A DNA stretch of 64,000 bases from Alphaproteobacteria bacterium (GTDB taxonomy: Bacteria > Pseudomonadota > Alphaproteobacteria > JASGCL01). How positions within the stretch are numbered: the stretch's first letter is position 1; every line of letters begins with the position of its first letter. The translations under genes and the position numbers were made by a program. Below, one piece after another: positions 1-64,000 of the stretch. The notes below the pieces were generated by a model, which was not told the DNA's origin, searched no databases, and saw nothing but the letters and a program-made list of their open reading frames with translations. The DNA lies in the NCBI GenBank assembly GCA_965262775.1, contig CBDHFT010000006.1, positions 179,883 to 243,882 on the forward strand, read 5' to 3'.

Positions 1-170
1 TAGTGATGGTCTCAGTAGTTCGAATGGGGCTCCCTACCGCTATACCGTGGCCGCGGGGTCGGTGATTGTGGGTTATGGAACATTTGACGGTGGTAATGAG
101 TCGGCATATTTGCAGTCGTAGAATTGGGACATAAATCGTCGTTTCCAAAACCGAAAACCGCAGGGTAACA

Positions 171-2025
171 TTGGCGGGCGGGGTTGATGTGGTGGTGCCC
201 GTTCCCGCGGATCAAAATTTCTTCTTCACCGCCACCGATAGCGATGCCAGCAATATAATTTATTCGGTCAGCGGCACCGAAGCCGCCAATTTCACCGTGG
301 CCAGCAACGTCGATGGTATGAAGGGTAAGGGTAAATTAACATATATTGGCGATTTGGATTATGAAACCACCAGCCACACCCACACCGTGACGGTGGTGGC
401 AACGTCGGGCAATAATAGTGTAACCCAATTGTTTATATTGACAGTAACGGGTTTGAACGACGAAGCGGCGGTTTGGACCAACAGCAGTGCCAACGGCACA
501 ATTTCAGAAAATAACGTGGCGGGGGTTGCGTTGGCAACATTTACGGCCACCGACCCCGACGGCGCGGGCGTAACATATTCATTAACGGGCACCGACGCCA
601 ATTTGTTCAGTTTGGATTCCAGCGGCGGTTTGCATCTTAAATCGGCGTTGGATTATGAAGGAACATACAATGGCCACAATGGCCATGTATTCAGCGTTAT
701 TGTCAATGCGTGGGGCACCGCGGGTGGCACGGCGGGCAGCGCGGCGATTGGTTTTGGTGCCCACGGCCACGACCAAATTGTTTGTGTTAGGTTTGGGTAA
801 TATTAATGAATTCGCCACGGGTTTTGTTGGAACGTTAAGAAGTGGTGTTGCCATTAGCGAAAATAATGCGGTCGGGGTAACGGTGGCGAATTTCCGTGCA
901 ACCGATGGCGATGGGGTGACCGTGGATTATAGCGTGAGTGGCACCGACCCGAGCTACTTCAGCGTTGATACAAATGGTAATTTAAAATTAAAATCAAGTT
1001 TGGATTTTGAAGATAGTGTTCATACGGCGAAAAATTACAGCGTGACGGTGGTTGCAAAATCGACCGACGCCAGCGCGGCGATTAGCAGTGTGTTTGTGTT
1101 GAGTTTGGGTAATGTGAATGATAATGCGACAACGATTGGCGCAATGCACACCAGTGGCGCGGCGGTGGCAAAATCGGCCGCGGTGGCGGGATTATCGGTG
1201 GCGCATTTTGAATTGAACGATACAGATGGAACGGGTTTTGAATATAATGTGTGGAACTTGGCTGGTTCCACCGATGCGAATTCTTTCAGCATGGACAGTG
1301 TTGGCGGATTGCATATCAAAACCGCCCTGACAACATCAACCAAGGCATTTTATACCATGGTGGTGGGTGGCCACGGAACAAGCGGCGGCGCGGGAACGGG
1401 CGCGGCGGCTACGTGGGTATCGCAAACATTTATTTTCAGCCTGAATACCAGCGCGCAATTGGCCGACCACACGGCCTATATCGACGGCACCACGGCGACC
1501 CACGCGGTGAATGTGGGTGGCATTATTGGCCATGACGATGCAGGGAATATTGATTATGCCAATGTGCAATTCCATGGTGTTAATTATACCGATAAAGTCA
1601 TTACGCGCAATGTTGAACCCGATGGTTTGCAATTAACCACGGTGGATTATGTGGTGCGCGGGATTAGCGATTTGGAATCTTTACGCCTAAGTTTTAACGG
1701 CTTCACCGATACGGATGGTACTAAACGTAACCATTGGTTCTTCGTCCAGGATGATGCCACGGACCACAGCGGGCATATTGTGTTTGACGCCGATGGGCAG
1801 AATGTGAATTTACACGCTTTGAACAATGGCGGTGGTTTAGCAACTTCTGACCAAATTAATTTATTGGCTGGTTCAAATTACGGCATTGACGGCGATTTTA
1901 CCAAACCAACTGATTTAAATTTGAACTTGGCTTCTGACCCATTACATCAAAATACGGCGGGGGCATTGACCTTCGACCAATTCCTGGCCCTCCTCGGCGG
2001 GAATAATCACATCAGTTTTGTTTAG
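171..2025 (+). pseudogene. 3' portion of a giant cadherin-like-repeat adhesin (probable T1SS substrate), interrupted by a frameshift near 730-790 (ORFs 171..800 and 655..2025)
   Basis: Recurring ~100-aa units are present, e.g. ISENN(V/A)(A/V)GV...F.ATD.DG..V.YS(L/V)(T/S)GTD...F(S)(L/V)D..G.L.LKS.LD(Y/F)E......Y.V.V.A.S...LF(I/V)L.(V/L).G(L/V/I)N(D/E). The two ORFs are in different frames, and the repeat register continues across the junction. The C-terminus is Gly/Asp-rich, with a non-cleaved tail typical of type I secretion substrates. Confidence 0.6.
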
Positions 2026-2224
2026 GCAAAACTGCGGCCTATCTATTCCATTATTCACGGTTATAAATTTTGTGCCCCCATGGGGGTGCAAATGAATTTG
2101 CTGGCAATAAAATTTTTGCTTGCAAAATCTTTTTGCAAAAGATAGAGAAGATGAATAGAAATAAGGCTAATTATAAAAAAAGAAAAATTCTATCATAAAT
2201 AATCATGAATGGCGGGTTAAAATA

Positions 2225-4711
2225 ATGGAAAAAAATACTAACAAATCTGGCAAACAACGCACCATGCGTGCGGTCGTCATTGGTGGCGGCGTGAACGGCG
2301 TTTCGGCATTGTATCATTTGGCTAAAAAAGGTTGGAAAGATGTTTTGCTTATCGAACGTACCGAATTGACCGCGGGGTCAACATGGCATGCGGCGGGGTT
2401 GTTGCCATTATTTAACATGAGTTATTCGGTTGGCCAGTTGCATCAATATTCGGTCGAATTGTATAAACGATTGGAAAAAGAAACGGGGCAAGAAGTTGGT
2501 TTTCACCAAACGGGTAATTTGCGATTGGCGCGGGTGCGCGACCGGTTGGATGAATATAAAAATTATCAATGCACCGCCGAAACCATCGGGGTGGAATGTC
2601 ATATCCTTGGGGTTGATGAAATTAAAAAACTGTGGCCATTGGCCAACATGGATGGTTTGATTGGCGCCCTGTGGCACCCAACCGACGGGCATATTGCCCC
2701 GGTCGATGTTACCATGGCGCTGGCGAAGGGCGCACGGGCGTTGGGCGCGACCATTGAACAAAATAAAATGGTGGTGGCGATAGAACGCACCGATTCCGCC
2801 GAATGGAAAATTATAACCGAAACCAAAGATGGCGAACGCGAAGAAATTTTGTGCGAACATGTTATTTGCGCCACGGGTAATTATGCCCGCCAAACCGCGT
2901 TGATGGTTGGGTTGCAAATTCCCGCCATTCCCGTTGAACACCAATATATTGTTTACGATGTCGACCCCGTGTTAAAAAAATACCGCGAAGCGGGGAATAA
3001 AGAATTGCCCATTTTGCGCGAACCCGATGCTCAATATTATTTCCGTGAAGAACGCAATGGTTGGATTTTAGGGCCATATGAACGCAATGCCCCCGCACGA
3101 TTTGTCGACGGCGTTGACCCAGGTTTTGAAAAAGATTTGTTCCCTGGCGATTTGGACCGTTTGTTACCGCATGTCGAGGCCGTTATGCACCGCGTGCCGT
3201 CGTTAGAACATGTTGGGGTAAAAAATGTGGTGAATGGTCCCATTTCTTACACGCCCGATGGCAACCCCATGGTCGGGCCCGCCTTTGGCTTGCCCAATTT
3301 TTGGATATCGGAAGGCCATAGTTTTGGCATCACCGCCGCGGGTGGCGCGGGGTGGCAATTGGCACAATGGATTGTTGATGGTCAACCGTCGGTCGACATG
3401 ATTGGCGTTGACCCACGGCGGTTTGGTGTGGTGTCGAAAAAATTTACCAAAATTAAAAACGAAGAAGCCTACGAACATGTTTTTATTATTCATTATCCGC
3501 ACGAAGAAAAACCAAAGGGTCGCCCCGCGAAAACCATGCCCTGTTATCGCGACATGGTGGATGCTGGCGCGGTGTGGGGACAAAATTTTGGCTGGGAGCG
3601 GCCGCTGTATTTTTCAACTTCGGACGATACCAAAAAAGACGATTGGTCTTTCCGCCGCCCCAAATGGTTTAACACCGTGGGGAATGAAGTGCGCAAAATG
3701 CGCGACGAAGTGGGGTTGATGGAACTTTCAACCTTCGCCAAATATATGGTGGAGGGGCGGGGGGCGCGGGCCTTCCTCGACCATATGGTCGCCAATGCTA
3801 TTCCAAAATCGATTGGCAAACTTAATTTGTGTCACGCGCTTTACCCGACGGGTTCTATCCGCGCCGAATTCACCATTTTGCGTTTGCCCGATGGTCATTA
3901 TGGCGAACGTTTTTATGTGGTGGGGCCGTCGCGCACCCATGACATCGATTGGGATTTCTTACAAAAAAATCACCCGAAGGATGGCTCGGTTTTCTTAACC
4001 GACATGACTACCACCAACGGCGTGTTTATTTTGGCGGGGCCAAAATCGCGCGATGTGTTGCAAGAATTGGCGGACGCTGATTTGTCGAACGGGGCTTTCC
4101 CCTGGCTTTCGGGGCGCGACATACCCGTTGGGTTTTGCCCCAATGTGCGGGCGTTGCGGGTTAACTTCGTTGGTTCGTTGGGGTGGGAATTGCATCACCC
4201 GATTGAATATCAATTGCACCTGTATCGTGCAATTATGGATGCTGGCAAAAAACATAACATCGGGCTGGTCGGCATGCGCGCCATGGAATCGATGAGGTTG
4301 GAAAAAACCTATCGCCTGTTTGGCACCGACCTTAATGCTGAAAATACTATATTGGAGGCCGACCTTGGCCGTTTTGTGCGCTTGAACAAAGGAAATTTTG
4401 TGGGGCAGGAGGCTTTGGTGAAGCAACAGGCGGCGGGCGTGCCACGCAAATATGTCACGATAGAAATTGACGCGGTCGACGCCGACAGTTTTGGTAACGA
4501 ACCAGTGTTTATTGGCAACGAAGTGGTGGGCCGCGGCACGGCGGGCGGTTATGGCCATTATGTTAAAAAATCGTTGATGTTAGGTTATGTCAACACCCAA
4601 CATGCCGCGGTTGGCACCAAATGCAAAGTGCGCATATTGGGCGAATTACGCGACGCCAAAATTGTCGCCGAGAGTCCGTATGATCCCGAGAACAACGCCC
4701 TGAGGGGGTAG
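2225..4711 (+). CDS. FAD-dependent dimethylglycine/sarcosine dehydrogenase family (DAO domain + GcvT-like folate-binding C-terminus)
   Basis: 828 aa. N-terminal Rossmann motif VVIGGGVNGVSALYHL. STWHAAG matches the covalent-FAD histidine motif of DMGDH/SarDH. The C-terminal half is an aminomethyltransferase-like (GcvT) fold: GRFVRLNKGNFVGQEAL. Confidence 0.85.
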   Translation: MEKNTNKSGKQRTMRAVVIGGGVNGVSALYHLAKKGWKDVLLIERTELTAGSTWHAAGLLPLFNMSYSVGQLHQYSVELYKRLEKETGQEVGFHQTGNLRLARVRDRLDEYKNYQCTAETIGVECHILGVDEIKKLWPLANMDGLIGALWHPTDGHIAPVDVTMALAKGARALGATIEQNKMVVAIERTDSAEWKIITETKDGEREEILCEHVICATGNYARQTALMVGLQIPAIPVEHQYIVYDVDPVLKKYREAGNKELPILREPDAQYYFREERNGWILGPYERNAPARFVDGVDPGFEKDLFPGDLDRLLPHVEAVMHRVPSLEHVGVKNVVNGPISYTPDGNPMVGPAFGLPNFWISEGHSFGITAAGGAGWQLAQWIVDGQPSVDMIGVDPRRFGVVSKKFTKIKNEEAYEHVFIIHYPHEEKPKGRPAKTMPCYRDMVDAGAVWGQNFGWERPLYFSTSDDTKKDDWSFRRPKWFNTVGNEVRKMRDEVGLMELSTFAKYMVEGRGARAFLDHMVANAIPKSIGKLNLCHALYPTGSIRAEFTILRLPDGHYGERFYVVGPSRTHDIDWDFLQKNHPKDGSVFLTDMTTTNGVFILAGPKSRDVLQELADADLSNGAFPWLSGRDIPVGFCPNVRALRVNFVGSLGWELHHPIEYQLHLYRAIMDAGKKHNIGLVGMRAMESMRLEKTYRLFGTDLNAENTILEADLGRFVRLNKGNFVGQEALVKQQAAGVPRKYVTIEIDAVDADSFGNEPVFIGNEVVGRGTAGGYGHYVKKSLMLGYVNTQHAAVGTKCKVRILGELRDAKIVAESPYDPENNALRG

Positions 4712-4814
4712 GTATTTTGTGGGTGGATTTTTCGACAGAACGTAATTTGCTGTTCGCAACAGATTTGCAAACCCCCTATAAATCGCTTATTAAATAACGT
4801 GGGGCAATGGGACA

Positions 4815-7577
4815 ATGGCAAAGAAAAAAATATTAGCAGAGAAGAACACGACACCAAGTCGTAATGAAATGAAAAGCAGAGCCTTGGCATTTCAAAAAAG
4901 GTGGCAAATTGCTTCTAGTGAGTCTTCTGATAAACAAACTTTTTATAATGAATTTTTTAATATATTTGGAATTGATAGAAAAAAAGTTGCTATCTTTGAA
5001 CAGCAGGTTGAAAAATTAAACAACCGCCGTGGGTCTATAGATTTGTTTTGGCCAAAAAAACTTTTGGTGGAGCATAAATCAAAAGGCGTTGATTTGAAGA
5101 AAGCGGTTGAACAGGCTTATGATTATTGCCTTAATATTGAAAATGATTTGTTGCCTGAATTTTTGTTGGTATGTGATTTTCATGAATTTCGGTTAATAGA
5201 AATTGCTAATAAGCAAAAATATTATTTTACATTGCCAGAATTGCATGAAAAATTGCATCTATTTAATTTTATGACCGATTATAAAAAACAAAACATCGCC
5301 GAGCTTGACCCAATTAATTTAAAAGCGGCAGAACGCATGGGCGATCTTTATGATAATTTAAAAAATGATAATGCTTCACAAAAAGATTTAGAATTATTTT
5401 TGGTGCGTGTGCTTTATTGTTTGTTTGCCGATGATACAGATATATTTAAGAAAAAGATATTTCATGATTTGATTGATAAAAAAACAAGGAGTGATGGGTC
5501 AGATGTTGGCGACAGATTAGCCCATTTATTTCAAACCTTAAATACGCCAAAAGAAAAAAGACCCAGCACTTTAGATTTTGATTTAAATGACTTTGATTAT
5601 ATTAATGGTAAATTGTTTGCCGACACGATTAACATTTTATCTTTTAGCACATGGACAAGAACATATTTGATAAATTGTTGTTCGTTTGTTGAATGGCGAA
5701 AAATATCGCCCGCTATTTTTGGTTCATTGTTTCAATCAATTGCTGATAAGAAAAAAAGACGAAGCACGGGGGCGCATTATACATCGGAAAAAAATATTAA
5801 ACGCACCATTGAACCATTATTCTTAAATGACCTATGGGCAGAATTTCACAAAATAAAAAACAATACTAAACAATTACATGATTTCCATGATAAATTGGCA
5901 TCATTATATTTTTTTGACCCCGCCTGTGGTTGTGGTAATTTTTTGGTGGTGGCTTATCGTGAATTGCGAAAATTAGAATTAGAAATTTTAAAAATATTAT
6001 ATCCCGACACTGAGATAAATAAAAAAATAGATGTTAATGGTTTGTCAAAAATAGATGTAGACCATTTTTATGGGATAGAGATTGAAGAATTCCCCGCCAA
6101 TATTGCCCAAGTGGCTTTGTGGCTAACCGACCATCAAGCAAATTTAGAATTGTCAGAATATTTTGGCCAATATTACGCTAGGATACCATTAAAAAAATCG
6201 CCCAATATTACCTGTGGCAATGCCCTGACGCTGGATTGGCAAAAAATTTTATCCGCCAAACAATGTTCTTATATCATTGGCAATCCGCCATTTATTGGTG
6301 CTCGCCAAAAAGATGGCATGCAATCGAAAGAAATGGAAGATATATTTTCAGGAATAAAAGATTGGGGTAATTTGGATTATGTAACAGCATGGTATAAAAA
6401 AGCCGCCGAATATATCCATGGCACAAAAATTAAGGTGGGGTTTGTTGCCACCAATAGCATTACACAGGGTTTGCACGTTGGTATATTATGGAATAATTTA
6501 ATCAATCAACATGGTATTACCATTCATTTTGCCCATCAAACCTTTGCTTGGTCAAATGAAGCCACGGGTAAGGCGGCAGTTTATGTGGTGATAATCGGTT
6601 TTGCCAATTTTGATAGTGATAAAAAAATTCTATATGAATATGATGATATTAAGGGCGACCCAAATCAATCGCTAGTAAAATATATTAGTCCTTATTTATC
6701 TTCTAACAAAATGGATATTGCAATTAGCAGTCGTGAGAAGCCTTTATGCGATGTGCCAAAAATGTCGTTTGGTAGTATGCCCCGTGATGGTGGTTTTTTA
6801 ATTATAGAAAATGAGAAAGAAAAAGAACAATTGATAAATCATAATCCATTGGTAATAAAATATATTAAAAATTATATTGGGGCAGATGATTTTATCAATG
6901 GTTATAAAAGATATTGTTTATGGTTGGTGGATGCTGAGCCAAGTGATTTAAAAAAAATGCCCTTGGTGATGGAAAGAATAAAAAAAGTAAAAGAATTTCG
7001 GTTGGCGAGCAAAAAAACTGCAACCAGAAAATTTGCTGAAACTCCATCGTTATTTTGCGAACAACGACCCGCAAAAAGTAATTATTTATTAGTGCCACGG
7101 GTGTCATCGGAAAGGCGAAAATATATTCCCATAGGCTTTTTTAGCAAAGATAATATTGTAGCTGATAGTTGCTTAGCTATTGGCAACGCCACCCTCTACC
7201 ATTTTGGCATTTTGACTTCTGCCATGCACATGGCATGGGTAGCGCAAGTTTGTGGACGATTAAAATCAGATTTCCGTTATTCAAAAGATATTGTTTATAA
7301 CAATTTTCCATGGCCAAAGAATCCGCCCACAGACAAAATAAAAAAAATTGAATCCATCGCCCAAAGGATTTTGGATATTCGTAAAAAATATGAAAATAAA
7401 AATACCCTTGCCGATTTGTATGACCCCAATACCATGCCAAGCGATTTGTTAAAAACCCATGAGGATTTAGACAAATTGGTTGATGATTGCTACGGCTCCG
7501 CTGGTTTTGCCAGCAACGGCGATCGCCTCACCCATTTATTTAATTTGTATGAAGAATATATAAAAAATAAAAATTAA
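4815..7577 (+). CDS. MmeI-family Type IIL (IIG) restriction-modification enzyme, with endonuclease, gamma-class N6-adenine methyltransferase and target-recognition domains fused
   Basis: 920 aa, close to MmeI at 919 aa. The N-terminal nuclease D...E.K motif is intact (IDLFWPKKLLVEHKSKG). MTase motif I is FFDPACGCGNFLVVAYRELR and motif IV is IIGNPPFIGARQ. Long stretches are collinear with MmeI as I recall it (DPINLKAAERMG, ISPAIFGSLFQSI, GAHYTSE, FYGIEIEEFPANIAQVALWLTDHQ, TNSITQG, IIGF, YLLVPRVSSERRKYIPIGF, LYDPNTMPSDLLKTHEDLDKLVD). The gene is visibly more AT-rich than its flanks. Confidence 0.85.
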   Translation: MAKKKILAEKNTTPSRNEMKSRALAFQKRWQIASSESSDKQTFYNEFFNIFGIDRKKVAIFEQQVEKLNNRRGSIDLFWPKKLLVEHKSKGVDLKKAVEQAYDYCLNIENDLLPEFLLVCDFHEFRLIEIANKQKYYFTLPELHEKLHLFNFMTDYKKQNIAELDPINLKAAERMGDLYDNLKNDNASQKDLELFLVRVLYCLFADDTDIFKKKIFHDLIDKKTRSDGSDVGDRLAHLFQTLNTPKEKRPSTLDFDLNDFDYINGKLFADTINILSFSTWTRTYLINCCSFVEWRKISPAIFGSLFQSIADKKKRRSTGAHYTSEKNIKRTIEPLFLNDLWAEFHKIKNNTKQLHDFHDKLASLYFFDPACGCGNFLVVAYRELRKLELEILKILYPDTEINKKIDVNGLSKIDVDHFYGIEIEEFPANIAQVALWLTDHQANLELSEYFGQYYARIPLKKSPNITCGNALTLDWQKILSAKQCSYIIGNPPFIGARQKDGMQSKEMEDIFSGIKDWGNLDYVTAWYKKAAEYIHGTKIKVGFVATNSITQGLHVGILWNNLINQHGITIHFAHQTFAWSNEATGKAAVYVVIIGFANFDSDKKILYEYDDIKGDPNQSLVKYISPYLSSNKMDIAISSREKPLCDVPKMSFGSMPRDGGFLIIENEKEKEQLINHNPLVIKYIKNYIGADDFINGYKRYCLWLVDAEPSDLKKMPLVMERIKKVKEFRLASKKTATRKFAETPSLFCEQRPAKSNYLLVPRVSSERRKYIPIGFFSKDNIVADSCLAIGNATLYHFGILTSAMHMAWVAQVCGRLKSDFRYSKDIVYNNFPWPKNPPTDKIKKIESIAQRILDIRKKYENKNTLADLYDPNTMPSDLLKTHEDLDKLVDDCYGSAGFASNGDRLTHLFNLYEEYIKNKN

Positions 7578-7795
7578 TTGTTGCAACAATGGGGGCAAAA
7601 TTCGACCGAACTGAAATATTGTTTTTTTGCCTCCATCATAGCTTCCTCAGGACTTTTTTTATAACTAGCATGATAAACATCATCCTGCATGTGCGGGCAC
7701 CCCTCCCGATGCAATAAATGCACGCGCTGACCCGTGGAACCATCCACAAAGGTTTCCTTTTTTTCTATCATATATGCTTTGCCTAATCCTGACAT
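7574..7795 (-). CDS. Small Cys/His-rich zinc-binding protein, possibly an Ada-like metal-binding domain
   Basis: 73 aa, with HREGCPH...SPEEAMMEAKKQYFSSVEFCPHCC. The second half resembles the Ada N-terminal zinc-domain pattern S..EA..AGFRPCKRC. It converges on the MmeI-like gene and overlaps it by 4 bp. No family assignment could be made with certainty. Confidence 0.4.
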   Translation of the reverse strand: MSGLGKAYMIEKKETFVDGSTGQRVHLLHREGCPHMQDDVYHASYKKSPEEAMMEAKKQYFSSVEFCPHCCNN

Positions 7796-8009
7796 GGTTT
7801 TTTTATACCCTGGATTCTTTTATCCAGCAATATCTATTTCACCAATGACCACCATTTGTTGCCGATAGTTTTTATAGCGATAGGGCGCAACCCAAGCATA
7901 AGATAAAAACACCACGCGCGGCGCGCGCGGGCGGTTGCAATTTTTAACCAATGGGCTTATAGATACAATAATCAAATATAGCATTATTTCAATAAAATAT
8001 AGCAACATC

Positions 8010-8705
8010 ATGGCAAAGAAAAAAACCATAGCTGGAAAAAAATTGACTTCTTCCGCGCCCAAAACCAGCAACCAGGCGGGCGGCGCCATGGCGGGTTTGG
8101 CAACCCAATCGCTGTTGGTGGATATTCATTATGCAACCTTGGTGGATAGGTTTTTAAAATTTATAAAACGTTATCAACAATGGTTGGTGGCGGTGGTCGT
8201 CCTCGCCCTGGTCATAAGCTTGGCAGTGATAAGTTGGAATTTTTATCAACAATCCCAAGCAAAAAAAATAAGCGAAGAATTTTACGCCCTGCTCGGCGAT
8301 AAGGAAATTGCCACCCACCCCGATAAATTGGTGAATTTCGCCGTTAATTACAGCAAAGGTGCAGGGGCGGGTTATGGCGCATTGGCCAGCGTGATGGCTT
8401 TGCAATTAATCGAAAAAAATAAAAATGACGCCGCGCAAACCAATTTGAAAAACACCATCGATAAAGCCGTGGCGCAGAATCCCTATTTGCGCGACCTGAC
8501 GACTTTGCGTTCGGGCGATGAAAAAACATTGCGCGGCCTTACCGTGGCGGCGCAAAATTCGGCGATGATAAATTTGGCCCTGGCCGACCGCTTAACCGCC
8601 GCGGGAAAAAAAGACGAAGCAAAAAAAACCTTGCAAAATATCGCCATCAACAACCAAAATAATTTGCTTGGTTTGTTGATGTTACAAATTTTACCCAATT
8701 ATTAA
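8010..8705 (+). CDS. YfgM-like membrane-anchored TPR protein (the partner usually found upstream of bamB)
   Basis: Lys-rich N-terminus, a single TM segment (WLVAVVVLALVISLAVISW) and a TPR-like periplasmic region. It is immediately upstream of bamB, as in the yfgM-bamB pair. The ORF track start at 7935 is probably too early; the Met at 8010 (MAKKK) is more likely. Confidence 0.6.
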   Translation: MAKKKTIAGKKLTSSAPKTSNQAGGAMAGLATQSLLVDIHYATLVDRFLKFIKRYQQWLVAVVVLALVISLAVISWNFYQQSQAKKISEEFYALLGDKEIATHPDKLVNFAVNYSKGAGAGYGALASVMALQLIEKNKNDAAQTNLKNTIDKAVAQNPYLRDLTTLRSGDEKTLRGLTVAAQNSAMINLALADRLTAAGKKDEAKKTLQNIAINNQNNLLGLLMLQILPNY

Positions 8706-8732
8706 TTCATCAAACATTATCCATCGAACAAC

Positions 8733-10175
8733 ATGTTGCAAAAAAAAATTTACTCCTATGTTTTTGGCGGCGCCATGGCAACATTGTTGTTAACTGGTTG
8801 CGCCGATAACAAATTGACCCTGAGCGGGCAACGGCAAGTTATCGATATTGCATCGATAGACGATGTCCGCGCCAGCGATTCAAAACTTATCGGCGGTGGC
8901 TACAGCCTAACCCAGCCAGTCACCAACCAAGAATGGCGTTCGGCGTCGGGCGGTAACGACCGTCGCCCGCCCCACGCGCGCGGCGGCGAAAAAAACAAAA
9001 TAGCTTTTTACATAAAAATTGGCGCAGGCACGGGGAAATCCACCCTCTATCCCGCGTTCGATAAAGACGGCGATGAAAACCCCGAAACCCCGCGGGGCGA
9101 GGCTAATATAGTCAACATCGCCCCCATTGTTGCCGACAATAAAATTTTCGCCATCGACAGCCGTTATCAAATCACCGTGCTCGATTGGCAAAAAGATAGC
9201 GACCAGCCCAAAGTAAAATGGCGTTATCTTTTAAGCGAAGCCAACAATTACCTTGCCGCGACGGGCGGGGGCATGGCCTTCGCCAATGCTGGCGGCCCCG
9301 ATGGCAAAACCCCTTTGTTGGTGGTGACCACGGGGTTTGGTAAAGTATACGCCTTTAACGCCAACACGGGCGATGTGGTTTTTCAACAAAATCTTATCAG
9401 CCCGATTAAAAATTCGGCGGCCATCACCGACAGCCTAGCCATTGTTAAAACCATCGACGGTTCGGTTTATGGTTTGTCATTGCGCGACGGGCGTAAGGTT
9501 TGGCAAAATAATAGTTTGCTGGCCGATGGCGGCGTGATTGATGCCATTGGGTTTAAGGGTGGATCCGCCCCCACCGCCAGCGCGGGACGGGTGTGGACGG
9601 GTTTTTTGTCGGGTAATGTGATGGCTTTGAACGGCGCGTCGGGCAATATATTATGGCAAGATGGCACGATGAAATTCAGCATAGGCGACAGCAACCGTTA
9701 TCGCGAAATTATTGGCAACATGATGCTTGACGGCGGGGTTATCTATGCCTTCAGCTTTGGTTCCGACGCCATTGCCTTCCGCGCCGATGGTGGCGGTAAA
9801 TTGTGGCGCAAACGTTTGGCGACCATCGAAAACCCGACCATGAATAACCAAACAATTTTTATTATCGACAGCGATTACAATTTGAAAGCCATTAATAAAG
9901 CGACAGGCAATTTATTTTGGAGCCGTATCCTTGAAAAATATCAATACCCTGGCACGCGAACTTTGACATTGGTCGATTGGCATGGCCCGTTGTTGGTAAG
10001 CAAAAGATTGTTTCTGGCAAATAATATAGGGCAATATATGTTCGTCAATGCCCTGAACGGCAACATGATAGAGCAGGGCCAAGATGATATATATAAACTT
10101 GACTCCCCCGCCATCGCGGCCAAAAACACCATTTTGTTTGTCAACAGCATGGGATATTTGGTGGGGATTCAATAG
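8733..10175 (+). CDS. bamB: Outer membrane protein assembly factor BamB (PQQ-like beta-propeller lipoprotein)
   Basis: The lipobox LLTGC follows a signal peptide. Repeated beta-propeller blades carry W/YG motifs. It sits downstream of the yfgM-like gene. Confidence 0.8.
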   Translation: MLQKKIYSYVFGGAMATLLLTGCADNKLTLSGQRQVIDIASIDDVRASDSKLIGGGYSLTQPVTNQEWRSASGGNDRRPPHARGGEKNKIAFYIKIGAGTGKSTLYPAFDKDGDENPETPRGEANIVNIAPIVADNKIFAIDSRYQITVLDWQKDSDQPKVKWRYLLSEANNYLAATGGGMAFANAGGPDGKTPLLVVTTGFGKVYAFNANTGDVVFQQNLISPIKNSAAITDSLAIVKTIDGSVYGLSLRDGRKVWQNNSLLADGGVIDAIGFKGGSAPTASAGRVWTGFLSGNVMALNGASGNILWQDGTMKFSIGDSNRYREIIGNMMLDGGVIYAFSFGSDAIAFRADGGGKLWRKRLATIENPTMNNQTIFIIDSDYNLKAINKATGNLFWSRILEKYQYPGTRTLTLVDWHGPLLVSKRLFLANNIGQYMFVNALNGNMIEQGQDDIYKLDSPAIAAKNTILFVNSMGYLVGIQ

Positions 10176-10213
10176 ATAATTGACTTTGTTCCATCATATT
10201 GTTAGCTAATATC

Positions 10214-10798
10214 ATGAAAAAAATAACTTATTTTCTATCCGTTGTCATGATTGCTTTGTTATTGGCAATCGCGAGCCAGCCACAAAAAGCCAAGGCTGAA
10301 TTTTACGGCGATATTAACGCCGAATTTGCTATCGCGGGCAATACCAATTTGGTGCCACGCATCGGCGGCGGGGTGACATTTGATTTGGGTTACATCATTG
10401 GTAACAATCGTTTTTTTATTAACAGTGGGGTTCATTACCTTTCTGGCAAACCCGCCGATTATGATATTCTGCGTCATCGCTACCAATTGTTTTCCTTCGT
10501 GCATGTGCCGCTAACTTTAAATTATGGCATCGTGCTGAATGCTGGGCGCGTTTCTTTCATCCCCTCGCTTGGCTTTGGTTACAGTTTCACGACCATGTAT
10601 GGCTATGATATAGAAACCGATGGTCGCGCGCTTCCGTTCCCTGCCCATAGTTTTATTGTCAGCCCCAAATTGCAAATCATGTATAATTTTAGTGACAAAA
10701 CATCGATAGGGGCAACCTTTGGCGGTAATGTTTTTGCGTCGGAATTTTTAAAATTCACCTACATGGTGGTGGGTTTTACCGCCAGCACAAAATTTTAA
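10214..10798 (+). CDS. Small outer-membrane beta-barrel protein (OmpW/OmpA-like fold)
   Basis: Signal peptide with AxA cleavage site (KAKA-EF). Alternating hydrophobic beta-strand pattern. C-terminal Phe, as is typical for the OMP beta-signal. Confidence 0.6.
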   Translation: MKKITYFLSVVMIALLLAIASQPQKAKAEFYGDINAEFAIAGNTNLVPRIGGGVTFDLGYIIGNNRFFINSGVHYLSGKPADYDILRHRYQLFSFVHVPLTLNYGIVLNAGRVSFIPSLGFGYSFTTMYGYDIETDGRALPFPAHSFIVSPKLQIMYNFSDKTSIGATFGGNVFASEFLKFTYMVVGFTASTKF

Positions 10799-10803
10799 GT
10801 TAT

Positions 10804-11394
10804 TTATTTCTCAATAATATAACAAGTATTCAACGCGCCAGCGCGCTCGACCCGATATTTCTTTGGTATAATTTTTTCCATATCAACCGATTGAAAACCC
10901 AAGGCGCGGGTTAAGGGATTTAACGAATGAGCCAATTTGCTTTTGCGGGTGTTAACATACAACATGATTTTGCCGCCTGGCTTCAAATGCTGCAATGCTA
11001 ATTTCAAAAAAGCATCGGGGTGCGGCAAAACGGAAATAACATGCACCAGCACAATAATATCAACTTTTTTAGTTTTTTTTAATATATCTTCGGCGTAACC
11101 AATTAAAAATTCTGGGGCATTTTTTTTCATCATATTGGGTAAATATTTTTTTACCCGCCGCTCTGCAACCTTCAACGCCAAACGGTCGGGCTCAGAAAAA
11201 ATAAATCTATTTTTATTTTTCTCACCAAGATATTTTATGTAAGGGCCCACGCCCGTGCCAATATCCAAAATAGTTAGGTCATGATTTTTTCTGGTAAAAT
11301 CTGCAAAATGTTCATAGCTGCTTTTTTGCCACAACCCCCAGGTAAAAGAATAAACGGGGCGCCATAAAGTCCAAACATTAAAACCAAATATCAT
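10804..11394 (-). CDS. Class I SAM-dependent methyltransferase
   Basis: Motif I is ILDIGTGVGPY. A later segment LKPGGKIML is typical of the Rossmann-fold MTase family. Confidence 0.7.
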   Translation of the reverse strand: MIFGFNVWTLWRPVYSFTWGLWQKSSYEHFADFTRKNHDLTILDIGTGVGPYIKYLGEKNKNRFIFSEPDRLALKVAERRVKKYLPNMMKKNAPEFLIGYAEDILKKTKKVDIIVLVHVISVLPHPDAFLKLALQHLKPGGKIMLYVNTRKSKLAHSLNPLTRALGFQSVDMEKIIPKKYRVERAGALNTCYIIEK

Positions 11395-11476
11395 GCGCGC
11401 GACATTAGCAAATTATAGCTCAATCACCAAACAAAAAATTACCTTGCTTTTTGCTCATAATAGCCTTAAAGCATTT

Positions 11477-11505
11477 TTGACCAAGCTTTTTGTAAATTCT
11501 ATGAA
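11477..11505 (+). promoter_or_regulatory. Putative sigma70 promoter for tRNA-Pro (TTGACC, 17-bp spacer, TATGAA)
   Basis: -35 TTGACC at 11477-11482 and -10 TATGAA at 11500-11505, about 15 nt upstream of the tRNA 5' end. Confidence 0.35.
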
Positions 11506-11519
11506 CGCACAAAAAATGG

Positions 11520-11596
<77 letters not shown>

Positions 11597-11626
11597 CCTA
11601 CTAAAAATATAGTATAAATAAAAAAA

Positions 11627-12610
11627 ATGTTAGAGGCTTTCTTTTCTATTTTTCCCATTTTAGCTTTGGTGCTGTCTGGCTTTCTTATTGGTCGCATGGT
11701 GCGCAAACCAAAGGAAGAATTGAGCGATCATTATATGTTGCTCGACAGGTTTATTTTTTATGTTTTGGCCCCTGCTTTCTTCTTCTTCACCATCGCCAAT
11801 GGCAACATCGATGCTATTGTTAACTTTCCCTATTTTTTGGCGTTGATTGCCAGCCAATTTATTATGATGGGACTGGCGCTTATTATCACGGGCAATTTTT
11901 TTAAAGAACCATTCGGCGAAAGGATGCTGCATAGTTTATCTTCCAGTTTTCCCAATGTCTTGTTCGTTGGCTTCCCCATTATGATAGCGGTTTTTGGCGA
12001 GCAGGGCATTATGCCCGCTATCCAGGCCGTGTTCATTCAGCAGGCTATCATCATGCCGATATTGCTATCGACCCTGCAATTTGATTTGGCCGTCAGGCGC
12101 GGCTTTAGCCATGGCAATGTGCACACCACGATTATAGAAATTGTTCGTGCTGGCCTGTCGGTTATTAAAAATCCTATTTTGCTGTCGATATTGGCGGGTG
12201 TTTGTTTTTCTTATTTTGATTGGGAAATGCCAAAACCCCTGACCAATTTTTTTAATTTGGCGAACGGTGCTTTGAACGCCGTGGCCTTGTTTGCGATTGG
12301 CGTTTTTATGGCGCAAACAAAATTTGTTTATAAATTGGTGGTGGCGCAAGAAAGTTGGTGGGTGGTGATATTAAAAATTATTGTTATGCCATTGTTAAGT
12401 TGGTTGATTGTGACCTTGGCCTTTTCTTATTTGGATTCCGTACATGCCGCCGCGGTGGTTATTATTGCCGCCCTGCCCACCGCTGGTTCTATCATGTTGT
12501 TGGCCCATCATTTTTCTATCAGGAAAAAACGCACGATGTTAGAATATCATTTAACCAGCTTGGTTTCGGTCGTAACTTTAAGTATTATCCTTGCCTATTA
12601 CCTTAACTAG
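11627..12610 (+). CDS. AEC-family (auxin efflux carrier / malate permease-like) membrane transporter
   Basis: 327 aa with about 10 TM segments. Two-repeat architecture with short N- and C-terminal helical bundles typical of AEC transporters. Confidence 0.7.
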   Translation: MLEAFFSIFPILALVLSGFLIGRMVRKPKEELSDHYMLLDRFIFYVLAPAFFFFTIANGNIDAIVNFPYFLALIASQFIMMGLALIITGNFFKEPFGERMLHSLSSSFPNVLFVGFPIMIAVFGEQGIMPAIQAVFIQQAIIMPILLSTLQFDLAVRRGFSHGNVHTTIIEIVRAGLSVIKNPILLSILAGVCFSYFDWEMPKPLTNFFNLANGALNAVALFAIGVFMAQTKFVYKLVVAQESWWVVILKIIVMPLLSWLIVTLAFSYLDSVHAAAVVIIAALPTAGSIMLLAHHFSIRKKRTMLEYHLTSLVSVVTLSIILAYYLN

Positions 12611-12658
12611 TTATCCTCATCACATGGCTGGCTAAGTATTTTTAATGAAAGGCGGCGC

Positions 12659-12994
12659 ATGATAAGAAAAAGCAATTTACAATCGATGGAGGGGCTCGTC
12701 AAAAAAATGGCGCGGCTTTACCTTGGCCGTGCGGGCATGGTGGCGATGGATATAAGCAAATATTGGCGAGAGGTGGTTGGCGAAGAATTTTATCAGACAG
12801 TATTTTTTCAGAAAGTTTCTTTTCCTATAAAAAAAAACCTCCAACAAAAAAACAATGGCGTGTTGATGGTGATTTGTAATCCCGCGGTGGCGCATTTGAT
12901 AAAGTTTGAAGAAAAAAATATTTTACAACGCGCCAATCGCTACTTTGGTTATCCTGCCCTTGGGCGTATTCATGTTAAGCAACGAAACACATGA
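12659..12994 (+). CDS. DUF721 (DciA-like) small protein
   Basis: W.EVVGEE...T.P....NGVLMV.C....A.HL.KF.E..IL...N...G...L..I.V matches the DUF721 consensus: W..ivG..l...t.P..l..g.L.V.v.s..wa.eL......il..ln..lg...v..i.f. Confidence 0.5.
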   Translation: MIRKSNLQSMEGLVKKMARLYLGRAGMVAMDISKYWREVVGEEFYQTVFFQKVSFPIKKNLQQKNNGVLMVICNPAVAHLIKFEEKNILQRANRYFGYPALGRIHVKQRNT

Positions 12995-13734
12995 AAAATT
13001 TTATCTTACTTACATTATTCCCTGAAATGTTTCCTGGTGCCTTGGCCCATTCGGTTATCGGCAATGCACTTGGTTCGTTGTGGAATTACCACGCCATCAA
13101 TTTGCGCGATTTTGCCGACAACAAACATAATCGGGTCGATGACGAACCGTTCGGCGGCGGCGCGGGCATGGTTATAAGGGCGGAGGTTGCCTTTAACGCG
13201 GTCGAGGCTGCCCTGCGCCCCCACCCCAACGCCCGCGTTGTTCATTTGACGCCGCGTGGGGAATTATTAACCCCCGCCATAGCAAAATATTTGGCGGCAG
13301 GAACGGAGCAGGGGAGCAACAGCGAAGAAAATATAATATTGATATGCGGCCGTTACGAGGCCATCGACCAGCGATTTGTGGATTATTATAATCAGCAACA
13401 CCCCGATAACCCGATGATGGAGATTAGCATTGGTGATTATGTTTTGTCGGGCGGTGAATTGGCCGCGATGGTGTTGATGGATAGTATTTTGCGTTTTGTG
13501 CCAGGTATATTAGGCAAAGAAGAAAGCCACGAAGAGGAAAGCCACGAGGCTGGGTTGTTGGAACATCACCATTATACCCGCCCCGCCGAATGGCGCGGAT
13601 TAAAAGTTCCAGAAATTCTCTTGACAGGCAACCATAAAAAGATTAAAGAGTTTCGTCAGGCTGAAGCAGAAAATATAACGAAGCAACGACGCCCTGACAT
13701 CTTGAAAAAACAAATAACCGACAAAAAAAATTGA
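12991..13734 (+). CDS. trmD: tRNA (guanine37-N1)-methyltransferase TrmD
   Basis: [27 protein letters not shown] and [13 protein letters not shown] are conserved SPOUT/TrmD motifs. Confidence 0.95.
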
Positions 13735-14291
13735 GAAATACCATGATGAATTCATTTTCCAGCGTTTTAGCTGATAATTTAAAAAAAGCTAAACAAGCTA
13801 AAAAATCCCCCACCTTTCGTCCGGGCGATACATTGCGGGTTGAGGTGAAGGTTGTCGAAGGCGACAAGTCGCGGTTGCAGGCTTTTGAAGGGATTTGCAT
13901 TGCCCGTAAAAATGCTGGCATCGGTTCTTCTTTCACGGTGCGCAAATTATCCTATGGCGAAGGTGTGGAAAGAACTTTCCCGCTTTTTAGCCCGATGGTC
14001 GATTCGGTTGAGGTTGTTCGCATGGGCAAAGTGCGTCGCGCCAAATTATATTATTTGAAGGGTCGCAAAGGGAAATCAGCACGCATCGCCGAAGAATTTC
14101 GTTCGGTGCTAGCCATGAAGGGTGATGAGATTGCCACGGCGGCGCATATCAGCGAAGAAAAAATAGCCGAGGTCATAGCCAAACCCGAAGCAGTTGTTGA
14201 AGCAAAGCCCGAAGTTAAAAACGAAGCACCAACCCAAGCGGTTGCTGCTGACGCTCCCGATGCTGTTGCCAAAGACGAGCAAAAATCATAA
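13731..14291 (+). CDS. rplS: 50S ribosomal protein L19 with an Ala/Glu/Lys-rich C-terminal extension
   Basis: [16 protein letters not shown]...[38 protein letters not shown] is the L19 core. It follows trmD. The C-terminal ~70 aa is a low-complexity extension. Confidence 0.9.
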
Positions 14292-14416
14292 ATTATTTTG
14301 TTGAATGGGGTCAAGCGAAGCATAGGCCGCGCCCATACTTCTTACATGGCTATTCATGCCCAAGTATAAAAATGCTAACAATTTGTAATGGCTGGGGACT
14401 CCTGCTATAAAATATC

Positions 14417-15247
14417 ATGACCGCCGTTTATAATATAAAATCTATCAAGGGAATGACCATAGGCAATGATTTGCCTTTTATATTGATAGCGGGGCCTTGC
14501 GTTTTGGAATCGGAAAAACATGCCTTGACCATGTCGGTGGCTATCCAAAAAATTTGTGACAAATTAAAAATCCCGCTTATTTATAAAACAAGTTTTGACA
14601 AGGCCAATCGGTCTTCTATCGAATCCAGCCGCGGTTTGAATTTTGATGAATCGCTAAAAATTTTTTCTAAAATCAAGGCCGCGACGGGCCTGCCGCTGCT
14701 GACCGATTATCATGAAAAGGAGCAGGCGGCGCAAGTAGCCGACGTGGTTGATGTGTTGCAAGTGCCCGCGTTTTTATGCCGCCAAACCGACCTGTTGCTG
14801 GCGGGTGGCAAAACGGGCAAGCCGATGAATGTCAAAAAAGGTCAATTCCTGGCCCCCGAAGACATGGCGAATGTGGTGAGCAAAATTGAAAGCACGGGCA
14901 ACCAAGATATTATGTTGTGCGAACGCGGGGTGAGTTTTGGCTATCGCACCTTGGTGAATGATTTTCGCAGCCTGCCCATCATGGCCAAAACTGGCAAACC
15001 CGTGATTTTTGACGCCACCCATTCGGTGCAAAGCCCTGGCGGGCTTGGCAAAACATCGGGGGGGCAACGCGAATTTGTGTTCGACCTGGCGCGGGCCGCG
15101 GTTGCCGTGGGGGTGGCGGGATTATTTATGGAAGTTCATGAAGATCCTGACAAAGCCCCGTCCGATGGACCCAACATGATAAAGTTGTCTGATTTAGAAA
15201 ATATCTTGCAGAAATTGCAAGAGATTGATAGGGTAATAAAAAAATAG
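14417..15247 (+). CDS. kdsA: 3-deoxy-8-phosphooctulonate (KDO8P) synthase
   Basis: FILIAGPCVLES, LIYKTSFDKANRSS, VLQVPAFLCRQTDLL and IFDATHSVQ are conserved across KdsA. Confidence 0.95.
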   Translation: MTAVYNIKSIKGMTIGNDLPFILIAGPCVLESEKHALTMSVAIQKICDKLKIPLIYKTSFDKANRSSIESSRGLNFDESLKIFSKIKAATGLPLLTDYHEKEQAAQVADVVDVLQVPAFLCRQTDLLLAGGKTGKPMNVKKGQFLAPEDMANVVSKIESTGNQDIMLCERGVSFGYRTLVNDFRSLPIMAKTGKPVIFDATHSVQSPGGLGKTSGGQREFVFDLARAAVAVGVAGLFMEVHEDPDKAPSDGPNMIKLSDLENILQKLQEIDRVIKK

Positions 15248-15256
15248 AAAAGAACG

Positions 15257-16564
15257 ATGGCTAAAAAAATATTTGACCTTCATGCCGATGGCTCGGCGAT
15301 TGTAGAAATTTTACCGCTTGAGGTTTTGGATAGCCGCGGCAACCCGACGCTGCAGGTTACGGTAAAATTATTAAGCGGCGCGGTGGGCGTGGCGTTGGTG
15401 CCATCGGGCGCGTCAACTGGTAAACATGAGGCCGTGGAATGGCGCGACGGCGATAAAAAAAGATTTGGCGGCAAAGGGTTGCTGGAACCATGTGAAAAAA
15501 TTAAAGGCGAAGTGAGTGATTTGTTGTTGGGGCAGCAGGCGGGCGACCAATTGCGATTGGATAAATTATTGTTGGCGTTGGATGGCAGCGACAACAAAAA
15601 AATCTTGGGTGCCAATACCATTTTGGCGGTGTCGCTGGCTATCGCCCGTGCGGCGGCGGCGCATTACGGCTTGCCGCTTTATCGTTATCTTGGTGGAACC
15701 ACGGCGCATTTGTTGCCCGTGCCCATGATGAACATCATCAACGGTGGCATGCACGCCGATAACAATTTGGATATTCAAGAATTCATGATTATGCCCGTTG
15801 GTTTTCAAAAATTTTCTGATGGTTTGCGGGCGGGGGTTGAAATATTCCATAGCTTGCGATCCATTTTAAAAAGCAAAAAGCTTAATACCAATGTCGGCGA
15901 TGAAGGGGGTTTCGCGCCCGATATCGCTAGCGCGGAGGAGGCCTTGGCTTTGATAGGCGAAGCGGTCAAGTCGGCGGGATACAAAGAAGGCAAAGAAATT
16001 TTTTATGCACTAGATTGTGCCAGCACCGAATTTTTTAAAGATGGCGTTTATGATATGATGGGCATGAAGAAAAAAATGTCCAGCGCGCAATTAACCGATT
16101 ACCTGGCTGGCTTATGTAACAACTTCTCCATTATTTCTATCGAAGACGGCATGGCCGAAGACGATTTGGCGGGATGGGAAATATTGACAAAACGCCTGGG
16201 CGATAAGGTGCAATTGGTTGGCGATGATTTGTTTGTTACCAACCCCAAAAGATTGCAAATGGGCATTGATAAAAATTTAGCCAATGCTTTGTTGGTGAAG
16301 GTGAACCAGATAGGAAGCCTGAGCGAAACCCTGGAGGCGGTCAACATGGCGCATCGCAATCATTACCTTGCCGTTATGTCGCACCGTTCGGGCGAAACCG
16401 AAGATACCACGATAGCCGACTTGGCGGTTGCAACCGCTTGCGGCCAAATTAAAACGGGCGCGCCCAGCCGCGGCGAACGCACCGCAAAATATAATCGCTT
16501 GCTGGCCATCGAACAGGAATTGGGGCATGAGGCTGTCTACGCTGGTAAAATGATATTAAAGTAG
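15257..16564 (+). CDS. eno: Enolase
   Basis: [55 protein letters not shown] and [10 protein letters not shown] are characteristic. Confidence 0.97.
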
Positions 16565-16603
16565 GGTAGAATGGTCATCGAAGGATAATAATAAAAAATA
16601 ATC

Positions 16604-16729
16604 ATGCCGCTTAACAAAACCCATAAAAAAAATTTGCAAGTTATAAAAAAAGAAAAACTGGCCGATGCCTTGCGGGCTAACCTACGCAATCGCAAAAGGC
16701 AACAACAATTGCGAGAGAAGAAATCTTAA
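16604..16729 (+). CDS. Possible 41-aa basic small protein (DUF4169-like), not in the ORF track
   Basis: ATG at 16604 gives [41 protein letters not shown]. The Arg/Lys-rich coiled pattern resembles small alphaproteobacterial DUF4169 proteins. It fills the eno-dcd gap. Confidence 0.25.
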
Positions 16730-16733
16730 ACCC

Positions 16734-17294
16734 ATGTCTTTGCAACCCGATAAATGGATAAAACAAGAAGCCGCCAAGGGCATGATAGAGCCCTTCGTCG
16801 ATGGTCAAGTGCGCGAGGTTCAGGGTAAAAAAATTATTTCCTACGGCTTATCATCCTTCGGTTATGACGCGCGGGTCGCCAACGAATTTCTTATTTTTAC
16901 CAATGTCGACAGCGTTACCGTTGACCCTAAAAACTTTGAAGACAATGCTTTTGTAAAAAGGCAAACCGATGTTTGTATTATTCCGCCCAATAGTTTCGCC
17001 CTGGCCCGCACCGTGGAATATTTTAAAATTCCAGAAGATGTGTTGGTGATTTGCTTGGGGAAGAGCACCTACGCCCGTTGCGGCATTATTGTTAATGTTA
17101 CCCCGCTGGAGCCAGGTTGGGAAGGGCATGTGACTTTGGAATTTTCTAACACCACGCCCTTGCCCGCCAAAATTTATGCGGGCGAAGGGGTTTGCCAATT
17201 TTTATTCTTGCGGGGCGAAAAGCCCGAGGTTTCTTATAAAACGCGCGGCGGCAAATACATGGGGCAACGCGGCGTTACCTTACCCAAACTTTAA
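16734..17294 (+). CDS. dcd: dCTP deaminase
   Basis: MSLQPDKWI start. FGYD.R....[56 protein letters not shown]. Confidence 0.9.
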
Positions 17295-17306
17295 AATAAT
17301 TTTTTT

Positions 17307-18839
17307 TTACAGTTGCGTCGCGGGCAACTTGATAGGATAACGTTTGCGCAATTCAACATCCAAGGCTGGGTCAATGAAGGAATGCGGCGGCATGGCAAGA
17401 ATTTTTTCTTTGATGGCGCGCGCCTTTTCCAAAGCGGTTGGCTTGTTATTGGCTTCCCATTCTTTGGGTGATGAGCGGTCAAAGGTTTTGGGATAAAAAT
17501 AATCCTTTTGCATAACGCGTAAAGTTTGGTCGGCCCCCAAGAAATGCCCTGGGCCGTCGATGCAAACCGAACGGATGGTGTCTAAACTCAATAATTCTTC
17601 GGTGACCTCTATGCCACGAATGATACGGCTGGTCGAACCCAAAACATCATTGTCCAATATCAAACTTTCCAAGCAGAACCCGAGCAAACTGGCGTGCATG
17701 CCCGCCGATTCGTAAACCAAATTAGCCCCCGATTGCGCCACAATGGCGTGGTTATAGGCCTTTTCTGCGCCAGCCTGGTAATCAGGAATTTTTGAATCGG
17801 CCATGCCCGAAGCAACGGCGTTGATAAGCCCAAGATGCCTGCCAATTTCTGCTACGCCAGCCATCAACAATGATTGTTCGGCCGAACCGCCGCTCATGGC
17901 GCCCGTGCGCAGGTCGCTAACAAATGGCCAAGCACCAAACATGGCGGGTGCCCCTGGCTTCACGGCGTTAACATAAAATAATCCCGCCAAAACTTCGGCG
18001 GCGGATAGGGTTACCGAGCCCACCAAGGTGGCGGGGCTGGTCGCACCCGCCTGGCCCGCTGATATTAATAAAATAGGCATGCCTTCCAACGCGGCGCGTT
18101 CCAAGCAACGGCAGGCATCTTGCGCAAATTTTAATGGCGGCACCACAAAGCAACAGGATTGCGACACGAAAGGACGCGCCAGCCATTGTTCTTTGCCACC
18201 CGCAATTTCATGCAACATGGCCAAGGATAAATCAAAATGTTTGGTATCAACCCACGAAGTGCCAACATGTTTGCGCGAACCGCGCACCGAGGCATAGCAG
18301 GTGTTAAAATCCATATCCAATGGGTCGGGCAAGTCACGTGGCACCAACGAGCGTTGATAAAAATGGATGTTATCCATGTGGTCGCAGATTTTGGATGAAT
18401 GATAAAGATCTTCCAACACCGATTCGCGATATTCGTTGGTTAGGGCGTCGACCATATGCACCGCGGCACCCGCCGTGCCGTAATAAACGCGGTCATCGTA
18501 GGGGTCTAAATCCCATTCGGGGTCCAAGCCAAATAATGTAAATTTTTTATTGGCAACGGCAAGCATATCCAGCACCGCATTTTTGGGGAAACAAAGACGG
18601 TTATTTTTAACAACCGCGCCTATTTTTTGGCAATATTCTATGGTCGAGGGTAAGGCCTCGGCAAAGCCGATATTTTCCAATATGTTTAGAGCGCTTTCGA
18701 CAATTTTTGATCTTTCTTCGGCGGTAAATAATTTTAAACGCCCCGATTTCATGCCACGCCAAATGGGTTGCAGGTCGGTTTGTAAGGGGGCTTGTCTTGC
18801 GGCAACGCGCGATGCGCGGCCGCCCATTCTTAGTGACAT
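17307..18839 (-). CDS. MttB-superfamily methyltransferase without pyrrolysine (glycine-betaine/quaternary-amine:corrinoid methyltransferase-like, MtgB-type)
   Basis: 510-aa uninterrupted ORF with a TIM-barrel MttB fold. A long collinear region (ILENIGF...HMVDAL...SGGSAEQSLLMAGVAEIGRHLGL...YESAGMHASLLG) is typical of trimethylamine-methyltransferase-family proteins. There is no in-frame amber codon. Confidence 0.75.
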   Translation of the reverse strand: MSLRMGGRASRVAARQAPLQTDLQPIWRGMKSGRLKLFTAEERSKIVESALNILENIGFAEALPSTIEYCQKIGAVVKNNRLCFPKNAVLDMLAVANKKFTLFGLDPEWDLDPYDDRVYYGTAGAAVHMVDALTNEYRESVLEDLYHSSKICDHMDNIHFYQRSLVPRDLPDPLDMDFNTCYASVRGSRKHVGTSWVDTKHFDLSLAMLHEIAGGKEQWLARPFVSQSCCFVVPPLKFAQDACRCLERAALEGMPILLISAGQAGATSPATLVGSVTLSAAEVLAGLFYVNAVKPGAPAMFGAWPFVSDLRTGAMSGGSAEQSLLMAGVAEIGRHLGLINAVASGMADSKIPDYQAGAEKAYNHAIVAQSGANLVYESAGMHASLLGFCLESLILDNDVLGSTSRIIRGIEVTEELLSLDTIRSVCIDGPGHFLGADQTLRVMQKDYFYPKTFDRSSPKEWEANNKPTALEKARAIKEKILAMPPHSFIDPALDVELRKRYPIKLPATQL

Positions 18840-19027
18840 GATAAAATCCCTCTCTTTTTTAATTTGCTACTGTATTATTTTTTACAATAATAATATATTA
18901 AAATTACATATTACCAATTAGTGCGATTCGAGCTTACTACCCAAACTATAATTAATTTAATACATTTAGGGTGGCTCGTCAATAAAATTCTTGTTTCTAT
19001 CAATAAATAATATTTAAAAAACAAGAT

Positions 19028-20182
19028 TTATTGCGCAAAAATAAATAGGCCTTTTTTTTCTATCACCGCCCGCACTTTATCCCCAACCTTAAAACGCCGC
19101 GGGTTGGCATGGTCGGTAAGCAAACGACTATGAATATGGAACGGGGTGTTGGGCGATGTATTGTCGGTATAGGCATCGTTATGGCATTGCCAATGGATGA
19201 GCAGGTGATTGCCCAAAAACCTTACCTCCACCACTTCGCCTGTTATCTCGCTGGCTATTTTTGTTGCTGTGGTTTTTTTTATTTCTTCTCCCATGCTAAG
19301 ATTGATAAGGTCGATGGCGTCCGCCCTTATAACCACCTCAACCATTTTGTTGCCAGCGTCTTTTGTTAAGGTTTCGGACGACAATGTGCCAAGCGGGGTT
19401 ACGACCTTTCCTTGGCTCACAACGCCTGCAAAACGATTAACCTCCCCAAATACTGACGCAACGAAGGGACTTTTGGGATGATAATATAGGTCGAGGGGTT
19501 GGCCTTGCTGTTGTAATTTTTGTTCGTGCAATATGGCCATGGTGTCGCTCATGAACATGGCTTCCTCCGCCGAGTGCGTAACCAATAGGGTGGCGATTTT
19601 GTTTTCTTCTAAAAAATGGAGGAGCCAATCGCGCAACTCATCGCGCACCCGTTCGTTAAGCGATGAAAAGGGCTCATCCATCAATATTAATTTGGAGCCT
19701 GGCGCCAAGGCACGCGCCAAGGCCACCCGCTGTTGTTCGCCACCCGACAATTGGTGGGGGTAACGATCGAACAGCTGCTCTAAGCCAACTTTTTTCAATA
19801 AATTCTGCACCAAAGATTTTTTATCAAGCGCGGTTAATTGTCGATTGCGTTGGATGCCGAAAGCAATATTGTCATAAACATTCAAATGGGGAAACAATGC
19901 GATGTCTTGAAACAACAGCCCCAAACCGCGTTGTTCGGGCGGTAAAACAAAACGCTGGTCCGAAACCAATTCGCCGTTGATGAAAATTTGTCCGCTGGTT
20001 GGTTTTTCTAAACCCAGGGCCAAGCGCAATATGGTGGTTTTGCCCGACCCCGAAGGCCCAAGCAAAGACATGACGCTGTTGCTGGGCACCGAAAAAGATA
20101 CGCCCTGTAATATTTTTTCTTTACCGTTGGATTTGCGATAAGAAAAATGGACATCGCGAAATTCTAAAATATTTTTTGCCAT
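19028..20182 (-). CDS. fbpC: ABC transporter ATP-binding protein, Fe3+/polyamine type, with a C-terminal TOBE domain
   Basis: Walker A GPSGSGKTT, Q-loop, signature LSGGEQQRVALARAL, Walker B LILMDEPFSSLD-like and H-loop. The C-terminal ~120 aa form a TOBE/MOP-like domain. Confidence 0.9.
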   Translation of the reverse strand: MAKNILEFRDVHFSYRKSNGKEKILQGVSFSVPSNSVMSLLGPSGSGKTTILRLALGLEKPTSGQIFINGELVSDQRFVLPPEQRGLGLLFQDIALFPHLNVYDNIAFGIQRNRQLTALDKKSLVQNLLKKVGLEQLFDRYPHQLSGGEQQRVALARALAPGSKLILMDEPFSSLNERVRDELRDWLLHFLEENKIATLLVTHSAEEAMFMSDTMAILHEQKLQQQGQPLDLYYHPKSPFVASVFGEVNRFAGVVSQGKVVTPLGTLSSETLTKDAGNKMVEVVIRADAIDLINLSMGEEIKKTTATKIASEITGEVVEVRFLGNHLLIHWQCHNDAYTDNTSPNTPFHIHSRLLTDHANPRRFKVGDKVRAVIEKKGLFIFAQ

Positions 20183-20183
20183 C

Positions 20184-22013
20184 TTAATCCTCCCGCCTCA
20201 ACCAATGATGTTTTGCCAACCAAATGGATATCATGCTTACCAAAATAATAAGCAAGCCAGGTAAGGCCGCCATTTTTATACGCTCATCACTGACGAAGGT
20301 GAAGAGCCTTAAAGATAAAGTTTCCACGCCAAACGGCCGCAGCACCAGGGTGATGGGCAGTTCCTTGATAATTTCGATGAAGGCAATAAGAAAACCAGAA
20401 AACAAGGCGGGGCGCAGCAGCGGCAGGTGAACAAACCCCAAAACCCCGCCGATGGCCTTGGCCGACCAATTTTTTATTTTTTTCTTGCCGTTATATTTTT
20501 TCGCCATGGGCAGAGAGTTCGTTAAATGAGTATAAGAATTTTTACGCGCGGCATGGCCAAGAAAATTACCAAAAAAAGCAATGGGCGTTTCGCCCAACAC
20601 CCGCGCCGCATGGTCGATGTTGAGGCTGATGGCGCGATAACCCGCGCTGATGGCGCCAAAACAACTGGCTGAAAATTTTGCCAAATAACCATAAAATAAT
20701 AAACTAAGCATGGCGATGTTATAATAGGTAGCATTTTGCGAAGCGTCATCTGCTTGAGAAAAGAAGCCCCTTACCAATGCAAAGCCAAGGATTAACATTC
20801 CCAACCCCAGCACCACCCCAGGCATGGCGTAACCAATCACCAACGGCAACCGCAGCAGCGGCATATGCCATTGCCGTTCGGCAAAACCGATGATAAGCGA
20901 AAAAAATAAAATACTTAGCCCCGCAACAGTGGCAAAACCAAAAGTAGTCAGCAGGGCGGGCAGGGTGTCGGTGATATTGGCAAGCCAGTCTTGTAAATAA
21001 TTGGTGGCGCTCATTTGCAAGCCATGCCACAGTGGCGCGATGAACCAAGATAACAAAGATAGGAATGGCAAACCAATCGCGAAAAATAATAATATACCCA
21101 AGCAAGTTAGTAAGGCAATATTGCCCATCCTTGATAAGGGTTCGGGGCGATGATAACTTGCGCCGCGCCCCGTTGTTAGGGTGCTTTTCCGTTGCAGTCG
21201 CCACCCCATCAGATGGAAATTTTGGATGATGTAGTCGAAGATTAAAAATAACGATACCAACAGCAGAATGATAAAACAAAAATAACGAGCATAATTGATT
21301 TGCCCCAAATTAAGCCACAGGTCAAACATACCCATCGACAGGGTTTTGACCGCAAAAAAATTCATCGCGCCGTAATCGGCCATGACCTCCAACCCCACCA
21401 AAATAAAACCCGCCATCATTTGCGGCAACATCAGCGGTAAAAATAAACGCCAGAAGCAACTGGACAGTGGAAACCCCAGCACCCGTGCCATTTCAAGGTT
21501 GCGGGTTACATGAAGCGAAGATGACAAAAAGGAGCGTGCCAACAAATAAACATAGGGGTAAAAGCAAAGCGATAAAACCACCGCGGCCAATCGCCAATCG
21601 CGCGGATTAAAAAAACCTAACCAGTTGTAAAGCCATTGCCCCAATATTCCATTGGGTGATAATTGTTCGACATAAACCATGGCAACGATATAAGGCGGCG
21701 TGGCAAAGGGCATCAGCACCAGCCAGGATAATATTTTTTTCCCTGGAAAAGAAAAAAATTCAAAAAACCAAGCCAAGCCCATGCCAATGATAACCGCCAG
21801 GCCGCCCGTTGCCAGCACCATTTTGCAGGTGGTGAGGAAGTAAGGCAGAATAATCGCGGCATCGATATTAACCAGCAGGTCGTCATGCTGGGGTTGGTTT
21901 GCGCCACCCGCAAGCAATAAAAAAAATAACGGCAGAAGTGGTAAAAAACTTAGGAGTAATAATGCAAATTTGGTGGGAATAATGCGGCTGGCAGGGGGAG
22001 ATGACTTTTTCAT
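20184..22013 (-). CDS. fbpB: Ferric-iron ABC transporter permease with duplicated transmembrane domains
   Basis: 609 aa with about 12 TMs in two repeated ABC-TM1-family modules, each carrying an EAA-like loop. It is adjacent and co-directional with fbpC, overlapping its end. Confidence 0.8.
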   Translation of the reverse strand: MKKSSPPASRIIPTKFALLLLSFLPLLPLFFLLLAGGANQPQHDDLLVNIDAAIILPYFLTTCKMVLATGGLAVIIGMGLAWFFEFFSFPGKKILSWLVLMPFATPPYIVAMVYVEQLSPNGILGQWLYNWLGFFNPRDWRLAAVVLSLCFYPYVYLLARSFLSSSLHVTRNLEMARVLGFPLSSCFWRLFLPLMLPQMMAGFILVGLEVMADYGAMNFFAVKTLSMGMFDLWLNLGQINYARYFCFIILLLVSLFLIFDYIIQNFHLMGWRLQRKSTLTTGRGASYHRPEPLSRMGNIALLTCLGILLFFAIGLPFLSLLSWFIAPLWHGLQMSATNYLQDWLANITDTLPALLTTFGFATVAGLSILFFSLIIGFAERQWHMPLLRLPLVIGYAMPGVVLGLGMLILGFALVRGFFSQADDASQNATYYNIAMLSLLFYGYLAKFSASCFGAISAGYRAISLNIDHAARVLGETPIAFFGNFLGHAARKNSYTHLTNSLPMAKKYNGKKKIKNWSAKAIGGVLGFVHLPLLRPALFSGFLIAFIEIIKELPITLVLRPFGVETLSLRLFTFVSDERIKMAALPGLLIILVSMISIWLAKHHWLRRED

Positions 22014-22126
22014 GATGGTCGGTATTTTCCACCATAGACAGATTCTTAACCAAAATAAATATATTCTTGTGGTTGACCCAGGGGGCGGTCTCGCGCTTCG
22101 TCCTACAGACGGTTAACGTGAGATGA

Positions 22127-22690
22127 TTATTTTACAATAACTTTTCCCTTCATACCATGTTCTTCGTGCCCAGGTATAAGACATATTATCATAACTTCGC
22201 CCGCTTCAATGAAATGCCAATAGAGGTTAGCCGTTTTGCCAGGTTCTATTTCTACCTCAAAGCCTTCGGGATTTTCCTCTTCCTCGCCGTCGGCTATTTC
22301 TTCTTTGGCATAATCAAGGGTGGCCTTGTCGCCAATGACAAATTCATGCTTGATGCTGGTTTCATTTTTGACAACAAAATTGATTACTTCGTTCTTTTTT
22401 ACCTTCACCACATTGGGCACGAATTTGTATGTGCCAGCGTGGATGGTTATCACCACTTCGCGGGCTGTTTTGGCTTCGGGGCTTTTTTTATCAACGGGCG
22501 CGCCAAAATCATAACGAGTCGTCCAATTGGGAACATGGGGGTGTTCGGCCGCGCTCTTAGCAGCGTCCAGATTTTTTTTAGATTCAGCATAGGTTGAGGC
22601 CACAGCATGCTCGGCGAAGGGTAGGTAAGTTTGCAAGGGGCTTGTTGATAGAATAACCCCCAGCAAACCAATCACAAAATTGTTTTTCAT
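22127..22690 (-). CDS. Periplasmic cupredoxin (type-1 blue-copper, plastocyanin/pseudoazurin-like) embedded in the fbp operon
   Basis: Signal peptide. C-terminal copper-ligand loop C-L-I-P-G-H-E-E-H-G-M (Cys..His..Met) plus an upstream His (KHEFVIGD). Beta-sandwich spacing typical of cupredoxins. Confidence 0.7.
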   Translation of the reverse strand: MKNNFVIGLLGVILSTSPLQTYLPFAEHAVASTYAESKKNLDAAKSAAEHPHVPNWTTRYDFGAPVDKKSPEAKTAREVVITIHAGTYKFVPNVVKVKKNEVINFVVKNETSIKHEFVIGDKATLDYAKEEIADGEEEENPEGFEVEIEPGKTANLYWHFIEAGEVMIICLIPGHEEHGMKGKVIVK

Positions 22691-22702
22691 TATTTAATAT
22701 TT

Positions 22703-23785
22703 TTATTTGTCATTAAAATTAACCGACAGCAAAGCTTTAATCACAAGCGGATAAAACTTGTAGGCTTCGACCATAGCTTTGTCATCGCTGGTAAATTTTT
22801 TACCATTGAGGGAGATAAGATTTTTTTGCCAATGGGCCGCAGGCGACACAGGATATTCATTGTTTTTTGTCATGAAATATTCTTGCGATGAGGGCGTTAA
22901 CAAAAATTGGGCAAGTTGTTCGGCCTGTTTCTTGCGTTTGCTATTTTTCATGATAGCAACGCCCGATATATTGGTGGCGACACCTTCACCAATTTTATTA
23001 CCAACCAACGATACCAAACGTGGTGTGGCTTTGGTTTCAAGGTCAGGAACCTCTTTCTTCAACAAACCATAATAATAGCTATTGACGACGGCAATTTTAC
23101 ACTGACCGCTATACACCAATTTTATTTGGTCGCGGTCAACCCCGCCTGGTTTTTGCACCAAGTTGGATTTTAATTTTTTAAGATAATCCTTCATTTGCGA
23201 ATCATTCATGTAAACATGCAAGCCCGAAAATAATCCTAAATTGTAAGGATGAAGACCATCGCGCATACAAATTTGACCGCGCCATTTGGGGTCGGCCAAT
23301 TGCTTCATGTTGACTATTTCTTCGGCGGGGGAATTCTTGGCTATAACAATAATCCGCGCGCGATAGGAAACGCTGGTCCAGAGGTTATCGCTATCAACAA
23401 AATTTTTCGGAATGCTCTTGGTAACCGATGCGGGAATGGGATTATTAAACCCAGCGTCCTTTAGCTGTTGCACCATGGCAATATTTTGGGTGATAACAAT
23501 ATCGGCGGGGCTGTTGGCACCTTCTTGCTTGATACGTTCGACCAAGCTGTCGCCACCATAATAAGTGCGGACATTAACTTTATTTTTTTTCGCAAATTCG
23601 GCGAGCAGGGGTTTCAGCAAATCTTCCTTACGGTTGGTGTATACCACCAGATCATTATCACCGTGGTCATGCCCCGCATGGGCATGGGCGGTTTGGGTGG
23701 TTGGTAGCAAGGACGCTAAAACTGGCAGCAGCAAACCACCTAATAAACAACGTTGTAATTTTTTATGATTGAATTTTTTTGACAT
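22703..23785 (-). CDS. fbpA: Fe3+ ABC transporter periplasmic substrate-binding protein (FbpA/AfuA-like) with a His-rich N-terminal tag
   Basis: Signal peptide, then HAHAGHDHGD. Type II solute-binding fold similarity to ferric-binding proteins (LVVYT, IVITQN, PKNF.D.DN.W). It is the first gene of the fbpA-cupredoxin-fbpB-fbpC operon. Confidence 0.75.
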   Translation of the reverse strand: MSKKFNHKKLQRCLLGGLLLPVLASLLPTTQTAHAHAGHDHGDNDLVVYTNRKEDLLKPLLAEFAKKNKVNVRTYYGGDSLVERIKQEGANSPADIVITQNIAMVQQLKDAGFNNPIPASVTKSIPKNFVDSDNLWTSVSYRARIIVIAKNSPAEEIVNMKQLADPKWRGQICMRDGLHPYNLGLFSGLHVYMNDSQMKDYLKKLKSNLVQKPGGVDRDQIKLVYSGQCKIAVVNSYYYGLLKKEVPDLETKATPRLVSLVGNKIGEGVATNISGVAIMKNSKRKKQAEQLAQFLLTPSSQEYFMTKNNEYPVSPAAHWQKNLISLNGKKFTSDDKAMVEAYKFYPLVIKALLSVNFNDK

Positions 23786-23921
23786 GATTTTTTTTAACAG
23801 TGTTTATAGGAAGCCCCTTTATTTATATAGTAGTAATACAATACTATATAAAAATTGTCAATTATCATATAAAGACAAAACAGATATTTTGTAATCATGG
23901 CGATGAATGATTTTTAAAATA

Positions 23922-23950
23922 AGCGGATGAGTCGAAAAGACCCATCCGCT
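23922..23950 (-). terminator. Rho-independent terminator candidate downstream of the trans-sulfuration gene
   Basis: On the minus strand, AAGCGGAUGGGUCUUUUCGACUCAUCCGCUU is followed by AUUUUAAAAAUCAU. The stem is 9 bp and lies about 200 nt past the stop. Confidence 0.4.
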
Positions 23951-24150
23951 TTATCCGTTTGCCCGACCTGATATTAGGAGAGAAGAGGTATCGGGGCAAA
24001 GGAATCTTGAGATAAATTCGCTTGCCTGCTGCGGCCTCTATGATTATTCAATATTTATGCCAGCTGCGGGGACAGATATTGTGCCAGCTGCCGGCTTAGG
24101 CAAGACCATGGCATGGCACCAGCGTGATTTTTAATGAAGGCAAGGAGGGG

Positions 24151-25308
24151 TTAAGCTAAGGCCTGTTCCCAATCACGAATAAGATCCTCGTGATTTTCTA
24201 AACCCGTGGAGAAACGGATAAGGTCGGGCGGCACGGTGGAACCTTCCCCCTCGACCGTATACCGATGTTCGGCCAAGGATTCGGGGCCACCGAGCGAGGT
24301 TGCGCGGCGTATCATTTTTAAATTGCGCACCACTTTCAATGCTTCGGCTGCACCGCCGTTCACATGGATCCCCATCAACCCACCAAATCCACCGTGCATT
24401 TGTTTTTGTGCCACGGCATAATTGGGGTGGCGGGGTTGGCTGGCGTGCCTAATCAATGATATTTTTTTATGCTGGCTTAAGAAATCGGCAACCTGTGCCG
24501 CATTATCCGAATGTTTTTTAACCCGCAGGAATAATGTTTTCAGGCTGCGGGTTAATAAAAAACTGCTGAAGGAATCAAGCACCCAACCAAATAAAAATCG
24601 TTGGTCTTTTATACGCAACCATTGTTCGGTTTCGGCCTTGCTGGTCACCGTGCCCGCCAGCAAGTCATTATGCCCACCCAGAAATTTGGTTGCCGAATGC
24701 ACCACGTAATCGGCACCCAGATCCAGCGGGCGGGTTAGGATGGGCGTTGCCGCCGTGCTGTCGACGCATAATTTTGCCCCAACCGCCTGGCAATGTTGCG
24801 CGGCCTTGGCAATATCAACAATATGATTCATGGGGTTCGATGGAACCTCGACCCATACCAAAGCTGGCTTATGTTGTTTGATGGCTGATGCCAAGGCTTC
24901 GTCGTCGCCACTTTTAACCCATATGACTTCGATACCATAACGGTTGAGGTGTTGCGTCGCCAATTTGGGCAGGCCATAATAAAGCGAATCCTGGACCAAG
25001 CATTTGTCGCCTTGCGACAGGGCAAGGAAGATGGCACTCATCGCGGCGGCACCCGAAGGATAAAGCAATGTTTCAAAGCCCCCTTCCAAATGGTTGAGCA
25101 TGGCAGAACATTGGTCAAGGCTGGCATTGTCATCGCGCACATAGCCACGCTCGTCATGTTTTTCATATTGATCATTACGGAGGTAGGTTGTGCCCGTGTA
25201 GATAGGCGGGTGGATATTCCGCGTTTTTTCGTCATAAAAATATAACCCTTGGACAATTTCGCTTTCCAAAGATAAACCAGCGGGGCGGGGGGGTAATTTA
25301 CGGGGCAT
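24151..25308 (-). CDS. PLP-dependent trans-sulfuration enzyme (cystathionine gamma-synthase / beta-lyase / O-succinylhomoserine sulfhydrylase family)
   Basis: Cys/Met-metabolism PLP family. SATKFLGGHNDLLAG carries the PLP lysine in the SxTK context. Overall collinearity with MetB/MetC/MetZ. Confidence 0.8.
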   Translation of the reverse strand: MPRKLPPRPAGLSLESEIVQGLYFYDEKTRNIHPPIYTGTTYLRNDQYEKHDERGYVRDDNASLDQCSAMLNHLEGGFETLLYPSGAAAMSAIFLALSQGDKCLVQDSLYYGLPKLATQHLNRYGIEVIWVKSGDDEALASAIKQHKPALVWVEVPSNPMNHIVDIAKAAQHCQAVGAKLCVDSTAATPILTRPLDLGADYVVHSATKFLGGHNDLLAGTVTSKAETEQWLRIKDQRFLFGWVLDSFSSFLLTRSLKTLFLRVKKHSDNAAQVADFLSQHKKISLIRHASQPRHPNYAVAQKQMHGGFGGLMGIHVNGGAAEALKVVRNLKMIRRATSLGGPESLAEHRYTVEGEGSTVPPDLIRFSTGLENHEDLIRDWEQALA

Positions 25309-25399
25309 GTTGCAAACGTGATAAAAACTATAGGTAAACTTGTATCAATTTTTTTTTCAAAAAACAATTGACAAGTTGCTTAACGGCGGGATTATTTTT

Positions 25400-26602
25400 T
25401 TATAGGTATTTGATTAATTCTTGGGCGGCGCGGGTCGCGGGGTTGGGGATGCTGCGTAGTTCCTTTAAAGCCTTATCATATTTCTTTTTCATGCCAGCCC
25501 TGCCGATATGAAATTGCTCGGCGGCATGGTTGATAAGATTGACCACGGTGGCATCCTCCTGGATTAGCTCGGGCACAATAATTTGCCCCGCCAGCAAATT
25601 GGGAAGGCAAACATTTTTTATTTTTATTAACTTGCGAACGATAAATATTGTCAGCGGGCTGGCGCGGTAAAAAGCAACCGCGGGGGCACCGCACAAGGCA
25701 GCCTCCAACGTCGTGGTGCCCATGCAACATAGGGCAAGGTCGGTTGATAAAAAATACTGCCATTTCTTTTTGTAATCACTGACAACGCTGATATTGGGGA
25801 CAAATTGGGAATCAGCGCGGCGAATTTTTTCTATCGCCTTTTTGATGGTCGACACCAAATGGGGCTGGGTATAAAAAATATAATGGGTGTCGGTGGGCAA
25901 GAATTTATTCTGGCTAATAAATTGCGACAAGAGCGGTAGGCTGTGGTTGACTTCACGCACCCTGGACCCCGCCAACAATAATATTTGCGGTGGTTTGTTT
26001 TTCTGCGGGGTGTGGGTTTTCTTGGCCGCGGCAACCTCCGCCACCAGCGGATGCCCCATATAAAAGGTTTTTAATTTGGTGTCAGAAAAATAACGCGATT
26101 CAAAAGGATAAAGGCAAAATAGCGCGTCAAATATTTTGGCATATAAAAAACGCCGTTTTGGTCGCCATGCCCAAATGGTCGGGGCGACAAGGTGGATCCT
26201 GGGGAAGGGTTCTTTCCTTAAAGCCCAAGCAACGCGTTTGCTGAAATCGGGTATGTCGATGGTGATAAGCATGTCGGGCTTTTCGCGCCTTAAAAACATA
26301 ATGGTTTTGATAATCAAATAGATAATTTCGCCCAAATGCGGCAGCAATTCCACCAAACCCATTCTGGCAATTTTTTCCATGGGGAATAACGATGCCAAGC
26401 CCGCGGCGGTCATTTTCCTGCCGCCAACGCCGACAAATTTTATGGTGGCGCGTGGATATTTTTTTGCCCAAGTTGCCCTGATGGCGGTCATCATGGCGCC
26501 GCCCAAATCATCGCCCGATGGCTCGCCCGCCAAGATGGCAATTTTAATATTCCCGCTTTTTATTCTGTCCATATTTATGTTGGTTGTTATTGCGCATGGC
26601 AC
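25400..26602 (-). CDS. lpxB: Lipid-A-disaccharide synthase
   Basis: IAILAGEPSGD N-terminus and GT-B fold. The probable true start is the internal Met giving MDRIKSG (at 26572). Confidence 0.85.
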   Translation of the reverse strand: MPCAITTNINMDRIKSGNIKIAILAGEPSGDDLGGAMMTAIRATWAKKYPRATIKFVGVGGRKMTAAGLASLFPMEKIARMGLVELLPHLGEIIYLIIKTIMFLRREKPDMLITIDIPDFSKRVAWALRKEPFPRIHLVAPTIWAWRPKRRFLYAKIFDALFCLYPFESRYFSDTKLKTFYMGHPLVAEVAAAKKTHTPQKNKPPQILLLAGSRVREVNHSLPLLSQFISQNKFLPTDTHYIFYTQPHLVSTIKKAIEKIRRADSQFVPNISVVSDYKKKWQYFLSTDLALCCMGTTTLEAALCGAPAVAFYRASPLTIFIVRKLIKIKNVCLPNLLAGQIIVPELIQEDATVVNLINHAAEQFHIGRAGMKKKYDKALKELRSIPNPATRAAQELIKYL

Positions 26603-26659
26603 GTTGGTTAAGAATAAAAACTATTGGCGTAACTTGCAAGCGATGATTTGATAAAATAA

Positions 26660-27045
26660 AAAAAGAAGGGTTTCTGTTGCTGGGAAACCCTTCAAGACCC
26701 CACCTATCGGGTATGAGCCGACAGGAATTCTGAGATGCACTCTTAAGCCACTCTAGGCAGCAAGAGCAACACCCCTTTCATTGTCATTGGCATTTATAGC
26801 CTTTGAAGCTCTCTTAACCCCTTTATTATAAATAATATCAAGGCGGCGAACTTAATACCGAACGCAAATCATAACCTTTATCACGCCTGTCTAGCCTGTT
26901 TCACCCCCATAATTTTACCCTGTCACTTTGATTTTTTAAGTAAGCCCACAAGTTTTTTTTATGGTGGAGGTGCCGAGTACTGCCCTCGGGTCCAGAACGT
27001 CTATGCCGTTTGATTTGATAGCGTCATAGTCCTGCCAAAGCAGAA
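26660..27045 (-). ncRNA. ssrA: Two-piece (circularly permuted) tmRNA gene ssrA: acceptor piece, spacer, then coding piece encoding tag ANDNERGVALAA
   Basis: Read on the minus strand. The acceptor piece ends ...CUCGGCACCUCCACCA (CCA at plus 26963-26965). The coding piece begins GGGGGUGAAACAGGCUAGACAGG (plus 26908 downward), compare E. coli GGGGCUGAUUCUGGAUUCGACGGG. GGGGGUG pairs with CACCUCC, giving a G3-U70 alanine identity pair. The tag reading frame is GCC AAU GAC AAU GAA AGG GGU GUU GCU CUU GCU GCC UAG, giving ANDNERGVALAA (plus 26753-26791). A 9-bp stem plus U-tract terminator lies at 26664-26691. Upstream promoter is TTGACA-17-TATATC. There is no ORF of 60 aa or longer in this 480-bp gap. 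Confidence 0.85.
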
Positions 27046-27053
27046 CAATATAT

Positions 27054-27082
27054 GATATACTACGCCATGAAAAAAATGTCAA
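27054..27082 (-). promoter_or_regulatory. Sigma70-type promoter of ssrA (TTGACA, 17-bp spacer, TATATC) on the minus strand
   Basis: The minus strand reads TTGACAtttttttcatggcgtagTATATCatatattg. -35 lies at plus 27077-27082. Confidence 0.5.
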
Positions 27083-27133
27083 TCTGCGCCCCATAACCAC
27101 TTCGCCGCTTAACCAGCCTGTTTATCATCAACC

Positions 27134-29299
27134 ATGCGCCCCGCGATTTTAAATTCGTTATTTCAACCACTATCCAACCTACATGGTTTGGGTCCTAAAT
27201 TTGCATCCCTGCTAACAGGGTTAGCAGGCAACAGGGTCATCGACATGCTTGGTAAATTGTTGCCGCAAAAAATTGTCGAAAGAAAAATAATAAAAAACCT
27301 GTCCGAACTTAACCCGCAATTGATTGGTTGCCATGTGATAGTGCAGGGTAAAATAACCAGCCACGTGCCGCCAGAAAATAGTTTCAAAAAAAATAGACCC
27401 TATAAAATATACCTGGCCGATGGCACGCGCGCCATCACCCTAACATTTTTTTTACAGCAAGGGGCATGGTTAAAAAAACAATATCCCCCTGGGGCCGAGA
27501 TGGCCATCAGCGGCATATTGAATCAATTCCAAGGCGAATGGCAGATCACCCACCCCGAGGCCGCGGTGGCCGCGCCGCGCATTGTCGAGATTCCTTTGAT
27601 TGAAACTATTTATCCCAAAAGCCAAAACCTACCGCAAAAAGTTATCCAACGTTCCATGCGCGAGGCTATAAAATTGCTACCCGATTTACCCGAGTGGTTG
27701 CCGCAACCCGTGATGGATAAATATAAATTTCTTAGTTGGGGCGACGCTATTAAAAAAATTCATCAACCCCATCACCCCGATGATTTACGTTCCGATTCCC
27801 CCGCCCATATGCGCCTGGCGTTGGATGAAATTTTGGCATCGCAATTGGCAATAAAAAAATCGCGCGCCAGCCAGCAACCATTGGCGCAACCCCGCCAATG
27901 GATTTTGCCTGCCCCGCAATTATTTCCAACTGCAGACTTGCCTTTTAATTTAACCAGCAGTCAAGAGCAGGCTATCGAAGAGATAGAGCAAGACCTGGCT
28001 TCGCAGAAAAAAATGACAAGATTGTTGATGGGCGATGTCGGCAGTGGTAAAACCATCGTTGCCTTTTACAGCATGTTGCGCGCCGTGGAAAAATGTTTGA
28101 TAGAAAAAACACCCATGGTGCAAGTTGCTTTGTTGGCACCAACCGAAATTTTGGCGGAACAACATTTTCGCAATTTTGAACAATGGCTCGCGCCCATTAA
28201 AGAAAAATGGGGCATCAAATGTTTGTTGTTGACGGGGCGATTAAGCAAAAAAGAAAAAGAGGCAAGGCGCGAAGCCATCAGGGCAGGCGATTGCCATGTG
28301 GTGATAGGAACCCACGCCATTATTCAAGAAACCATCGGCTTTAAAAACCTAAGGCTGTTGGTCATCGACGAACAACAACGGTTTGGCGTCATGCAACGTT
28401 TATCATTGTATCAAAAATCATTTTCGGATGACGATACCCCGCCCCCCGATATATTGTTGATGACCGCGACACCCATTCCCCGCACGCTAAGTTTGTTGCA
28501 TTTTGGCGACCTTGACCTTTCGACCCTTAAAGAAAAACCAGCGGGTCGGCAAATTGTTGAAACCGCCATGGTCAATGAAGAAAGGTTAGCCGAGGTTATC
28601 GCAAGATTAAAAAAACAAATAGAGGCAGGCAGTTCAGTTTTTTGGGTTTGCCCATTGATAGAGGATAGCGAGGTGATGGATTTACCGTCGGCCGAGGCGC
28701 GTTATGAATTGGCAAAAAATTATTTTAACCACGACGAATTGGCTTTGATACATGGTCAGATGAAATCAAGCGATAAACAAAAAATTATTGATGATTTTAA
28801 ATCGGGCAAGGTTAAATTGTTGATAGCCACCACGGTGATAGAAAGCGGTATTGATATTCCCCGCGCCACCATTATTATCATCGACCATGCCGAACATTTT
28901 GGTTTGACGCAATTGCATCAATTACGCGGCCGCGTGGGGCGCGACCAAGTTTTTGATAAGGCGGGCGACAATAAGGCTTATTGTATTTTGTTATATCGCG
29001 CGCCGTTAAGCGATCTATCGCAAAAAAGATTGACGGCGATAAAAGAACATAACGATGGTTTTTATTTGGCAGAAAAGGATTTGGAATGGCGCGGCGGCGG
29101 GCAACGTTACGGGTTGCGCCAATCGGGGTTTGATGATTTTCACTTCTTCGATATTTTTTTTCATCAGGAATTATTGGCAACCGCCACGCAATGTGCCGAT
29201 AAAATATTAGCTGATAATTTGTTGGATGAAGAAAAATATCAAATATTACTCGCCCTGCATGATAAAGACCAATCAAGCCATTTGTTGAAGGCGGGTTAG
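27134..29299 (+). CDS. recG: ATP-dependent DNA helicase RecG
   Basis: N-terminal wedge domain, then SF2 helicase motifs: GDVGSGKT, LVIDEQQRFGV, TATPIPRTL, LLIATTVIESGIDIP and QLRGRVGR. Confidence 0.95.
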   Translation: MRPAILNSLFQPLSNLHGLGPKFASLLTGLAGNRVIDMLGKLLPQKIVERKIIKNLSELNPQLIGCHVIVQGKITSHVPPENSFKKNRPYKIYLADGTRAITLTFFLQQGAWLKKQYPPGAEMAISGILNQFQGEWQITHPEAAVAAPRIVEIPLIETIYPKSQNLPQKVIQRSMREAIKLLPDLPEWLPQPVMDKYKFLSWGDAIKKIHQPHHPDDLRSDSPAHMRLALDEILASQLAIKKSRASQQPLAQPRQWILPAPQLFPTADLPFNLTSSQEQAIEEIEQDLASQKKMTRLLMGDVGSGKTIVAFYSMLRAVEKCLIEKTPMVQVALLAPTEILAEQHFRNFEQWLAPIKEKWGIKCLLLTGRLSKKEKEARREAIRAGDCHVVIGTHAIIQETIGFKNLRLLVIDEQQRFGVMQRLSLYQKSFSDDDTPPPDILLMTATPIPRTLSLLHFGDLDLSTLKEKPAGRQIVETAMVNEERLAEVIARLKKQIEAGSSVFWVCPLIEDSEVMDLPSAEARYELAKNYFNHDELALIHGQMKSSDKQKIIDDFKSGKVKLLIATTVIESGIDIPRATIIIIDHAEHFGLTQLHQLRGRVGRDQVFDKAGDNKAYCILLYRAPLSDLSQKRLTAIKEHNDGFYLAEKDLEWRGGGQRYGLRQSGFDDFHFFDIFFHQELLATATQCADKILADNLLDEEKYQILLALHDKDQSSHLLKAG

Positions 29300-29338
29300 C
29301 AAACAACAAACTGGGGGCAAACCTCGCCCATCATGGTT

Positions 29339-30070
29339 TTATGCCACATGGGCAATGGCTTTATTTTGTTCGGCAAAAATAACCGCGACACCCTGACGCG
29401 CTAGGGCGAGCATCGCCAGGAGGTCTTCATCGGCAAAGGGTTCTTGTTCGGCAGACAATTGCAGTTCCAGCAATTTGTTGGTGGTGGTGATGACGAAGTT
29501 GCCATCCAGGCTCGCCGTGGAATCTTCGGCGTAGTCAACATCAAGCAAGGGAACACCCTTGACCAAAGCAACCGATACCGCCGCCAATTGATATTGCAGC
29601 GGGTTGGTTTTTATAAGGCCTTTTTTTATCAGCCCTTGGCAAGCCAAATGTAACGCCACCCAAGCCCCCGATAGGGCGGCGGTGCGCGTGCCGCCATCGG
29701 CCGATAATACGTCGCAATCAATTTTTACTTGCCGTTCGCCCAGTGCCACCAGGTTGGTGGCGGAGCGTAAGGAGCGGCCTATCATGCGCTGGATCTCTTT
29801 TACCCGTCCATCGCGCAATTGTCTTTCACGTTCGGTGCGGTTTTCGGTGGCGCGCGGCAACATGGCATATTCGGCGGTTACCCAACCTTTTTTTCCACCG
29901 CGTAAAAATGGTGGCAATTGTTCCTCGACCGATGCGGTAACCAAAACCTTGGTAAAGCCAAATTCGACCATGCAGGAACCTTCGGCAAAACGGCTTACAT
30001 CGGGTGTAATATGGATGGCACGCATTTCATTTGGTTGCCGCTTGTCATGCCGCGTGTAAGAATTTGTCAT
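29339..30070 (-). CDS. rph: Ribonuclease PH
   Basis: R.D.R...E.R...I......A.GS......T.V.......E...P.F.....KGW..AEY.MLP..T..R..RE and the conserved LDVDY.EDS region near the C-terminus. Confidence 0.95.
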   Translation of the reverse strand: MTNSYTRHDKRQPNEMRAIHITPDVSRFAEGSCMVEFGFTKVLVTASVEEQLPPFLRGGKKGWVTAEYAMLPRATENRTERERQLRDGRVKEIQRMIGRSLRSATNLVALGERQVKIDCDVLSADGGTRTAALSGAWVALHLACQGLIKKGLIKTNPLQYQLAAVSVALVKGVPLLDVDYAEDSTASLDGNFVITTTNKLLELQLSAEQEPFADEDLLAMLALARQGVAVIFAEQNKAIAHVA

Positions 30071-30119
30071 GATTGTTATGTCTTAGGAAAAAGAGTGCGA
30101 AGATAGGTGAGAAAAAATT

Positions 30120-30196
30120 TGGTTGCGGGGGTAGGATTTGAACCTACGACCTTTAGGTTATGAGCCTAACGAGCTACCAGACTGCTCCACCCCGCG
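30120..30196 (-). tRNA. tRNA-Met (anticodon CAU), initiator-like (C1 x A72 mismatch)
   Basis: Reverse complement CGCGGGGUGGAGCAGUCUGGUAGCUCGUUAGGCUCAUAACCUAAAGGUCGUAGGUUCAAAUCCUACCCCCGCAACCA. Anticodon loop CUCAUAA. The 5' C1 is unpaired with A72, as in bacterial tRNA-fMet. CCA is encoded. Confidence 0.85.
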
Positions 30197-30296
30197 TTAA
30201 AAAAGAAAATTTTTTTTGTAGCGATTTTTTTATATCTTTATCTGATAAGGATATAAAAAGCAAGACAAGCTTCTGGCGTCACTTCGGGATGTTTTG

Positions 30297-30677
30297 TTAC
30301 AGGCTTTTGCCGTCAAACAATTCGATATCCAGCGATGCAAAATCAATCCCTGGAATACAACGGACATTAATATCCACTTCATCGACTTTATCGGTTTTGG
30401 TGCGGTTGTTGTCGGCATAAATTAATAAACCGCAAGTTTTACAAAAATGGTGGGTATACATGTTGCGGTTGGTAAAACTATAGGCTGCCAAGTTATCACC
30501 ACCCGTTAGCAAGGTGAAATCGCCCCTATCAAGCACCGCCCACAAAACCCCAGCCTTGCTGCAAAAGGAACAATTGCATTCCGATATTTTATTGGTATCA
30601 ATGGGCGCGCGAAATGTTACGGCTTGGCAATGACAGGACCCTTCGTGTATTTTTTTGCTCATGTTTCCTGTTGCCAT
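30297..30677 (-). CDS. GFA-family (CENP-V / glutathione-dependent formaldehyde-activating-like) zinc-binding protein
   Basis: The pattern CHCQAV...CNCSFCSK......C..CG across about 120 aa is the Mss4-like GFA signature. Confidence 0.7.
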   Translation of the reverse strand: MATGNMSKKIHEGSCHCQAVTFRAPIDTNKISECNCSFCSKAGVLWAVLDRGDFTLLTGGDNLAAYSFTNRNMYTHHFCKTCGLLIYADNNRTKTDKVDEVDINVRCIPGIDFASLDIELFDGKSL

Positions 30678-31234
30678 AATTTTTCTAATAAGTCCATGGC
30701 GGCGAACAGGGCTTGTTCGCGAATATCTTGGCGATGGCCATCAAAATGATATTCCTGCACCAGGGTTTTTTTCTGTTGGTTGGCAACGGCGATGAAAACC
30801 AAACCATCGGCTTGGTTGGTGGCGGGCGTGCTTGTTATATGATAGGCCGATTTGTCCCCCGCCAAACCCGTGATGGCGATACCATGGGTAATAGCATGGG
30901 TAATGCCAACGCTGTCTTTATCGCCCCCCGCCGCATTGTTTGTCATGGGGGGATGAAATAACCCCAGGGCCATGTCGCGCGCCACAGCTTCATTAACCGC
31001 GCCGTCCCTTGCCAGCAATGTAGCATCAACCCCCAAATAAGATATTTTCCATGAATTGTGATAGGTTATAATACCGCCATAAAAAACGTTGGATATCCCC
31101 GCGACCGAGGTGAATAACCCACCCAATAATCCCCCCGTGCAAGATTCGGCGGTGGCCAACACCGCCCCGCGGTCGTGGGCCAGTTGCAAGCAAGCCGCGG
31201 CGCGTGATAATAATTTTTCGTTAAAGATGTTCAT
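30659..31234 (-). CDS. CinA C-terminal domain protein (NMN amidohydrolase PncC-like)
   Basis: A.SCTGGL....T..G.S..F.GG...Y........LGV.......GAV....A..MA is the conserved CinA_C core. Confidence 0.7.
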   Translation of the reverse strand: MNIFNEKLLSRAAACLQLAHDRGAVLATAESCTGGLLGGLFTSVAGISNVFYGGIITYHNSWKISYLGVDATLLARDGAVNEAVARDMALGLFHPPMTNNAAGGDKDSVGITHAITHGIAITGLAGDKSAYHITSTPATNQADGLVFIAVANQQKKTLVQEYHFDGHRQDIREQALFAAMDLLEKLWQQET

Positions 31235-31257
31235 TTGTTATTGGTATGTTTTCTGTA

Positions 31258-32433
31258 TTATTTTGTTATCGGGGCGGTTCTTGACGGTGGGGTTGTAAGG
31301 GGTAAGGTGGCACGGTGGTAGGCCAAATGCTCGAAAGAAAAACCGTTCCAGGTAAGGTTGGGGAAAGGTTTGGCTTCATCGGCGGGGTTGCGCGGCACAA
31401 ACCAATTTGAATTACGTTGTTTTATTTTGTTGTTGATAGATTTTACAACCTTGTCGGGGGCATTGATTAGCCAAACCAAAGGCAAAGAAAAAATAGCATT
31501 ATTTTTTTTGTTCGTGATTTGCCCCGTGATAAAATCACCATTGGCATGGCCAAAGCCATCGCCAAAACTATCACGCGGCATAGGAAAAATCTTGGCATTT
31601 AGTTCGCGTAAAAATTTTCTGCCCATTTTGTTTTCAAAAAATCCCATGTAGAGAAACCAGTCAATCTTGCCCATAGAAAACTGATTAAGCAAATCTTCAT
31701 CGTTTTCATAGCTTCCCATAAAATTATCAGCATAATGAAAAAAAGATGCCGTGTCGGCAAAATCAATGATAGGTTTTTTTTCATCTGAAGTAGCATCTTG
31801 CGATTCGTTGTTGGCTTGCTGATTATTTTCCTCGGGCGGGGTGGTTTCGGTATCGTTATTAAGTTCGGCAAATTTTTTATCAAATTGATTGCCGACAAAA
31901 CCATCCAACAATTCAGCAAGCAGGATATTATTATTTGCGCCCGAAGTCCGCTTTTGTAAAATATCATCAATATTTTTTATATTGTCGCGGGTTATCAAAA
32001 ATAGTGGAGTGGGTTTTATGACCTCCATCACCCTGAACCCCATGGCGGCCAGGCGATTTTTATCTATAAAATTAAGTCGTGGATTAAAAAGTTCCAATGG
32101 CAAAATAATCGACATAGCGTCATCGCCATTTACTTTTTTCATCAAGGCGGCATAAGAATCAAAGGCTATAACCTGCGGGTAAATAGGATTGACCGTTTCG
32201 TCGAGGCTGGCCTTCGACGGGGAAAATATTTTATCCGCCAAATAATTGGCGGCGTCATATTCGGCACCAAAGGGCGATGCCACCAAAAGCGAAAATGGCG
32301 TCGGCGAAATGGTAGGCGTAGCCGCCCTAGCCGCCCCACCGTAAGATGCCAAAAACGGCATCAACAATCCACCAGCCGCCAATTGGGAAAACACACGACG
32401 TCTTGAGAAATTCATCGTTTTTTTATACCACAA
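31258..32433 (-). CDS. Tat-signal periplasmic solute-binding-like protein (Bug/TctC-like N-terminus) with an acidic low-complexity insert
   Basis: Twin-arginine motif SRRRVFSQLAAGGLL. PTPFSLLVASPFGAEYDAANYLADK resembles the Bug/TctC P..LIVPF..GG..D..AR.LA.K block. A roughly 40-aa D/E/N/Q-rich insert (NNDTETTPPEENNQQANNESQDATSDEKK) is present. Confidence 0.35.
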   Translation of the reverse strand: MWYKKTMNFSRRRVFSQLAAGGLLMPFLASYGGAARAATPTISPTPFSLLVASPFGAEYDAANYLADKIFSPSKASLDETVNPIYPQVIAFDSYAALMKKVNGDDAMSIILPLELFNPRLNFIDKNRLAAMGFRVMEVIKPTPLFLITRDNIKNIDDILQKRTSGANNNILLAELLDGFVGNQFDKKFAELNNDTETTPPEENNQQANNESQDATSDEKKPIIDFADTASFFHYADNFMGSYENDEDLLNQFSMGKIDWFLYMGFFENKMGRKFLRELNAKIFPMPRDSFGDGFGHANGDFITGQITNKKNNAIFSLPLVWLINAPDKVVKSINNKIKQRNSNWFVPRNPADEAKPFPNLTWNGFSFEHLAYHRATLPLTTPPSRTAPITK

Positions 32434-32560
32434 ATTTTTTTTGCTATAAACCCCTGCTTATAAATCTGCGCAATCTTTTGATAAGCATGGAGGCAAGGTC
32501 GCGCGCGGAGGCTACCCCTGTTTAATAAAATGCTATGATAGGAATGAAGAAAGACGCTTT

Positions 32561-32836
32561 TTAAGCGGTCTTTTTGCCCATGGTCTTAATACGTTTATTA
32601 AGACGTGAAATTTTGCGCGAAGCAGTGCCCAATTTGACCAACCCTTTTTGTGCGCCACGATGAAGATTGGAAGAAGCAAGGCGTAAAGCAGCCATGGCTT
32701 CCTTCTGATTGCCCGCGGCAATTTGTTCTTCAACTTTTTTGACGTAGGTGCGCAAGCGGCTCAAACGCGTGCGATTGACCGCATGGCGTTTTATATCGAC
32801 CCGTTGTTTTTTAATAGCATGTGCTTTATTGGGCAT
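32561..32836 (-). CDS. rpsT: 30S ribosomal protein S20
   Basis: K..A.K....K.R..N....S..RT..KK........G....A......A...L...A.KG......A.R. This is a basic helical 91-aa protein matching S20. Confidence 0.9.
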   Translation of the reverse strand: MPNKAHAIKKQRVDIKRHAVNRTRLSRLRTYVKKVEEQIAAGNQKEAMAALRLASSNLHRGAQKGLVKLGTASRKISRLNKRIKTMGKKTA

Positions 32837-32898
32837 GGTTGTATCCGTTCTATGGTGTTTTCCCTATCACTTATGATTATTGTTTGTCAAGTTATTAT

Positions 32899-34284
32899 CT
32901 AATAAGAAAGTTGTTTTATAAATGCCATAACATCGCCGCCAAATTCATTCTTAATTTGTTTGAGTATTTTATCGCTGGTGGATTCTTTTGAATTCACCAC
33001 CTCGCGAATAAATTCTAAGAAAATAGTTTCGTCGTTGCCCAATTGATTTTTGACGGCGCGCGATTTTAATCCGCCCTCGGCAATTACCAACAATTCTTTT
33101 AAATAATCATAGGCGGTAAATTTTCCTAGCGACGCCCTTAACCCCAAACGCGGCACATCATGGGCAAAGGCCACCATCTCAGCCACGGGCCATTTTGCCA
33201 CCATGTCATAGGCGGCGTCCAAACTTGATTGGTCATACAACAAACCAACCCACAGGGCGGGCAGGGCGCACAAATGTTGCCACGCACCCACGTCGGCGCC
33301 GCGCATTTCTAAATATCTTTTTAATCGCACCTCGGTAAAGACAACCGTCAAATGGTCATCCCAATCCTTGATGGTGGCGGGGCGGTCTTCAAACCCGGGC
33401 AAATTGCCCGCCATGAATTTTTTGAAATCTTTGCCCAGGGCATCGCGATAAATTATTTTATGATTTTTTTCATAATCCTTATCGTAATCCTTTACGAAAT
33501 ACATCGGCACATCCAGCATGTAATCAACCCACATGTCGTAACCAAAACCATCGTCAAACACCACGGCGGGGAACCCCGTGCGGTCGGGGTCGGTGTCTTG
33601 CCACACCGCGACGCGGGTTGATTGGAAATCGGTTATTTTGCCGTTCATGATGGGCGAATTGGCAAACAAAGCCGAGGCAACGGGTTGCAAGGCCAGCGAA
33701 GCGCGGAATTTTTTTACCATGTCGGCCTCGGACGAAAAATCAAGGTTGACCTGCACGGTGCAGGTTTGTGTCATCATTTCGGTGCCACGTTTGCCGCGGG
33801 TTGGCATATATTGGCGCATCAAGGCATAACGCCCCTTCGGCATCCATTCGATACTATCGGGGTTGTGCAACGGGTCATGGCCCAGGCCGAACATTTGAAT
33901 ATTAAATTCTTGGCAAACCTGCAACATCATTTCCAAGTGGCGATTGGTTTCGGCGCAGGTTTGATGAAGGTTTTTTAACGGCGCGCCCGATAATTCAAAT
34001 TGGCCGCCAGGTTCCAACGTGATGGAATCCATGTTGGTGCCAGTAAGGCCAATGATGTAATCCCCTTCCCAAATGGGTTGCCAGTTGGTTTTCTTTTGCA
34101 AAAAATTTAGCAATTCTTGAATGCCATTTTTGCCGAAATAGCCAACGCGTTGTTGATTACTTTTGTTGTATAAAAATTTTTCGTGTTCGGTCCCTATCAG
34201 CCATTTGTCTTTGGTTTTTTCACCGCTGGCAATGTAATCGGCCAATTGTTGTTTTTTGGTAATGGGGGAAGATTCTTTTGCCAT
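32899..34284 (-). CDS. gshA: Glutamate--cysteine ligase, plant/alphaproteobacterial GCS2 type
   Basis: IGTEHEKF, ITLEPGGQFELSGAP, RVAVWQDTDPDRTG and a C-terminal dimerisation helix. The ORF track extends upstream to 34497, but homology begins at MAKESSPITKK (34284). Confidence 0.9.
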   Translation of the reverse strand: MAKESSPITKKQQLADYIASGEKTKDKWLIGTEHEKFLYNKSNQQRVGYFGKNGIQELLNFLQKKTNWQPIWEGDYIIGLTGTNMDSITLEPGGQFELSGAPLKNLHQTCAETNRHLEMMLQVCQEFNIQMFGLGHDPLHNPDSIEWMPKGRYALMRQYMPTRGKRGTEMMTQTCTVQVNLDFSSEADMVKKFRASLALQPVASALFANSPIMNGKITDFQSTRVAVWQDTDPDRTGFPAVVFDDGFGYDMWVDYMLDVPMYFVKDYDKDYEKNHKIIYRDALGKDFKKFMAGNLPGFEDRPATIKDWDDHLTVVFTEVRLKRYLEMRGADVGAWQHLCALPALWVGLLYDQSSLDAAYDMVAKWPVAEMVAFAHDVPRLGLRASLGKFTAYDYLKELLVIAEGGLKSRAVKNQLGNDETIFLEFIREVVNSKESTSDKILKQIKNEFGGDVMAFIKQLSY

Positions 34285-34300
34285 TTTTGGTGGTTGTGTA

Positions 34301-35098
34301 TCATAATCGATTATAAAAGAAAAGCCCCGCCAGCATAGCAAGCCCTGCTGTCTCACTGCGTAAGATTGTATTACCCAAACTGACGCCGAAAAATTTTTTT
34401 TGCGTGGTGGCTTGCATTGTTTCTTGCGCGCGCAACCATTTCCTTTCGCTATCGGTAAAGCCGCCAGGTGGACCAACCAACAAACCCACGGCGTCATGGT
34501 TGCTCGTTGCGTTATTTTTTATCAGGGCAAGCGTTTCCCTAAAATTGGCACCGCCCTTTTCATCGCCATAGATAATGGGCATAGCAGGCGACGCCAGAGC
34601 TTCAAGCTCGATAGCATCATGGAGCGTTGCTGGGGCGAGGCGGCCTGACAATTCGGTCGCGCCCATGGCTACCTTCTGCCATTTTTCTTTTTGCTTCTGC
34701 CATTCTTCCTTTTTACGCTCGGTAAGGTCGGTAATAACGGGGATAAGGTCGCTCGCCCCCAATTCAATCGCCTTGGGTATCAGGGTATCAAGTCGTGATT
34801 TTTCCAACAAAGCAAAATACAAAATGGTTTTTGCATGATGCGGCATGGGTGATTTTTCCAACGACATGATTTGTAAACTTGCCGTTTTTTTTTCTATACG
34901 CGCAATATGGGCGCGGTATTCGCCAACCCGTTCGTTGAACAACAACAATTCATCATTGACCTGACGGCGCAGCACCGCCAGCAGGTGATGATTTTGTTCG
35001 GGCGATAAAATGGATTCTAAAGGGGCAGTTGGTTTATCCAGCCCCATGGTTGTTTCTAGGCCAGGGCAATAGAATCGCGGAACATGACGCTGCTTCAT
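34301..35098 (-). CDS. rsmE: 16S rRNA (uracil1498-N3)-methyltransferase RsmE
   Basis: N-terminal PRFYCP, a PUA-like domain, and a C-terminal SPOUT knot (LLVGPPGGFTDSE, SLG.TILR.ETA). Confidence 0.85.
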   Translation of the reverse strand: MKQRHVPRFYCPGLETTMGLDKPTAPLESILSPEQNHHLLAVLRRQVNDELLLFNERVGEYRAHIARIEKKTASLQIMSLEKSPMPHHAKTILYFALLEKSRLDTLIPKAIELGASDLIPVITDLTERKKEEWQKQKEKWQKVAMGATELSGRLAPATLHDAIELEALASPAMPIIYGDEKGGANFRETLALIKNNATSNHDAVGLLVGPPGGFTDSERKWLRAQETMQATTQKKFFGVSLGNTILRSETAGLAMLAGLFFYNRL

Positions 35099-35103
35099 TT
35101 TTT

Positions 35104-36708
35104 TTATTTTTTAAGCAATAGCGATGACCCCGTCATGGCGGCAGGTTGTTCAATGCCAAGCAATGTCAACATGGTGGGAGCAATGTCGGCCAATTTGCCC
35201 GTGGGGCGCAATTTATAATCTTGCCATTGTTTTTCATCGCCCACCAACATACATGGCACAAGGTTCAGGGTATGGGCGGTGTTGGGTTGGTTGGTTTTTT
35301 TGTCAAACATGGTTTCAATATTACCATGGTCGGCGGTGATAATCATGGTGCCATTTTTTTCTTCCATAGCATGGGTTAGGCGCGCCAGGCATGTATCCAA
35401 CACCTCGAGCGCCTTCACCGCGGGGGGCATCAAACCCGAATGACCAACCATGTCGGCGTTGGCGTAATTTAAAATAATAACATCATGTTTGTTGTGGGTT
35501 ATGGAATCCACCACCGCGTCGGTTACCTCCACCGCTGACATTTCAGGTTTAAGGTCATAGGTTGCCACCTTGGGCGATGGGATCATGATGCGGTCTTCGC
35601 GGGGGTAGGGTTCTTCGCGCCCGCCGTTGAAGAAAAAAGTAACATGGGCATATTTTTCGGTTTCCGCAATCCGCAATTGACGCAACTGATGGGCGGCCAA
35701 TACTTCGCCCATGGTTTGTTCGAATAATTCTTTGCCAAACAATAAACCCATATGCTGTGATAGGGTTTTGGAATATTCAACCAAGCCAACCATCATGCTG
35801 GGTTTAAAAAACTTTTTATCTTGATGGTCGCGTTTGAAAAAAGCAAAATCATCATCGACCAAGGCTAGCGAAAGTTGCCGCGCGCGGTCGGCGCGAAAAT
35901 TCATAAATAATACTACATCGCCCTTTTTCATGCCTGCATAATTATCGATGACGGTGGGGGTAATGAATTCATCGTTGATGTTGGCTTGATAGGCGGCATC
36001 GATGGCCAATAAAACATTGTCAGCATGCTGTGGTGCCACGCCATGCACCATGGCGTGGAATGCCTGTTCGGTTCTCTGCCAATTTTTATCGCGGTCCATG
36101 GCAAAATAACGCCCCGTCACGGTGGCGGGTTTAACATGTTGGTTGGTTTGCGCCGCGGGGGATTGACTTGCTTGCCAATCTTTCCAAAATTCTTTGGCTG
36201 AACGCGGCGCGGTGTCACGACCATCGGTAATAAAATGCAGGTAGGAAGTTATTTTATGTTCGGCCAAATAATTGGCAACATGGGCCATGTGGTCTTGGTG
36301 GCCATGCACGCCACCTTTTGACAATAATCCAACTACATGCACTGCACCATTATGTTGTTTTGCGGTGTCGAGCATTTTTTGGAAGGTTGGAATTTTTTCC
36401 AACGAACCATCGGCGCAGGACTTGGTGATGCGGGGTAGTTCTTGCAAAATAACGCGCCCCGAACCAATATTCATGTGGCCAACTTCGCTGTTGCCCATTT
36501 GCCCTTCGGGCAAGCCGACAAAACTTTCGGATGCTTGCAATTTTGCCAGGGGATATTTTTTACATAACCCTTGCCAACAGGGCATGTTGGCTTGGGCAAT
36601 AGCATTGTCTTCTGTATTGTTAGGGGCTGAATCATGCGGAGCATCGCGCAGGCCGAAACCGTCCAATATTACCAACAGCAGGGGAAGATTGATGAGGCGA
36701 TTTGACAT
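35104..36708 (-). CDS. gpmI: 2,3-bisphosphoglycerate-independent phosphoglycerate mutase
   Basis: LVILDGFG, GNSEVGHMNIGSGR, ADHGN and MVGHSG are conserved iPGM motifs. Confidence 0.95.
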   Translation of the reverse strand: MSNRLINLPLLLVILDGFGLRDAPHDSAPNNTEDNAIAQANMPCWQGLCKKYPLAKLQASESFVGLPEGQMGNSEVGHMNIGSGRVILQELPRITKSCADGSLEKIPTFQKMLDTAKQHNGAVHVVGLLSKGGVHGHQDHMAHVANYLAEHKITSYLHFITDGRDTAPRSAKEFWKDWQASQSPAAQTNQHVKPATVTGRYFAMDRDKNWQRTEQAFHAMVHGVAPQHADNVLLAIDAAYQANINDEFITPTVIDNYAGMKKGDVVLFMNFRADRARQLSLALVDDDFAFFKRDHQDKKFFKPSMMVGLVEYSKTLSQHMGLLFGKELFEQTMGEVLAAHQLRQLRIAETEKYAHVTFFFNGGREEPYPREDRIMIPSPKVATYDLKPEMSAVEVTDAVVDSITHNKHDVIILNYANADMVGHSGLMPPAVKALEVLDTCLARLTHAMEEKNGTMIITADHGNIETMFDKKTNQPNTAHTLNLVPCMLVGDEKQWQDYKLRPTGKLADIAPTMLTLLGIEQPAAMTGSSLLLKK

Positions 36709-36814
36709 GAAGTGTTGTAGCTAGGATGTCCTATATTTTTTATTTGCACTCCTTATAGATGAAAGATATTTTTTTGGCAAATGACGCTGCGCTTTACCCG
36801 CCAAATCATCCAAA

Positions 36815-37303
36815 TTATCCAAACCCTAATGCTAACTTGGCGTCGGCCGACATTTTTTCCATGGTCCAGGCTGGGGACCAGGTTAATTTTACTCGCACCT
36901 TGCCCACGCCTTCCAACACCGCCAATGATTCGGCTACTTGCTTGGGCATTTCACCCGCCACGGGGCAGGCGGGGGCGGTTAGGGTCATGACAACATTCAC
37001 GTCGCCGTTTGGCACTTGTTGCAATTCGTAGATAAGCCCAAGGTCAAAAATATTAACAGGAATTTCGGGGTCAAAAACCTGGCGCAGGGCATTTTCCAAA
37101 TCATCCATGGTTGCTAATTTTTTTGTGGCGTTATCGCTAGCGGGCAAGTCCGCCAAGGATTCGCCCATCACCACTTCGCGCCCCTCGGCAATGTCGGATG
37201 TTTGCGGGCTAAGGTCGATAATATCTTTTTTCAGATCCTCAATATTGCCTTTTTTCATATCAACAGGTTGTTGACTGTTATCTGGTTTTTTTTCTTCGCT
37301 CAT
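36815..37303 (-). CDS. sufT: Fe-S cluster assembly protein, DUF59/SufT (MIP18) family
   Basis: The C-terminal ~100 aa match the DUF59 fold (DPEIPVNI.DLGLIY...V.MTLTAPACP......V). It lies at the end of the suf operon. The N-terminal ~50 aa are a low-complexity extension. Confidence 0.75.
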   Translation of the reverse strand: MSEEKKPDNSQQPVDMKKGNIEDLKKDIIDLSPQTSDIAEGREVVMGESLADLPASDNATKKLATMDDLENALRQVFDPEIPVNIFDLGLIYELQQVPNGDVNVVMTLTAPACPVAGEMPKQVAESLAVLEGVGKVRVKLTWSPAWTMEKMSADAKLALGFG

Positions 37304-37336
37304 GATTTTTTTCCTTCGCCATGGTTGCTGTTATTT

Positions 37337-38584
37337 TTATGCCAATTTTAACATTTTGAGAGCCTGGTCAAAGGCCGCAAAAAATTGTTCTACATCATCT
37401 TGGTCGTTATGGATGCCGAAACTGACCCTTGCGGTGGCGGCAATGGCTATGTTTTTTTGTGCCGCCATTAATGTATGGATAGGCATGGCGCAATGATGCC
37501 CCGCGCGAATCGCCACGCCCGATTGGTCGACCAATGTTGCCACGTCATGCGGGTGCGCGCCGCGAATAAAAAATGATACCAGCGAACCGCTTTCTTTGGG
37601 GTTGGATAAAAATTCCACGGCTTGGTATTTTTTTAATCCATCCCGCACCTGCATCCCCAATTTTTTTTCATGGTCAAACAGTTCGGCCAGCGGCAAGGTA
37701 TTTAACCATTCGATAGCCGCACCCAGGGCGATAGCCTCCATCGTTGGTGGTGTGCCTGCTTCAAACCGCGCGGGTGGGCGAGCGAAGGTGGTTTTATCAA
37801 GCGCAACCGATTCTATCATATCGCCGCCGCCAAAAAATGGTGGCAATTTTTCCAACCATGATGCACGACCATATAATACCCCGATGCCCGTTGGGGCATA
37901 AAGTTTGTGGCCACTAAAAATAAAAAAATCACAGTCCAAATCTTTAACATCAATTTTTTGATGGCAAATACTTTGCGCGCCATCAACGATGGTGGTAACG
38001 CCCAGGGCTTTTGCCTTGGCGCAAATTTCTTTGATGGGGTTGATGGTCGCCAAAACGTTCGAGCAATGGGTAAGGGTCAGCAATTTTACATGGGGTAAAT
38101 GTTGTTCGATATCTTGCATGTTGAGGTTGCCATCGCTGTCAACACCCGCGTAGATTAACTCCACCCCCGTTTCGTCGCGCAATATTTGCCACGGCACCAT
38201 GTTGGCGTGGTGTTCCATCACCGACAATAAAATTTTGTCGCCTTTTTTTAAAAAATGACGACCGTAAGCATGGGCCAACAGGTTAAAACCAAATGTCGCG
38301 CCGTTGGTAAAAACAATTTCGTCATGTTCGGCGTTGATAAATTTTGCAACCGAGGAACGGGCCGCTTCGTAATCATGGGTCATGACATTGGCAAATTGAT
38401 AAGCACCGCGATGCACATTGGCGTAATGATGCTGCATCATCGATGATAAAGATTCGATAACCGCCAAGGGTTTTTGCGCCGAGGCCGCGCTATCCAAATA
38501 ACAAAGTCGTTTGCCGTGGATGGGTTCCTGCAAAATAGGAAATTGTTCGCGAATGGCGGAGATAATATTTTTCATAGGGCGCAA
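37337..38584 (-). CDS. sufS: Cysteine desulfurase SufS
   Basis: YLD.AA..Q.P, the group II cysteine-desulfurase pattern, SGHKLYAPTGIGVLY with the PLP lysine, and RAGHHCA with the active-site Cys. Confidence 0.95.
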   Translation of the reverse strand: MRPMKNIISAIREQFPILQEPIHGKRLCYLDSAASAQKPLAVIESLSSMMQHHYANVHRGAYQFANVMTHDYEAARSSVAKFINAEHDEIVFTNGATFGFNLLAHAYGRHFLKKGDKILLSVMEHHANMVPWQILRDETGVELIYAGVDSDGNLNMQDIEQHLPHVKLLTLTHCSNVLATINPIKEICAKAKALGVTTIVDGAQSICHQKIDVKDLDCDFFIFSGHKLYAPTGIGVLYGRASWLEKLPPFFGGGDMIESVALDKTTFARPPARFEAGTPPTMEAIALGAAIEWLNTLPLAELFDHEKKLGMQVRDGLKKYQAVEFLSNPKESGSLVSFFIRGAHPHDVATLVDQSGVAIRAGHHCAMPIHTLMAAQKNIAIAATARVSFGIHNDQDDVEQFFAAFDQALKMLKLA

Positions 38585-38597
38585 CTTTCTTTATCAA

Positions 38598-39593
38598 TTA
38601 TTGTGGGTCGACAAGCGGCGTCAGCCACCCCCAGGCCGTGTTTAAAACATCCCCCGAGAAATACCGCAAGCCATTCATGAAGAAGCTGCCGAGCAGTAAT
38701 TTTTTTGCCGTTTTATGGTCGATGCCGCGGGCGCGCAAATAATATAATTGGTCATCGTCAATCGCCCCGACCGACAAACCATGGGTCGCCTTTACCTTAT
38801 CATGTTTTATGTTGAGTTCGGGTTTGCCATAAAATTTTGCGCTGGGCGATAATACCATCGCCTTAATATCTTGGGCCGTGTTGGCGTTGGTGGCGGCAAT
38901 GTCAATATCGGTGCATACTTGGGCTATCATAATATCGGCATAATCCACTACGCCGCGGACAATAATTTGAGATGTCGTTTCAGGAACCTGGTGAATGACA
39001 CGGATCGTGCTGTCGCCCAATTTGCTTATTTTTGTTTCGGCGATTTCTTTTTGTGATGTGCCATGTTCGCTGGTTGGCGCGATGGTTTTTGTCAAGTCAT
39101 GACTAATCAGTGTGTTTTTTCCTGCCACAAACACGTAAGCAACGGCTTGGGCGGCTTCCAAATATACATCACGTTCCATCCTGACGGCGTGCGACAAATC
39201 CAAAAATGTAAAATCGTTTAAACGGCTGCTTTCTTGCAATCGGTAATGAAATTTGATGAATTGCGGCTTGCTACCCTCGGGCTTTTGCCAAAAGAAATTG
39301 GCCGTCGCGCCAGGCGCAATAACAATAGTAAGATAGATATTGGGGTTTTCGCCACCGATATTTTCCGCCAGGGTAAAAAAAACATTGGCCTCGATTTCTG
39401 CGGGCACGGTGATATGGCTGTCGCCCGTGATGGTTACCTCGCTGTAGCCTGGCTTGATGGTTAGCTCGACCTTATTGGTATTATTTTGTTGTTCGGTAAC
39501 AACCGACAACAGGTTGCGTGCTACGTCGCTGGTGCTTAGGCTTTTGTAAAAACTAAGGCTGTCATCACGCTGGGCATTAGATATATTGACCAT
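38598..39593 (-). CDS. sufD: Fe-S cluster assembly protein SufD
   Basis: Beta-helix SufBD family. C-terminal QLYYLRARGI...A..LL..F. It sits between sufC and sufS. Confidence 0.85.
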   Translation of the reverse strand: MVNISNAQRDDSLSFYKSLSTSDVARNLLSVVTEQQNNTNKVELTIKPGYSEVTITGDSHITVPAEIEANVFFTLAENIGGENPNIYLTIVIAPGATANFFWQKPEGSKPQFIKFHYRLQESSRLNDFTFLDLSHAVRMERDVYLEAAQAVAYVFVAGKNTLISHDLTKTIAPTSEHGTSQKEIAETKISKLGDSTIRVIHQVPETTSQIIVRGVVDYADIMIAQVCTDIDIAATNANTAQDIKAMVLSPSAKFYGKPELNIKHDKVKATHGLSVGAIDDDQLYYLRARGIDHKTAKKLLLGSFFMNGLRYFSGDVLNTAWGWLTPLVDPQ

Positions 39594-40326
39594 AGCCGCT
39601 TTTTTCCAATTCTTTTGCCAAATTTTTATCCCCTTCTTTTGCTATTTGCCCCTTTGCTAGTACCGACACCACATCGGGTTGGATATAATCCAACAGCCGT
39701 TGATAGTGGGTAATAATCAAAAACGATGTTTTTTCATTGCGCATCTCGTTGACGGCACTGGCCACGGTTTTCATGGCGTCAATATCCAACCCCGAATCTA
39801 TTTCATCCAGAATAATCAATTTTGGTTCAAGCAACAACATTTGTAAAACCTCAAATCTTTTTTTCTCGCCCCCTGAAAAACCATCATTCACCGCGCGGCT
39901 TAAAATATCATCGGGTATTTGTAATTTTTTGGCCAAGGGGCGCAAATGTTTTACAAAATCCATGGGGGACAACGCCGCTTCGCCCCGCGCCACCCGCACC
40001 GCGTTAAGAGCATAACGCAAAAAGATAGAGGAAGAAAGCCCGTGAATTTCGGTCGGATATTGAAAAGCCAGAAAAATACCCGCGCGTGCCCGTTCCTCAA
40101 CATTCATGGCGAGTAAATCTTGGCCATTATAAATGACTTCGCCGCCCAATATTTCATAATCTTCCTTGCCCGCCAGCACCTGGGCCAATGTGCTTTTCCC
40201 CGAACCATTGGGCCCCATGATGGCGTGAACACGACCAGCGGGTAGCGACAGATTTAATCCGCGCAAAATTGCATCTTTGCCATCGGCGCGTTTGGCTTTT
40301 AAGTTTTTTATTTCCAAAATATTCAT
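39577..40326 (-). CDS. sufC: Fe-S cluster assembly ATPase SufC
   Basis: LEIKNL, GPNGSGKSTL, LSGGEKKR.E and LDEIDSGLD. The 249-aa length is typical. Confidence 0.95.
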   Translation of the reverse strand: MNILEIKNLKAKRADGKDAILRGLNLSLPAGRVHAIMGPNGSGKSTLAQVLAGKEDYEILGGEVIYNGQDLLAMNVEERARAGIFLAFQYPTEIHGLSSSIFLRYALNAVRVARGEAALSPMDFVKHLRPLAKKLQIPDDILSRAVNDGFSGGEKKRFEVLQMLLLEPKLIILDEIDSGLDIDAMKTVASAVNEMRNEKTSFLIITHYQRLLDYIQPDVVSVLAKGQIAKEGDKNLAKELEKSGYGQYI

Positions 40327-40347
40327 GTTGTTTGTTTGGGGTTGGGT

Positions 40348-41862
40348 TTAACCAACCGCCCCTTCTAGACTAATGGCGACGAGTTTTTGCGCTTCCACCG
40401 CAAATTCCATCGGTAAATTTTGTAATACCTCACGGCAAAATCCGTTGACGATTAAACCAACCGCTTGCTCTTTGTCAATGCCGCGTTGTTGGCAATAAAA
40501 AATTTGCTCTTCTGATAAACTTGTTGTGGTGGCTTCATGTTCTAATTTCGCCATGGCTTGGTTATTCTCGATATAGGGGATAGTCTCCGCGATGGCGGCA
40601 TCGCCAATGATTAAGGAATCGCATTGGGTAAAATTTTGCGCGCCTTCGGCCTTGGCGGCAATTTTTAATAACCCGCGATAGGCTTGGTGGCCATGCCCCG
40701 CCACAATGCCCTTTGAAATAATCCGCGATTTGGTATGTTTGCCAAGGTGAATCATCTTGGTGCCCGTGTCGGCTTTTTGATAATTGTTACTAATCGCAAC
40801 CGAATAAAATTCGCCCGACGAATAATCGCCCTGCAAAATACAGGAAGGATATTTCCATGTTATGGCACTGCCCGTTTCGACTTGAGTCCAAGAAATATGG
40901 CTGCGCGCGCCGCGGCAAGCACCGCGTTTGGTGACAAAATTATAAATGCCACCGCGCCCCATTTTATCGCCAGGATACCAATTTTGCACCGTGGAGTATT
41001 TTATGCTGGCGTCATCTAAGGCTACCAATTCCACCACCGCGGCATGCAATTGATTTTCATCGCGCATCGGCGCGGTGCAACCTTCTAAATAACTTACTTC
41101 GGCCGCTTCATCGGCGATGATAAGGGTTCGTTCGAATTGCCCAGTATTTTCGGCATTGATACGGAAATAGGTCGAAAGCTCCATCGGGCATTTTACGCCG
41201 CGCGGTATGTAAACAAAAGATCCATCAGAAAAAACCGCGCTGTTGAGGCAGGCATGTTTGTTGTCGCTGTAGGGCACCACCGAGCCCAAATATTTTTTTA
41301 CCAACTCGGGGTAATGTTTTACCGCTTCAGAAAATGCACAAAACACCACACCTACCTTTGCTAATTCCTCACGAAAGGTCGTGGCAACCGACACGCTATC
41401 GAAAATAGCATCCACCGCCACGCGCGGCGCGCCCTTCACATTGAGCAAAACTTCTTGCTCCTTTAGCGGGATGCCTAGTTTTTCAAATGTTTTGATGACC
41501 TCGGGGTCAATTTCATCAAGGCTGGCTACCGATTTTTTGGGCTGAGCAAAGTAAGAAATTTTTTGATAATCAATAGCGGGAATGGCAAAACTTGCCCAAT
41601 TGGGTTCGGGCATTTTTTGCCAGTAGCGATAGGCCTTCAGCCGAAAATCCAACAGCCAACTTGGCTCATCCTTTATGGCGGATATTTTCCTTACCACATC
41701 TTCGGATAGGCCGACCGCCAATATATCGCTATCAACCTTCGACACAAAACCAAATTCATAATCCTTGTCCAATCGCGATTGCACGGCATCGGGCGCGGTG
41801 GCACCCTGCGGTTCGTCTTGCTCGCGGCTGATATTTGCGCTTCGTGAATTATCTTGATTCAT
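40348..41862 (-). CDS. sufB: Fe-S cluster assembly scaffold SufB
   Basis: 504 aa. The conserved SufB C-terminal half ([31 protein letters not shown]...[10 protein letters not shown]) is present. Confidence 0.95.
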
Positions 41863-41871
41863 ATTTTGTAA

Positions 41872-42399
41872 TTATGCCGTGGGGGAGGTTGAAAAAAAAT
41901 GTTGAAAGGTTTTGTTAAATGTTTTGTCATCTGACAAAAGGTCAGCCAAGGTTATTTCCTGCAACGCGCCGCGAATGACTTGATTTACTTTTTGCCAGCG
42001 ACCTGTAAGTTGGCAATAATCGGTCCTCTCGCACCTGTCGTCGTTGTCATGGACGCAAGCGGTGAGGGCGGGTGCCCCCTCCATCAATAGCAACACATCG
42101 AACACCGAAATGCTTGATAGGGGTTTTGCCAATTTGTAACCGCCATCGCGGCCACGCTCCGCCCATAACATCTCCCCCGCGGTTAATTTTTTTAACAGCA
42201 ATTGCACGGTGGGCAGGGGGATAATGGTTAAGGCCGCCAAATCACCCGCCGACATGAAAGAGTTTGGCGTGCTATCGTCAGCGGTATTTTCCTGCTGTGA
42301 ATTTTCTTCTTGCAAACGCGTCGTGGTAAACGGCGCACTGCGCGCCAATTCGGCCAGCAAAACAATGGCGTAATCGGTCATTTTAGAAATTTTAATCAT
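41872..42399 (-). CDS. Rrf2-family transcriptional regulator (IscR/RirA-like, probably Fe-S-binding) with an internal insertion
   Basis: N-terminal MTDYAIVLLAEL. wHTH ending GGYKLAKP. A three-cysteine cluster C-x7-C-x5-C (CVHDNDDRCERTDYC). A roughly 25-aa Gln/Asp-rich insertion lies between helix 1 and the HTH. It is directly upstream of sufB. Confidence 0.75.
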   Translation of the reverse strand: MIKISKMTDYAIVLLAELARSAPFTTTRLQEENSQQENTADDSTPNSFMSAGDLAALTIIPLPTVQLLLKKLTAGEMLWAERGRDGGYKLAKPLSSISVFDVLLLMEGAPALTACVHDNDDRCERTDYCQLTGRWQKVNQVIRGALQEITLADLLSDDKTFNKTFQHFFSTSPTA

Positions 42400-42474
42400 A
42401 ATATATAGGCCCTTGAATTATTTGCAAAATACTTATCTTGCCTTGGTGTATACCGTATCATTATACTACTATAT

Positions 42475-43218
42475 TTAAGGCAAAGCAAGTTCATTATTAT
42501 TTTTTGTATAAAGGAGGTAGGTTGGATATTTACCAAATTTTTTTTGTTTATCATGTTGGGCTTGCGATTTTAATTCGTAGCGCGAAGCCATAAGAATATC
42601 AGGCCGCTGTAACCACATCAGCGGTTGGTTATTGATCCAGCTAAAATTTTTATCCTGTTGAAAATACATCATGGTTGATTGCAAGAAAATAGCATGGTCA
42701 GTCGCAACAAGAATTTGCCCCGCGGGTTTTAACAGACGGCAAAATATGGGCAAGGTGAGGGGCGATATCATACGCCTTAGGGTGTGGCGTCGTTTTTTCC
42801 AAGGGTCAGGATAAAGAATAATAATTTTTTCCAAACAGCCGTCGGGCATATGGGGCAGGAGATGATGAATGTCATCGGTATAAAGATGCAGGTTGGGGAG
42901 GGTTGCCGCGTCATCGATAATTTTGCTTAATAATTTGACGGCACTATGGCGAAATGGTTCGGCGCCGATAAAGCCGACCTCGGGCCGAGTCTGCGCCCAA
43001 TGATATAGGTTTTCGCCGCCGCCAAAACCAATCTCCAACCACCAGTTATCATGGCGTCGCCAAAAATTATTGTCTTTAACCGTGGCGGGAGAAATTTGAT
43101 AGGATGGCAAGGTTTCTTGCCATATGGCTTGTTGGCGCGCAGTTAATTTTTTGCCAAGGCGGCGACCAAAAAATTTTAACTGCGGGTGTTCTTGTAAATG
43201 GCGCGGGGTAGAAGACAT
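42475..43218 (-). CDS. trmB: tRNA (guanine46-N7)-methyltransferase TrmB
   Basis: LEIGFGGGE, FIG.EPF, LYPDPWKK and RRMIS are conserved TrmB motifs. Confidence 0.9.
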   Translation of the reverse strand: MSSTPRHLQEHPQLKFFGRRLGKKLTARQQAIWQETLPSYQISPATVKDNNFWRRHDNWWLEIGFGGGENLYHWAQTRPEVGFIGAEPFRHSAVKLLSKIIDDAATLPNLHLYTDDIHHLLPHMPDGCLEKIIILYPDPWKKRRHTLRRMISPLTLPIFCRLLKPAGQILVATDHAIFLQSTMMYFQQDKNFSWINNQPLMWLQRPDILMASRYELKSQAQHDKQKKFGKYPTYLLYTKNNNELALP

Positions 43219-43335
43219 GAAGGGTTGTTTAGCTTTAGTTTAAAAAAATAAATGTTGCAATTCTTATTGCAAAATTATAAAAAAGAGCAGGATTATGAAT
43301 GCTGTAAATTATTTTGCGGCAACGATAAATAAAAA

Positions 43336-43860
43336 ATGACAAAAAATAAATTGGGATTTATTTTTTTACCATCGCGCAGTTTGTTGCCGCGCTTTTTCAT
43401 GCCTGCCTCGCCATTTTTTTTGGTTGGTTTTTTATTTTTTTTCCTGACTTTTGCCTTAGCACCCGCCTTTGCCCTAAGCAATGACGAAAAGGAAATGTTG
43501 CGCGCCGCCGCCGAGGGGGATGCCGATATTGTCGCCCGATTAATCAAGAAAAATATTGATGTTAATACGGCGGATGAAAAGGGCGAAACATCGCTGCTGA
43601 AGGCCGCTTACAATAAAAATAATAACACGGTGCGCGTGCTTTTGGCGGGGGGCGCAAACCCTAACCAAGCCGATAAGGAAGGCAATACCCCCATCATGGC
43701 CGCGGCTTGGCAGGGGGAGGCTGACATCGTCGCCATGCTCATCACGGCGGGCGCCAATGTTAGGGCAAGAAATAATGGTGGATACAATGCCATGATAGCC
43801 GCGTCGGTTTGGGGTTACCGCGATGTTATAAAATTATTAAGGACCGCGGGGGCTGACTAA
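43336..43860 (+). CDS. Secreted ankyrin-repeat protein (4 ANK repeats)
   Basis: The likely true start is Met at 43399, giving a Sec signal (MPASPFFLVGFLFFFLTFALAPAFA-LS). It is followed by ANK repeats: LLKAAYNKNNNTVRVLLAGGANPNQADKEGNTPIMAAAWQGEADIVAMLITAGANV. Confidence 0.75.
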   Translation: MTKNKLGFIFLPSRSLLPRFFMPASPFFLVGFLFFFLTFALAPAFALSNDEKEMLRAAAEGDADIVARLIKKNIDVNTADEKGETSLLKAAYNKNNNTVRVLLAGGANPNQADKEGNTPIMAAAWQGEADIVAMLITAGANVRARNNGGYNAMIAASVWGYRDVIKLLRTAGAD

Positions 43861-44009
43861 TAAGCCTTGATTAAAAATTGGGCAAAAAGCCAAAAATAAT
43901 ATAGCGAAGGTTTGTAAAACAACGCCCCGCCGCGGTGGATAATCCGCTAGCGTGCATCGATATTAGATTGCAATCAATTTTTACTGCATTTTGCAGTTGA
44001 TGATAGTGG

Positions 44010-44051
44010 TTGACAAATCCCATAAAATCCCATAAAATCCCATGATATGGC
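44010..44051 (+). promoter_or_regulatory. Pmra promoter (TTGACA-17-TAAAAT) overlapped by three 10-bp direct repeats (AAATCCCATA x3; TGGGA on the opposite strand), a putative MraZ operator
   Basis: ggTTGACAaatcccataaaatcccaTAAAATcccatga. The repeats lie at 44016-44025, 44026-44035 and 44036-44045. MraZ binds TGGGN direct repeats with 10-bp periodicity at its own promoter. This is 150 bp upstream of mraZ. Confidence 0.55.
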
Positions 44052-44201
44052 AAAAATGGGGTGCTGTTTTTTTAGAAGATATTAGCCTGCTATTTTTGGC
44101 ATCACGCTGACGGCTCGTAGGAATATTTTTCAAAGGACGGTTGGCGAGTCAATCAACTTACAAATGGACAAGCCCTAAACAAAGCGCAAGGTTTTATTAT
44201 C

Positions 44202-44642
44202 ATGGTTTCGACGGCGGTGTTTACGGGAACTTACCCACTTAAACTTGACCTCAAGGGTCGGGTTTCCCTGCCATCGCCATTTCGCAGTCATTTGCAAGAA
44301 GGAAAATTTTTCCTTTTCCCATCGCCAAACCACAAGGCGTTGGAGGCCTGCCCCGTAAGCTTCATGGAAAAATTGCAATCGGCCGTGGTGCAACAAACCA
44401 ACCTGTTTTCTCAAGAAGAAGATGATATGTCATGGTTATTTGCCGAAAGCCGCGATGTGGCGATAGACGACACGGGGCGGTTTGTTATGCCCCAGGATTT
44501 CCTCGATTACGCCGATATTGCATTGGGCGATAGGTTGTTTTTTGTTGGTCACGGCACGCGTTTTTTTATTTGGAACGAAGCCAACCTCGCTGCATTTAAG
44601 AAAAAACGCAATCCACCGAAAAACCTAAAACTGAATATCTGA
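44202..44642 (+). CDS. mraZ: Transcriptional regulator MraZ
   Basis: Two MraZ/SpoVT-AbrB repeats with DXXXR motifs (LDLKGRVSLP and IDDTGRFVMP). First gene of the dcw cluster. Confidence 0.9.
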   Translation: MVSTAVFTGTYPLKLDLKGRVSLPSPFRSHLQEGKFFLFPSPNHKALEACPVSFMEKLQSAVVQQTNLFSQEEDDMSWLFAESRDVAIDDTGRFVMPQDFLDYADIALGDRLFFVGHGTRFFIWNEANLAAFKKKRNPPKNLKLNI

Positions 44643-45583
44643 TGATAGATAAAACCACCCCCCATGTTCCTGTATTATGCTCCGAGGTTCTCGAAATGTT
44701 GGCTATAACATCTGACGGTATTTATATTGACGCAACCTTTGGCGCGGGCGGCATGACGCGGGCTATCTTGGCTCGGCAACCCAAAAAATTGATAGGGGTC
44801 GACCGCGATTCAACCGCGCGCAAAACGGCAGAAATATTGCAAGGACAATATAAGAATTTTGAATTTATCAATAACAATTTTGGCATGATGCAACATTTTT
44901 TAAAGGATTATGATAAAAAAATAGACGGCATTGTCTTTGACCTCGGGGTTAGTTCGATGCAATTGGACGATGCGGCGCGGGGTTTTTCCTTTGCCAAGGA
45001 TGCGCCGTTGGATATGCGCATGAATCAAGCGGAAGCAACGCCCACCGCCGCCGATATTATTAATCAACAAAGCGAAATAGAATTGGCCAATATTTTTTAT
45101 CGTTATGGCGAAGAAAAAAAATCGCGCTGGATAGCAAAAAAAATTGTTGCCCAGCGCGCCGTGGCGCCCATCACCACCACGCTACAATTAAGCGCGTTGA
45201 TAAGCGACGCTGTCCAAGGTGCGCGGGGCAAAATTCACCCCGCGACTCGTGTTTTTCAAGCCCTACGTATAGCGGTTAACAACGAATTGACCGAGGTGGT
45301 TAATGGCTTAGAAGCTGCCGAAAAATTATTAAAAATTGGCGGCCGTTTGGTGGTGATATCATTCCATTCTTTGGAAGATAAAATTGTTAAAACATTTTTA
45401 AAAGATCGCGCGACCGCGCAAGCCCGGCCATCGCGCCATATGCCCGATAAATTAGATAACCCAACTTATCAGCCGTCGTTTGAATTGTTGAGTAAAAAAC
45501 CTGTGGTCGCCAGCGACGCCGAGCAGCAAAATAACCCCCGCAGTCGTTCCGCCAAATTACGTTTTGCAATAAAAATAGCCTAA
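44642..45583 (+). CDS. rsmH: 16S rRNA (cytosine1402-N4)-methyltransferase RsmH
   Basis: HVPVL..E, DATFGAGGH, FDLGVSS.Q.D and ISFHSLED. Confidence 0.95.
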   Translation: MIDKTTPHVPVLCSEVLEMLAITSDGIYIDATFGAGGMTRAILARQPKKLIGVDRDSTARKTAEILQGQYKNFEFINNNFGMMQHFLKDYDKKIDGIVFDLGVSSMQLDDAARGFSFAKDAPLDMRMNQAEATPTAADIINQQSEIELANIFYRYGEEKKSRWIAKKIVAQRAVAPITTTLQLSALISDAVQGARGKIHPATRVFQALRIAVNNELTEVVNGLEAAEKLLKIGGRLVVISFHSLEDKIVKTFLKDRATAQARPSRHMPDKLDNPTYQPSFELLSKKPVVASDAEQQNNPRSRSAKLRFAIKIA

Positions 45584-45607
45584 AAAAAATAAGGAAAATA
45601 AAAAATC

Positions 45608-45976
45608 ATGACCGTTCAGAAATTGCTCATTGGTATTATTTATAGTCTGTCATTGATTATTCTTTGTTGGATGCCGACCTACCTTGGTTATTATTTAAGC
45701 CAAGCCAACCGCGAGGTTAAATTTTTGAAAAGAGAATTGCTGGCGACGCGCGCCGAAAATAGTCGGCTAGAAATAGCTTATAGCAATCTTTCTAGCCCTT
45801 CTTCGGTGGCGGCCCTCACCGAAAAATTTTTACCAGAAATGAAACGGATGAGCGAAAGCCAATTCGTGAGTCGTGATTGGTTTTTACAAAATAATTTTGT
45901 TTACAACCACAGCCAAAATCGCTTGGCGCTTGACGGTGAAGAACAGGTCAACAAGCAACTCAAAAGTTTAAATTAA
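45608..45976 (+). CDS. ftsL: Cell division protein FtsL (alphaproteobacterial type)
   Basis: 122 aa with an N-terminal TM, a coiled coil, then a periplasmic tail. It sits between rsmH and ftsI. Confidence 0.6.
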   Translation: MTVQKLLIGIIYSLSLIILCWMPTYLGYYLSQANREVKFLKRELLATRAENSRLEIAYSNLSSPSSVAALTEKFLPEMKRMSESQFVSRDWFLQNNFVYNHSQNRLALDGEEQVNKQLKSLN

Positions 45977-46011
45977 TAACGCCTAGTATTTTTTATCATT
46001 TGTAACAACCC

Positions 46012-48039
46012 ATGCCTCGCCTCACCCCGCGCATTACGCCCTTGATAGATTTTATCGAGGAGCAGCAGTTGCTAGACCGAGAAAATTTGCCCGAAGCATT
46101 CAAACCATTGCATCGGCCGCAGCAAATATATTTGCGTAAAATAAAACGGCGGATGATTATTGGCATCCTCTCGCTGGCAACCATTTTTGTTATTCCTGCC
46201 TACCGCCTAAGCGAACTTGCCATGAATAGCAGTTGGCAAGCCATTGCCGATGCCACCGATGGCAAAATCATGATGCCCGCCCCCGCGCTTGAAAACATAG
46301 TCCCGCGGGGAAAGATTTATGACCGCACAGGATTTTTGTTGGCGGGCAATTTGCCCACCGTGTCGTTGGTGGTTAACCCCAATAATATTTTAAACCCCGA
46401 TGCTACTGCCAGCAAATTAACCAGCCTCTTCCCTTATTTAGAAAAAAAGACATTGCTGAAGCAATTCCAAGAAAGAGCCAACCGCAGGATAATTTTGGTG
46501 CAAAACCTGGATCCCGTTATTAAACGGTCGGTGCTGGATATTGGTGAGCCAGGCTTAGAATTGATGGATGACAGCAAACGTTTTTACCCTAGCAACAGCC
46601 ATGGCGCGGTGACCATTGGGTTTGTTGCGCCCAATAACAAAGGCATCATGGGTTTAGAAAGGTTTTTTGACAAAGAATTGACCGCGGGCAAAGATGTCAG
46701 CCTGTCGCTTGACAGCCGCGTTCAAAATTTTTTGGATGAAGAATTGTCGGTCGCCGCCGCCGAACATAAGGCCTCGGCCGCGGGCGGCGTGGTGATGGAT
46801 ATTCAAAATGGCGAAATATTAGGGTTATCCTCCCTGCCAGGATTCAATCCCAATAATCGCACCAAGTTGGATATCAACAATACTTTTAATATGATGATAG
46901 GTGGTAGTTACGAATTGGGTTCGGTTATGAAAATTATAACCATCGCCAAATGGTTGGATGCACAACCCGTGCAACCGCCCATGACCGACAAAAGTCAGTT
47001 GGGCAAAGAACCTTGGCGTAAAAAATTGTGGGATGTTACTGTCCCATTAAGCATCGATGATTACACCATAAGCGACATGCACCCCATAGATCGCCCCATA
47101 ACCAGCGATGAGATATTTATTTATTCTTCTAATATCGGCACCATCTTGCTTACCAACGATGTGCTGGCAAGCAACAGCAACGCGCAGCGTGATTTTTTAC
47201 GTTCGTTGCATCTGTTATCGAAAATAGAATTACCATTTTCTGACCAAGAAGTTGCCAAGCCCATCGCGCCAAAAAATTGGGGACGAATCGAATCTGGCAC
47301 CATCAGTTTTGGCCATGGCCTGTCTTTACCGCCGTTGCAATTTGCCACCGCGGTGGCGGCGTTGCTGGGCGACGGGGTGTGGCGCGCGCCATCCTTTCGT
47401 GTGACTCATCATGACAATAATACGGCGTTAGACAATCAACCCAAAGAAACCGTCAGCAATGCGCTGATGGCTGTTTTGCCGACAAGTTGGCAAGATAAAA
47501 TGGCTTCGTGGTTGTTGGGGCGCGATACAGCGGTTAGCGAGCAACATAAAAAAAACGGGCCAGAAATTGTGAAGAGCACGACGCGCGAAGAACTACGGCG
47601 TTTGTTAAGACTTAATGTTTTATATGGTTCGGGGCGGCGGATTAATCAAACGGGGGTGGCGGGTTATGAAATTGGCGGTAAAACGGGCACCGCGGAAAAA
47701 ACATTGAATGGACAATATGATAAAGGAAAAAACCTAACCAGCTTCATTGCCGTTTTTCCCGTGTCAAAGCCACGCTACCTGGTTTTTCTCTTGCTTGATA
47801 ACACACAAAAGGGCGATTTGGCATCGGCGACTCTTACCCCCGCCACAGGACGGTTGATAGGAAAAATTGCGCCGCTCCTACCCCTGATACCCAACCGCAA
47901 TGTCGAAAAAAATCATGATAATGATTATCAAGCCATCAGCAATATAAAAGATTTGACGAAGAATGCAGGCCAGCAGGATGCTTCGCGCGAAGTAAAAACG
48001 GCACCCAAGAAGCAAGCAAAACAAGCTGTAAAAAGGTAA
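46012..48039 (+). CDS. ftsI: Peptidoglycan D,D-transpeptidase FtsI (PBP3)
   Basis: N-terminal TM anchor and dimerisation domain. Transpeptidase motifs SxxK (GSVMK), SxN (SSN) and KTG (KTGTAEK). Confidence 0.9.
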   Translation: MPRLTPRITPLIDFIEEQQLLDRENLPEAFKPLHRPQQIYLRKIKRRMIIGILSLATIFVIPAYRLSELAMNSSWQAIADATDGKIMMPAPALENIVPRGKIYDRTGFLLAGNLPTVSLVVNPNNILNPDATASKLTSLFPYLEKKTLLKQFQERANRRIILVQNLDPVIKRSVLDIGEPGLELMDDSKRFYPSNSHGAVTIGFVAPNNKGIMGLERFFDKELTAGKDVSLSLDSRVQNFLDEELSVAAAEHKASAAGGVVMDIQNGEILGLSSLPGFNPNNRTKLDINNTFNMMIGGSYELGSVMKIITIAKWLDAQPVQPPMTDKSQLGKEPWRKKLWDVTVPLSIDDYTISDMHPIDRPITSDEIFIYSSNIGTILLTNDVLASNSNAQRDFLRSLHLLSKIELPFSDQEVAKPIAPKNWGRIESGTISFGHGLSLPPLQFATAVAALLGDGVWRAPSFRVTHHDNNTALDNQPKETVSNALMAVLPTSWQDKMASWLLGRDTAVSEQHKKNGPEIVKSTTREELRRLLRLNVLYGSGRRINQTGVAGYEIGGKTGTAEKTLNGQYDKGKNLTSFIAVFPVSKPRYLVFLLLDNTQKGDLASATLTPATGRLIGKIAPLLPLIPNRNVEKNHDNDYQAISNIKDLTKNAGQQDASREVKTAPKKQAKQAVKR

Positions 48040-48067
48040 GGGCGGGTGGTAATGAAAAAATACCCCG

Positions 48068-49597
48068 TTGCTTTATGAATATAACTCACCTTATCATCCG
48101 CACATGTCATCCATCGCCCGACCATTATCGCCCGAACAAATAAACCAGCTTGCCAATCGCTACAGCGGTATCACCGCCGATAGCCGACGGGTCAAGGCGG
48201 GATTCCTGTTTGTTGCTTTGCCGCGCAGTTTTGAAGGCGGGCAAGACGGCGCCGATTATATCGATGCGGCGATTAAGAATGGCGCCAGCGCGATATTAAC
48301 CGCAAGCGACATTCCTTTGCAACCACCCCCCGCGGTTACAGTGATAAAAAGCAACGAACCACGGCATGATTTGGCTTTGCTGCTGGCGGCGCGTGCGGGT
48401 GCCATGCCACAATATTTGGCGTTGGTAACGGGCACCAATGGTAAGAGCAGTATTGTCCAAATGGCGCGGGAATTATGGGCGAAGGCAGGGGATGATTCGG
48501 CGTCGGTCGGAACATTGGGGATAGTGAAAGAAGCCGCGGGCAAAAAAACATTGACCAACCTAAGCCACACCACGCCTGACCCCGAATGGCTTTATCCCGC
48601 CCTGGCGGGGTTGCGCCAAGAAAATATTCAGCATGTAGCGATGGAGGCTTCCTCTCACGGCTTGCATCAACATCGCTTGGACGGGTTGGCAAAAAATATT
48701 CTATCGGCAGCGATGGCAGAATTAAGCCAAGACCATTTGGATTATCATGCAACCTTAGAACATTATTACGGTAGTAAATTGCGTTTGTTCGGCGAATTAT
48801 TGCCCGTGGGTGGTCGGGCGATATATTGGCAACATAGTCCCGTGGCGGAAAAAATAAGCAATATTTGTAAACAACGTGGTTTGAAAAAAATAATGATGAG
48901 CCGCGGTAAAAACCCCGACGCTACATTATGCTTGCTGGCAACCACCCCGAACGCGGCGGCGGGGCAAAAGTTGGAATTTTTGTTTATGGATAAAAATTAT
49001 ACGGCAACCCTGCCCCTGGCGGGGCATTTCCAGGCCGAAAATGCTTTGACGGCCTTGTTGATGGTGATGAAAGAAAATACTTCCTCAGAATTAGAAAAAT
49101 TTTTACCGCATTTAGCCAGCCTGTCGCCCATCCGTGGTCGCATAGAAAAAATTGCCGAGCATAAGAACGCGCATTTTTTTGTCGATTATGCCCATACCGA
49201 CGCGGCCTTGGCGACTATATTGCGCACCCTGCGCCCCTTCGTGCGCGGAAAATTGATTGTGGTGTTTGGTTGTGGGGGGAATCGCGATCCCTTTAAGCGG
49301 CCAAAAATGGGGCAGGTTGCCAACGACCTTGCCGATGAAGTTATCGTCACCGATGACAACCCAAGGAAAGAAAAACCAGAGGCCATAAGAAAAGCAATTT
49401 TAGCGGCTTGCCCCAAAGGGATAGAAGCGCAAAACCGCAAGCAAGCCATTGCCCTGGCCGTTGCCATGGCGCGGGCGGGCGATATTATTTTGGTGGCGGG
49501 CAAGGGGCACGAGACAGGACAAATTGTCGGCGAAGAAATTTTACCATTTGATGACGGCGCGGTAATAAGGGAAGAAATAAAAAATGCTATGGACTAA
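48068..49597 (+). CDS. murE: UDP-MurNAc-L-Ala-D-Glu:meso-DAP ligase MurE
   Basis: P-loop of the Mur ligase family VTGTNGKSS. The DNPR motif (DDNPR) indicates meso-DAP specificity. Confidence 0.9.
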   Translation: MLYEYNSPYHPHMSSIARPLSPEQINQLANRYSGITADSRRVKAGFLFVALPRSFEGGQDGADYIDAAIKNGASAILTASDIPLQPPPAVTVIKSNEPRHDLALLLAARAGAMPQYLALVTGTNGKSSIVQMARELWAKAGDDSASVGTLGIVKEAAGKKTLTNLSHTTPDPEWLYPALAGLRQENIQHVAMEASSHGLHQHRLDGLAKNILSAAMAELSQDHLDYHATLEHYYGSKLRLFGELLPVGGRAIYWQHSPVAEKISNICKQRGLKKIMMSRGKNPDATLCLLATTPNAAAGQKLEFLFMDKNYTATLPLAGHFQAENALTALLMVMKENTSSELEKFLPHLASLSPIRGRIEKIAEHKNAHFFVDYAHTDAALATILRTLRPFVRGKLIVVFGCGGNRDPFKRPKMGQVANDLADEVIVTDDNPRKEKPEAIRKAILAACPKGIEAQNRKQAIALAVAMARAGDIILVAGKGHETGQIVGEEILPFDDGAVIREEIKNAMD

Positions 49598-51065
49598 CCA
49601 ACAATTATCATCGGCCCTGGGCCGCGCATGTCATTTGCAAACTGGCGGGGCGGAAGGATTCGTTATTGATAGCCGACAGATTAAGCCAGGTGATATTTTC
49701 CTGCCGCTTATTGGCACCAAGCAAGATGGCCATGATTATATAGAACAGGTTATTAACCAAGGGGCGGCAGGCAGTTTATGCTTGCGAGGGGTTATCAAAA
49801 ATTATCCAACCAACATGCAAGAAAAATTGATAGCCAGCGACGATATCATGGCGGATATTATAAAACTTGCCCGTTATCGCCGCGATGAAATAAAAAAAAA
49901 TGGTGGCAAGGTTTTGGCGATTACGGGGTCGGTGGGCAAAACATCGGCCAAAGAAATGATTGGCCATGTGTTAGAAAAAACGGGTGAGTATTATTATAAA
50001 TCCCCCGCCAATCAAAATAATACCCTGGGCGTGCCGTTATGTTTGATTAACAGCCGCGCCGATATCAAGGCGGGGGTTTATGAATGCGGCATGAATCATC
50101 GGGGCGAATTGCTACAGATTGGTGAAACCCTGCGCCCCGATATTGTCGTCATCACCAACATTCGTGAAAACCATATTGGTTATTTGGGCAGTTTGCAGGG
50201 CATTGCCGAGGCTAAGGGTGAATTGCTGGAATATATGATGCCCGATGCACCCATGGCGATATTAGAAAAACCACGCGAAGCAAAATATAATTTTTTTGAT
50301 TTTCTATCGCAGAAATTTAAACAACATCACCCTGGCGCGAAAGTGATTGCGGTGGGCGAAGGCGAAGATTGCGATGTGCAATTATTGTCGGTGGCGTCGC
50401 ACCTGGGTCATGGGCAAGAAATCAAAGCAAAGTTTTTTAAACAGGGGCTAGATTACTCATTGAACTTGATTGGTGCGCACCAAGGTTTCAACAGCCTGCT
50501 CGCCCTGGCCGCCGTGAATTATCTTTTGGTGGATGAAAATAGCGCGCCAAGCGAAGGCCAATTAAAAACCTGGGCAGCAGCATTGATTGATTACCGACCG
50601 ATAGCGGGGCGGGGGAAGCCCGATGTGTTAAACACTCCCCATGGAAGGATATGTTTGATAGATGAATCATATAACGCGGCGCCAGCCTCGATGCTAGCCA
50701 GCCTGCAAGCCTTGAATAGTTATGTCGAACCCATGCTTGCCACCGCGCCGCCATCGCGCCTTGCTATCTTGGGCGACATGAAAGAATTGGGAAAAGATGA
50801 AATAGAATATCATCAACAAATAATAAGCCAAGCAACAGCCATGGCTGGGATTGGGCGGATTATATTGGTCGGGCCATTGATGATTCAAGCCTACAGCAGC
50901 ATGGAAAAAAATGACAAAATCATTGCACGGGATGATGCAACCCAAGTGATGACTCAACTGGAAGGAAATATCAGCCATGGTAGCATTATCATGGTCAAGG
51001 CCTCGCATTCTATGGGGCTTGAAAAAATTGTCAAATACCTGCAAGAGAAGTCAGCCAATAATTAA
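49584..51065 (+). CDS. murF: UDP-MurNAc-tripeptide:D-Ala-D-Ala ligase MurF
   Basis: ITGSVGKTS P-loop. Mur ligase central and C-terminal domains. Position between murE and mraY. Confidence 0.9.
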   Translation: MLWTNQQLSSALGRACHLQTGGAEGFVIDSRQIKPGDIFLPLIGTKQDGHDYIEQVINQGAAGSLCLRGVIKNYPTNMQEKLIASDDIMADIIKLARYRRDEIKKNGGKVLAITGSVGKTSAKEMIGHVLEKTGEYYYKSPANQNNTLGVPLCLINSRADIKAGVYECGMNHRGELLQIGETLRPDIVVITNIRENHIGYLGSLQGIAEAKGELLEYMMPDAPMAILEKPREAKYNFFDFLSQKFKQHHPGAKVIAVGEGEDCDVQLLSVASHLGHGQEIKAKFFKQGLDYSLNLIGAHQGFNSLLALAAVNYLLVDENSAPSEGQLKTWAAALIDYRPIAGRGKPDVLNTPHGRICLIDESYNAAPASMLASLQALNSYVEPMLATAPPSRLAILGDMKELGKDEIEYHQQIISQATAMAGIGRIILVGPLMIQAYSSMEKNDKIIARDDATQVMTQLEGNISHGSIIMVKASHSMGLEKIVKYLQEKSANN

Positions 51066-51091
51066 CCTAAATGTAAAAAAATATAGAAATT

Positions 51092-52207
51092 ATGTTTTAC
51101 CATTACCTGCCCCAATTAGACGATATTTATAGTTTTTTTAACGTGTTTCGTTACCTGACCTTTCGCGCGTTGTTGGCGATGTTAACCGCTTTTTTATTTT
51201 CGCTGTTTTTTTATCCGCCGTTTATGTTGTGGTTAAGGGCGCAGCAGCAAGGCAATAGCAATGTTAGGGCCGATGTGCCAAAGAATCATTTAAAAAAATC
51301 GGGCACCCCCACCATGGGCGGCATGATGATTATTGTCGCTACCCTTTTCTCGCTTTTTTTGTGGGGCAATTCACAAAGTATCATTTTATGGGGGGCGGTG
51401 GTGGTCTTCACGGGTTTTGGTTTGATTGGCATGGTGGACGACCTGCAAAAAGTTAAAAAACATAATAAAAAATTGGGGCGGGGCCTTTCAGGAAAATTGC
51501 GATTGTTGTTGGGGGCGGGGCTGGCGATGATTGGTTTTTGGTTTATCTGCCAAGCCAGCGCAGACAAGTCCGTCGCCACCAGTCTTTATTTTCCATTTTT
51601 CAAAGATATAAGTATTCAATTTGGTTTGTGGTTTTTGCTGATAGTTTTCTTTGTGATAGTTGGCTCGGCCAATGCGGTGAATTTGACCGATGGGCTGGAT
51701 GGTTTGGCTATTGGCCCCATTTTGGTGGTGGCGGCGGTGTTTGGCATTATCAGCTATTTGGTTGGCAACAGCATCTACGCCGATTATTTGCAAATTCATC
51801 ACATGCCCGAAAGCGGTGAATTGGCGGTCTTTTGTGCCGCCATCATCGGCGCGGGTCTTGGGTTTTTATGGTTTAACGCGCCGCCCGCGATGATATTCAT
51901 GGGCGACACGGGTTCCTTGGCTCTTGGTGGTGCCTTGGGTTATATTGCGGTGGCTATCAAACATGAAATTGTTTTGGCTATGGCGGGGTTTTTGTTTGTG
52001 GTTGAGGCCTTATCGGTGATGCTTCAGGTCGGTTATTTTAAATATAGCAAAATGAAATATAAGACAGGCAGGCGCATATTTTTAATGGCGCCATTGCATC
52101 ATCACTACGAAGAAAAGGGTTTGGCGGAAACGCATATTGTCATTCGGTTTTGGATCGTGGCGGGGATATGCGCGCTCCTAGCCCTCAGCACTTTAAAATT
52201 GCGTTAA
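51092..52207 (+). CDS. mraY: Phospho-N-acetylmuramoyl-pentapeptide transferase MraY
   Basis: K..TPTMGG, NAVNLTDGLDGLA and MGDTGS. 10 TM segments. Confidence 0.95.
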   Translation: MFYHYLPQLDDIYSFFNVFRYLTFRALLAMLTAFLFSLFFYPPFMLWLRAQQQGNSNVRADVPKNHLKKSGTPTMGGMMIIVATLFSLFLWGNSQSIILWGAVVVFTGFGLIGMVDDLQKVKKHNKKLGRGLSGKLRLLLGAGLAMIGFWFICQASADKSVATSLYFPFFKDISIQFGLWFLLIVFFVIVGSANAVNLTDGLDGLAIGPILVVAAVFGIISYLVGNSIYADYLQIHHMPESGELAVFCAAIIGAGLGFLWFNAPPAMIFMGDTGSLALGGALGYIAVAIKHEIVLAMAGFLFVVEALSVMLQVGYFKYSKMKYKTGRRIFLMAPLHHHYEEKGLAETHIVIRFWIVAGICALLALSTLKLR

Positions 52208-52213
52208 ATCATA

Positions 52214-53589
52214 ATGTTACTGCCTTCTTATCAAAAAAATAAGAAAAAAATATACGTGGTTGGGCTTGGCTTGACGGGGTTGGCGGCTATCAAAACTTTA
52301 ACAACGGCGGGGGCAGAAATTGTTGCCTTCGATGACGATGAAAAAAATCGCCTTGCCGCCAGCCAAGCCAATATTCCTTTGCTCGCCCCCAATGACTGGC
52401 AAGCCAGCGATGGTGTGGATATATTGTTGCTCTCGCCTGGCATCCCCGCCGAAACATCGCGGCTAAAATGGCGCACCCCGCGGCTTTGCGCGCGCGCTCT
52501 CTTGGTGTGCCCATCATGGTGGATGTTGATTTGTTATTTAACGAATGGCATGGGCAACGCGATTTTGTTTTTATCACGGGCACCAACGGCAAATCCACCA
52601 CCACCAAATTAATAACCCATATCTTGGCTGACAATCATTTGCCCGCGGTGATGGGCGGCAATATTGGCGCGGCGGCACTTTCGCTGCCCGCCTTACCCGA
52701 CAAGGGTATTTATGTTTTAGAATTAAGCTCCTACCAATTGGAACGCATGGTTGCGCCCGTGCCACAGGTTGCGGTGCTGCTCAATTTGTCCTTTGATCAT
52801 TTGGAACGCCATGATACGATGGAAAAATATCTTGCTATCAAAACAAAGATTTTTTCTTCGGCGGTGGATGTTGCGAAATTATCCATCATCGGGGTGGACG
52901 ATGAATTTTGTCGCGCCTATTACGAACAGAACAAAGGTCGATTAAACTTGGTGCCTATCTCGGGTCTAACCCTGCCCGCGGGGGGCGTGGGGGTTCGGGA
53001 TGGGCAGTTGGTTGATGCACGCCGCGATAAAAACCTTGGCGCCTTGCCCTTTCATCCCGCGCTGCAGGGGCCGCATAATGCACAGAACATGGCGGCGGCA
53101 TATTTGGTGGCGGATTATTATGGTTTGGATATCAAAAATATTATATCGGCGACGCAAGGTTTCATGCCACTGCCGCATCGCCAAGAAATGGTGGCAAGCA
53201 TGGCGGGCGTGCAATATATCAACGACAGCAAAGCAACCAATGTTGACGCCAGTTTAAAATCCTTGAGCAGTTTTAATAATATTCGTTGGTTAGCGGGCGG
53301 GCAATTAAAAAGTGGCGACCGATTTGCTGACCTTAAGAACGTCGCAAGCCATGTTACCAAAGGTTATTTTTTTGGCGAAGGGGCAAGAAAATTGCAAGCA
53401 GAAGTCATGGAAGAAATCCCGAGTGCGGTTTTTAACAATTTGGCGGAAGCCCTGACCGCGGCGCACCAAGACGCGCAGGCGGGCGATGTTGTGTTGTTGT
53501 CGCCCGTGGGTGCAAGTTTCGACCAATATAAAAATTTTGAAGAACGTGGCAATGATTTTAAAAAACAAGTTTTAAATTTACAAAAATAA
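52214..53589 (+). CDS. murD: UDP-MurNAc-L-Ala:D-Glu ligase MurD, interrupted by a single frameshift in an A4 run (52465-52468)
   Basis: ORF 52214..52612 carries the N-terminal Rossmann domain (VVGLGLTGLAA...LLSPGIP). ORF 52468..53589 continues with HPAALRA...ITGTNGKSTT and the rest of MurD in frame -1. One extra A (A5) would give ...SPGIPAETSRLKMAHPAALRA. Confidence 0.8.
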
Positions 53590-53592
53590 AAT

Positions 53593-54675
53593 ATGGCACG
53601 TTTATTATTCACCCGCGCGGATAGAGGATTGCTTGCCCGTTGGCGGTGGTCGGTTGATATTGGCACCATCGTGTTGGTTTTTTTATTGATGGCGATTGGG
53701 TTGTTGGCGGTATCGTCGAGCATGGCCAACACCAACACCCCGCCCAATGTTTTTGTTAAGCATATTGTTTTGTCATTACTGCTATCATAACCATGCTGGG
53801 GGTGAGTTTTTATCGCCCCGTCAGGTTAAGGCCTTTTCGGGCGTGTTATTTTTTGTTGCCCTGGCCTTGATGATTTTAATATTGCTTAAGGGTGGGCAAG
53901 AAGCAAAGGGGGCGCGGCGTTGGCTGTCGCTTTTTGGATTTGCCTTGCAGCCTTCTGAATTTATTAAACCCAGCCTGGCCGTGTTGTTTGCCAATTTGTT
54001 TGTGCTGGGCAAAAAACAACAACAGGCGATATTTTATGGCTTGGCGGCTTTTATTTTGTTGGTGGTGGCGGGTTTGTTATTATCGCAACCCGATATCGGT
54101 ATGACCATGTTGGTATGTTCGACATTTTTGATTATTTTATTTTTTGCGGGCACGCCGTTTCGTTCATATTTCCGCTGTTCATTCGCCGCCCTGGTTCTGG
54201 TGGTGGTGGTTTATTATGTTTTTCCGCATGTGCAGGACAGGATATTACATGTGAATGATTACCAAGTAAAAAAATCGCTGGCGGCCTTCGCCAATGGTGG
54301 TTTTTTGGTGTGGGTTTGGGTAATGGGGTTGTTAAATTAACCCTGCCCGATGTTCACACCGATTTTATTTTGGCTTTGTTGGGGGAGGAGTTGGGCTTGG
54401 TGCCGACCTTGCTGATTATGGCTATTTACCCGACCATCATTTTGAAATGTTTTAAGCGGCTTTATGAAAGCAAGAATAATTTTGTTATTATTGCGGGCGG
54501 GGGTTTAACCTGTCAATTTGGCTTGATGGCGCTTATTAATATTTTTAGCGCGCTTGGCCTGGGACCAACCAAGGGCTTAACCTTGCCCTTCATTTCTTAC
54601 GGTGGTTCGGCGATGATGGCGAGCGCGCTGAGCATGGGGTTTTTATTGGCACTAACGCGACAAAAAAATGATTAA
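53593..54675 (+). CDS. ftsW: Peptidoglycan glycosyltransferase / lipid II flippase FtsW, split over frames 1, 0, 2 and 1 by three homopolymer frameshifts
   Basis: SEDS-family segments were found in four pieces: (a) WSVDIGTIVLVFLLMAIGLLAVSSS...FVKH; (b) in frame 0, ITAIITMLGVSFYRPVRL; (c) ARRWLSLFGFALQPSEFIKP; (d) GNGVVKLTLPDVHTDFILALLGEELG...TKGLTLPFISYGGS. The shifts occur at T4, T4 and T6 runs. A T7 run at the last site would restore NGGFFGVGLGNG. Confidence 0.75.
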
Positions 54676-55865
54676 AAAAATAATGAAAGCAAAAACCATG
54701 TCGCCATCATCAAAACAATATAAGATATTGCTGGTTTCGGGCGGCACGGGCGGGCATAGTTTTCCCGCCCTGGCGGTGGCGCGGTTGCTTGCCCAACATG
54801 GCCATGCCCCCAGCATTATATGCGAACAACGCGGCTTCGAATATTTTAAGCAGGCTATGGACCAAGAAAAATTAAACTGCCCGATATATTGTTTACCGTT
54901 AAAAAGTCCGCAAGGCGGCAAAGTAAAAAAAATAATATCCGCCCTGTCGCTCTTGACCAGTATTTTGCCTGCCGCGAAATTGTTGCGCCGTGAACGCCCC
55001 GATATATTATTGGGGTTTGGTGGTTACATGATGATACCCAGTTTTTTGGCGGCGCGCCTAGGCCGTGTGCCCCATGTTTTTTTGGAACAAAATGCGGTGA
55101 TGGGTCGCGCTAATCGTTTGTTTAAATCATCCGCCGCGGCGATAGCCACGGGGTTGCCAACCTGCCGCGGGTTGAGCAAGCGAGAAAAAGCAAAAACTCA
55201 TTTTGTTGGCACGCCCATCAAGCAAGAATTCTTACAAGTGGGCGAGGGCGCAGGTCATAAAACTAACAAAAAAAAATATCACCATATTGGTGACGGGTGG
55301 TTCCCAGGGGGCAAAGGTCTTTGCCGATATTGTCCCCCGCGCCATAGAAAAATTGTTAAAAAAATTGGATGGCACGGCGATAACTATTCACATTCAACAA
55401 CAATGCAAGGCCGAGCAAATCAAGGATTTGGCCATTGCCTATAATAACTTGGGCGTGAAGCATGACATCAAAGATTTTTTTTATGATGTGCCACAAAAAT
55501 TGGCAACGGCGGATATTTTTATTGGCCGCGCGGGGGCATCAACCATAGCCGAGGTTGCCAGCATGGCAAAACCTTGCATCCTTATTCCCTTTCCTTTCGC
55601 GACCGACAATCACCAATATTATAACGCGCGGTTGTTGGCCGATAAAAAATCTTGCCGCTTGCTTAGCGAAAAGAAAAACAAAACCATCGCCGATACCGAA
55701 CAATTAAGCGAAGCCTTGGCCGATGAATTGCTTGACCTTATCCTCCACCCCAAACATCGCCAGCAATTGGCCAGCAATATTAAAAATTTTGCTCAAAAAA
55801 ATGCTGGTGCTGAATTGATGAAATTGGCTATAAGCGTGGCAAAACAACATAAAAAATTGGCATAA
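54668..55865 (+). CDS. murG: UDP-GlcNAc:undecaprenyl-PP-MurNAc-pentapeptide GlcNAc transferase MurG, frameshifted at an A9 run (55268-55276)
   Basis: N-terminal half ORF 54668..55444 (GGTGGH...VGTPI.QEF). C-terminal half ORF 55203..55865 (ILVTGGSQGA...). The frames meet in AACAAAAAAAAATAT; with A8 the product reads ...GHKTNKKNITILVTGGSQGAKVF. Confidence 0.8.
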
Positions 55866-55869
55866 AAAA

Positions 55870-57342
55870 ATGACACCTTTCCCCAAAACCGAAGAACAAT
55901 TATCTGACATCGCCAACCCCGCTGCAGCGCGCCCCCTAGGCATAATTTATTTTGTTGGCATTGGGGGAATTGGCATGTCGGCGATAGCCGAGGTGATGCA
56001 CGACCTTGGCTATAAAATAGCGGGCAGCGACAACAGCGAAAATGCCAATGTGATAAGGTTAAAGGAAAAAGGAATCGTCGTCAACCTGGGCCAGGATAAA
56101 AAAAATATTGTCGGGGTTGATACCATGGTGGTCAGCACCGCCATCAAAAAAGATAACGCCGAATATCAGGCGGCGGTGGATTTAAAAATACCCATCGTGC
56201 ATCGCGCCGATATGTTGGCAACCTTGATGCGGTTAAAAAAATCCATCGCCATATCGGGCACCCACGGCAAAACCACCACGACATCGTTGATAGCCCATAT
56301 TTTTGTGACGGCGGGGGTGGACCCCATCGTTATTGGCGGCGGCATTATTAACAATTATTCTTCCAATGCCAAATTGGGAAAGGGCGATTGGTTAATAGCC
56401 GAAGCCGACGAATCCGATGGATCGTTTTTGTTGTTGCCCGCGGCGGTGGCGGTGGTTACCAACATCGACCCCGAACACCTTGACCATTATGGCGATTTTG
56501 AAAAAGTTAAAACGGCTTTTTATGATTTTTTACGCCGCGTGCCGATTGACGGTTTTGTGGTGGCCTGCCTTGACCATCCTGTCGTGGCGCAATTGATTAA
56601 AAAGATTAAAGGGCGGAAGATTGTTACCTACGGCATTGCACCGCAAGCCTTGACGCGTATCAGCAACACGCTGTTCGATAGTGACGGCGCGTTGTTTGAT
56701 ATAACGATGGATGGTGCCACCGAAAAATCCATTCGTTTGCCATTGTTCGGTTACCATAATGTTAGCAACGCCGCCGCCGCCATTGCGGTGGCGCGTTCGG
56801 CCAATATTCCATGGGCGGATATTCGCACCGCTTTGGAATCTTTCCAAGGGGTTAAAAGACGTTTTAGCCTAGCGGGCATCGTGCAGGGTAAGGATAAAAA
56901 AAATATCAGGGTCATTGATGATTATGCTCACCACCCTGTGGAAATTGAAGCCGTGCTGTCCGCCGCGCGACTGGCGTTGCAGGCAAGGGGGGAGCAAGGC
57001 CGCTTGGTGGTTATCATGGAACCCCACCGCTACACGCGCTTGCGCGACTTGATGCAAGATTTCTCGCGCTCGCTACTGAATACCGATTTATTATTCATCG
57101 CCGATATTTATCGCGCGGGCGAAGCCCCGATAGATGGGGTGGATGCCGAAGCCTTGCTGGCCATGGTGCAAAAGGGCGGGCATCGTAATGCCCACAAATT
57201 GTTGTCGAGCGAAACGGTTGATGCGATAGCCCAACAATTGGCGGGCAAGCTTCAACCGAACGATATGTTGCTCTGTTTGGGGGCGGGCAATGCTTCGAAA
57301 TGGGCCAATGCTTTGCCCGCGGCGTTAGAAAAATTATTATAA
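55870..57342 (+). CDS. murC: UDP-N-acetylmuramate:L-alanine ligase MurC
   Basis: FVGIGGIGMSAIAE and GTHGKTTTTS, plus Mur ligase domains. Confidence 0.95.
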   Translation: MTPFPKTEEQLSDIANPAAARPLGIIYFVGIGGIGMSAIAEVMHDLGYKIAGSDNSENANVIRLKEKGIVVNLGQDKKNIVGVDTMVVSTAIKKDNAEYQAAVDLKIPIVHRADMLATLMRLKKSIAISGTHGKTTTTSLIAHIFVTAGVDPIVIGGGIINNYSSNAKLGKGDWLIAEADESDGSFLLLPAAVAVVTNIDPEHLDHYGDFEKVKTAFYDFLRRVPIDGFVVACLDHPVVAQLIKKIKGRKIVTYGIAPQALTRISNTLFDSDGALFDITMDGATEKSIRLPLFGYHNVSNAAAAIAVARSANIPWADIRTALESFQGVKRRFSLAGIVQGKDKKNIRVIDDYAHHPVEIEAVLSAARLALQARGEQGRLVVIMEPHRYTRLRDLMQDFSRSLLNTDLLFIADIYRAGEAPIDGVDAEALLAMVQKGGHRNAHKLLSSETVDAIAQQLAGKLQPNDMLLCLGAGNASKWANALPAALEKLL

Positions 57343-58287
57343 ATGTCAGAAGAAAATATCGTACCCATGGCGTCAAACCCCCTACAACAATCCCTGCAAA
57401 CATTATTGACGGGCAAGGTAAGGGGCAAATTGTTGTTCGATGAACCACTCGCGCCACACACCTGGTTTCAGGTTGGTGGCAAGGCCGATGTTTTTTTTGT
57501 CGCCCAGGATAGGGATGATGTGAAGGATTTTTTACAATTGCTGCCGCGGGATGTGCCCCTCTTGCCCGTGGGGGCGGCGTCTAATTTGTTAGTGCGCGAT
57601 GGTGGCTGGCGCGGCGCGGTGGTAAAATGTGGCAAAGGATTCCAAACCATGAGCCACGAAGCAGGGATGATAACGGCGGGGGCGGCGGTGCTGGATGCCA
57701 GCTTGGCACAATTTGCCCTAAAAGAAAAAATAACGGGCTTAGAATTTTATTTGGGTATTCCAGGCACCGTGGGCGGCGCGGTGGTTATGAATGCTGGTTG
57801 CTTCGGGGGGGAGACCAAGGACGTCTTGCACCACGCCGATTTTATAACGCGCGATGGTGAAATCATCACCCTGACCCGCGACCAATTACAATTTTCTTAT
57901 CGTCATTCGGTTATTCCACGCGGGGCTATTTGCCTTGCCGCTTATTTTACGGCCAAGCCAGGCGATGAAGAAAAAATTCGCGAGACAATGCTAAGGCTGA
58001 AGGAAGAGAAAAGTAAAAACCAACCCCTGCGCGGTAAAACGGGCGGGTCGACTTTTAAAAATCCTTTACCGCAACATGCCTGGCAATTGATAGACGCGGT
58101 TGGTTTGCGCGGGCATCGCTTGGGTGGGGCTATCTTCAGTGAAAAACATTGCAATTTTTTAATCAACGATGATAACGCGACCGCCGCTGATATAGAGGCA
58201 TTGGGCGAGCGGGCGGTTGCATTGGTGAAAGAAAAATTTGCCATCGATTTAGAATGGGAAATAAAAAAAGTCGGCGAAAGGAAATAA
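57343..58287 (+). CDS. murB: UDP-N-acetylenolpyruvoylglucosamine reductase MurB
   Basis: FAD-binding PCMH domain (GGKADVFF...GAASNLLV), then the C-terminal substrate domain (GGSTFKNP). Confidence 0.9.
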   Translation: MSEENIVPMASNPLQQSLQTLLTGKVRGKLLFDEPLAPHTWFQVGGKADVFFVAQDRDDVKDFLQLLPRDVPLLPVGAASNLLVRDGGWRGAVVKCGKGFQTMSHEAGMITAGAAVLDASLAQFALKEKITGLEFYLGIPGTVGGAVVMNAGCFGGETKDVLHHADFITRDGEIITLTRDQLQFSYRHSVIPRGAICLAAYFTAKPGDEEKIRETMLRLKEEKSKNQPLRGKTGGSTFKNPLPQHAWQLIDAVGLRGHRLGGAIFSEKHCNFLINDDNATAADIEALGERAVALVKEKFAIDLEWEIKKVGERK

Positions 58288-58297
58288 ATTTAATACC

Positions 58298-59248
58298 ATG
58301 AAAAAAAAATATAAAAAAATTGCGCTGTTGCTTGGCGGGCCATCGGCCGAGCGCGAAGTTTCGTTGGTGTCGGGTGCCGCGGTTTACGATGCCCTCAATG
58401 CGCTAGGCTATGAAAGCAAAAAATTTGATCCCGCCCAGACCGACGCGGCTTCCCTCGCGCAATTTAAAAAACAATTGCAAGAATTTGCGCCCGACGCTTG
58501 CTTCAACGCCCTGCATGGTCAGTTTGGTGAAGATGGTGCGGTGCAGGAAATATTGGAATCGCTCAAGATTCCCTATACCCATTCTGGGCCCGCTGCTTCG
58601 CGCCTAGCCATGAATAAATTGGCAAGTTTGAATCTCTTTCAGCAACATGGTTTATCCATTGCCAAACATGAATCTTATGACGCGACAAAGGTTAATGGAT
58701 TAACCAGCAAAGACATAACCATCGGCTTCCCCCTGGTTATCAAACCAATATACGAAGGTTCGTCGGTTGGTTTGTATATCGTTAAAACCGAAAGCGCGAT
58801 GCCCGACCTATCGTCATGGCATTTTGGTGATGCCTTGATAGAAGAATATATCGATGGGTTAGAATTAACCACCGCGGTGTTAGAAATTGATGGTGTTGCC
58901 CGTGCTTTGGCGGTGACCGAATTGCAACCCAAACGCGGCGTTTATGATTACAAGGCAAAATACCAAGACGGCGAAACAACCCATGTTTGCCCCGCCGCTA
59001 TTGCACCCGATATTTACCAACAATGTTTGGCGATGGGGCTGGCGGCGCATCGCGCTATCGGCGCGGCGGGTGTCAGCCGCAGTGATTTCCGTTATAACCC
59101 CGTCAAAAAACAATTGGTTATTTTGGAAACCAACACCCAGCCAGGCATGACCGCCCTGTCATTGGTTCCCGAACAGGCGAAGTATAAAGATATTCCCTTT
59201 ACGCAATTGGTGGAATATATTCTATCAAGTGCCAGTTTAAAATTGTAA
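58298..59248 (+). CDS. ddl: D-alanine--D-alanine ligase
   Basis: ATP-grasp. IALLLGGPSAEREVSL, ALHG.FGEDG, PLVIKP and EYI.G.E. Confidence 0.95.
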   Translation: MKKKYKKIALLLGGPSAEREVSLVSGAAVYDALNALGYESKKFDPAQTDAASLAQFKKQLQEFAPDACFNALHGQFGEDGAVQEILESLKIPYTHSGPAASRLAMNKLASLNLFQQHGLSIAKHESYDATKVNGLTSKDITIGFPLVIKPIYEGSSVGLYIVKTESAMPDLSSWHFGDALIEEYIDGLELTTAVLEIDGVARALAVTELQPKRGVYDYKAKYQDGETTHVCPAAIAPDIYQQCLAMGLAAHRAIGAAGVSRSDFRYNPVKKQLVILETNTQPGMTALSLVPEQAKYKDIPFTQLVEYILSSASLKL

Positions 59249-59267
59249 TATCAACCTGATAAAAAAC

Positions 59268-60083
59268 ATGAATCATTTTTACCATCGCCTTGCTGGTTTC
59301 ATGATATTGACCATCATTCTGGCGACTGGTGGGTTTGTCTATTTTTTTCTCTACCCGCCGCTCAACCCTGATAGTCGTCTTTATTTTATCACGCCAAGAA
59401 TCGAATCGCTGGCGCGGCGTTTGGATTTTGTGTTGCGGTCCACGGCGATAAGCCAAACCACCTTCACTTCGGAACAGGATATTGTTGGCAAGGTTTTGGC
59501 CAGCCACCAAGTTGCCTTGGGGGAAGCCTTGCCGCTTATCCCCGCGCGGGTTATAAAAAAAGAATTGGAAGCCCTGCCCATGGTGTTATCGGCGACGGTG
59601 GTGGTGCATTACCCCAGCCGCCAATTGCGTATCAATTTTGTGGAACGGCAACCCTTGGCGGTGTTATCGCCGCAAAATAAGATAATCACGCTTGATGGAC
59701 GGTTGTTACCCTTGCCATCGGCGGGTGGTGATAAATTAAAAAATATAATGCGTGTAAGGAACGAAGCGCAAGGTGAAACAGAACAGGCTAGGTTGATAAA
59801 ACACTTTTTTGAATTATATAATGGCTTGCAAGCCTATAGCCTGTTATTGGATATTGTGAGGGAAGCGCAATTTGTTGGCGGGCGACGTTGGCGTTTGTTT
59901 TTGGCGCGACCGTTGGGTAATGATGATTTGCTGGTCGAATTGCCAGAAAACCTTACCACCGAAACCCTGGCGCGCTTAAGCAAATTAATATTGGTTGATA
60001 AGGTTTTGGATTTAAAAATTGCCAAGCTTGACCTAAGACTTGAAAATCAGACTTTGGTGAGGTTATTATCGCCCAATAAATAA
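59268..60083 (+). CDS. ftsQ: Cell division protein FtsQ
   Basis: N-terminal TM, then POTRA and FtsQ beta-domain. Position between ddl and ftsA. Confidence 0.7.
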   Translation: MNHFYHRLAGFMILTIILATGGFVYFFLYPPLNPDSRLYFITPRIESLARRLDFVLRSTAISQTTFTSEQDIVGKVLASHQVALGEALPLIPARVIKKELEALPMVLSATVVVHYPSRQLRINFVERQPLAVLSPQNKIITLDGRLLPLPSAGGDKLKNIMRVRNEAQGETEQARLIKHFFELYNGLQAYSLLLDIVREAQFVGGRRWRLFLARPLGNDDLLVELPENLTTETLARLSKLILVDKVLDLKIAKLDLRLENQTLVRLLSPNK

Positions 60084-60128
60084 CAGAAGATAATAACAAA
60101 ATACAAAGTAAATGCGCTATAACAAAGA

Positions 60129-61457
60129 ATGACTTTACTAAAGAATCGTTGGTTGGCGCCCGCCGCGGCATTAAGGGACAGTTGGCAAGATTTTTCGCAA
60201 AAATTTGATAACGAGCCATTTGGCGTGCTGTCCCTGGGCAGCAGCATGATAAGGGTTGCTATTTTCAGGCGCGACCGACAAAATAATCCGCTGTTGATGG
60301 GTATCGGCATGACCCCTTCGCTGGGGTTGAAGGACGGGTTCATCACCGACTTGAAGGCTTGCCGCGACAGGGTATTTCTAGCCTTGAACCAGGCAGAAAA
60401 AATGGCAGAATATAATTTAAAACAAATTGCTGTGTTGTTTTCGGGCCCGCAACCCGTGGTGTTGATGAAGAAATACAAATTAAGCCTGGGCGGGGCGGCG
60501 GTATCGCGCCGTCATCTTGCAACCCTCAATCAAAAATTTTGGTCGCCCAAATCGGTGGAGGAATATCATTTGCTTTATCCCATACCTTTTGAATATCGGC
60601 TTGACAGCTCCCCATCCTTAAAAAATCCATTGGGGTTGGTGGGGCAAAACCTTTCCCTAACCATGGCGATGATATATGAAGAACGCCACGCCCTGCAAAA
60701 TATCGATGGATTTTTGGAGAAGTTAAATTTACCCCCGTCGTTGTTGATAGACGAAGCCATGGCGGTGGCACTTGGCATGACCTCCATCGAAGAACAAGAA
60801 ATAGGCTCCCTATCAATTCATATTGGGGCGGAGACTATCAACCTGGCGGTGATAAAAAACTTTTGCCCCATATTCATGCACCGATTTAATATGGGCGGAA
60901 GTTTTTTAACCAAACAATTGGCCAACGCCCTCGCCATTGATATAAAAACCGCGGAGGCACTCAAAAAGAATTTGCCTAATATCACGGGCCATGGCAACCC
61001 AGTGGGCAATAGCAGTCGCGACGGCGACAAGCATTTTTCCCCCAACCCATTACTGCCCCATGTGGATATGGATAAGGCCCTGTTGGTGGTGCGGGATTAT
61101 TTATCGCAAGTTTTCAATCAAGCCATCGGCATTTTAGAAAAGCATCACATCGATTATCGGCAATTATCGGTGATAACGGTAAGCGGCGGCGGTGCAAAAA
61201 TAAAGGGTTTGGACGAATTGCTCAAAGAAAAATTAAAGAAAATGGTGCGCACCACACCCACGACCGATATTAAAAATTTACCGCCATATATACATGGCAT
61301 AGAAATTGCAGGAATAATTGGCACGGCTTTATTCATCATCAAAAAACAACTTAACCAGCAACAAAAAAATATTTCCCCCGTTGATTTTTACCAACCCTTA
61401 CCCAAAAATTCTATTTTACACAACATCATCGCTTGGGCGAAAAGAAATTATGGCTAA
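60129..61457 (+). CDS. ftsA: Cell division protein FtsA (divergent actin-fold ATPase)
   Basis: Actin/Hsp70 fold blocks (SLGSSMIRVAIF, IHIGAETINLAVI, VITVSGGGAKIKGL) and a C-terminal amphipathic tail. It lies upstream of ftsZ. Confidence 0.75.
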   Translation: MTLLKNRWLAPAAALRDSWQDFSQKFDNEPFGVLSLGSSMIRVAIFRRDRQNNPLLMGIGMTPSLGLKDGFITDLKACRDRVFLALNQAEKMAEYNLKQIAVLFSGPQPVVLMKKYKLSLGGAAVSRRHLATLNQKFWSPKSVEEYHLLYPIPFEYRLDSSPSLKNPLGLVGQNLSLTMAMIYEERHALQNIDGFLEKLNLPPSLLIDEAMAVALGMTSIEEQEIGSLSIHIGAETINLAVIKNFCPIFMHRFNMGGSFLTKQLANALAIDIKTAEALKKNLPNITGHGNPVGNSSRDGDKHFSPNPLLPHVDMDKALLVVRDYLSQVFNQAIGILEKHHIDYRQLSVITVSGGGAKIKGLDELLKEKLKKMVRTTPTTDIKNLPPYIHGIEIAGIIGTALFIIKKQLNQQQKNISPVDFYQPLPKNSILHNIIAWAKRNYG

Positions 61458-61523
61458 ACCTAGAAATACCCGAAAGAACTTGTGGAATATATCGAATTAT
61501 TATAAGAATAAGGAACAAAAGTT

Positions 61524-63536
61524 ATGAGTTTTAATCCCAATATAATTGTTTTTGGCGTGGGCGGTGCGGGATGCAACGCCGTCAACAACATGGTTGAAAA
61601 GAAATTACTGGGTGTGCAATTTGTTGCCGCCAACACCGATGTGCAATCCTTGATGCACTCCAAAGCCGATATAAAAATTCAATTGGGCAGCACCCTAACC
61701 CAGGGGTTGGGTGCGGGTGGCAACCCCGAGGTTGGCCGTGAAGCGGCGCGTGAAAATACCGCTGAAATTAAGGATACTTTAAAAAATTGTAACATGTTGT
61801 TTATTACCGCGGGTATGGGCGGGGGCACGGGCACGGGTGCGGCGCCGTTGATTGCAAAAATTGCCAAAGAAATGAATATATTGACCATCGGGGTTATCAC
61901 CAAGCCATTTGGTTTTGAAGGTCGCAAAAAAATGGATGTTGCGCTTGATGGTATTCGCGCCATGAAGGATCAAGTCGGCACGTTAATTATTGTGCCCAAT
62001 CAAAATTTGATGTCGCTCGCCAACGAAAAAACCACAAACCGCGAAGCATTTATATTGGCCGATGAAGTTTTGTATAATGGTGTTGCGGGTATTAGCGATA
62101 TTATTGTGCGTCCTGGGCATATTAATTTGGATTTGGCCGACCTGCGAAGTGTGATGGCTGAAATGGGTCGCGCCGTGTTGGGCACGGGCGAGGCAAGCGG
62201 CAAAGACCGCGCCACATTGGCCGCGCAGCGCGCCATTCAAAATCCTTTATTAGAAAATACCGACATTGCGGGGGCGCGCCAATTGCTTATTAATATTTCG
62301 GGCGGCGATGACCTCACGTTATTTGAAACCGAAAAATCTATTGATATCATTGCCAAGGCGGCGGGCGAGAATTGCAATATTCATATCGGCAGTGCAAGCG
62401 ATGAGAGCTTAAAAGGCAAAATAAGGGTTTCTTTGGTGGCAACGGGTATTAAGCAAGACGGCGCGACCAGCAAATTGTCGTCAGCATTTCAATCCAACAC
62501 CGCGGATAAAACCGATGAGCATTTGGCGGCCATCAAAAATACCCCGTTAAATCCGTTTAACCCACTTCGCCCGTTGGAAGAAGAGGAAGATGCAAACATG
62601 GATGGCGAAGGTGATAATACCCATTCATCATTTATGCAACGCGACCAATTTTCGTCCGATGCCGATGACATCACGGTGCATCGCTCAAGCTATAACGGCT
62701 TGACCGCGCGGGCAGATGACAGCACCCAGGACAATTACCATGGCGACACCGATGACAATATTAACGGCGGCGAACCCATGATGAGCAGGGAGACGGATAA
62801 AAACAAAGAAGTTTCATCTTTCTCTCGGGCCATGGGGATGAATAACGAAAAGACCAGCAGTGGTGGCCGACCAATTTTTGATAATCCCTTTGCTCAGGGT
62901 GCCAATAATGTTGCGGCTGGCGGGGAAGCGGTATCGTTGGATGATATCGAGGAAGCAGGCACGGTGCATAGAAGTTTTGCAACCAAAAGCTCGACCGATA
63001 CCCACGACCCCGTGAAAGAAGCCATGGCGGATTTTGACGATTTTTCAAAAAATATCATAGGCGACGAAGCCAGGGATGCTCGGCGTTTGGCCACCAGCCA
63101 ACATGACGATGGGCGTGGTGATTCGGGCGATGATGGCGACATCAACCAACATTATGCCGCCTGGCAATTGGCAAGGCAAAAACGCGAGGAAGAAGATGCC
63201 GCCGCCTTAGACAGGAATTCAATCTATCAAGAAAAAAACCTTGCCGAGAAAAAGAAGCCAGGTTTGATGAAGAGATTCTTTGGGGGTTTTTTTGGTTCGG
63301 CCGAGGATGAAGACGAAGACGAAGATGTAATGCAAGATGTTGCCAGTCAACGTTGGGCAAGGTATCCTGAGGTAGTTGACCTGCGCGGTGAAGCGGCCGA
63401 TGATGGCGCCCCCCCGATGAAGCGTAGCACCAAAGTTGATAAAGTGAAAAAAGCCAGCGCGCGCAAAAACGCCGAGGCGGTGGATGATGGCGAAGCTTCT
63501 TTATCTGACCTTTTTTCGGTGCGCCGTAACGATTAG
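61524..63536 (+). CDS. ftsZ: Cell division GTPase FtsZ with an unusually long (~330-aa) acidic disordered C-terminal linker
   Basis: GVGGAGCNAV, tubulin signature GGGTGTGAAP, NTD and T7 loop, all within the first ~320 aa. A D/E/N-rich low-complexity linker follows, ending ...DDGEASLSDLFSVRRND, which resembles the conserved C-terminal DIPAFLRRQ peptide. Confidence 0.9.
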   Translation: MSFNPNIIVFGVGGAGCNAVNNMVEKKLLGVQFVAANTDVQSLMHSKADIKIQLGSTLTQGLGAGGNPEVGREAARENTAEIKDTLKNCNMLFITAGMGGGTGTGAAPLIAKIAKEMNILTIGVITKPFGFEGRKKMDVALDGIRAMKDQVGTLIIVPNQNLMSLANEKTTNREAFILADEVLYNGVAGISDIIVRPGHINLDLADLRSVMAEMGRAVLGTGEASGKDRATLAAQRAIQNPLLENTDIAGARQLLINISGGDDLTLFETEKSIDIIAKAAGENCNIHIGSASDESLKGKIRVSLVATGIKQDGATSKLSSAFQSNTADKTDEHLAAIKNTPLNPFNPLRPLEEEEDANMDGEGDNTHSSFMQRDQFSSDADDITVHRSSYNGLTARADDSTQDNYHGDTDDNINGGEPMMSRETDKNKEVSSFSRAMGMNNEKTSSGGRPIFDNPFAQGANNVAAGGEAVSLDDIEEAGTVHRSFATKSSTDTHDPVKEAMADFDDFSKNIIGDEARDARRLATSQHDDGRGDSGDDGDINQHYAAWQLARQKREEEDAAALDRNSIYQEKNLAEKKKPGLMKRFFGGFFGSAEDEDEDEDVMQDVASQRWARYPEVVDLRGEAADDGAPPMKRSTKVDKVKKASARKNAEAVDDGEASLSDLFSVRRND

Positions 63537-63696
63537 TTGCCGCCCCCCTAGGGCAGGGCATCCATGGGCGTTTATGGTCACCAAAAAAGCGTGTGAAAGA
63601 TAAGCGACAGGATAAAAGGCCAATTGCCACTTTAACATATGTTTGATATAGAACAGGTTATAAAAAAAACTTTGCGACCCATTTATTATTACCGTC

Positions 63697-63973
63697 ATGC
63701 AATTTAAGAAAGCTATTTTTTTACTCTTTACCTTGGGAATTCTTTACGGGATTACCAACACGGCCTTGCAAACCTACCGCTTGTTTAAAAAAAAACCAAG
63801 AGATAGCAGCATTAAAGAATCAGCAAAAACAATGGCAAGAAAAAAACCAAATCTTAGGCAAAAAAATAAAATCGTTGGATAGCACCCATCCCGATAAAGA
63901 TTTTTTGGAAGAACTAGCGCGCGAAAAATTGGGCTACAATTATTCTGATGATATCCATTTAAAAGACCATTAG
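63697..63973 (+). CDS. ftsB: FtsB/DivIC-like septum formation initiator, frameshifted at an A9 run (63787-63795)
   Basis: The 61-aa ORF stops early. With A8 the frame continues as MQFKKAIFLLFTLGILYGITNTALQTYRLFKKNQEIAALKNQQKQWQEKNQILGKKIKSLDSTHPDKDFLEELAREKLGYNYSDDIHLKDH, that is TM, coiled coil, then the FtsB C-terminal DPDYIEELARE.LG motif, ending at the TAG at 63971. Confidence 0.65.
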
Positions 63974-64000
63974 TATTTTTTGTTTGCTATGGGGATGAAA

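Follow-up and report, generated by a model that had tools for sequence, protein, structure and literature searches.

A split ftsB gene downstream of ftsZ

The window, a stretch of 64,000 nucleotides from an alphaproteobacterial assembly, carries a gene of the FtsB/DivIC family (septum formation initiator) directly 3' of ftsZ, from which it is separated by an intergenic spacer of 160 nt. As written, the gene is divided between two reading frames (Table 1). The frame changes at a run of exactly nine A, which frame 0 reads as three lysine codons, with CCA AGA next. From within this run, the +1 frame stays open up to a TAG at 63971-63973; it encodes ...NQEIAALKNQQKQWQEKNQILGKKIKSLDSTHPDKDFLEELAREKLGYNYSDDIHLKDH and has the C-terminal end ...DKDFLEELAREKLGYNYSDDIHLKDH. 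Deletion of one A from the run joins the two frames into 92 codons. These contain the stop, so the repaired product has 91 amino acids and not 92, as the initial annotation had it. In the other sequence facts that annotation agrees with the DNA, namely a 61-aa ORF, the nine-A run and a +1 frame continuing to the C-terminal end given above. A promoter and terminator scan of 63300-64000 returned nothing that exceeded shuffled expectation.

The mechanical ORF list holds both the 61-aa ORF and a 32-aa ORF that starts with TTG, and the two could be taken at face value as genuine small genes with no frameshift between them. We exclude this reading, to which we give next to no credence. Relatives encode a single continuous protein of 90-91 aa that is collinear with both pieces, the Pfam domain crosses the junction, and residues 33-61 of the 61-aa ORF are without counterpart in any relative.

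Table 1. Features of the ftsB locus, one-base changes relative to L001 (OZ241918.1) and intact orthologues. Positions are those of the window unless a contig handle is given.
Feature	Position	Strand	Remarks
ftsB/DivIC-family gene (septum formation initiator)	63697..63973	+	split between frame 0 and frame +1 as written
61-aa ORF	63697..63882	+	stop TAG; residues 1-32 genuine FtsB, residues 33-61 out-of-frame junk
N-terminal transmembrane helix, residues 6-24, AIFLLFTLGILYGITNTAL	63712..63768	+	from hydropathy; conserved in relatives
A9 run with one-base excess	63787..63795	+	A8 in the two closest relatives, A7 in more distant ones
Heptad/putative coiled-coil segment, approximately residues 34-60	63796..63877	+	+1 frame; read by eye from the repaired translation
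TTG-start ORF, 32 aa	63875..63973	+	from the mechanical ORF list
Conserved C-terminal motif DKDFLEELAREKLGY, residues 66-80	63893..63937	+	+1 frame; inside the PF04977 match
ftsZ (670 aa, long acidic linker)	61524..63536	+	upstream neighbour; 90% identity to L001 FtsZ
ftsQ	59268..60083
ftsL candidate	45608..45976		between rsmH and ftsI
murD indel	52465		G lost, no homopolymer
ftsW indel	53768		T5 to T4
ftsW indel	53807		T6 to T5
ftsW indel pair	54163/54182		-1/+1, 19 nt apart
ftsW indel	54301		T7 to T6
murG indel	55268..55276	+	A8 (L001) to A9; breaks murG (ORFs 54668..55444 and 55203..55865)
ftsB indel	63787		A8 to A9
Intact ftsB orthologue	L001:12184-12459		91 aa
Intact ftsB orthologue	L002:1182-1457		90-91 aa
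Intact ftsB orthologue	L003:6001-6273		90-91 aa
Intact ftsB orthologue	L004:3006-3278		90-91 aa

The repaired protein and its family

The repaired 91-aa protein matches the Pfam profile PF04977 (DivIC) with 46.7 bits (cut-off 28.9, E 2.8e-12). The match places residues 15-86 on positions 5-73 of the 80 profile positions and spans the junction at residues 32/33, and the unrepaired 61-aa ORF gave no match to PF04977. The initial annotation had proposed this profile search as a check on its claim of a hidden FtsB/DivIC-family gene, located 3' of ftsZ and broken at an A9 run that is one base too long. The repaired translation matches clearly, and the claim holds, with intact orthologues as further support. 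An NCBIfam search with the FtsB protein returned only ftsL_broad, below threshold. PDB sequence searches, run with the protein and with a five-sequence profile, retrieved no FtsB structure; the sole match was a chance bZIP protein (E 0.5).

Residues 6-24 are hydrophobic, with a mean Kyte-Doolittle hydropathy of 1.79 over 19 residues, and the remainder of the protein is hydrophilic. This points to a single N-terminal transmembrane helix and a bitopic protein, and bears out the transmembrane segment that had been noted before. A visual reading of the translation beyond the junction gives an a/d spacing of I36, L39, Q43, W46, N50, L53, I57 and L60. In five homologous sequences I36, L39, W46, N50, L53 and L60 are invariant, and two polar residues, Q43 and N50, occupy core positions of the heptad segment. 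Within the C-terminal motif, K67, D68 and L70-Y80 (KD-LEELAREKLGY) are invariant in all five homologues. The C-terminal segment of characterised FtsB proteins contacts FtsQ.

Judged by these sequence features, the locus would encode an ordinary functional divisome protein of the FtsB/DivIC family, with an N-terminal anchor, a putative short coiled coil and the conserved LEELAREKLGY. A relative's orthologue is already annotated as a divisome component of this kind. The broken frame concerns the state of the copy in the window and not its homology to FtsB/DivIC.

Division-gene neighbourhood

The FtsZ encoded upstream of ftsB contains a linker of about 340 aa that is acidic and of low complexity; in-frame indels of 3, 6 and 30 nt distinguish it from the linker of the relative. 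A search with this linker in a collection of 5.8 billion proteins found no homologue at E <= 1e-10. FtsQ has weak Pfam support, with 23.0 bits for FtsQ_DivIB_C (cut-off 21) and 21.3 bits for POTRA_1 (cut-off 23). The FtsL candidate occupies the canonical position for this gene; its DivIC match is sub-threshold at 15.6 bits.

Many Proteobacteria share a linkage of eno and ftsB. In the window, the region 15257-17294 holds enolase (15257..16564) followed by a dCTP-deaminase-like gene and not by ftsB. The gene order ftsQ-ftsA-ftsZ-divIC is identical in L003-L006, and ftsB also lies 3' of ftsZ in L001. The presence of an intact ftsB directly 3' of ftsZ in relatives indicates that this lineage has ftsB within the ftsQ-ftsA-ftsZ block.

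Elsewhere in the window, a two-piece alphaproteobacterial tmRNA is found at 26662-27086, which assigns the organism to the Alphaproteobacteria. The Rfam family PYLIS_3 (the pyrrolysine insertion sequence of mttB) matches 17705-17804 on the minus strand with 42.8 bits. The match lies inside an uninterrupted ORF of the MttB family (17307..18839), which presumably encodes a non-pyrrolysine MttB homologue.

The orthologous gene is uninterrupted in relatives

The lineage set consisted of the window, OZ241918.1 (L001), a Logan contig of run SRR13639653 (L002) and GCA_030054115.1 (L003/L006); L004 was also compared. OZ241918.1, a chromosome of 1.63 Mb named 'MAG: Alphaproteobacteria bacterium', was the one close genome in the species-representative collection. 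It shares about 12.4 kb with the window (51541-64000) at 94% nucleotide identity, and its intact ftsB encodes a protein 95% identical to the repaired window protein. A protein search found three homologues only: P0001 (93%), on the Logan contig of SRR13639653; P0002 (64%), in GCA_030054115.1 and on two Logan contigs; and P0003 (62%). Across these comparisons, the intact orthologues of 90-91 aa are 93-95% identical in close relatives and 54-60% identical in more distant ones. The gene is intact on all contigs retrieved for P0001 and P0002, and where its upstream neighbour lent itself to annotation, that immediate neighbour is ftsZ.

GCA_030054115.1 (contig JASGCL010000011.1) is named 'Hydrotalea sp.' at NCBI, after a genus of Bacteroidota, yet it shows the dcw-ftsZ-ftsB synteny and encodes the 64% identical FtsB. 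This bin may be mislabelled or contaminated.

At the site of the break, the window reads TTT-A9-CCAAGAG, L002 reads TTT-A8-CCAAGAG, L001 reads TTT-A8-TCAAGAG, and L003 and L004 read TTT-A7-GGGAAGAA. Around the site, L002 equals the window sequence except for one A, and relative to the inferred ancestral state the window has one inserted A. No relative shares the frameshift, as each has A8 or A7 at the orthologous position and stays in frame. The initial annotation had named a simple error, with A8 as the true length, as the alternative to its own reading, and with these orthologues in hand the alternative is the better supported of the two.

We found no second sample of the species in the data searched, which covered exact FtsZ and FtsA sequences in the assembly collection, a pattern and a profile in JGI metagenomes, and the FtsZ linker. 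The flank-anchored DNA pattern, which allowed 7-12 bases at the run, had no match in the JGI metagenomes, and the protein-profile scan of the same collection had none either.

Further one-base indels in murD, ftsW and murG

Alignment of the window (51541-64000) with L001 revealed at least eight coding 1-bp indels, which break ftsB and three further genes, murD, ftsW and murG (Table 1). In-frame indels of 3-30 nt are also present. In the window, the Pfam domains encoded by murD, ftsW and murG are divided between frames; in murG, the N- and C-terminal glycosyltransferase-28 domains lie in different frames. Within 530 nt of ftsW there are five indel anomalies, while substitutions are at a normal level. 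The -1/+1 pair among them is derived in the window, as the outgroup agrees with L001, and recodes six codons of a hydrophobic segment from the membrane-like RFIFPLFI to RSYFRCSF. L001 has a single full-length ORF for each of the ten genes from murD to ftsB, and the outgroup L006 has one for each gene from ftsW to ftsB.

The two A9 breaks in division genes, which share their polarity, had earlier been regarded as non-random. Both breaks are present in the window, but a meaningful biological pattern finds no support when all indels are considered, as the two are only a subset of a mixed set of at least eight. The T-run losses in ftsW have the opposite polarity, the G lost from murD is outside any homopolymer, and ftsW also holds the -1/+1 pair. 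Five other coding A9 runs are in frame, and the shift is not conserved among relatives.

For estimates of dN/dS, the window was projected onto the reading frames of L001, and L006 served as outgroup for branch counts. The broken genes gave values of 0.155 (murD), 0.132 (ftsW), 0.172 (murG) and 0.091 (ftsB), compared with 0.05-0.10 in intact neighbours and 0.164 in ftsZ; dS is about 0.2 everywhere. The projected frames of murD, ftsW, murG and ftsB contain zero in-frame stops. Amino-acid changes on the window branch and the L001 branch stand at 3:1 in ftsW, 2:3 in murG and 2:2 in ftsB, ratios like those of intact genes, and with L006 as outgroup no excess of amino-acid change was seen on the window branch. 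The four genes show no decay, and their lesions are clean and indel-only. In real pseudogenes, substitutions accumulate much faster than indels.

Location of the breaks and homopolymer runs

About 40 ORFs at 2-51 kb are full-length by coding-frame scan and Pfam coverage. Seven of the approximately eight breaks lie at 52.4-63.8 kb, with about five to seven events concentrated in 2.8 kb (52465-55276). Intact peptidoglycan and division genes comprise ftsI, murE, murF, mraY, murC, murB, ddl, ftsQ, ftsA and ftsZ. The breaks cluster by position, in adjacent genes, and do not follow the peptidoglycan pathway as a whole. This would speak for a local technical cause rather than for a relaxation of selection on peptidoglycan synthesis.

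A likely further break lies in a cadherin-repeat gene at 171-2025, where the ORFs 171..800 and 655..2025 occupy different frames and both carry cadherin domains. The junction, at about 745-760, has no long homopolymer, only GGTTTTGG. Other overlapping ORF pairs were rejected as frameshifts. The pair 32899..34497 / 34301..35098 represents two genes, a GCS2-family glutamate-cysteine ligase and an RNA methyltransferase (PF04452, with a PUA domain), and the pairs 30297..30677 / 30659..31234 and 24151..25308 / 25038..25367 were examined and are not frameshifts.

Long A/T runs are strongly over-represented in the window, with 175 runs of at least 7 bases in 64 kb at 46% GC and a sharp cap at 9; examples lie at 58301-58309, 49892-49900 and 34885-34893. 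Many of the runs are located in essential genes and have the same length in the relative. There are nine A9/T9 runs, of which seven are coding and five of these in frame (in a BamB-like gene, dciA, an rsmE-like gene, murF and ddl). In ddl, the A9 (58301, codons 2-4) is also an A9 in L001. In the region shared with L001, only 3 of the 42 runs of at least 7 bases differ in length.

Origin of the ninth A

Judged from sequence comparison, the ninth A at 63787-63795 is probably a homopolymer-length miscall, introduced as a long-read consensus or assembly error. The true run length would then be A8 and ftsB would be uninterrupted, with a protein reading ...YRLFKKNQEIAALK... across the site. Indel-only damage in conserved essential genes points to such an error. 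Long-read consensus sequences typically retain homopolymer indels that fragment gene calls, above all in low-coverage bins (PMC9262707). The lesion in ftsB follows this pattern: compared with intact orthologues, the run length has changed by one base, and the gene is otherwise free of lesions. The same assembly has further indel-only lesions in conserved genes, namely murD, ftsW and murG, which are intact in L001 and, from ftsW onwards, in L006. These genes are essential and their runs are too short for a rescue during expression, and we count them in favour of a consensus error.

Some observations fit a consensus error less well. The breaks are unevenly spread, and the affected genes all belong to peptidoglycan synthesis or division. 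With so few run-length differences from L001, the assembly cannot be called grossly error-prone. The clustering is not what a uniform error model predicts and requires the assumption of a local cause, such as a low-coverage patch; a thinly covered stretch of the assembly is a possibility for 52.4-55.3 kb. The window also encodes a complete MmeI-family type IIL restriction-modification enzyme at 4815-7577 (920 aa, with all five MmeI domains), whose methylation motif could give rise to systematic errors in the basecalling of nanopore data.

Just 5' of the dcw cluster, 43336-43860 encodes a small protein of 174 aa with ankyrin repeats. Together with the cadherin-domain protein, it hints at an association with a eukaryotic host. 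Real homopolymer frameshifts occur in host-associated bacteria, and to that extent the ankyrin-repeat protein also counts against an error. In one alternative, the A9 is real and the gene dead or dying, either through a very recent loss of murD, ftsW, murG and ftsB in a host-associated lineage or as a defective minority allele that entered a population consensus. In line with such a loss, the four broken genes of the dcw region all act in septal peptidoglycan synthesis or in regulating it, whereas about 40 genes of unrelated function are intact, and the proteins with ankyrin and cadherin domains suggest that the bacterium associates with a eukaryote. Nevertheless, we regard a real loss as improbable. 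There are no in-frame stops, no larger deletions and no excess of amino-acid changes specific to the window; the other peptidoglycan and division genes listed above are intact; and the breaks cluster by position, five of them in 2.8 kb, rather than across the pathway. At least seven indels with essentially no substitutions would further require an indel-to-substitution ratio near or above 1, and such a ratio is far from normal bacterial mutation spectra.

The alternative in which the A9 is real in the DNA does not necessarily imply loss of function. FtsB, and MurG likewise, might still be made if the frame were restored during expression, by slippage or by a ribosome slide. In the first route, RNA polymerase would slip on the nine-A run and produce transcripts with A8 or A11. 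In the second, the ribosome would shift by +1 on AAA AAA AAA C: the tRNA-Lys would re-pair from 63790-63792 to 63791-63793, the next codon would be AAC, and the product would read ...KKNQEI.... Restoration of the frame in ftsB would yield the junction peptides LFKKNQEIAALK or LFKKKNQEIAALK. A -1 programmed ribosomal frameshift at A_AAA_AAA was rejected, as it gives the wrong frame and ftsB needs +1 or -2.

In bacterial cells, transcription slips efficiently on runs of nine A or T and produces mRNAs that carry additional bases; dnaX of Thermus thermophilus relies on a run of this kind, and the relevant cases include slippage in Buchnera aphidicola and in Blochmannia (PMC5009743). The A9 at 63787-63795 reaches the threshold for slippery runs, which is about 9 A or T or more (PMC5009743), and the frequency of insertion grows exponentially with run length (PMC5574713). 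Several features of the window agree with a rescue of this kind. The downstream frame of ftsB is under purifying selection (dN/dS 0.091), long A/T runs are unusually common, the breaks in ftsB and murG share their polarity, and the ankyrin-repeat protein is a hint of host association.

On balance, however, a rescue during expression appears unlikely. The shift is absent from every relative. Transcription errors in homopolymers are overwhelmingly insertions, 80% of them of a single base, and deletions are rarely tied to runs (PMC5574713); slippage could restore the frame of ftsB only by a -1 deletion or a +2 insertion, the rarer outcomes. Essential genes with in-frame A9 runs, such as murF (49892) and ddl (58301), imply that most A9 transcripts are faithful, which also argues against a rescue. 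The breaks in ftsW, at runs of T4-T6, and in murD, without a homopolymer, are not rescuable in this way; if these are errors, the A9 calls are suspect too. That the A9s in ftsB and murG are genuine, with essential genes kept out of frame and slippage or sliding yielding a low level of functional protein, is therefore a proposal that we consider doubtful at best.

Implications

The main import of a consensus error at these sites lies in annotation quality. In this assembly, ftsB and three peptidoglycan genes would be miscalled as pseudogenes or missed. Such miscalled genes would depress estimates of completeness and might wrongly suggest a loss of the cell wall. A modest positive outcome is the placement of ftsB within the ftsQ-ftsA-ftsZ block in a little-sampled alphaproteobacterial lineage. 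Were the A9 alleles real, they would offer a testable case of slippage-dependent expression of essential genes outside the classic insect endosymbionts. A rescue would extend the phenomenon known from Buchnera and Blochmannia to a possibly host-associated alphaproteobacterium of 46% GC and to core divisome genes.

Comparison with known systems

Members of the FtsB/DivIC family (PF04977), which belong to the FtsQLB subcomplex, resemble the repaired protein in their length of about 90 aa, bitopic topology, heptad segment and conserved C-terminus, and its profile score exceeds the gathering threshold. The dcw cluster of the window also holds FtsQ and an FtsL candidate, and the orthologue in a relative carries the NCBI name 'septum formation initiator family protein'. 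The window gene differs from the known members in its location directly 3' of ftsZ and its broken frame, and it has no sequence match to solved FtsB structures.

Slippage-rescued genes, as described for Buchnera, Blochmannia and T. thermophilus dnaX, share with ftsB an A9 in the coding region, a frame error of one base and a homopolymer-rich genome, and in the window too the downstream frame is under purifying selection. In contrast to these genes, the shift in the window is common to no relative, requires -1 or +2 slippage rather than the favoured +1, and is accompanied by breaks at short T runs that slippage could not rescue.

The homopolymer errors of long-read sequencing (Nanopore and PacBio) differ from the lesions of the window in two respects: the indel at 52465 lies outside a homopolymer, and the errors are locally clustered and do not extend over all long runs. 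In other respects the two correspond. The window has one-base indels mostly at A/T runs with no excess of substitutions, gene calls are fragmented in conserved genes, and the closely related assembly is clean.
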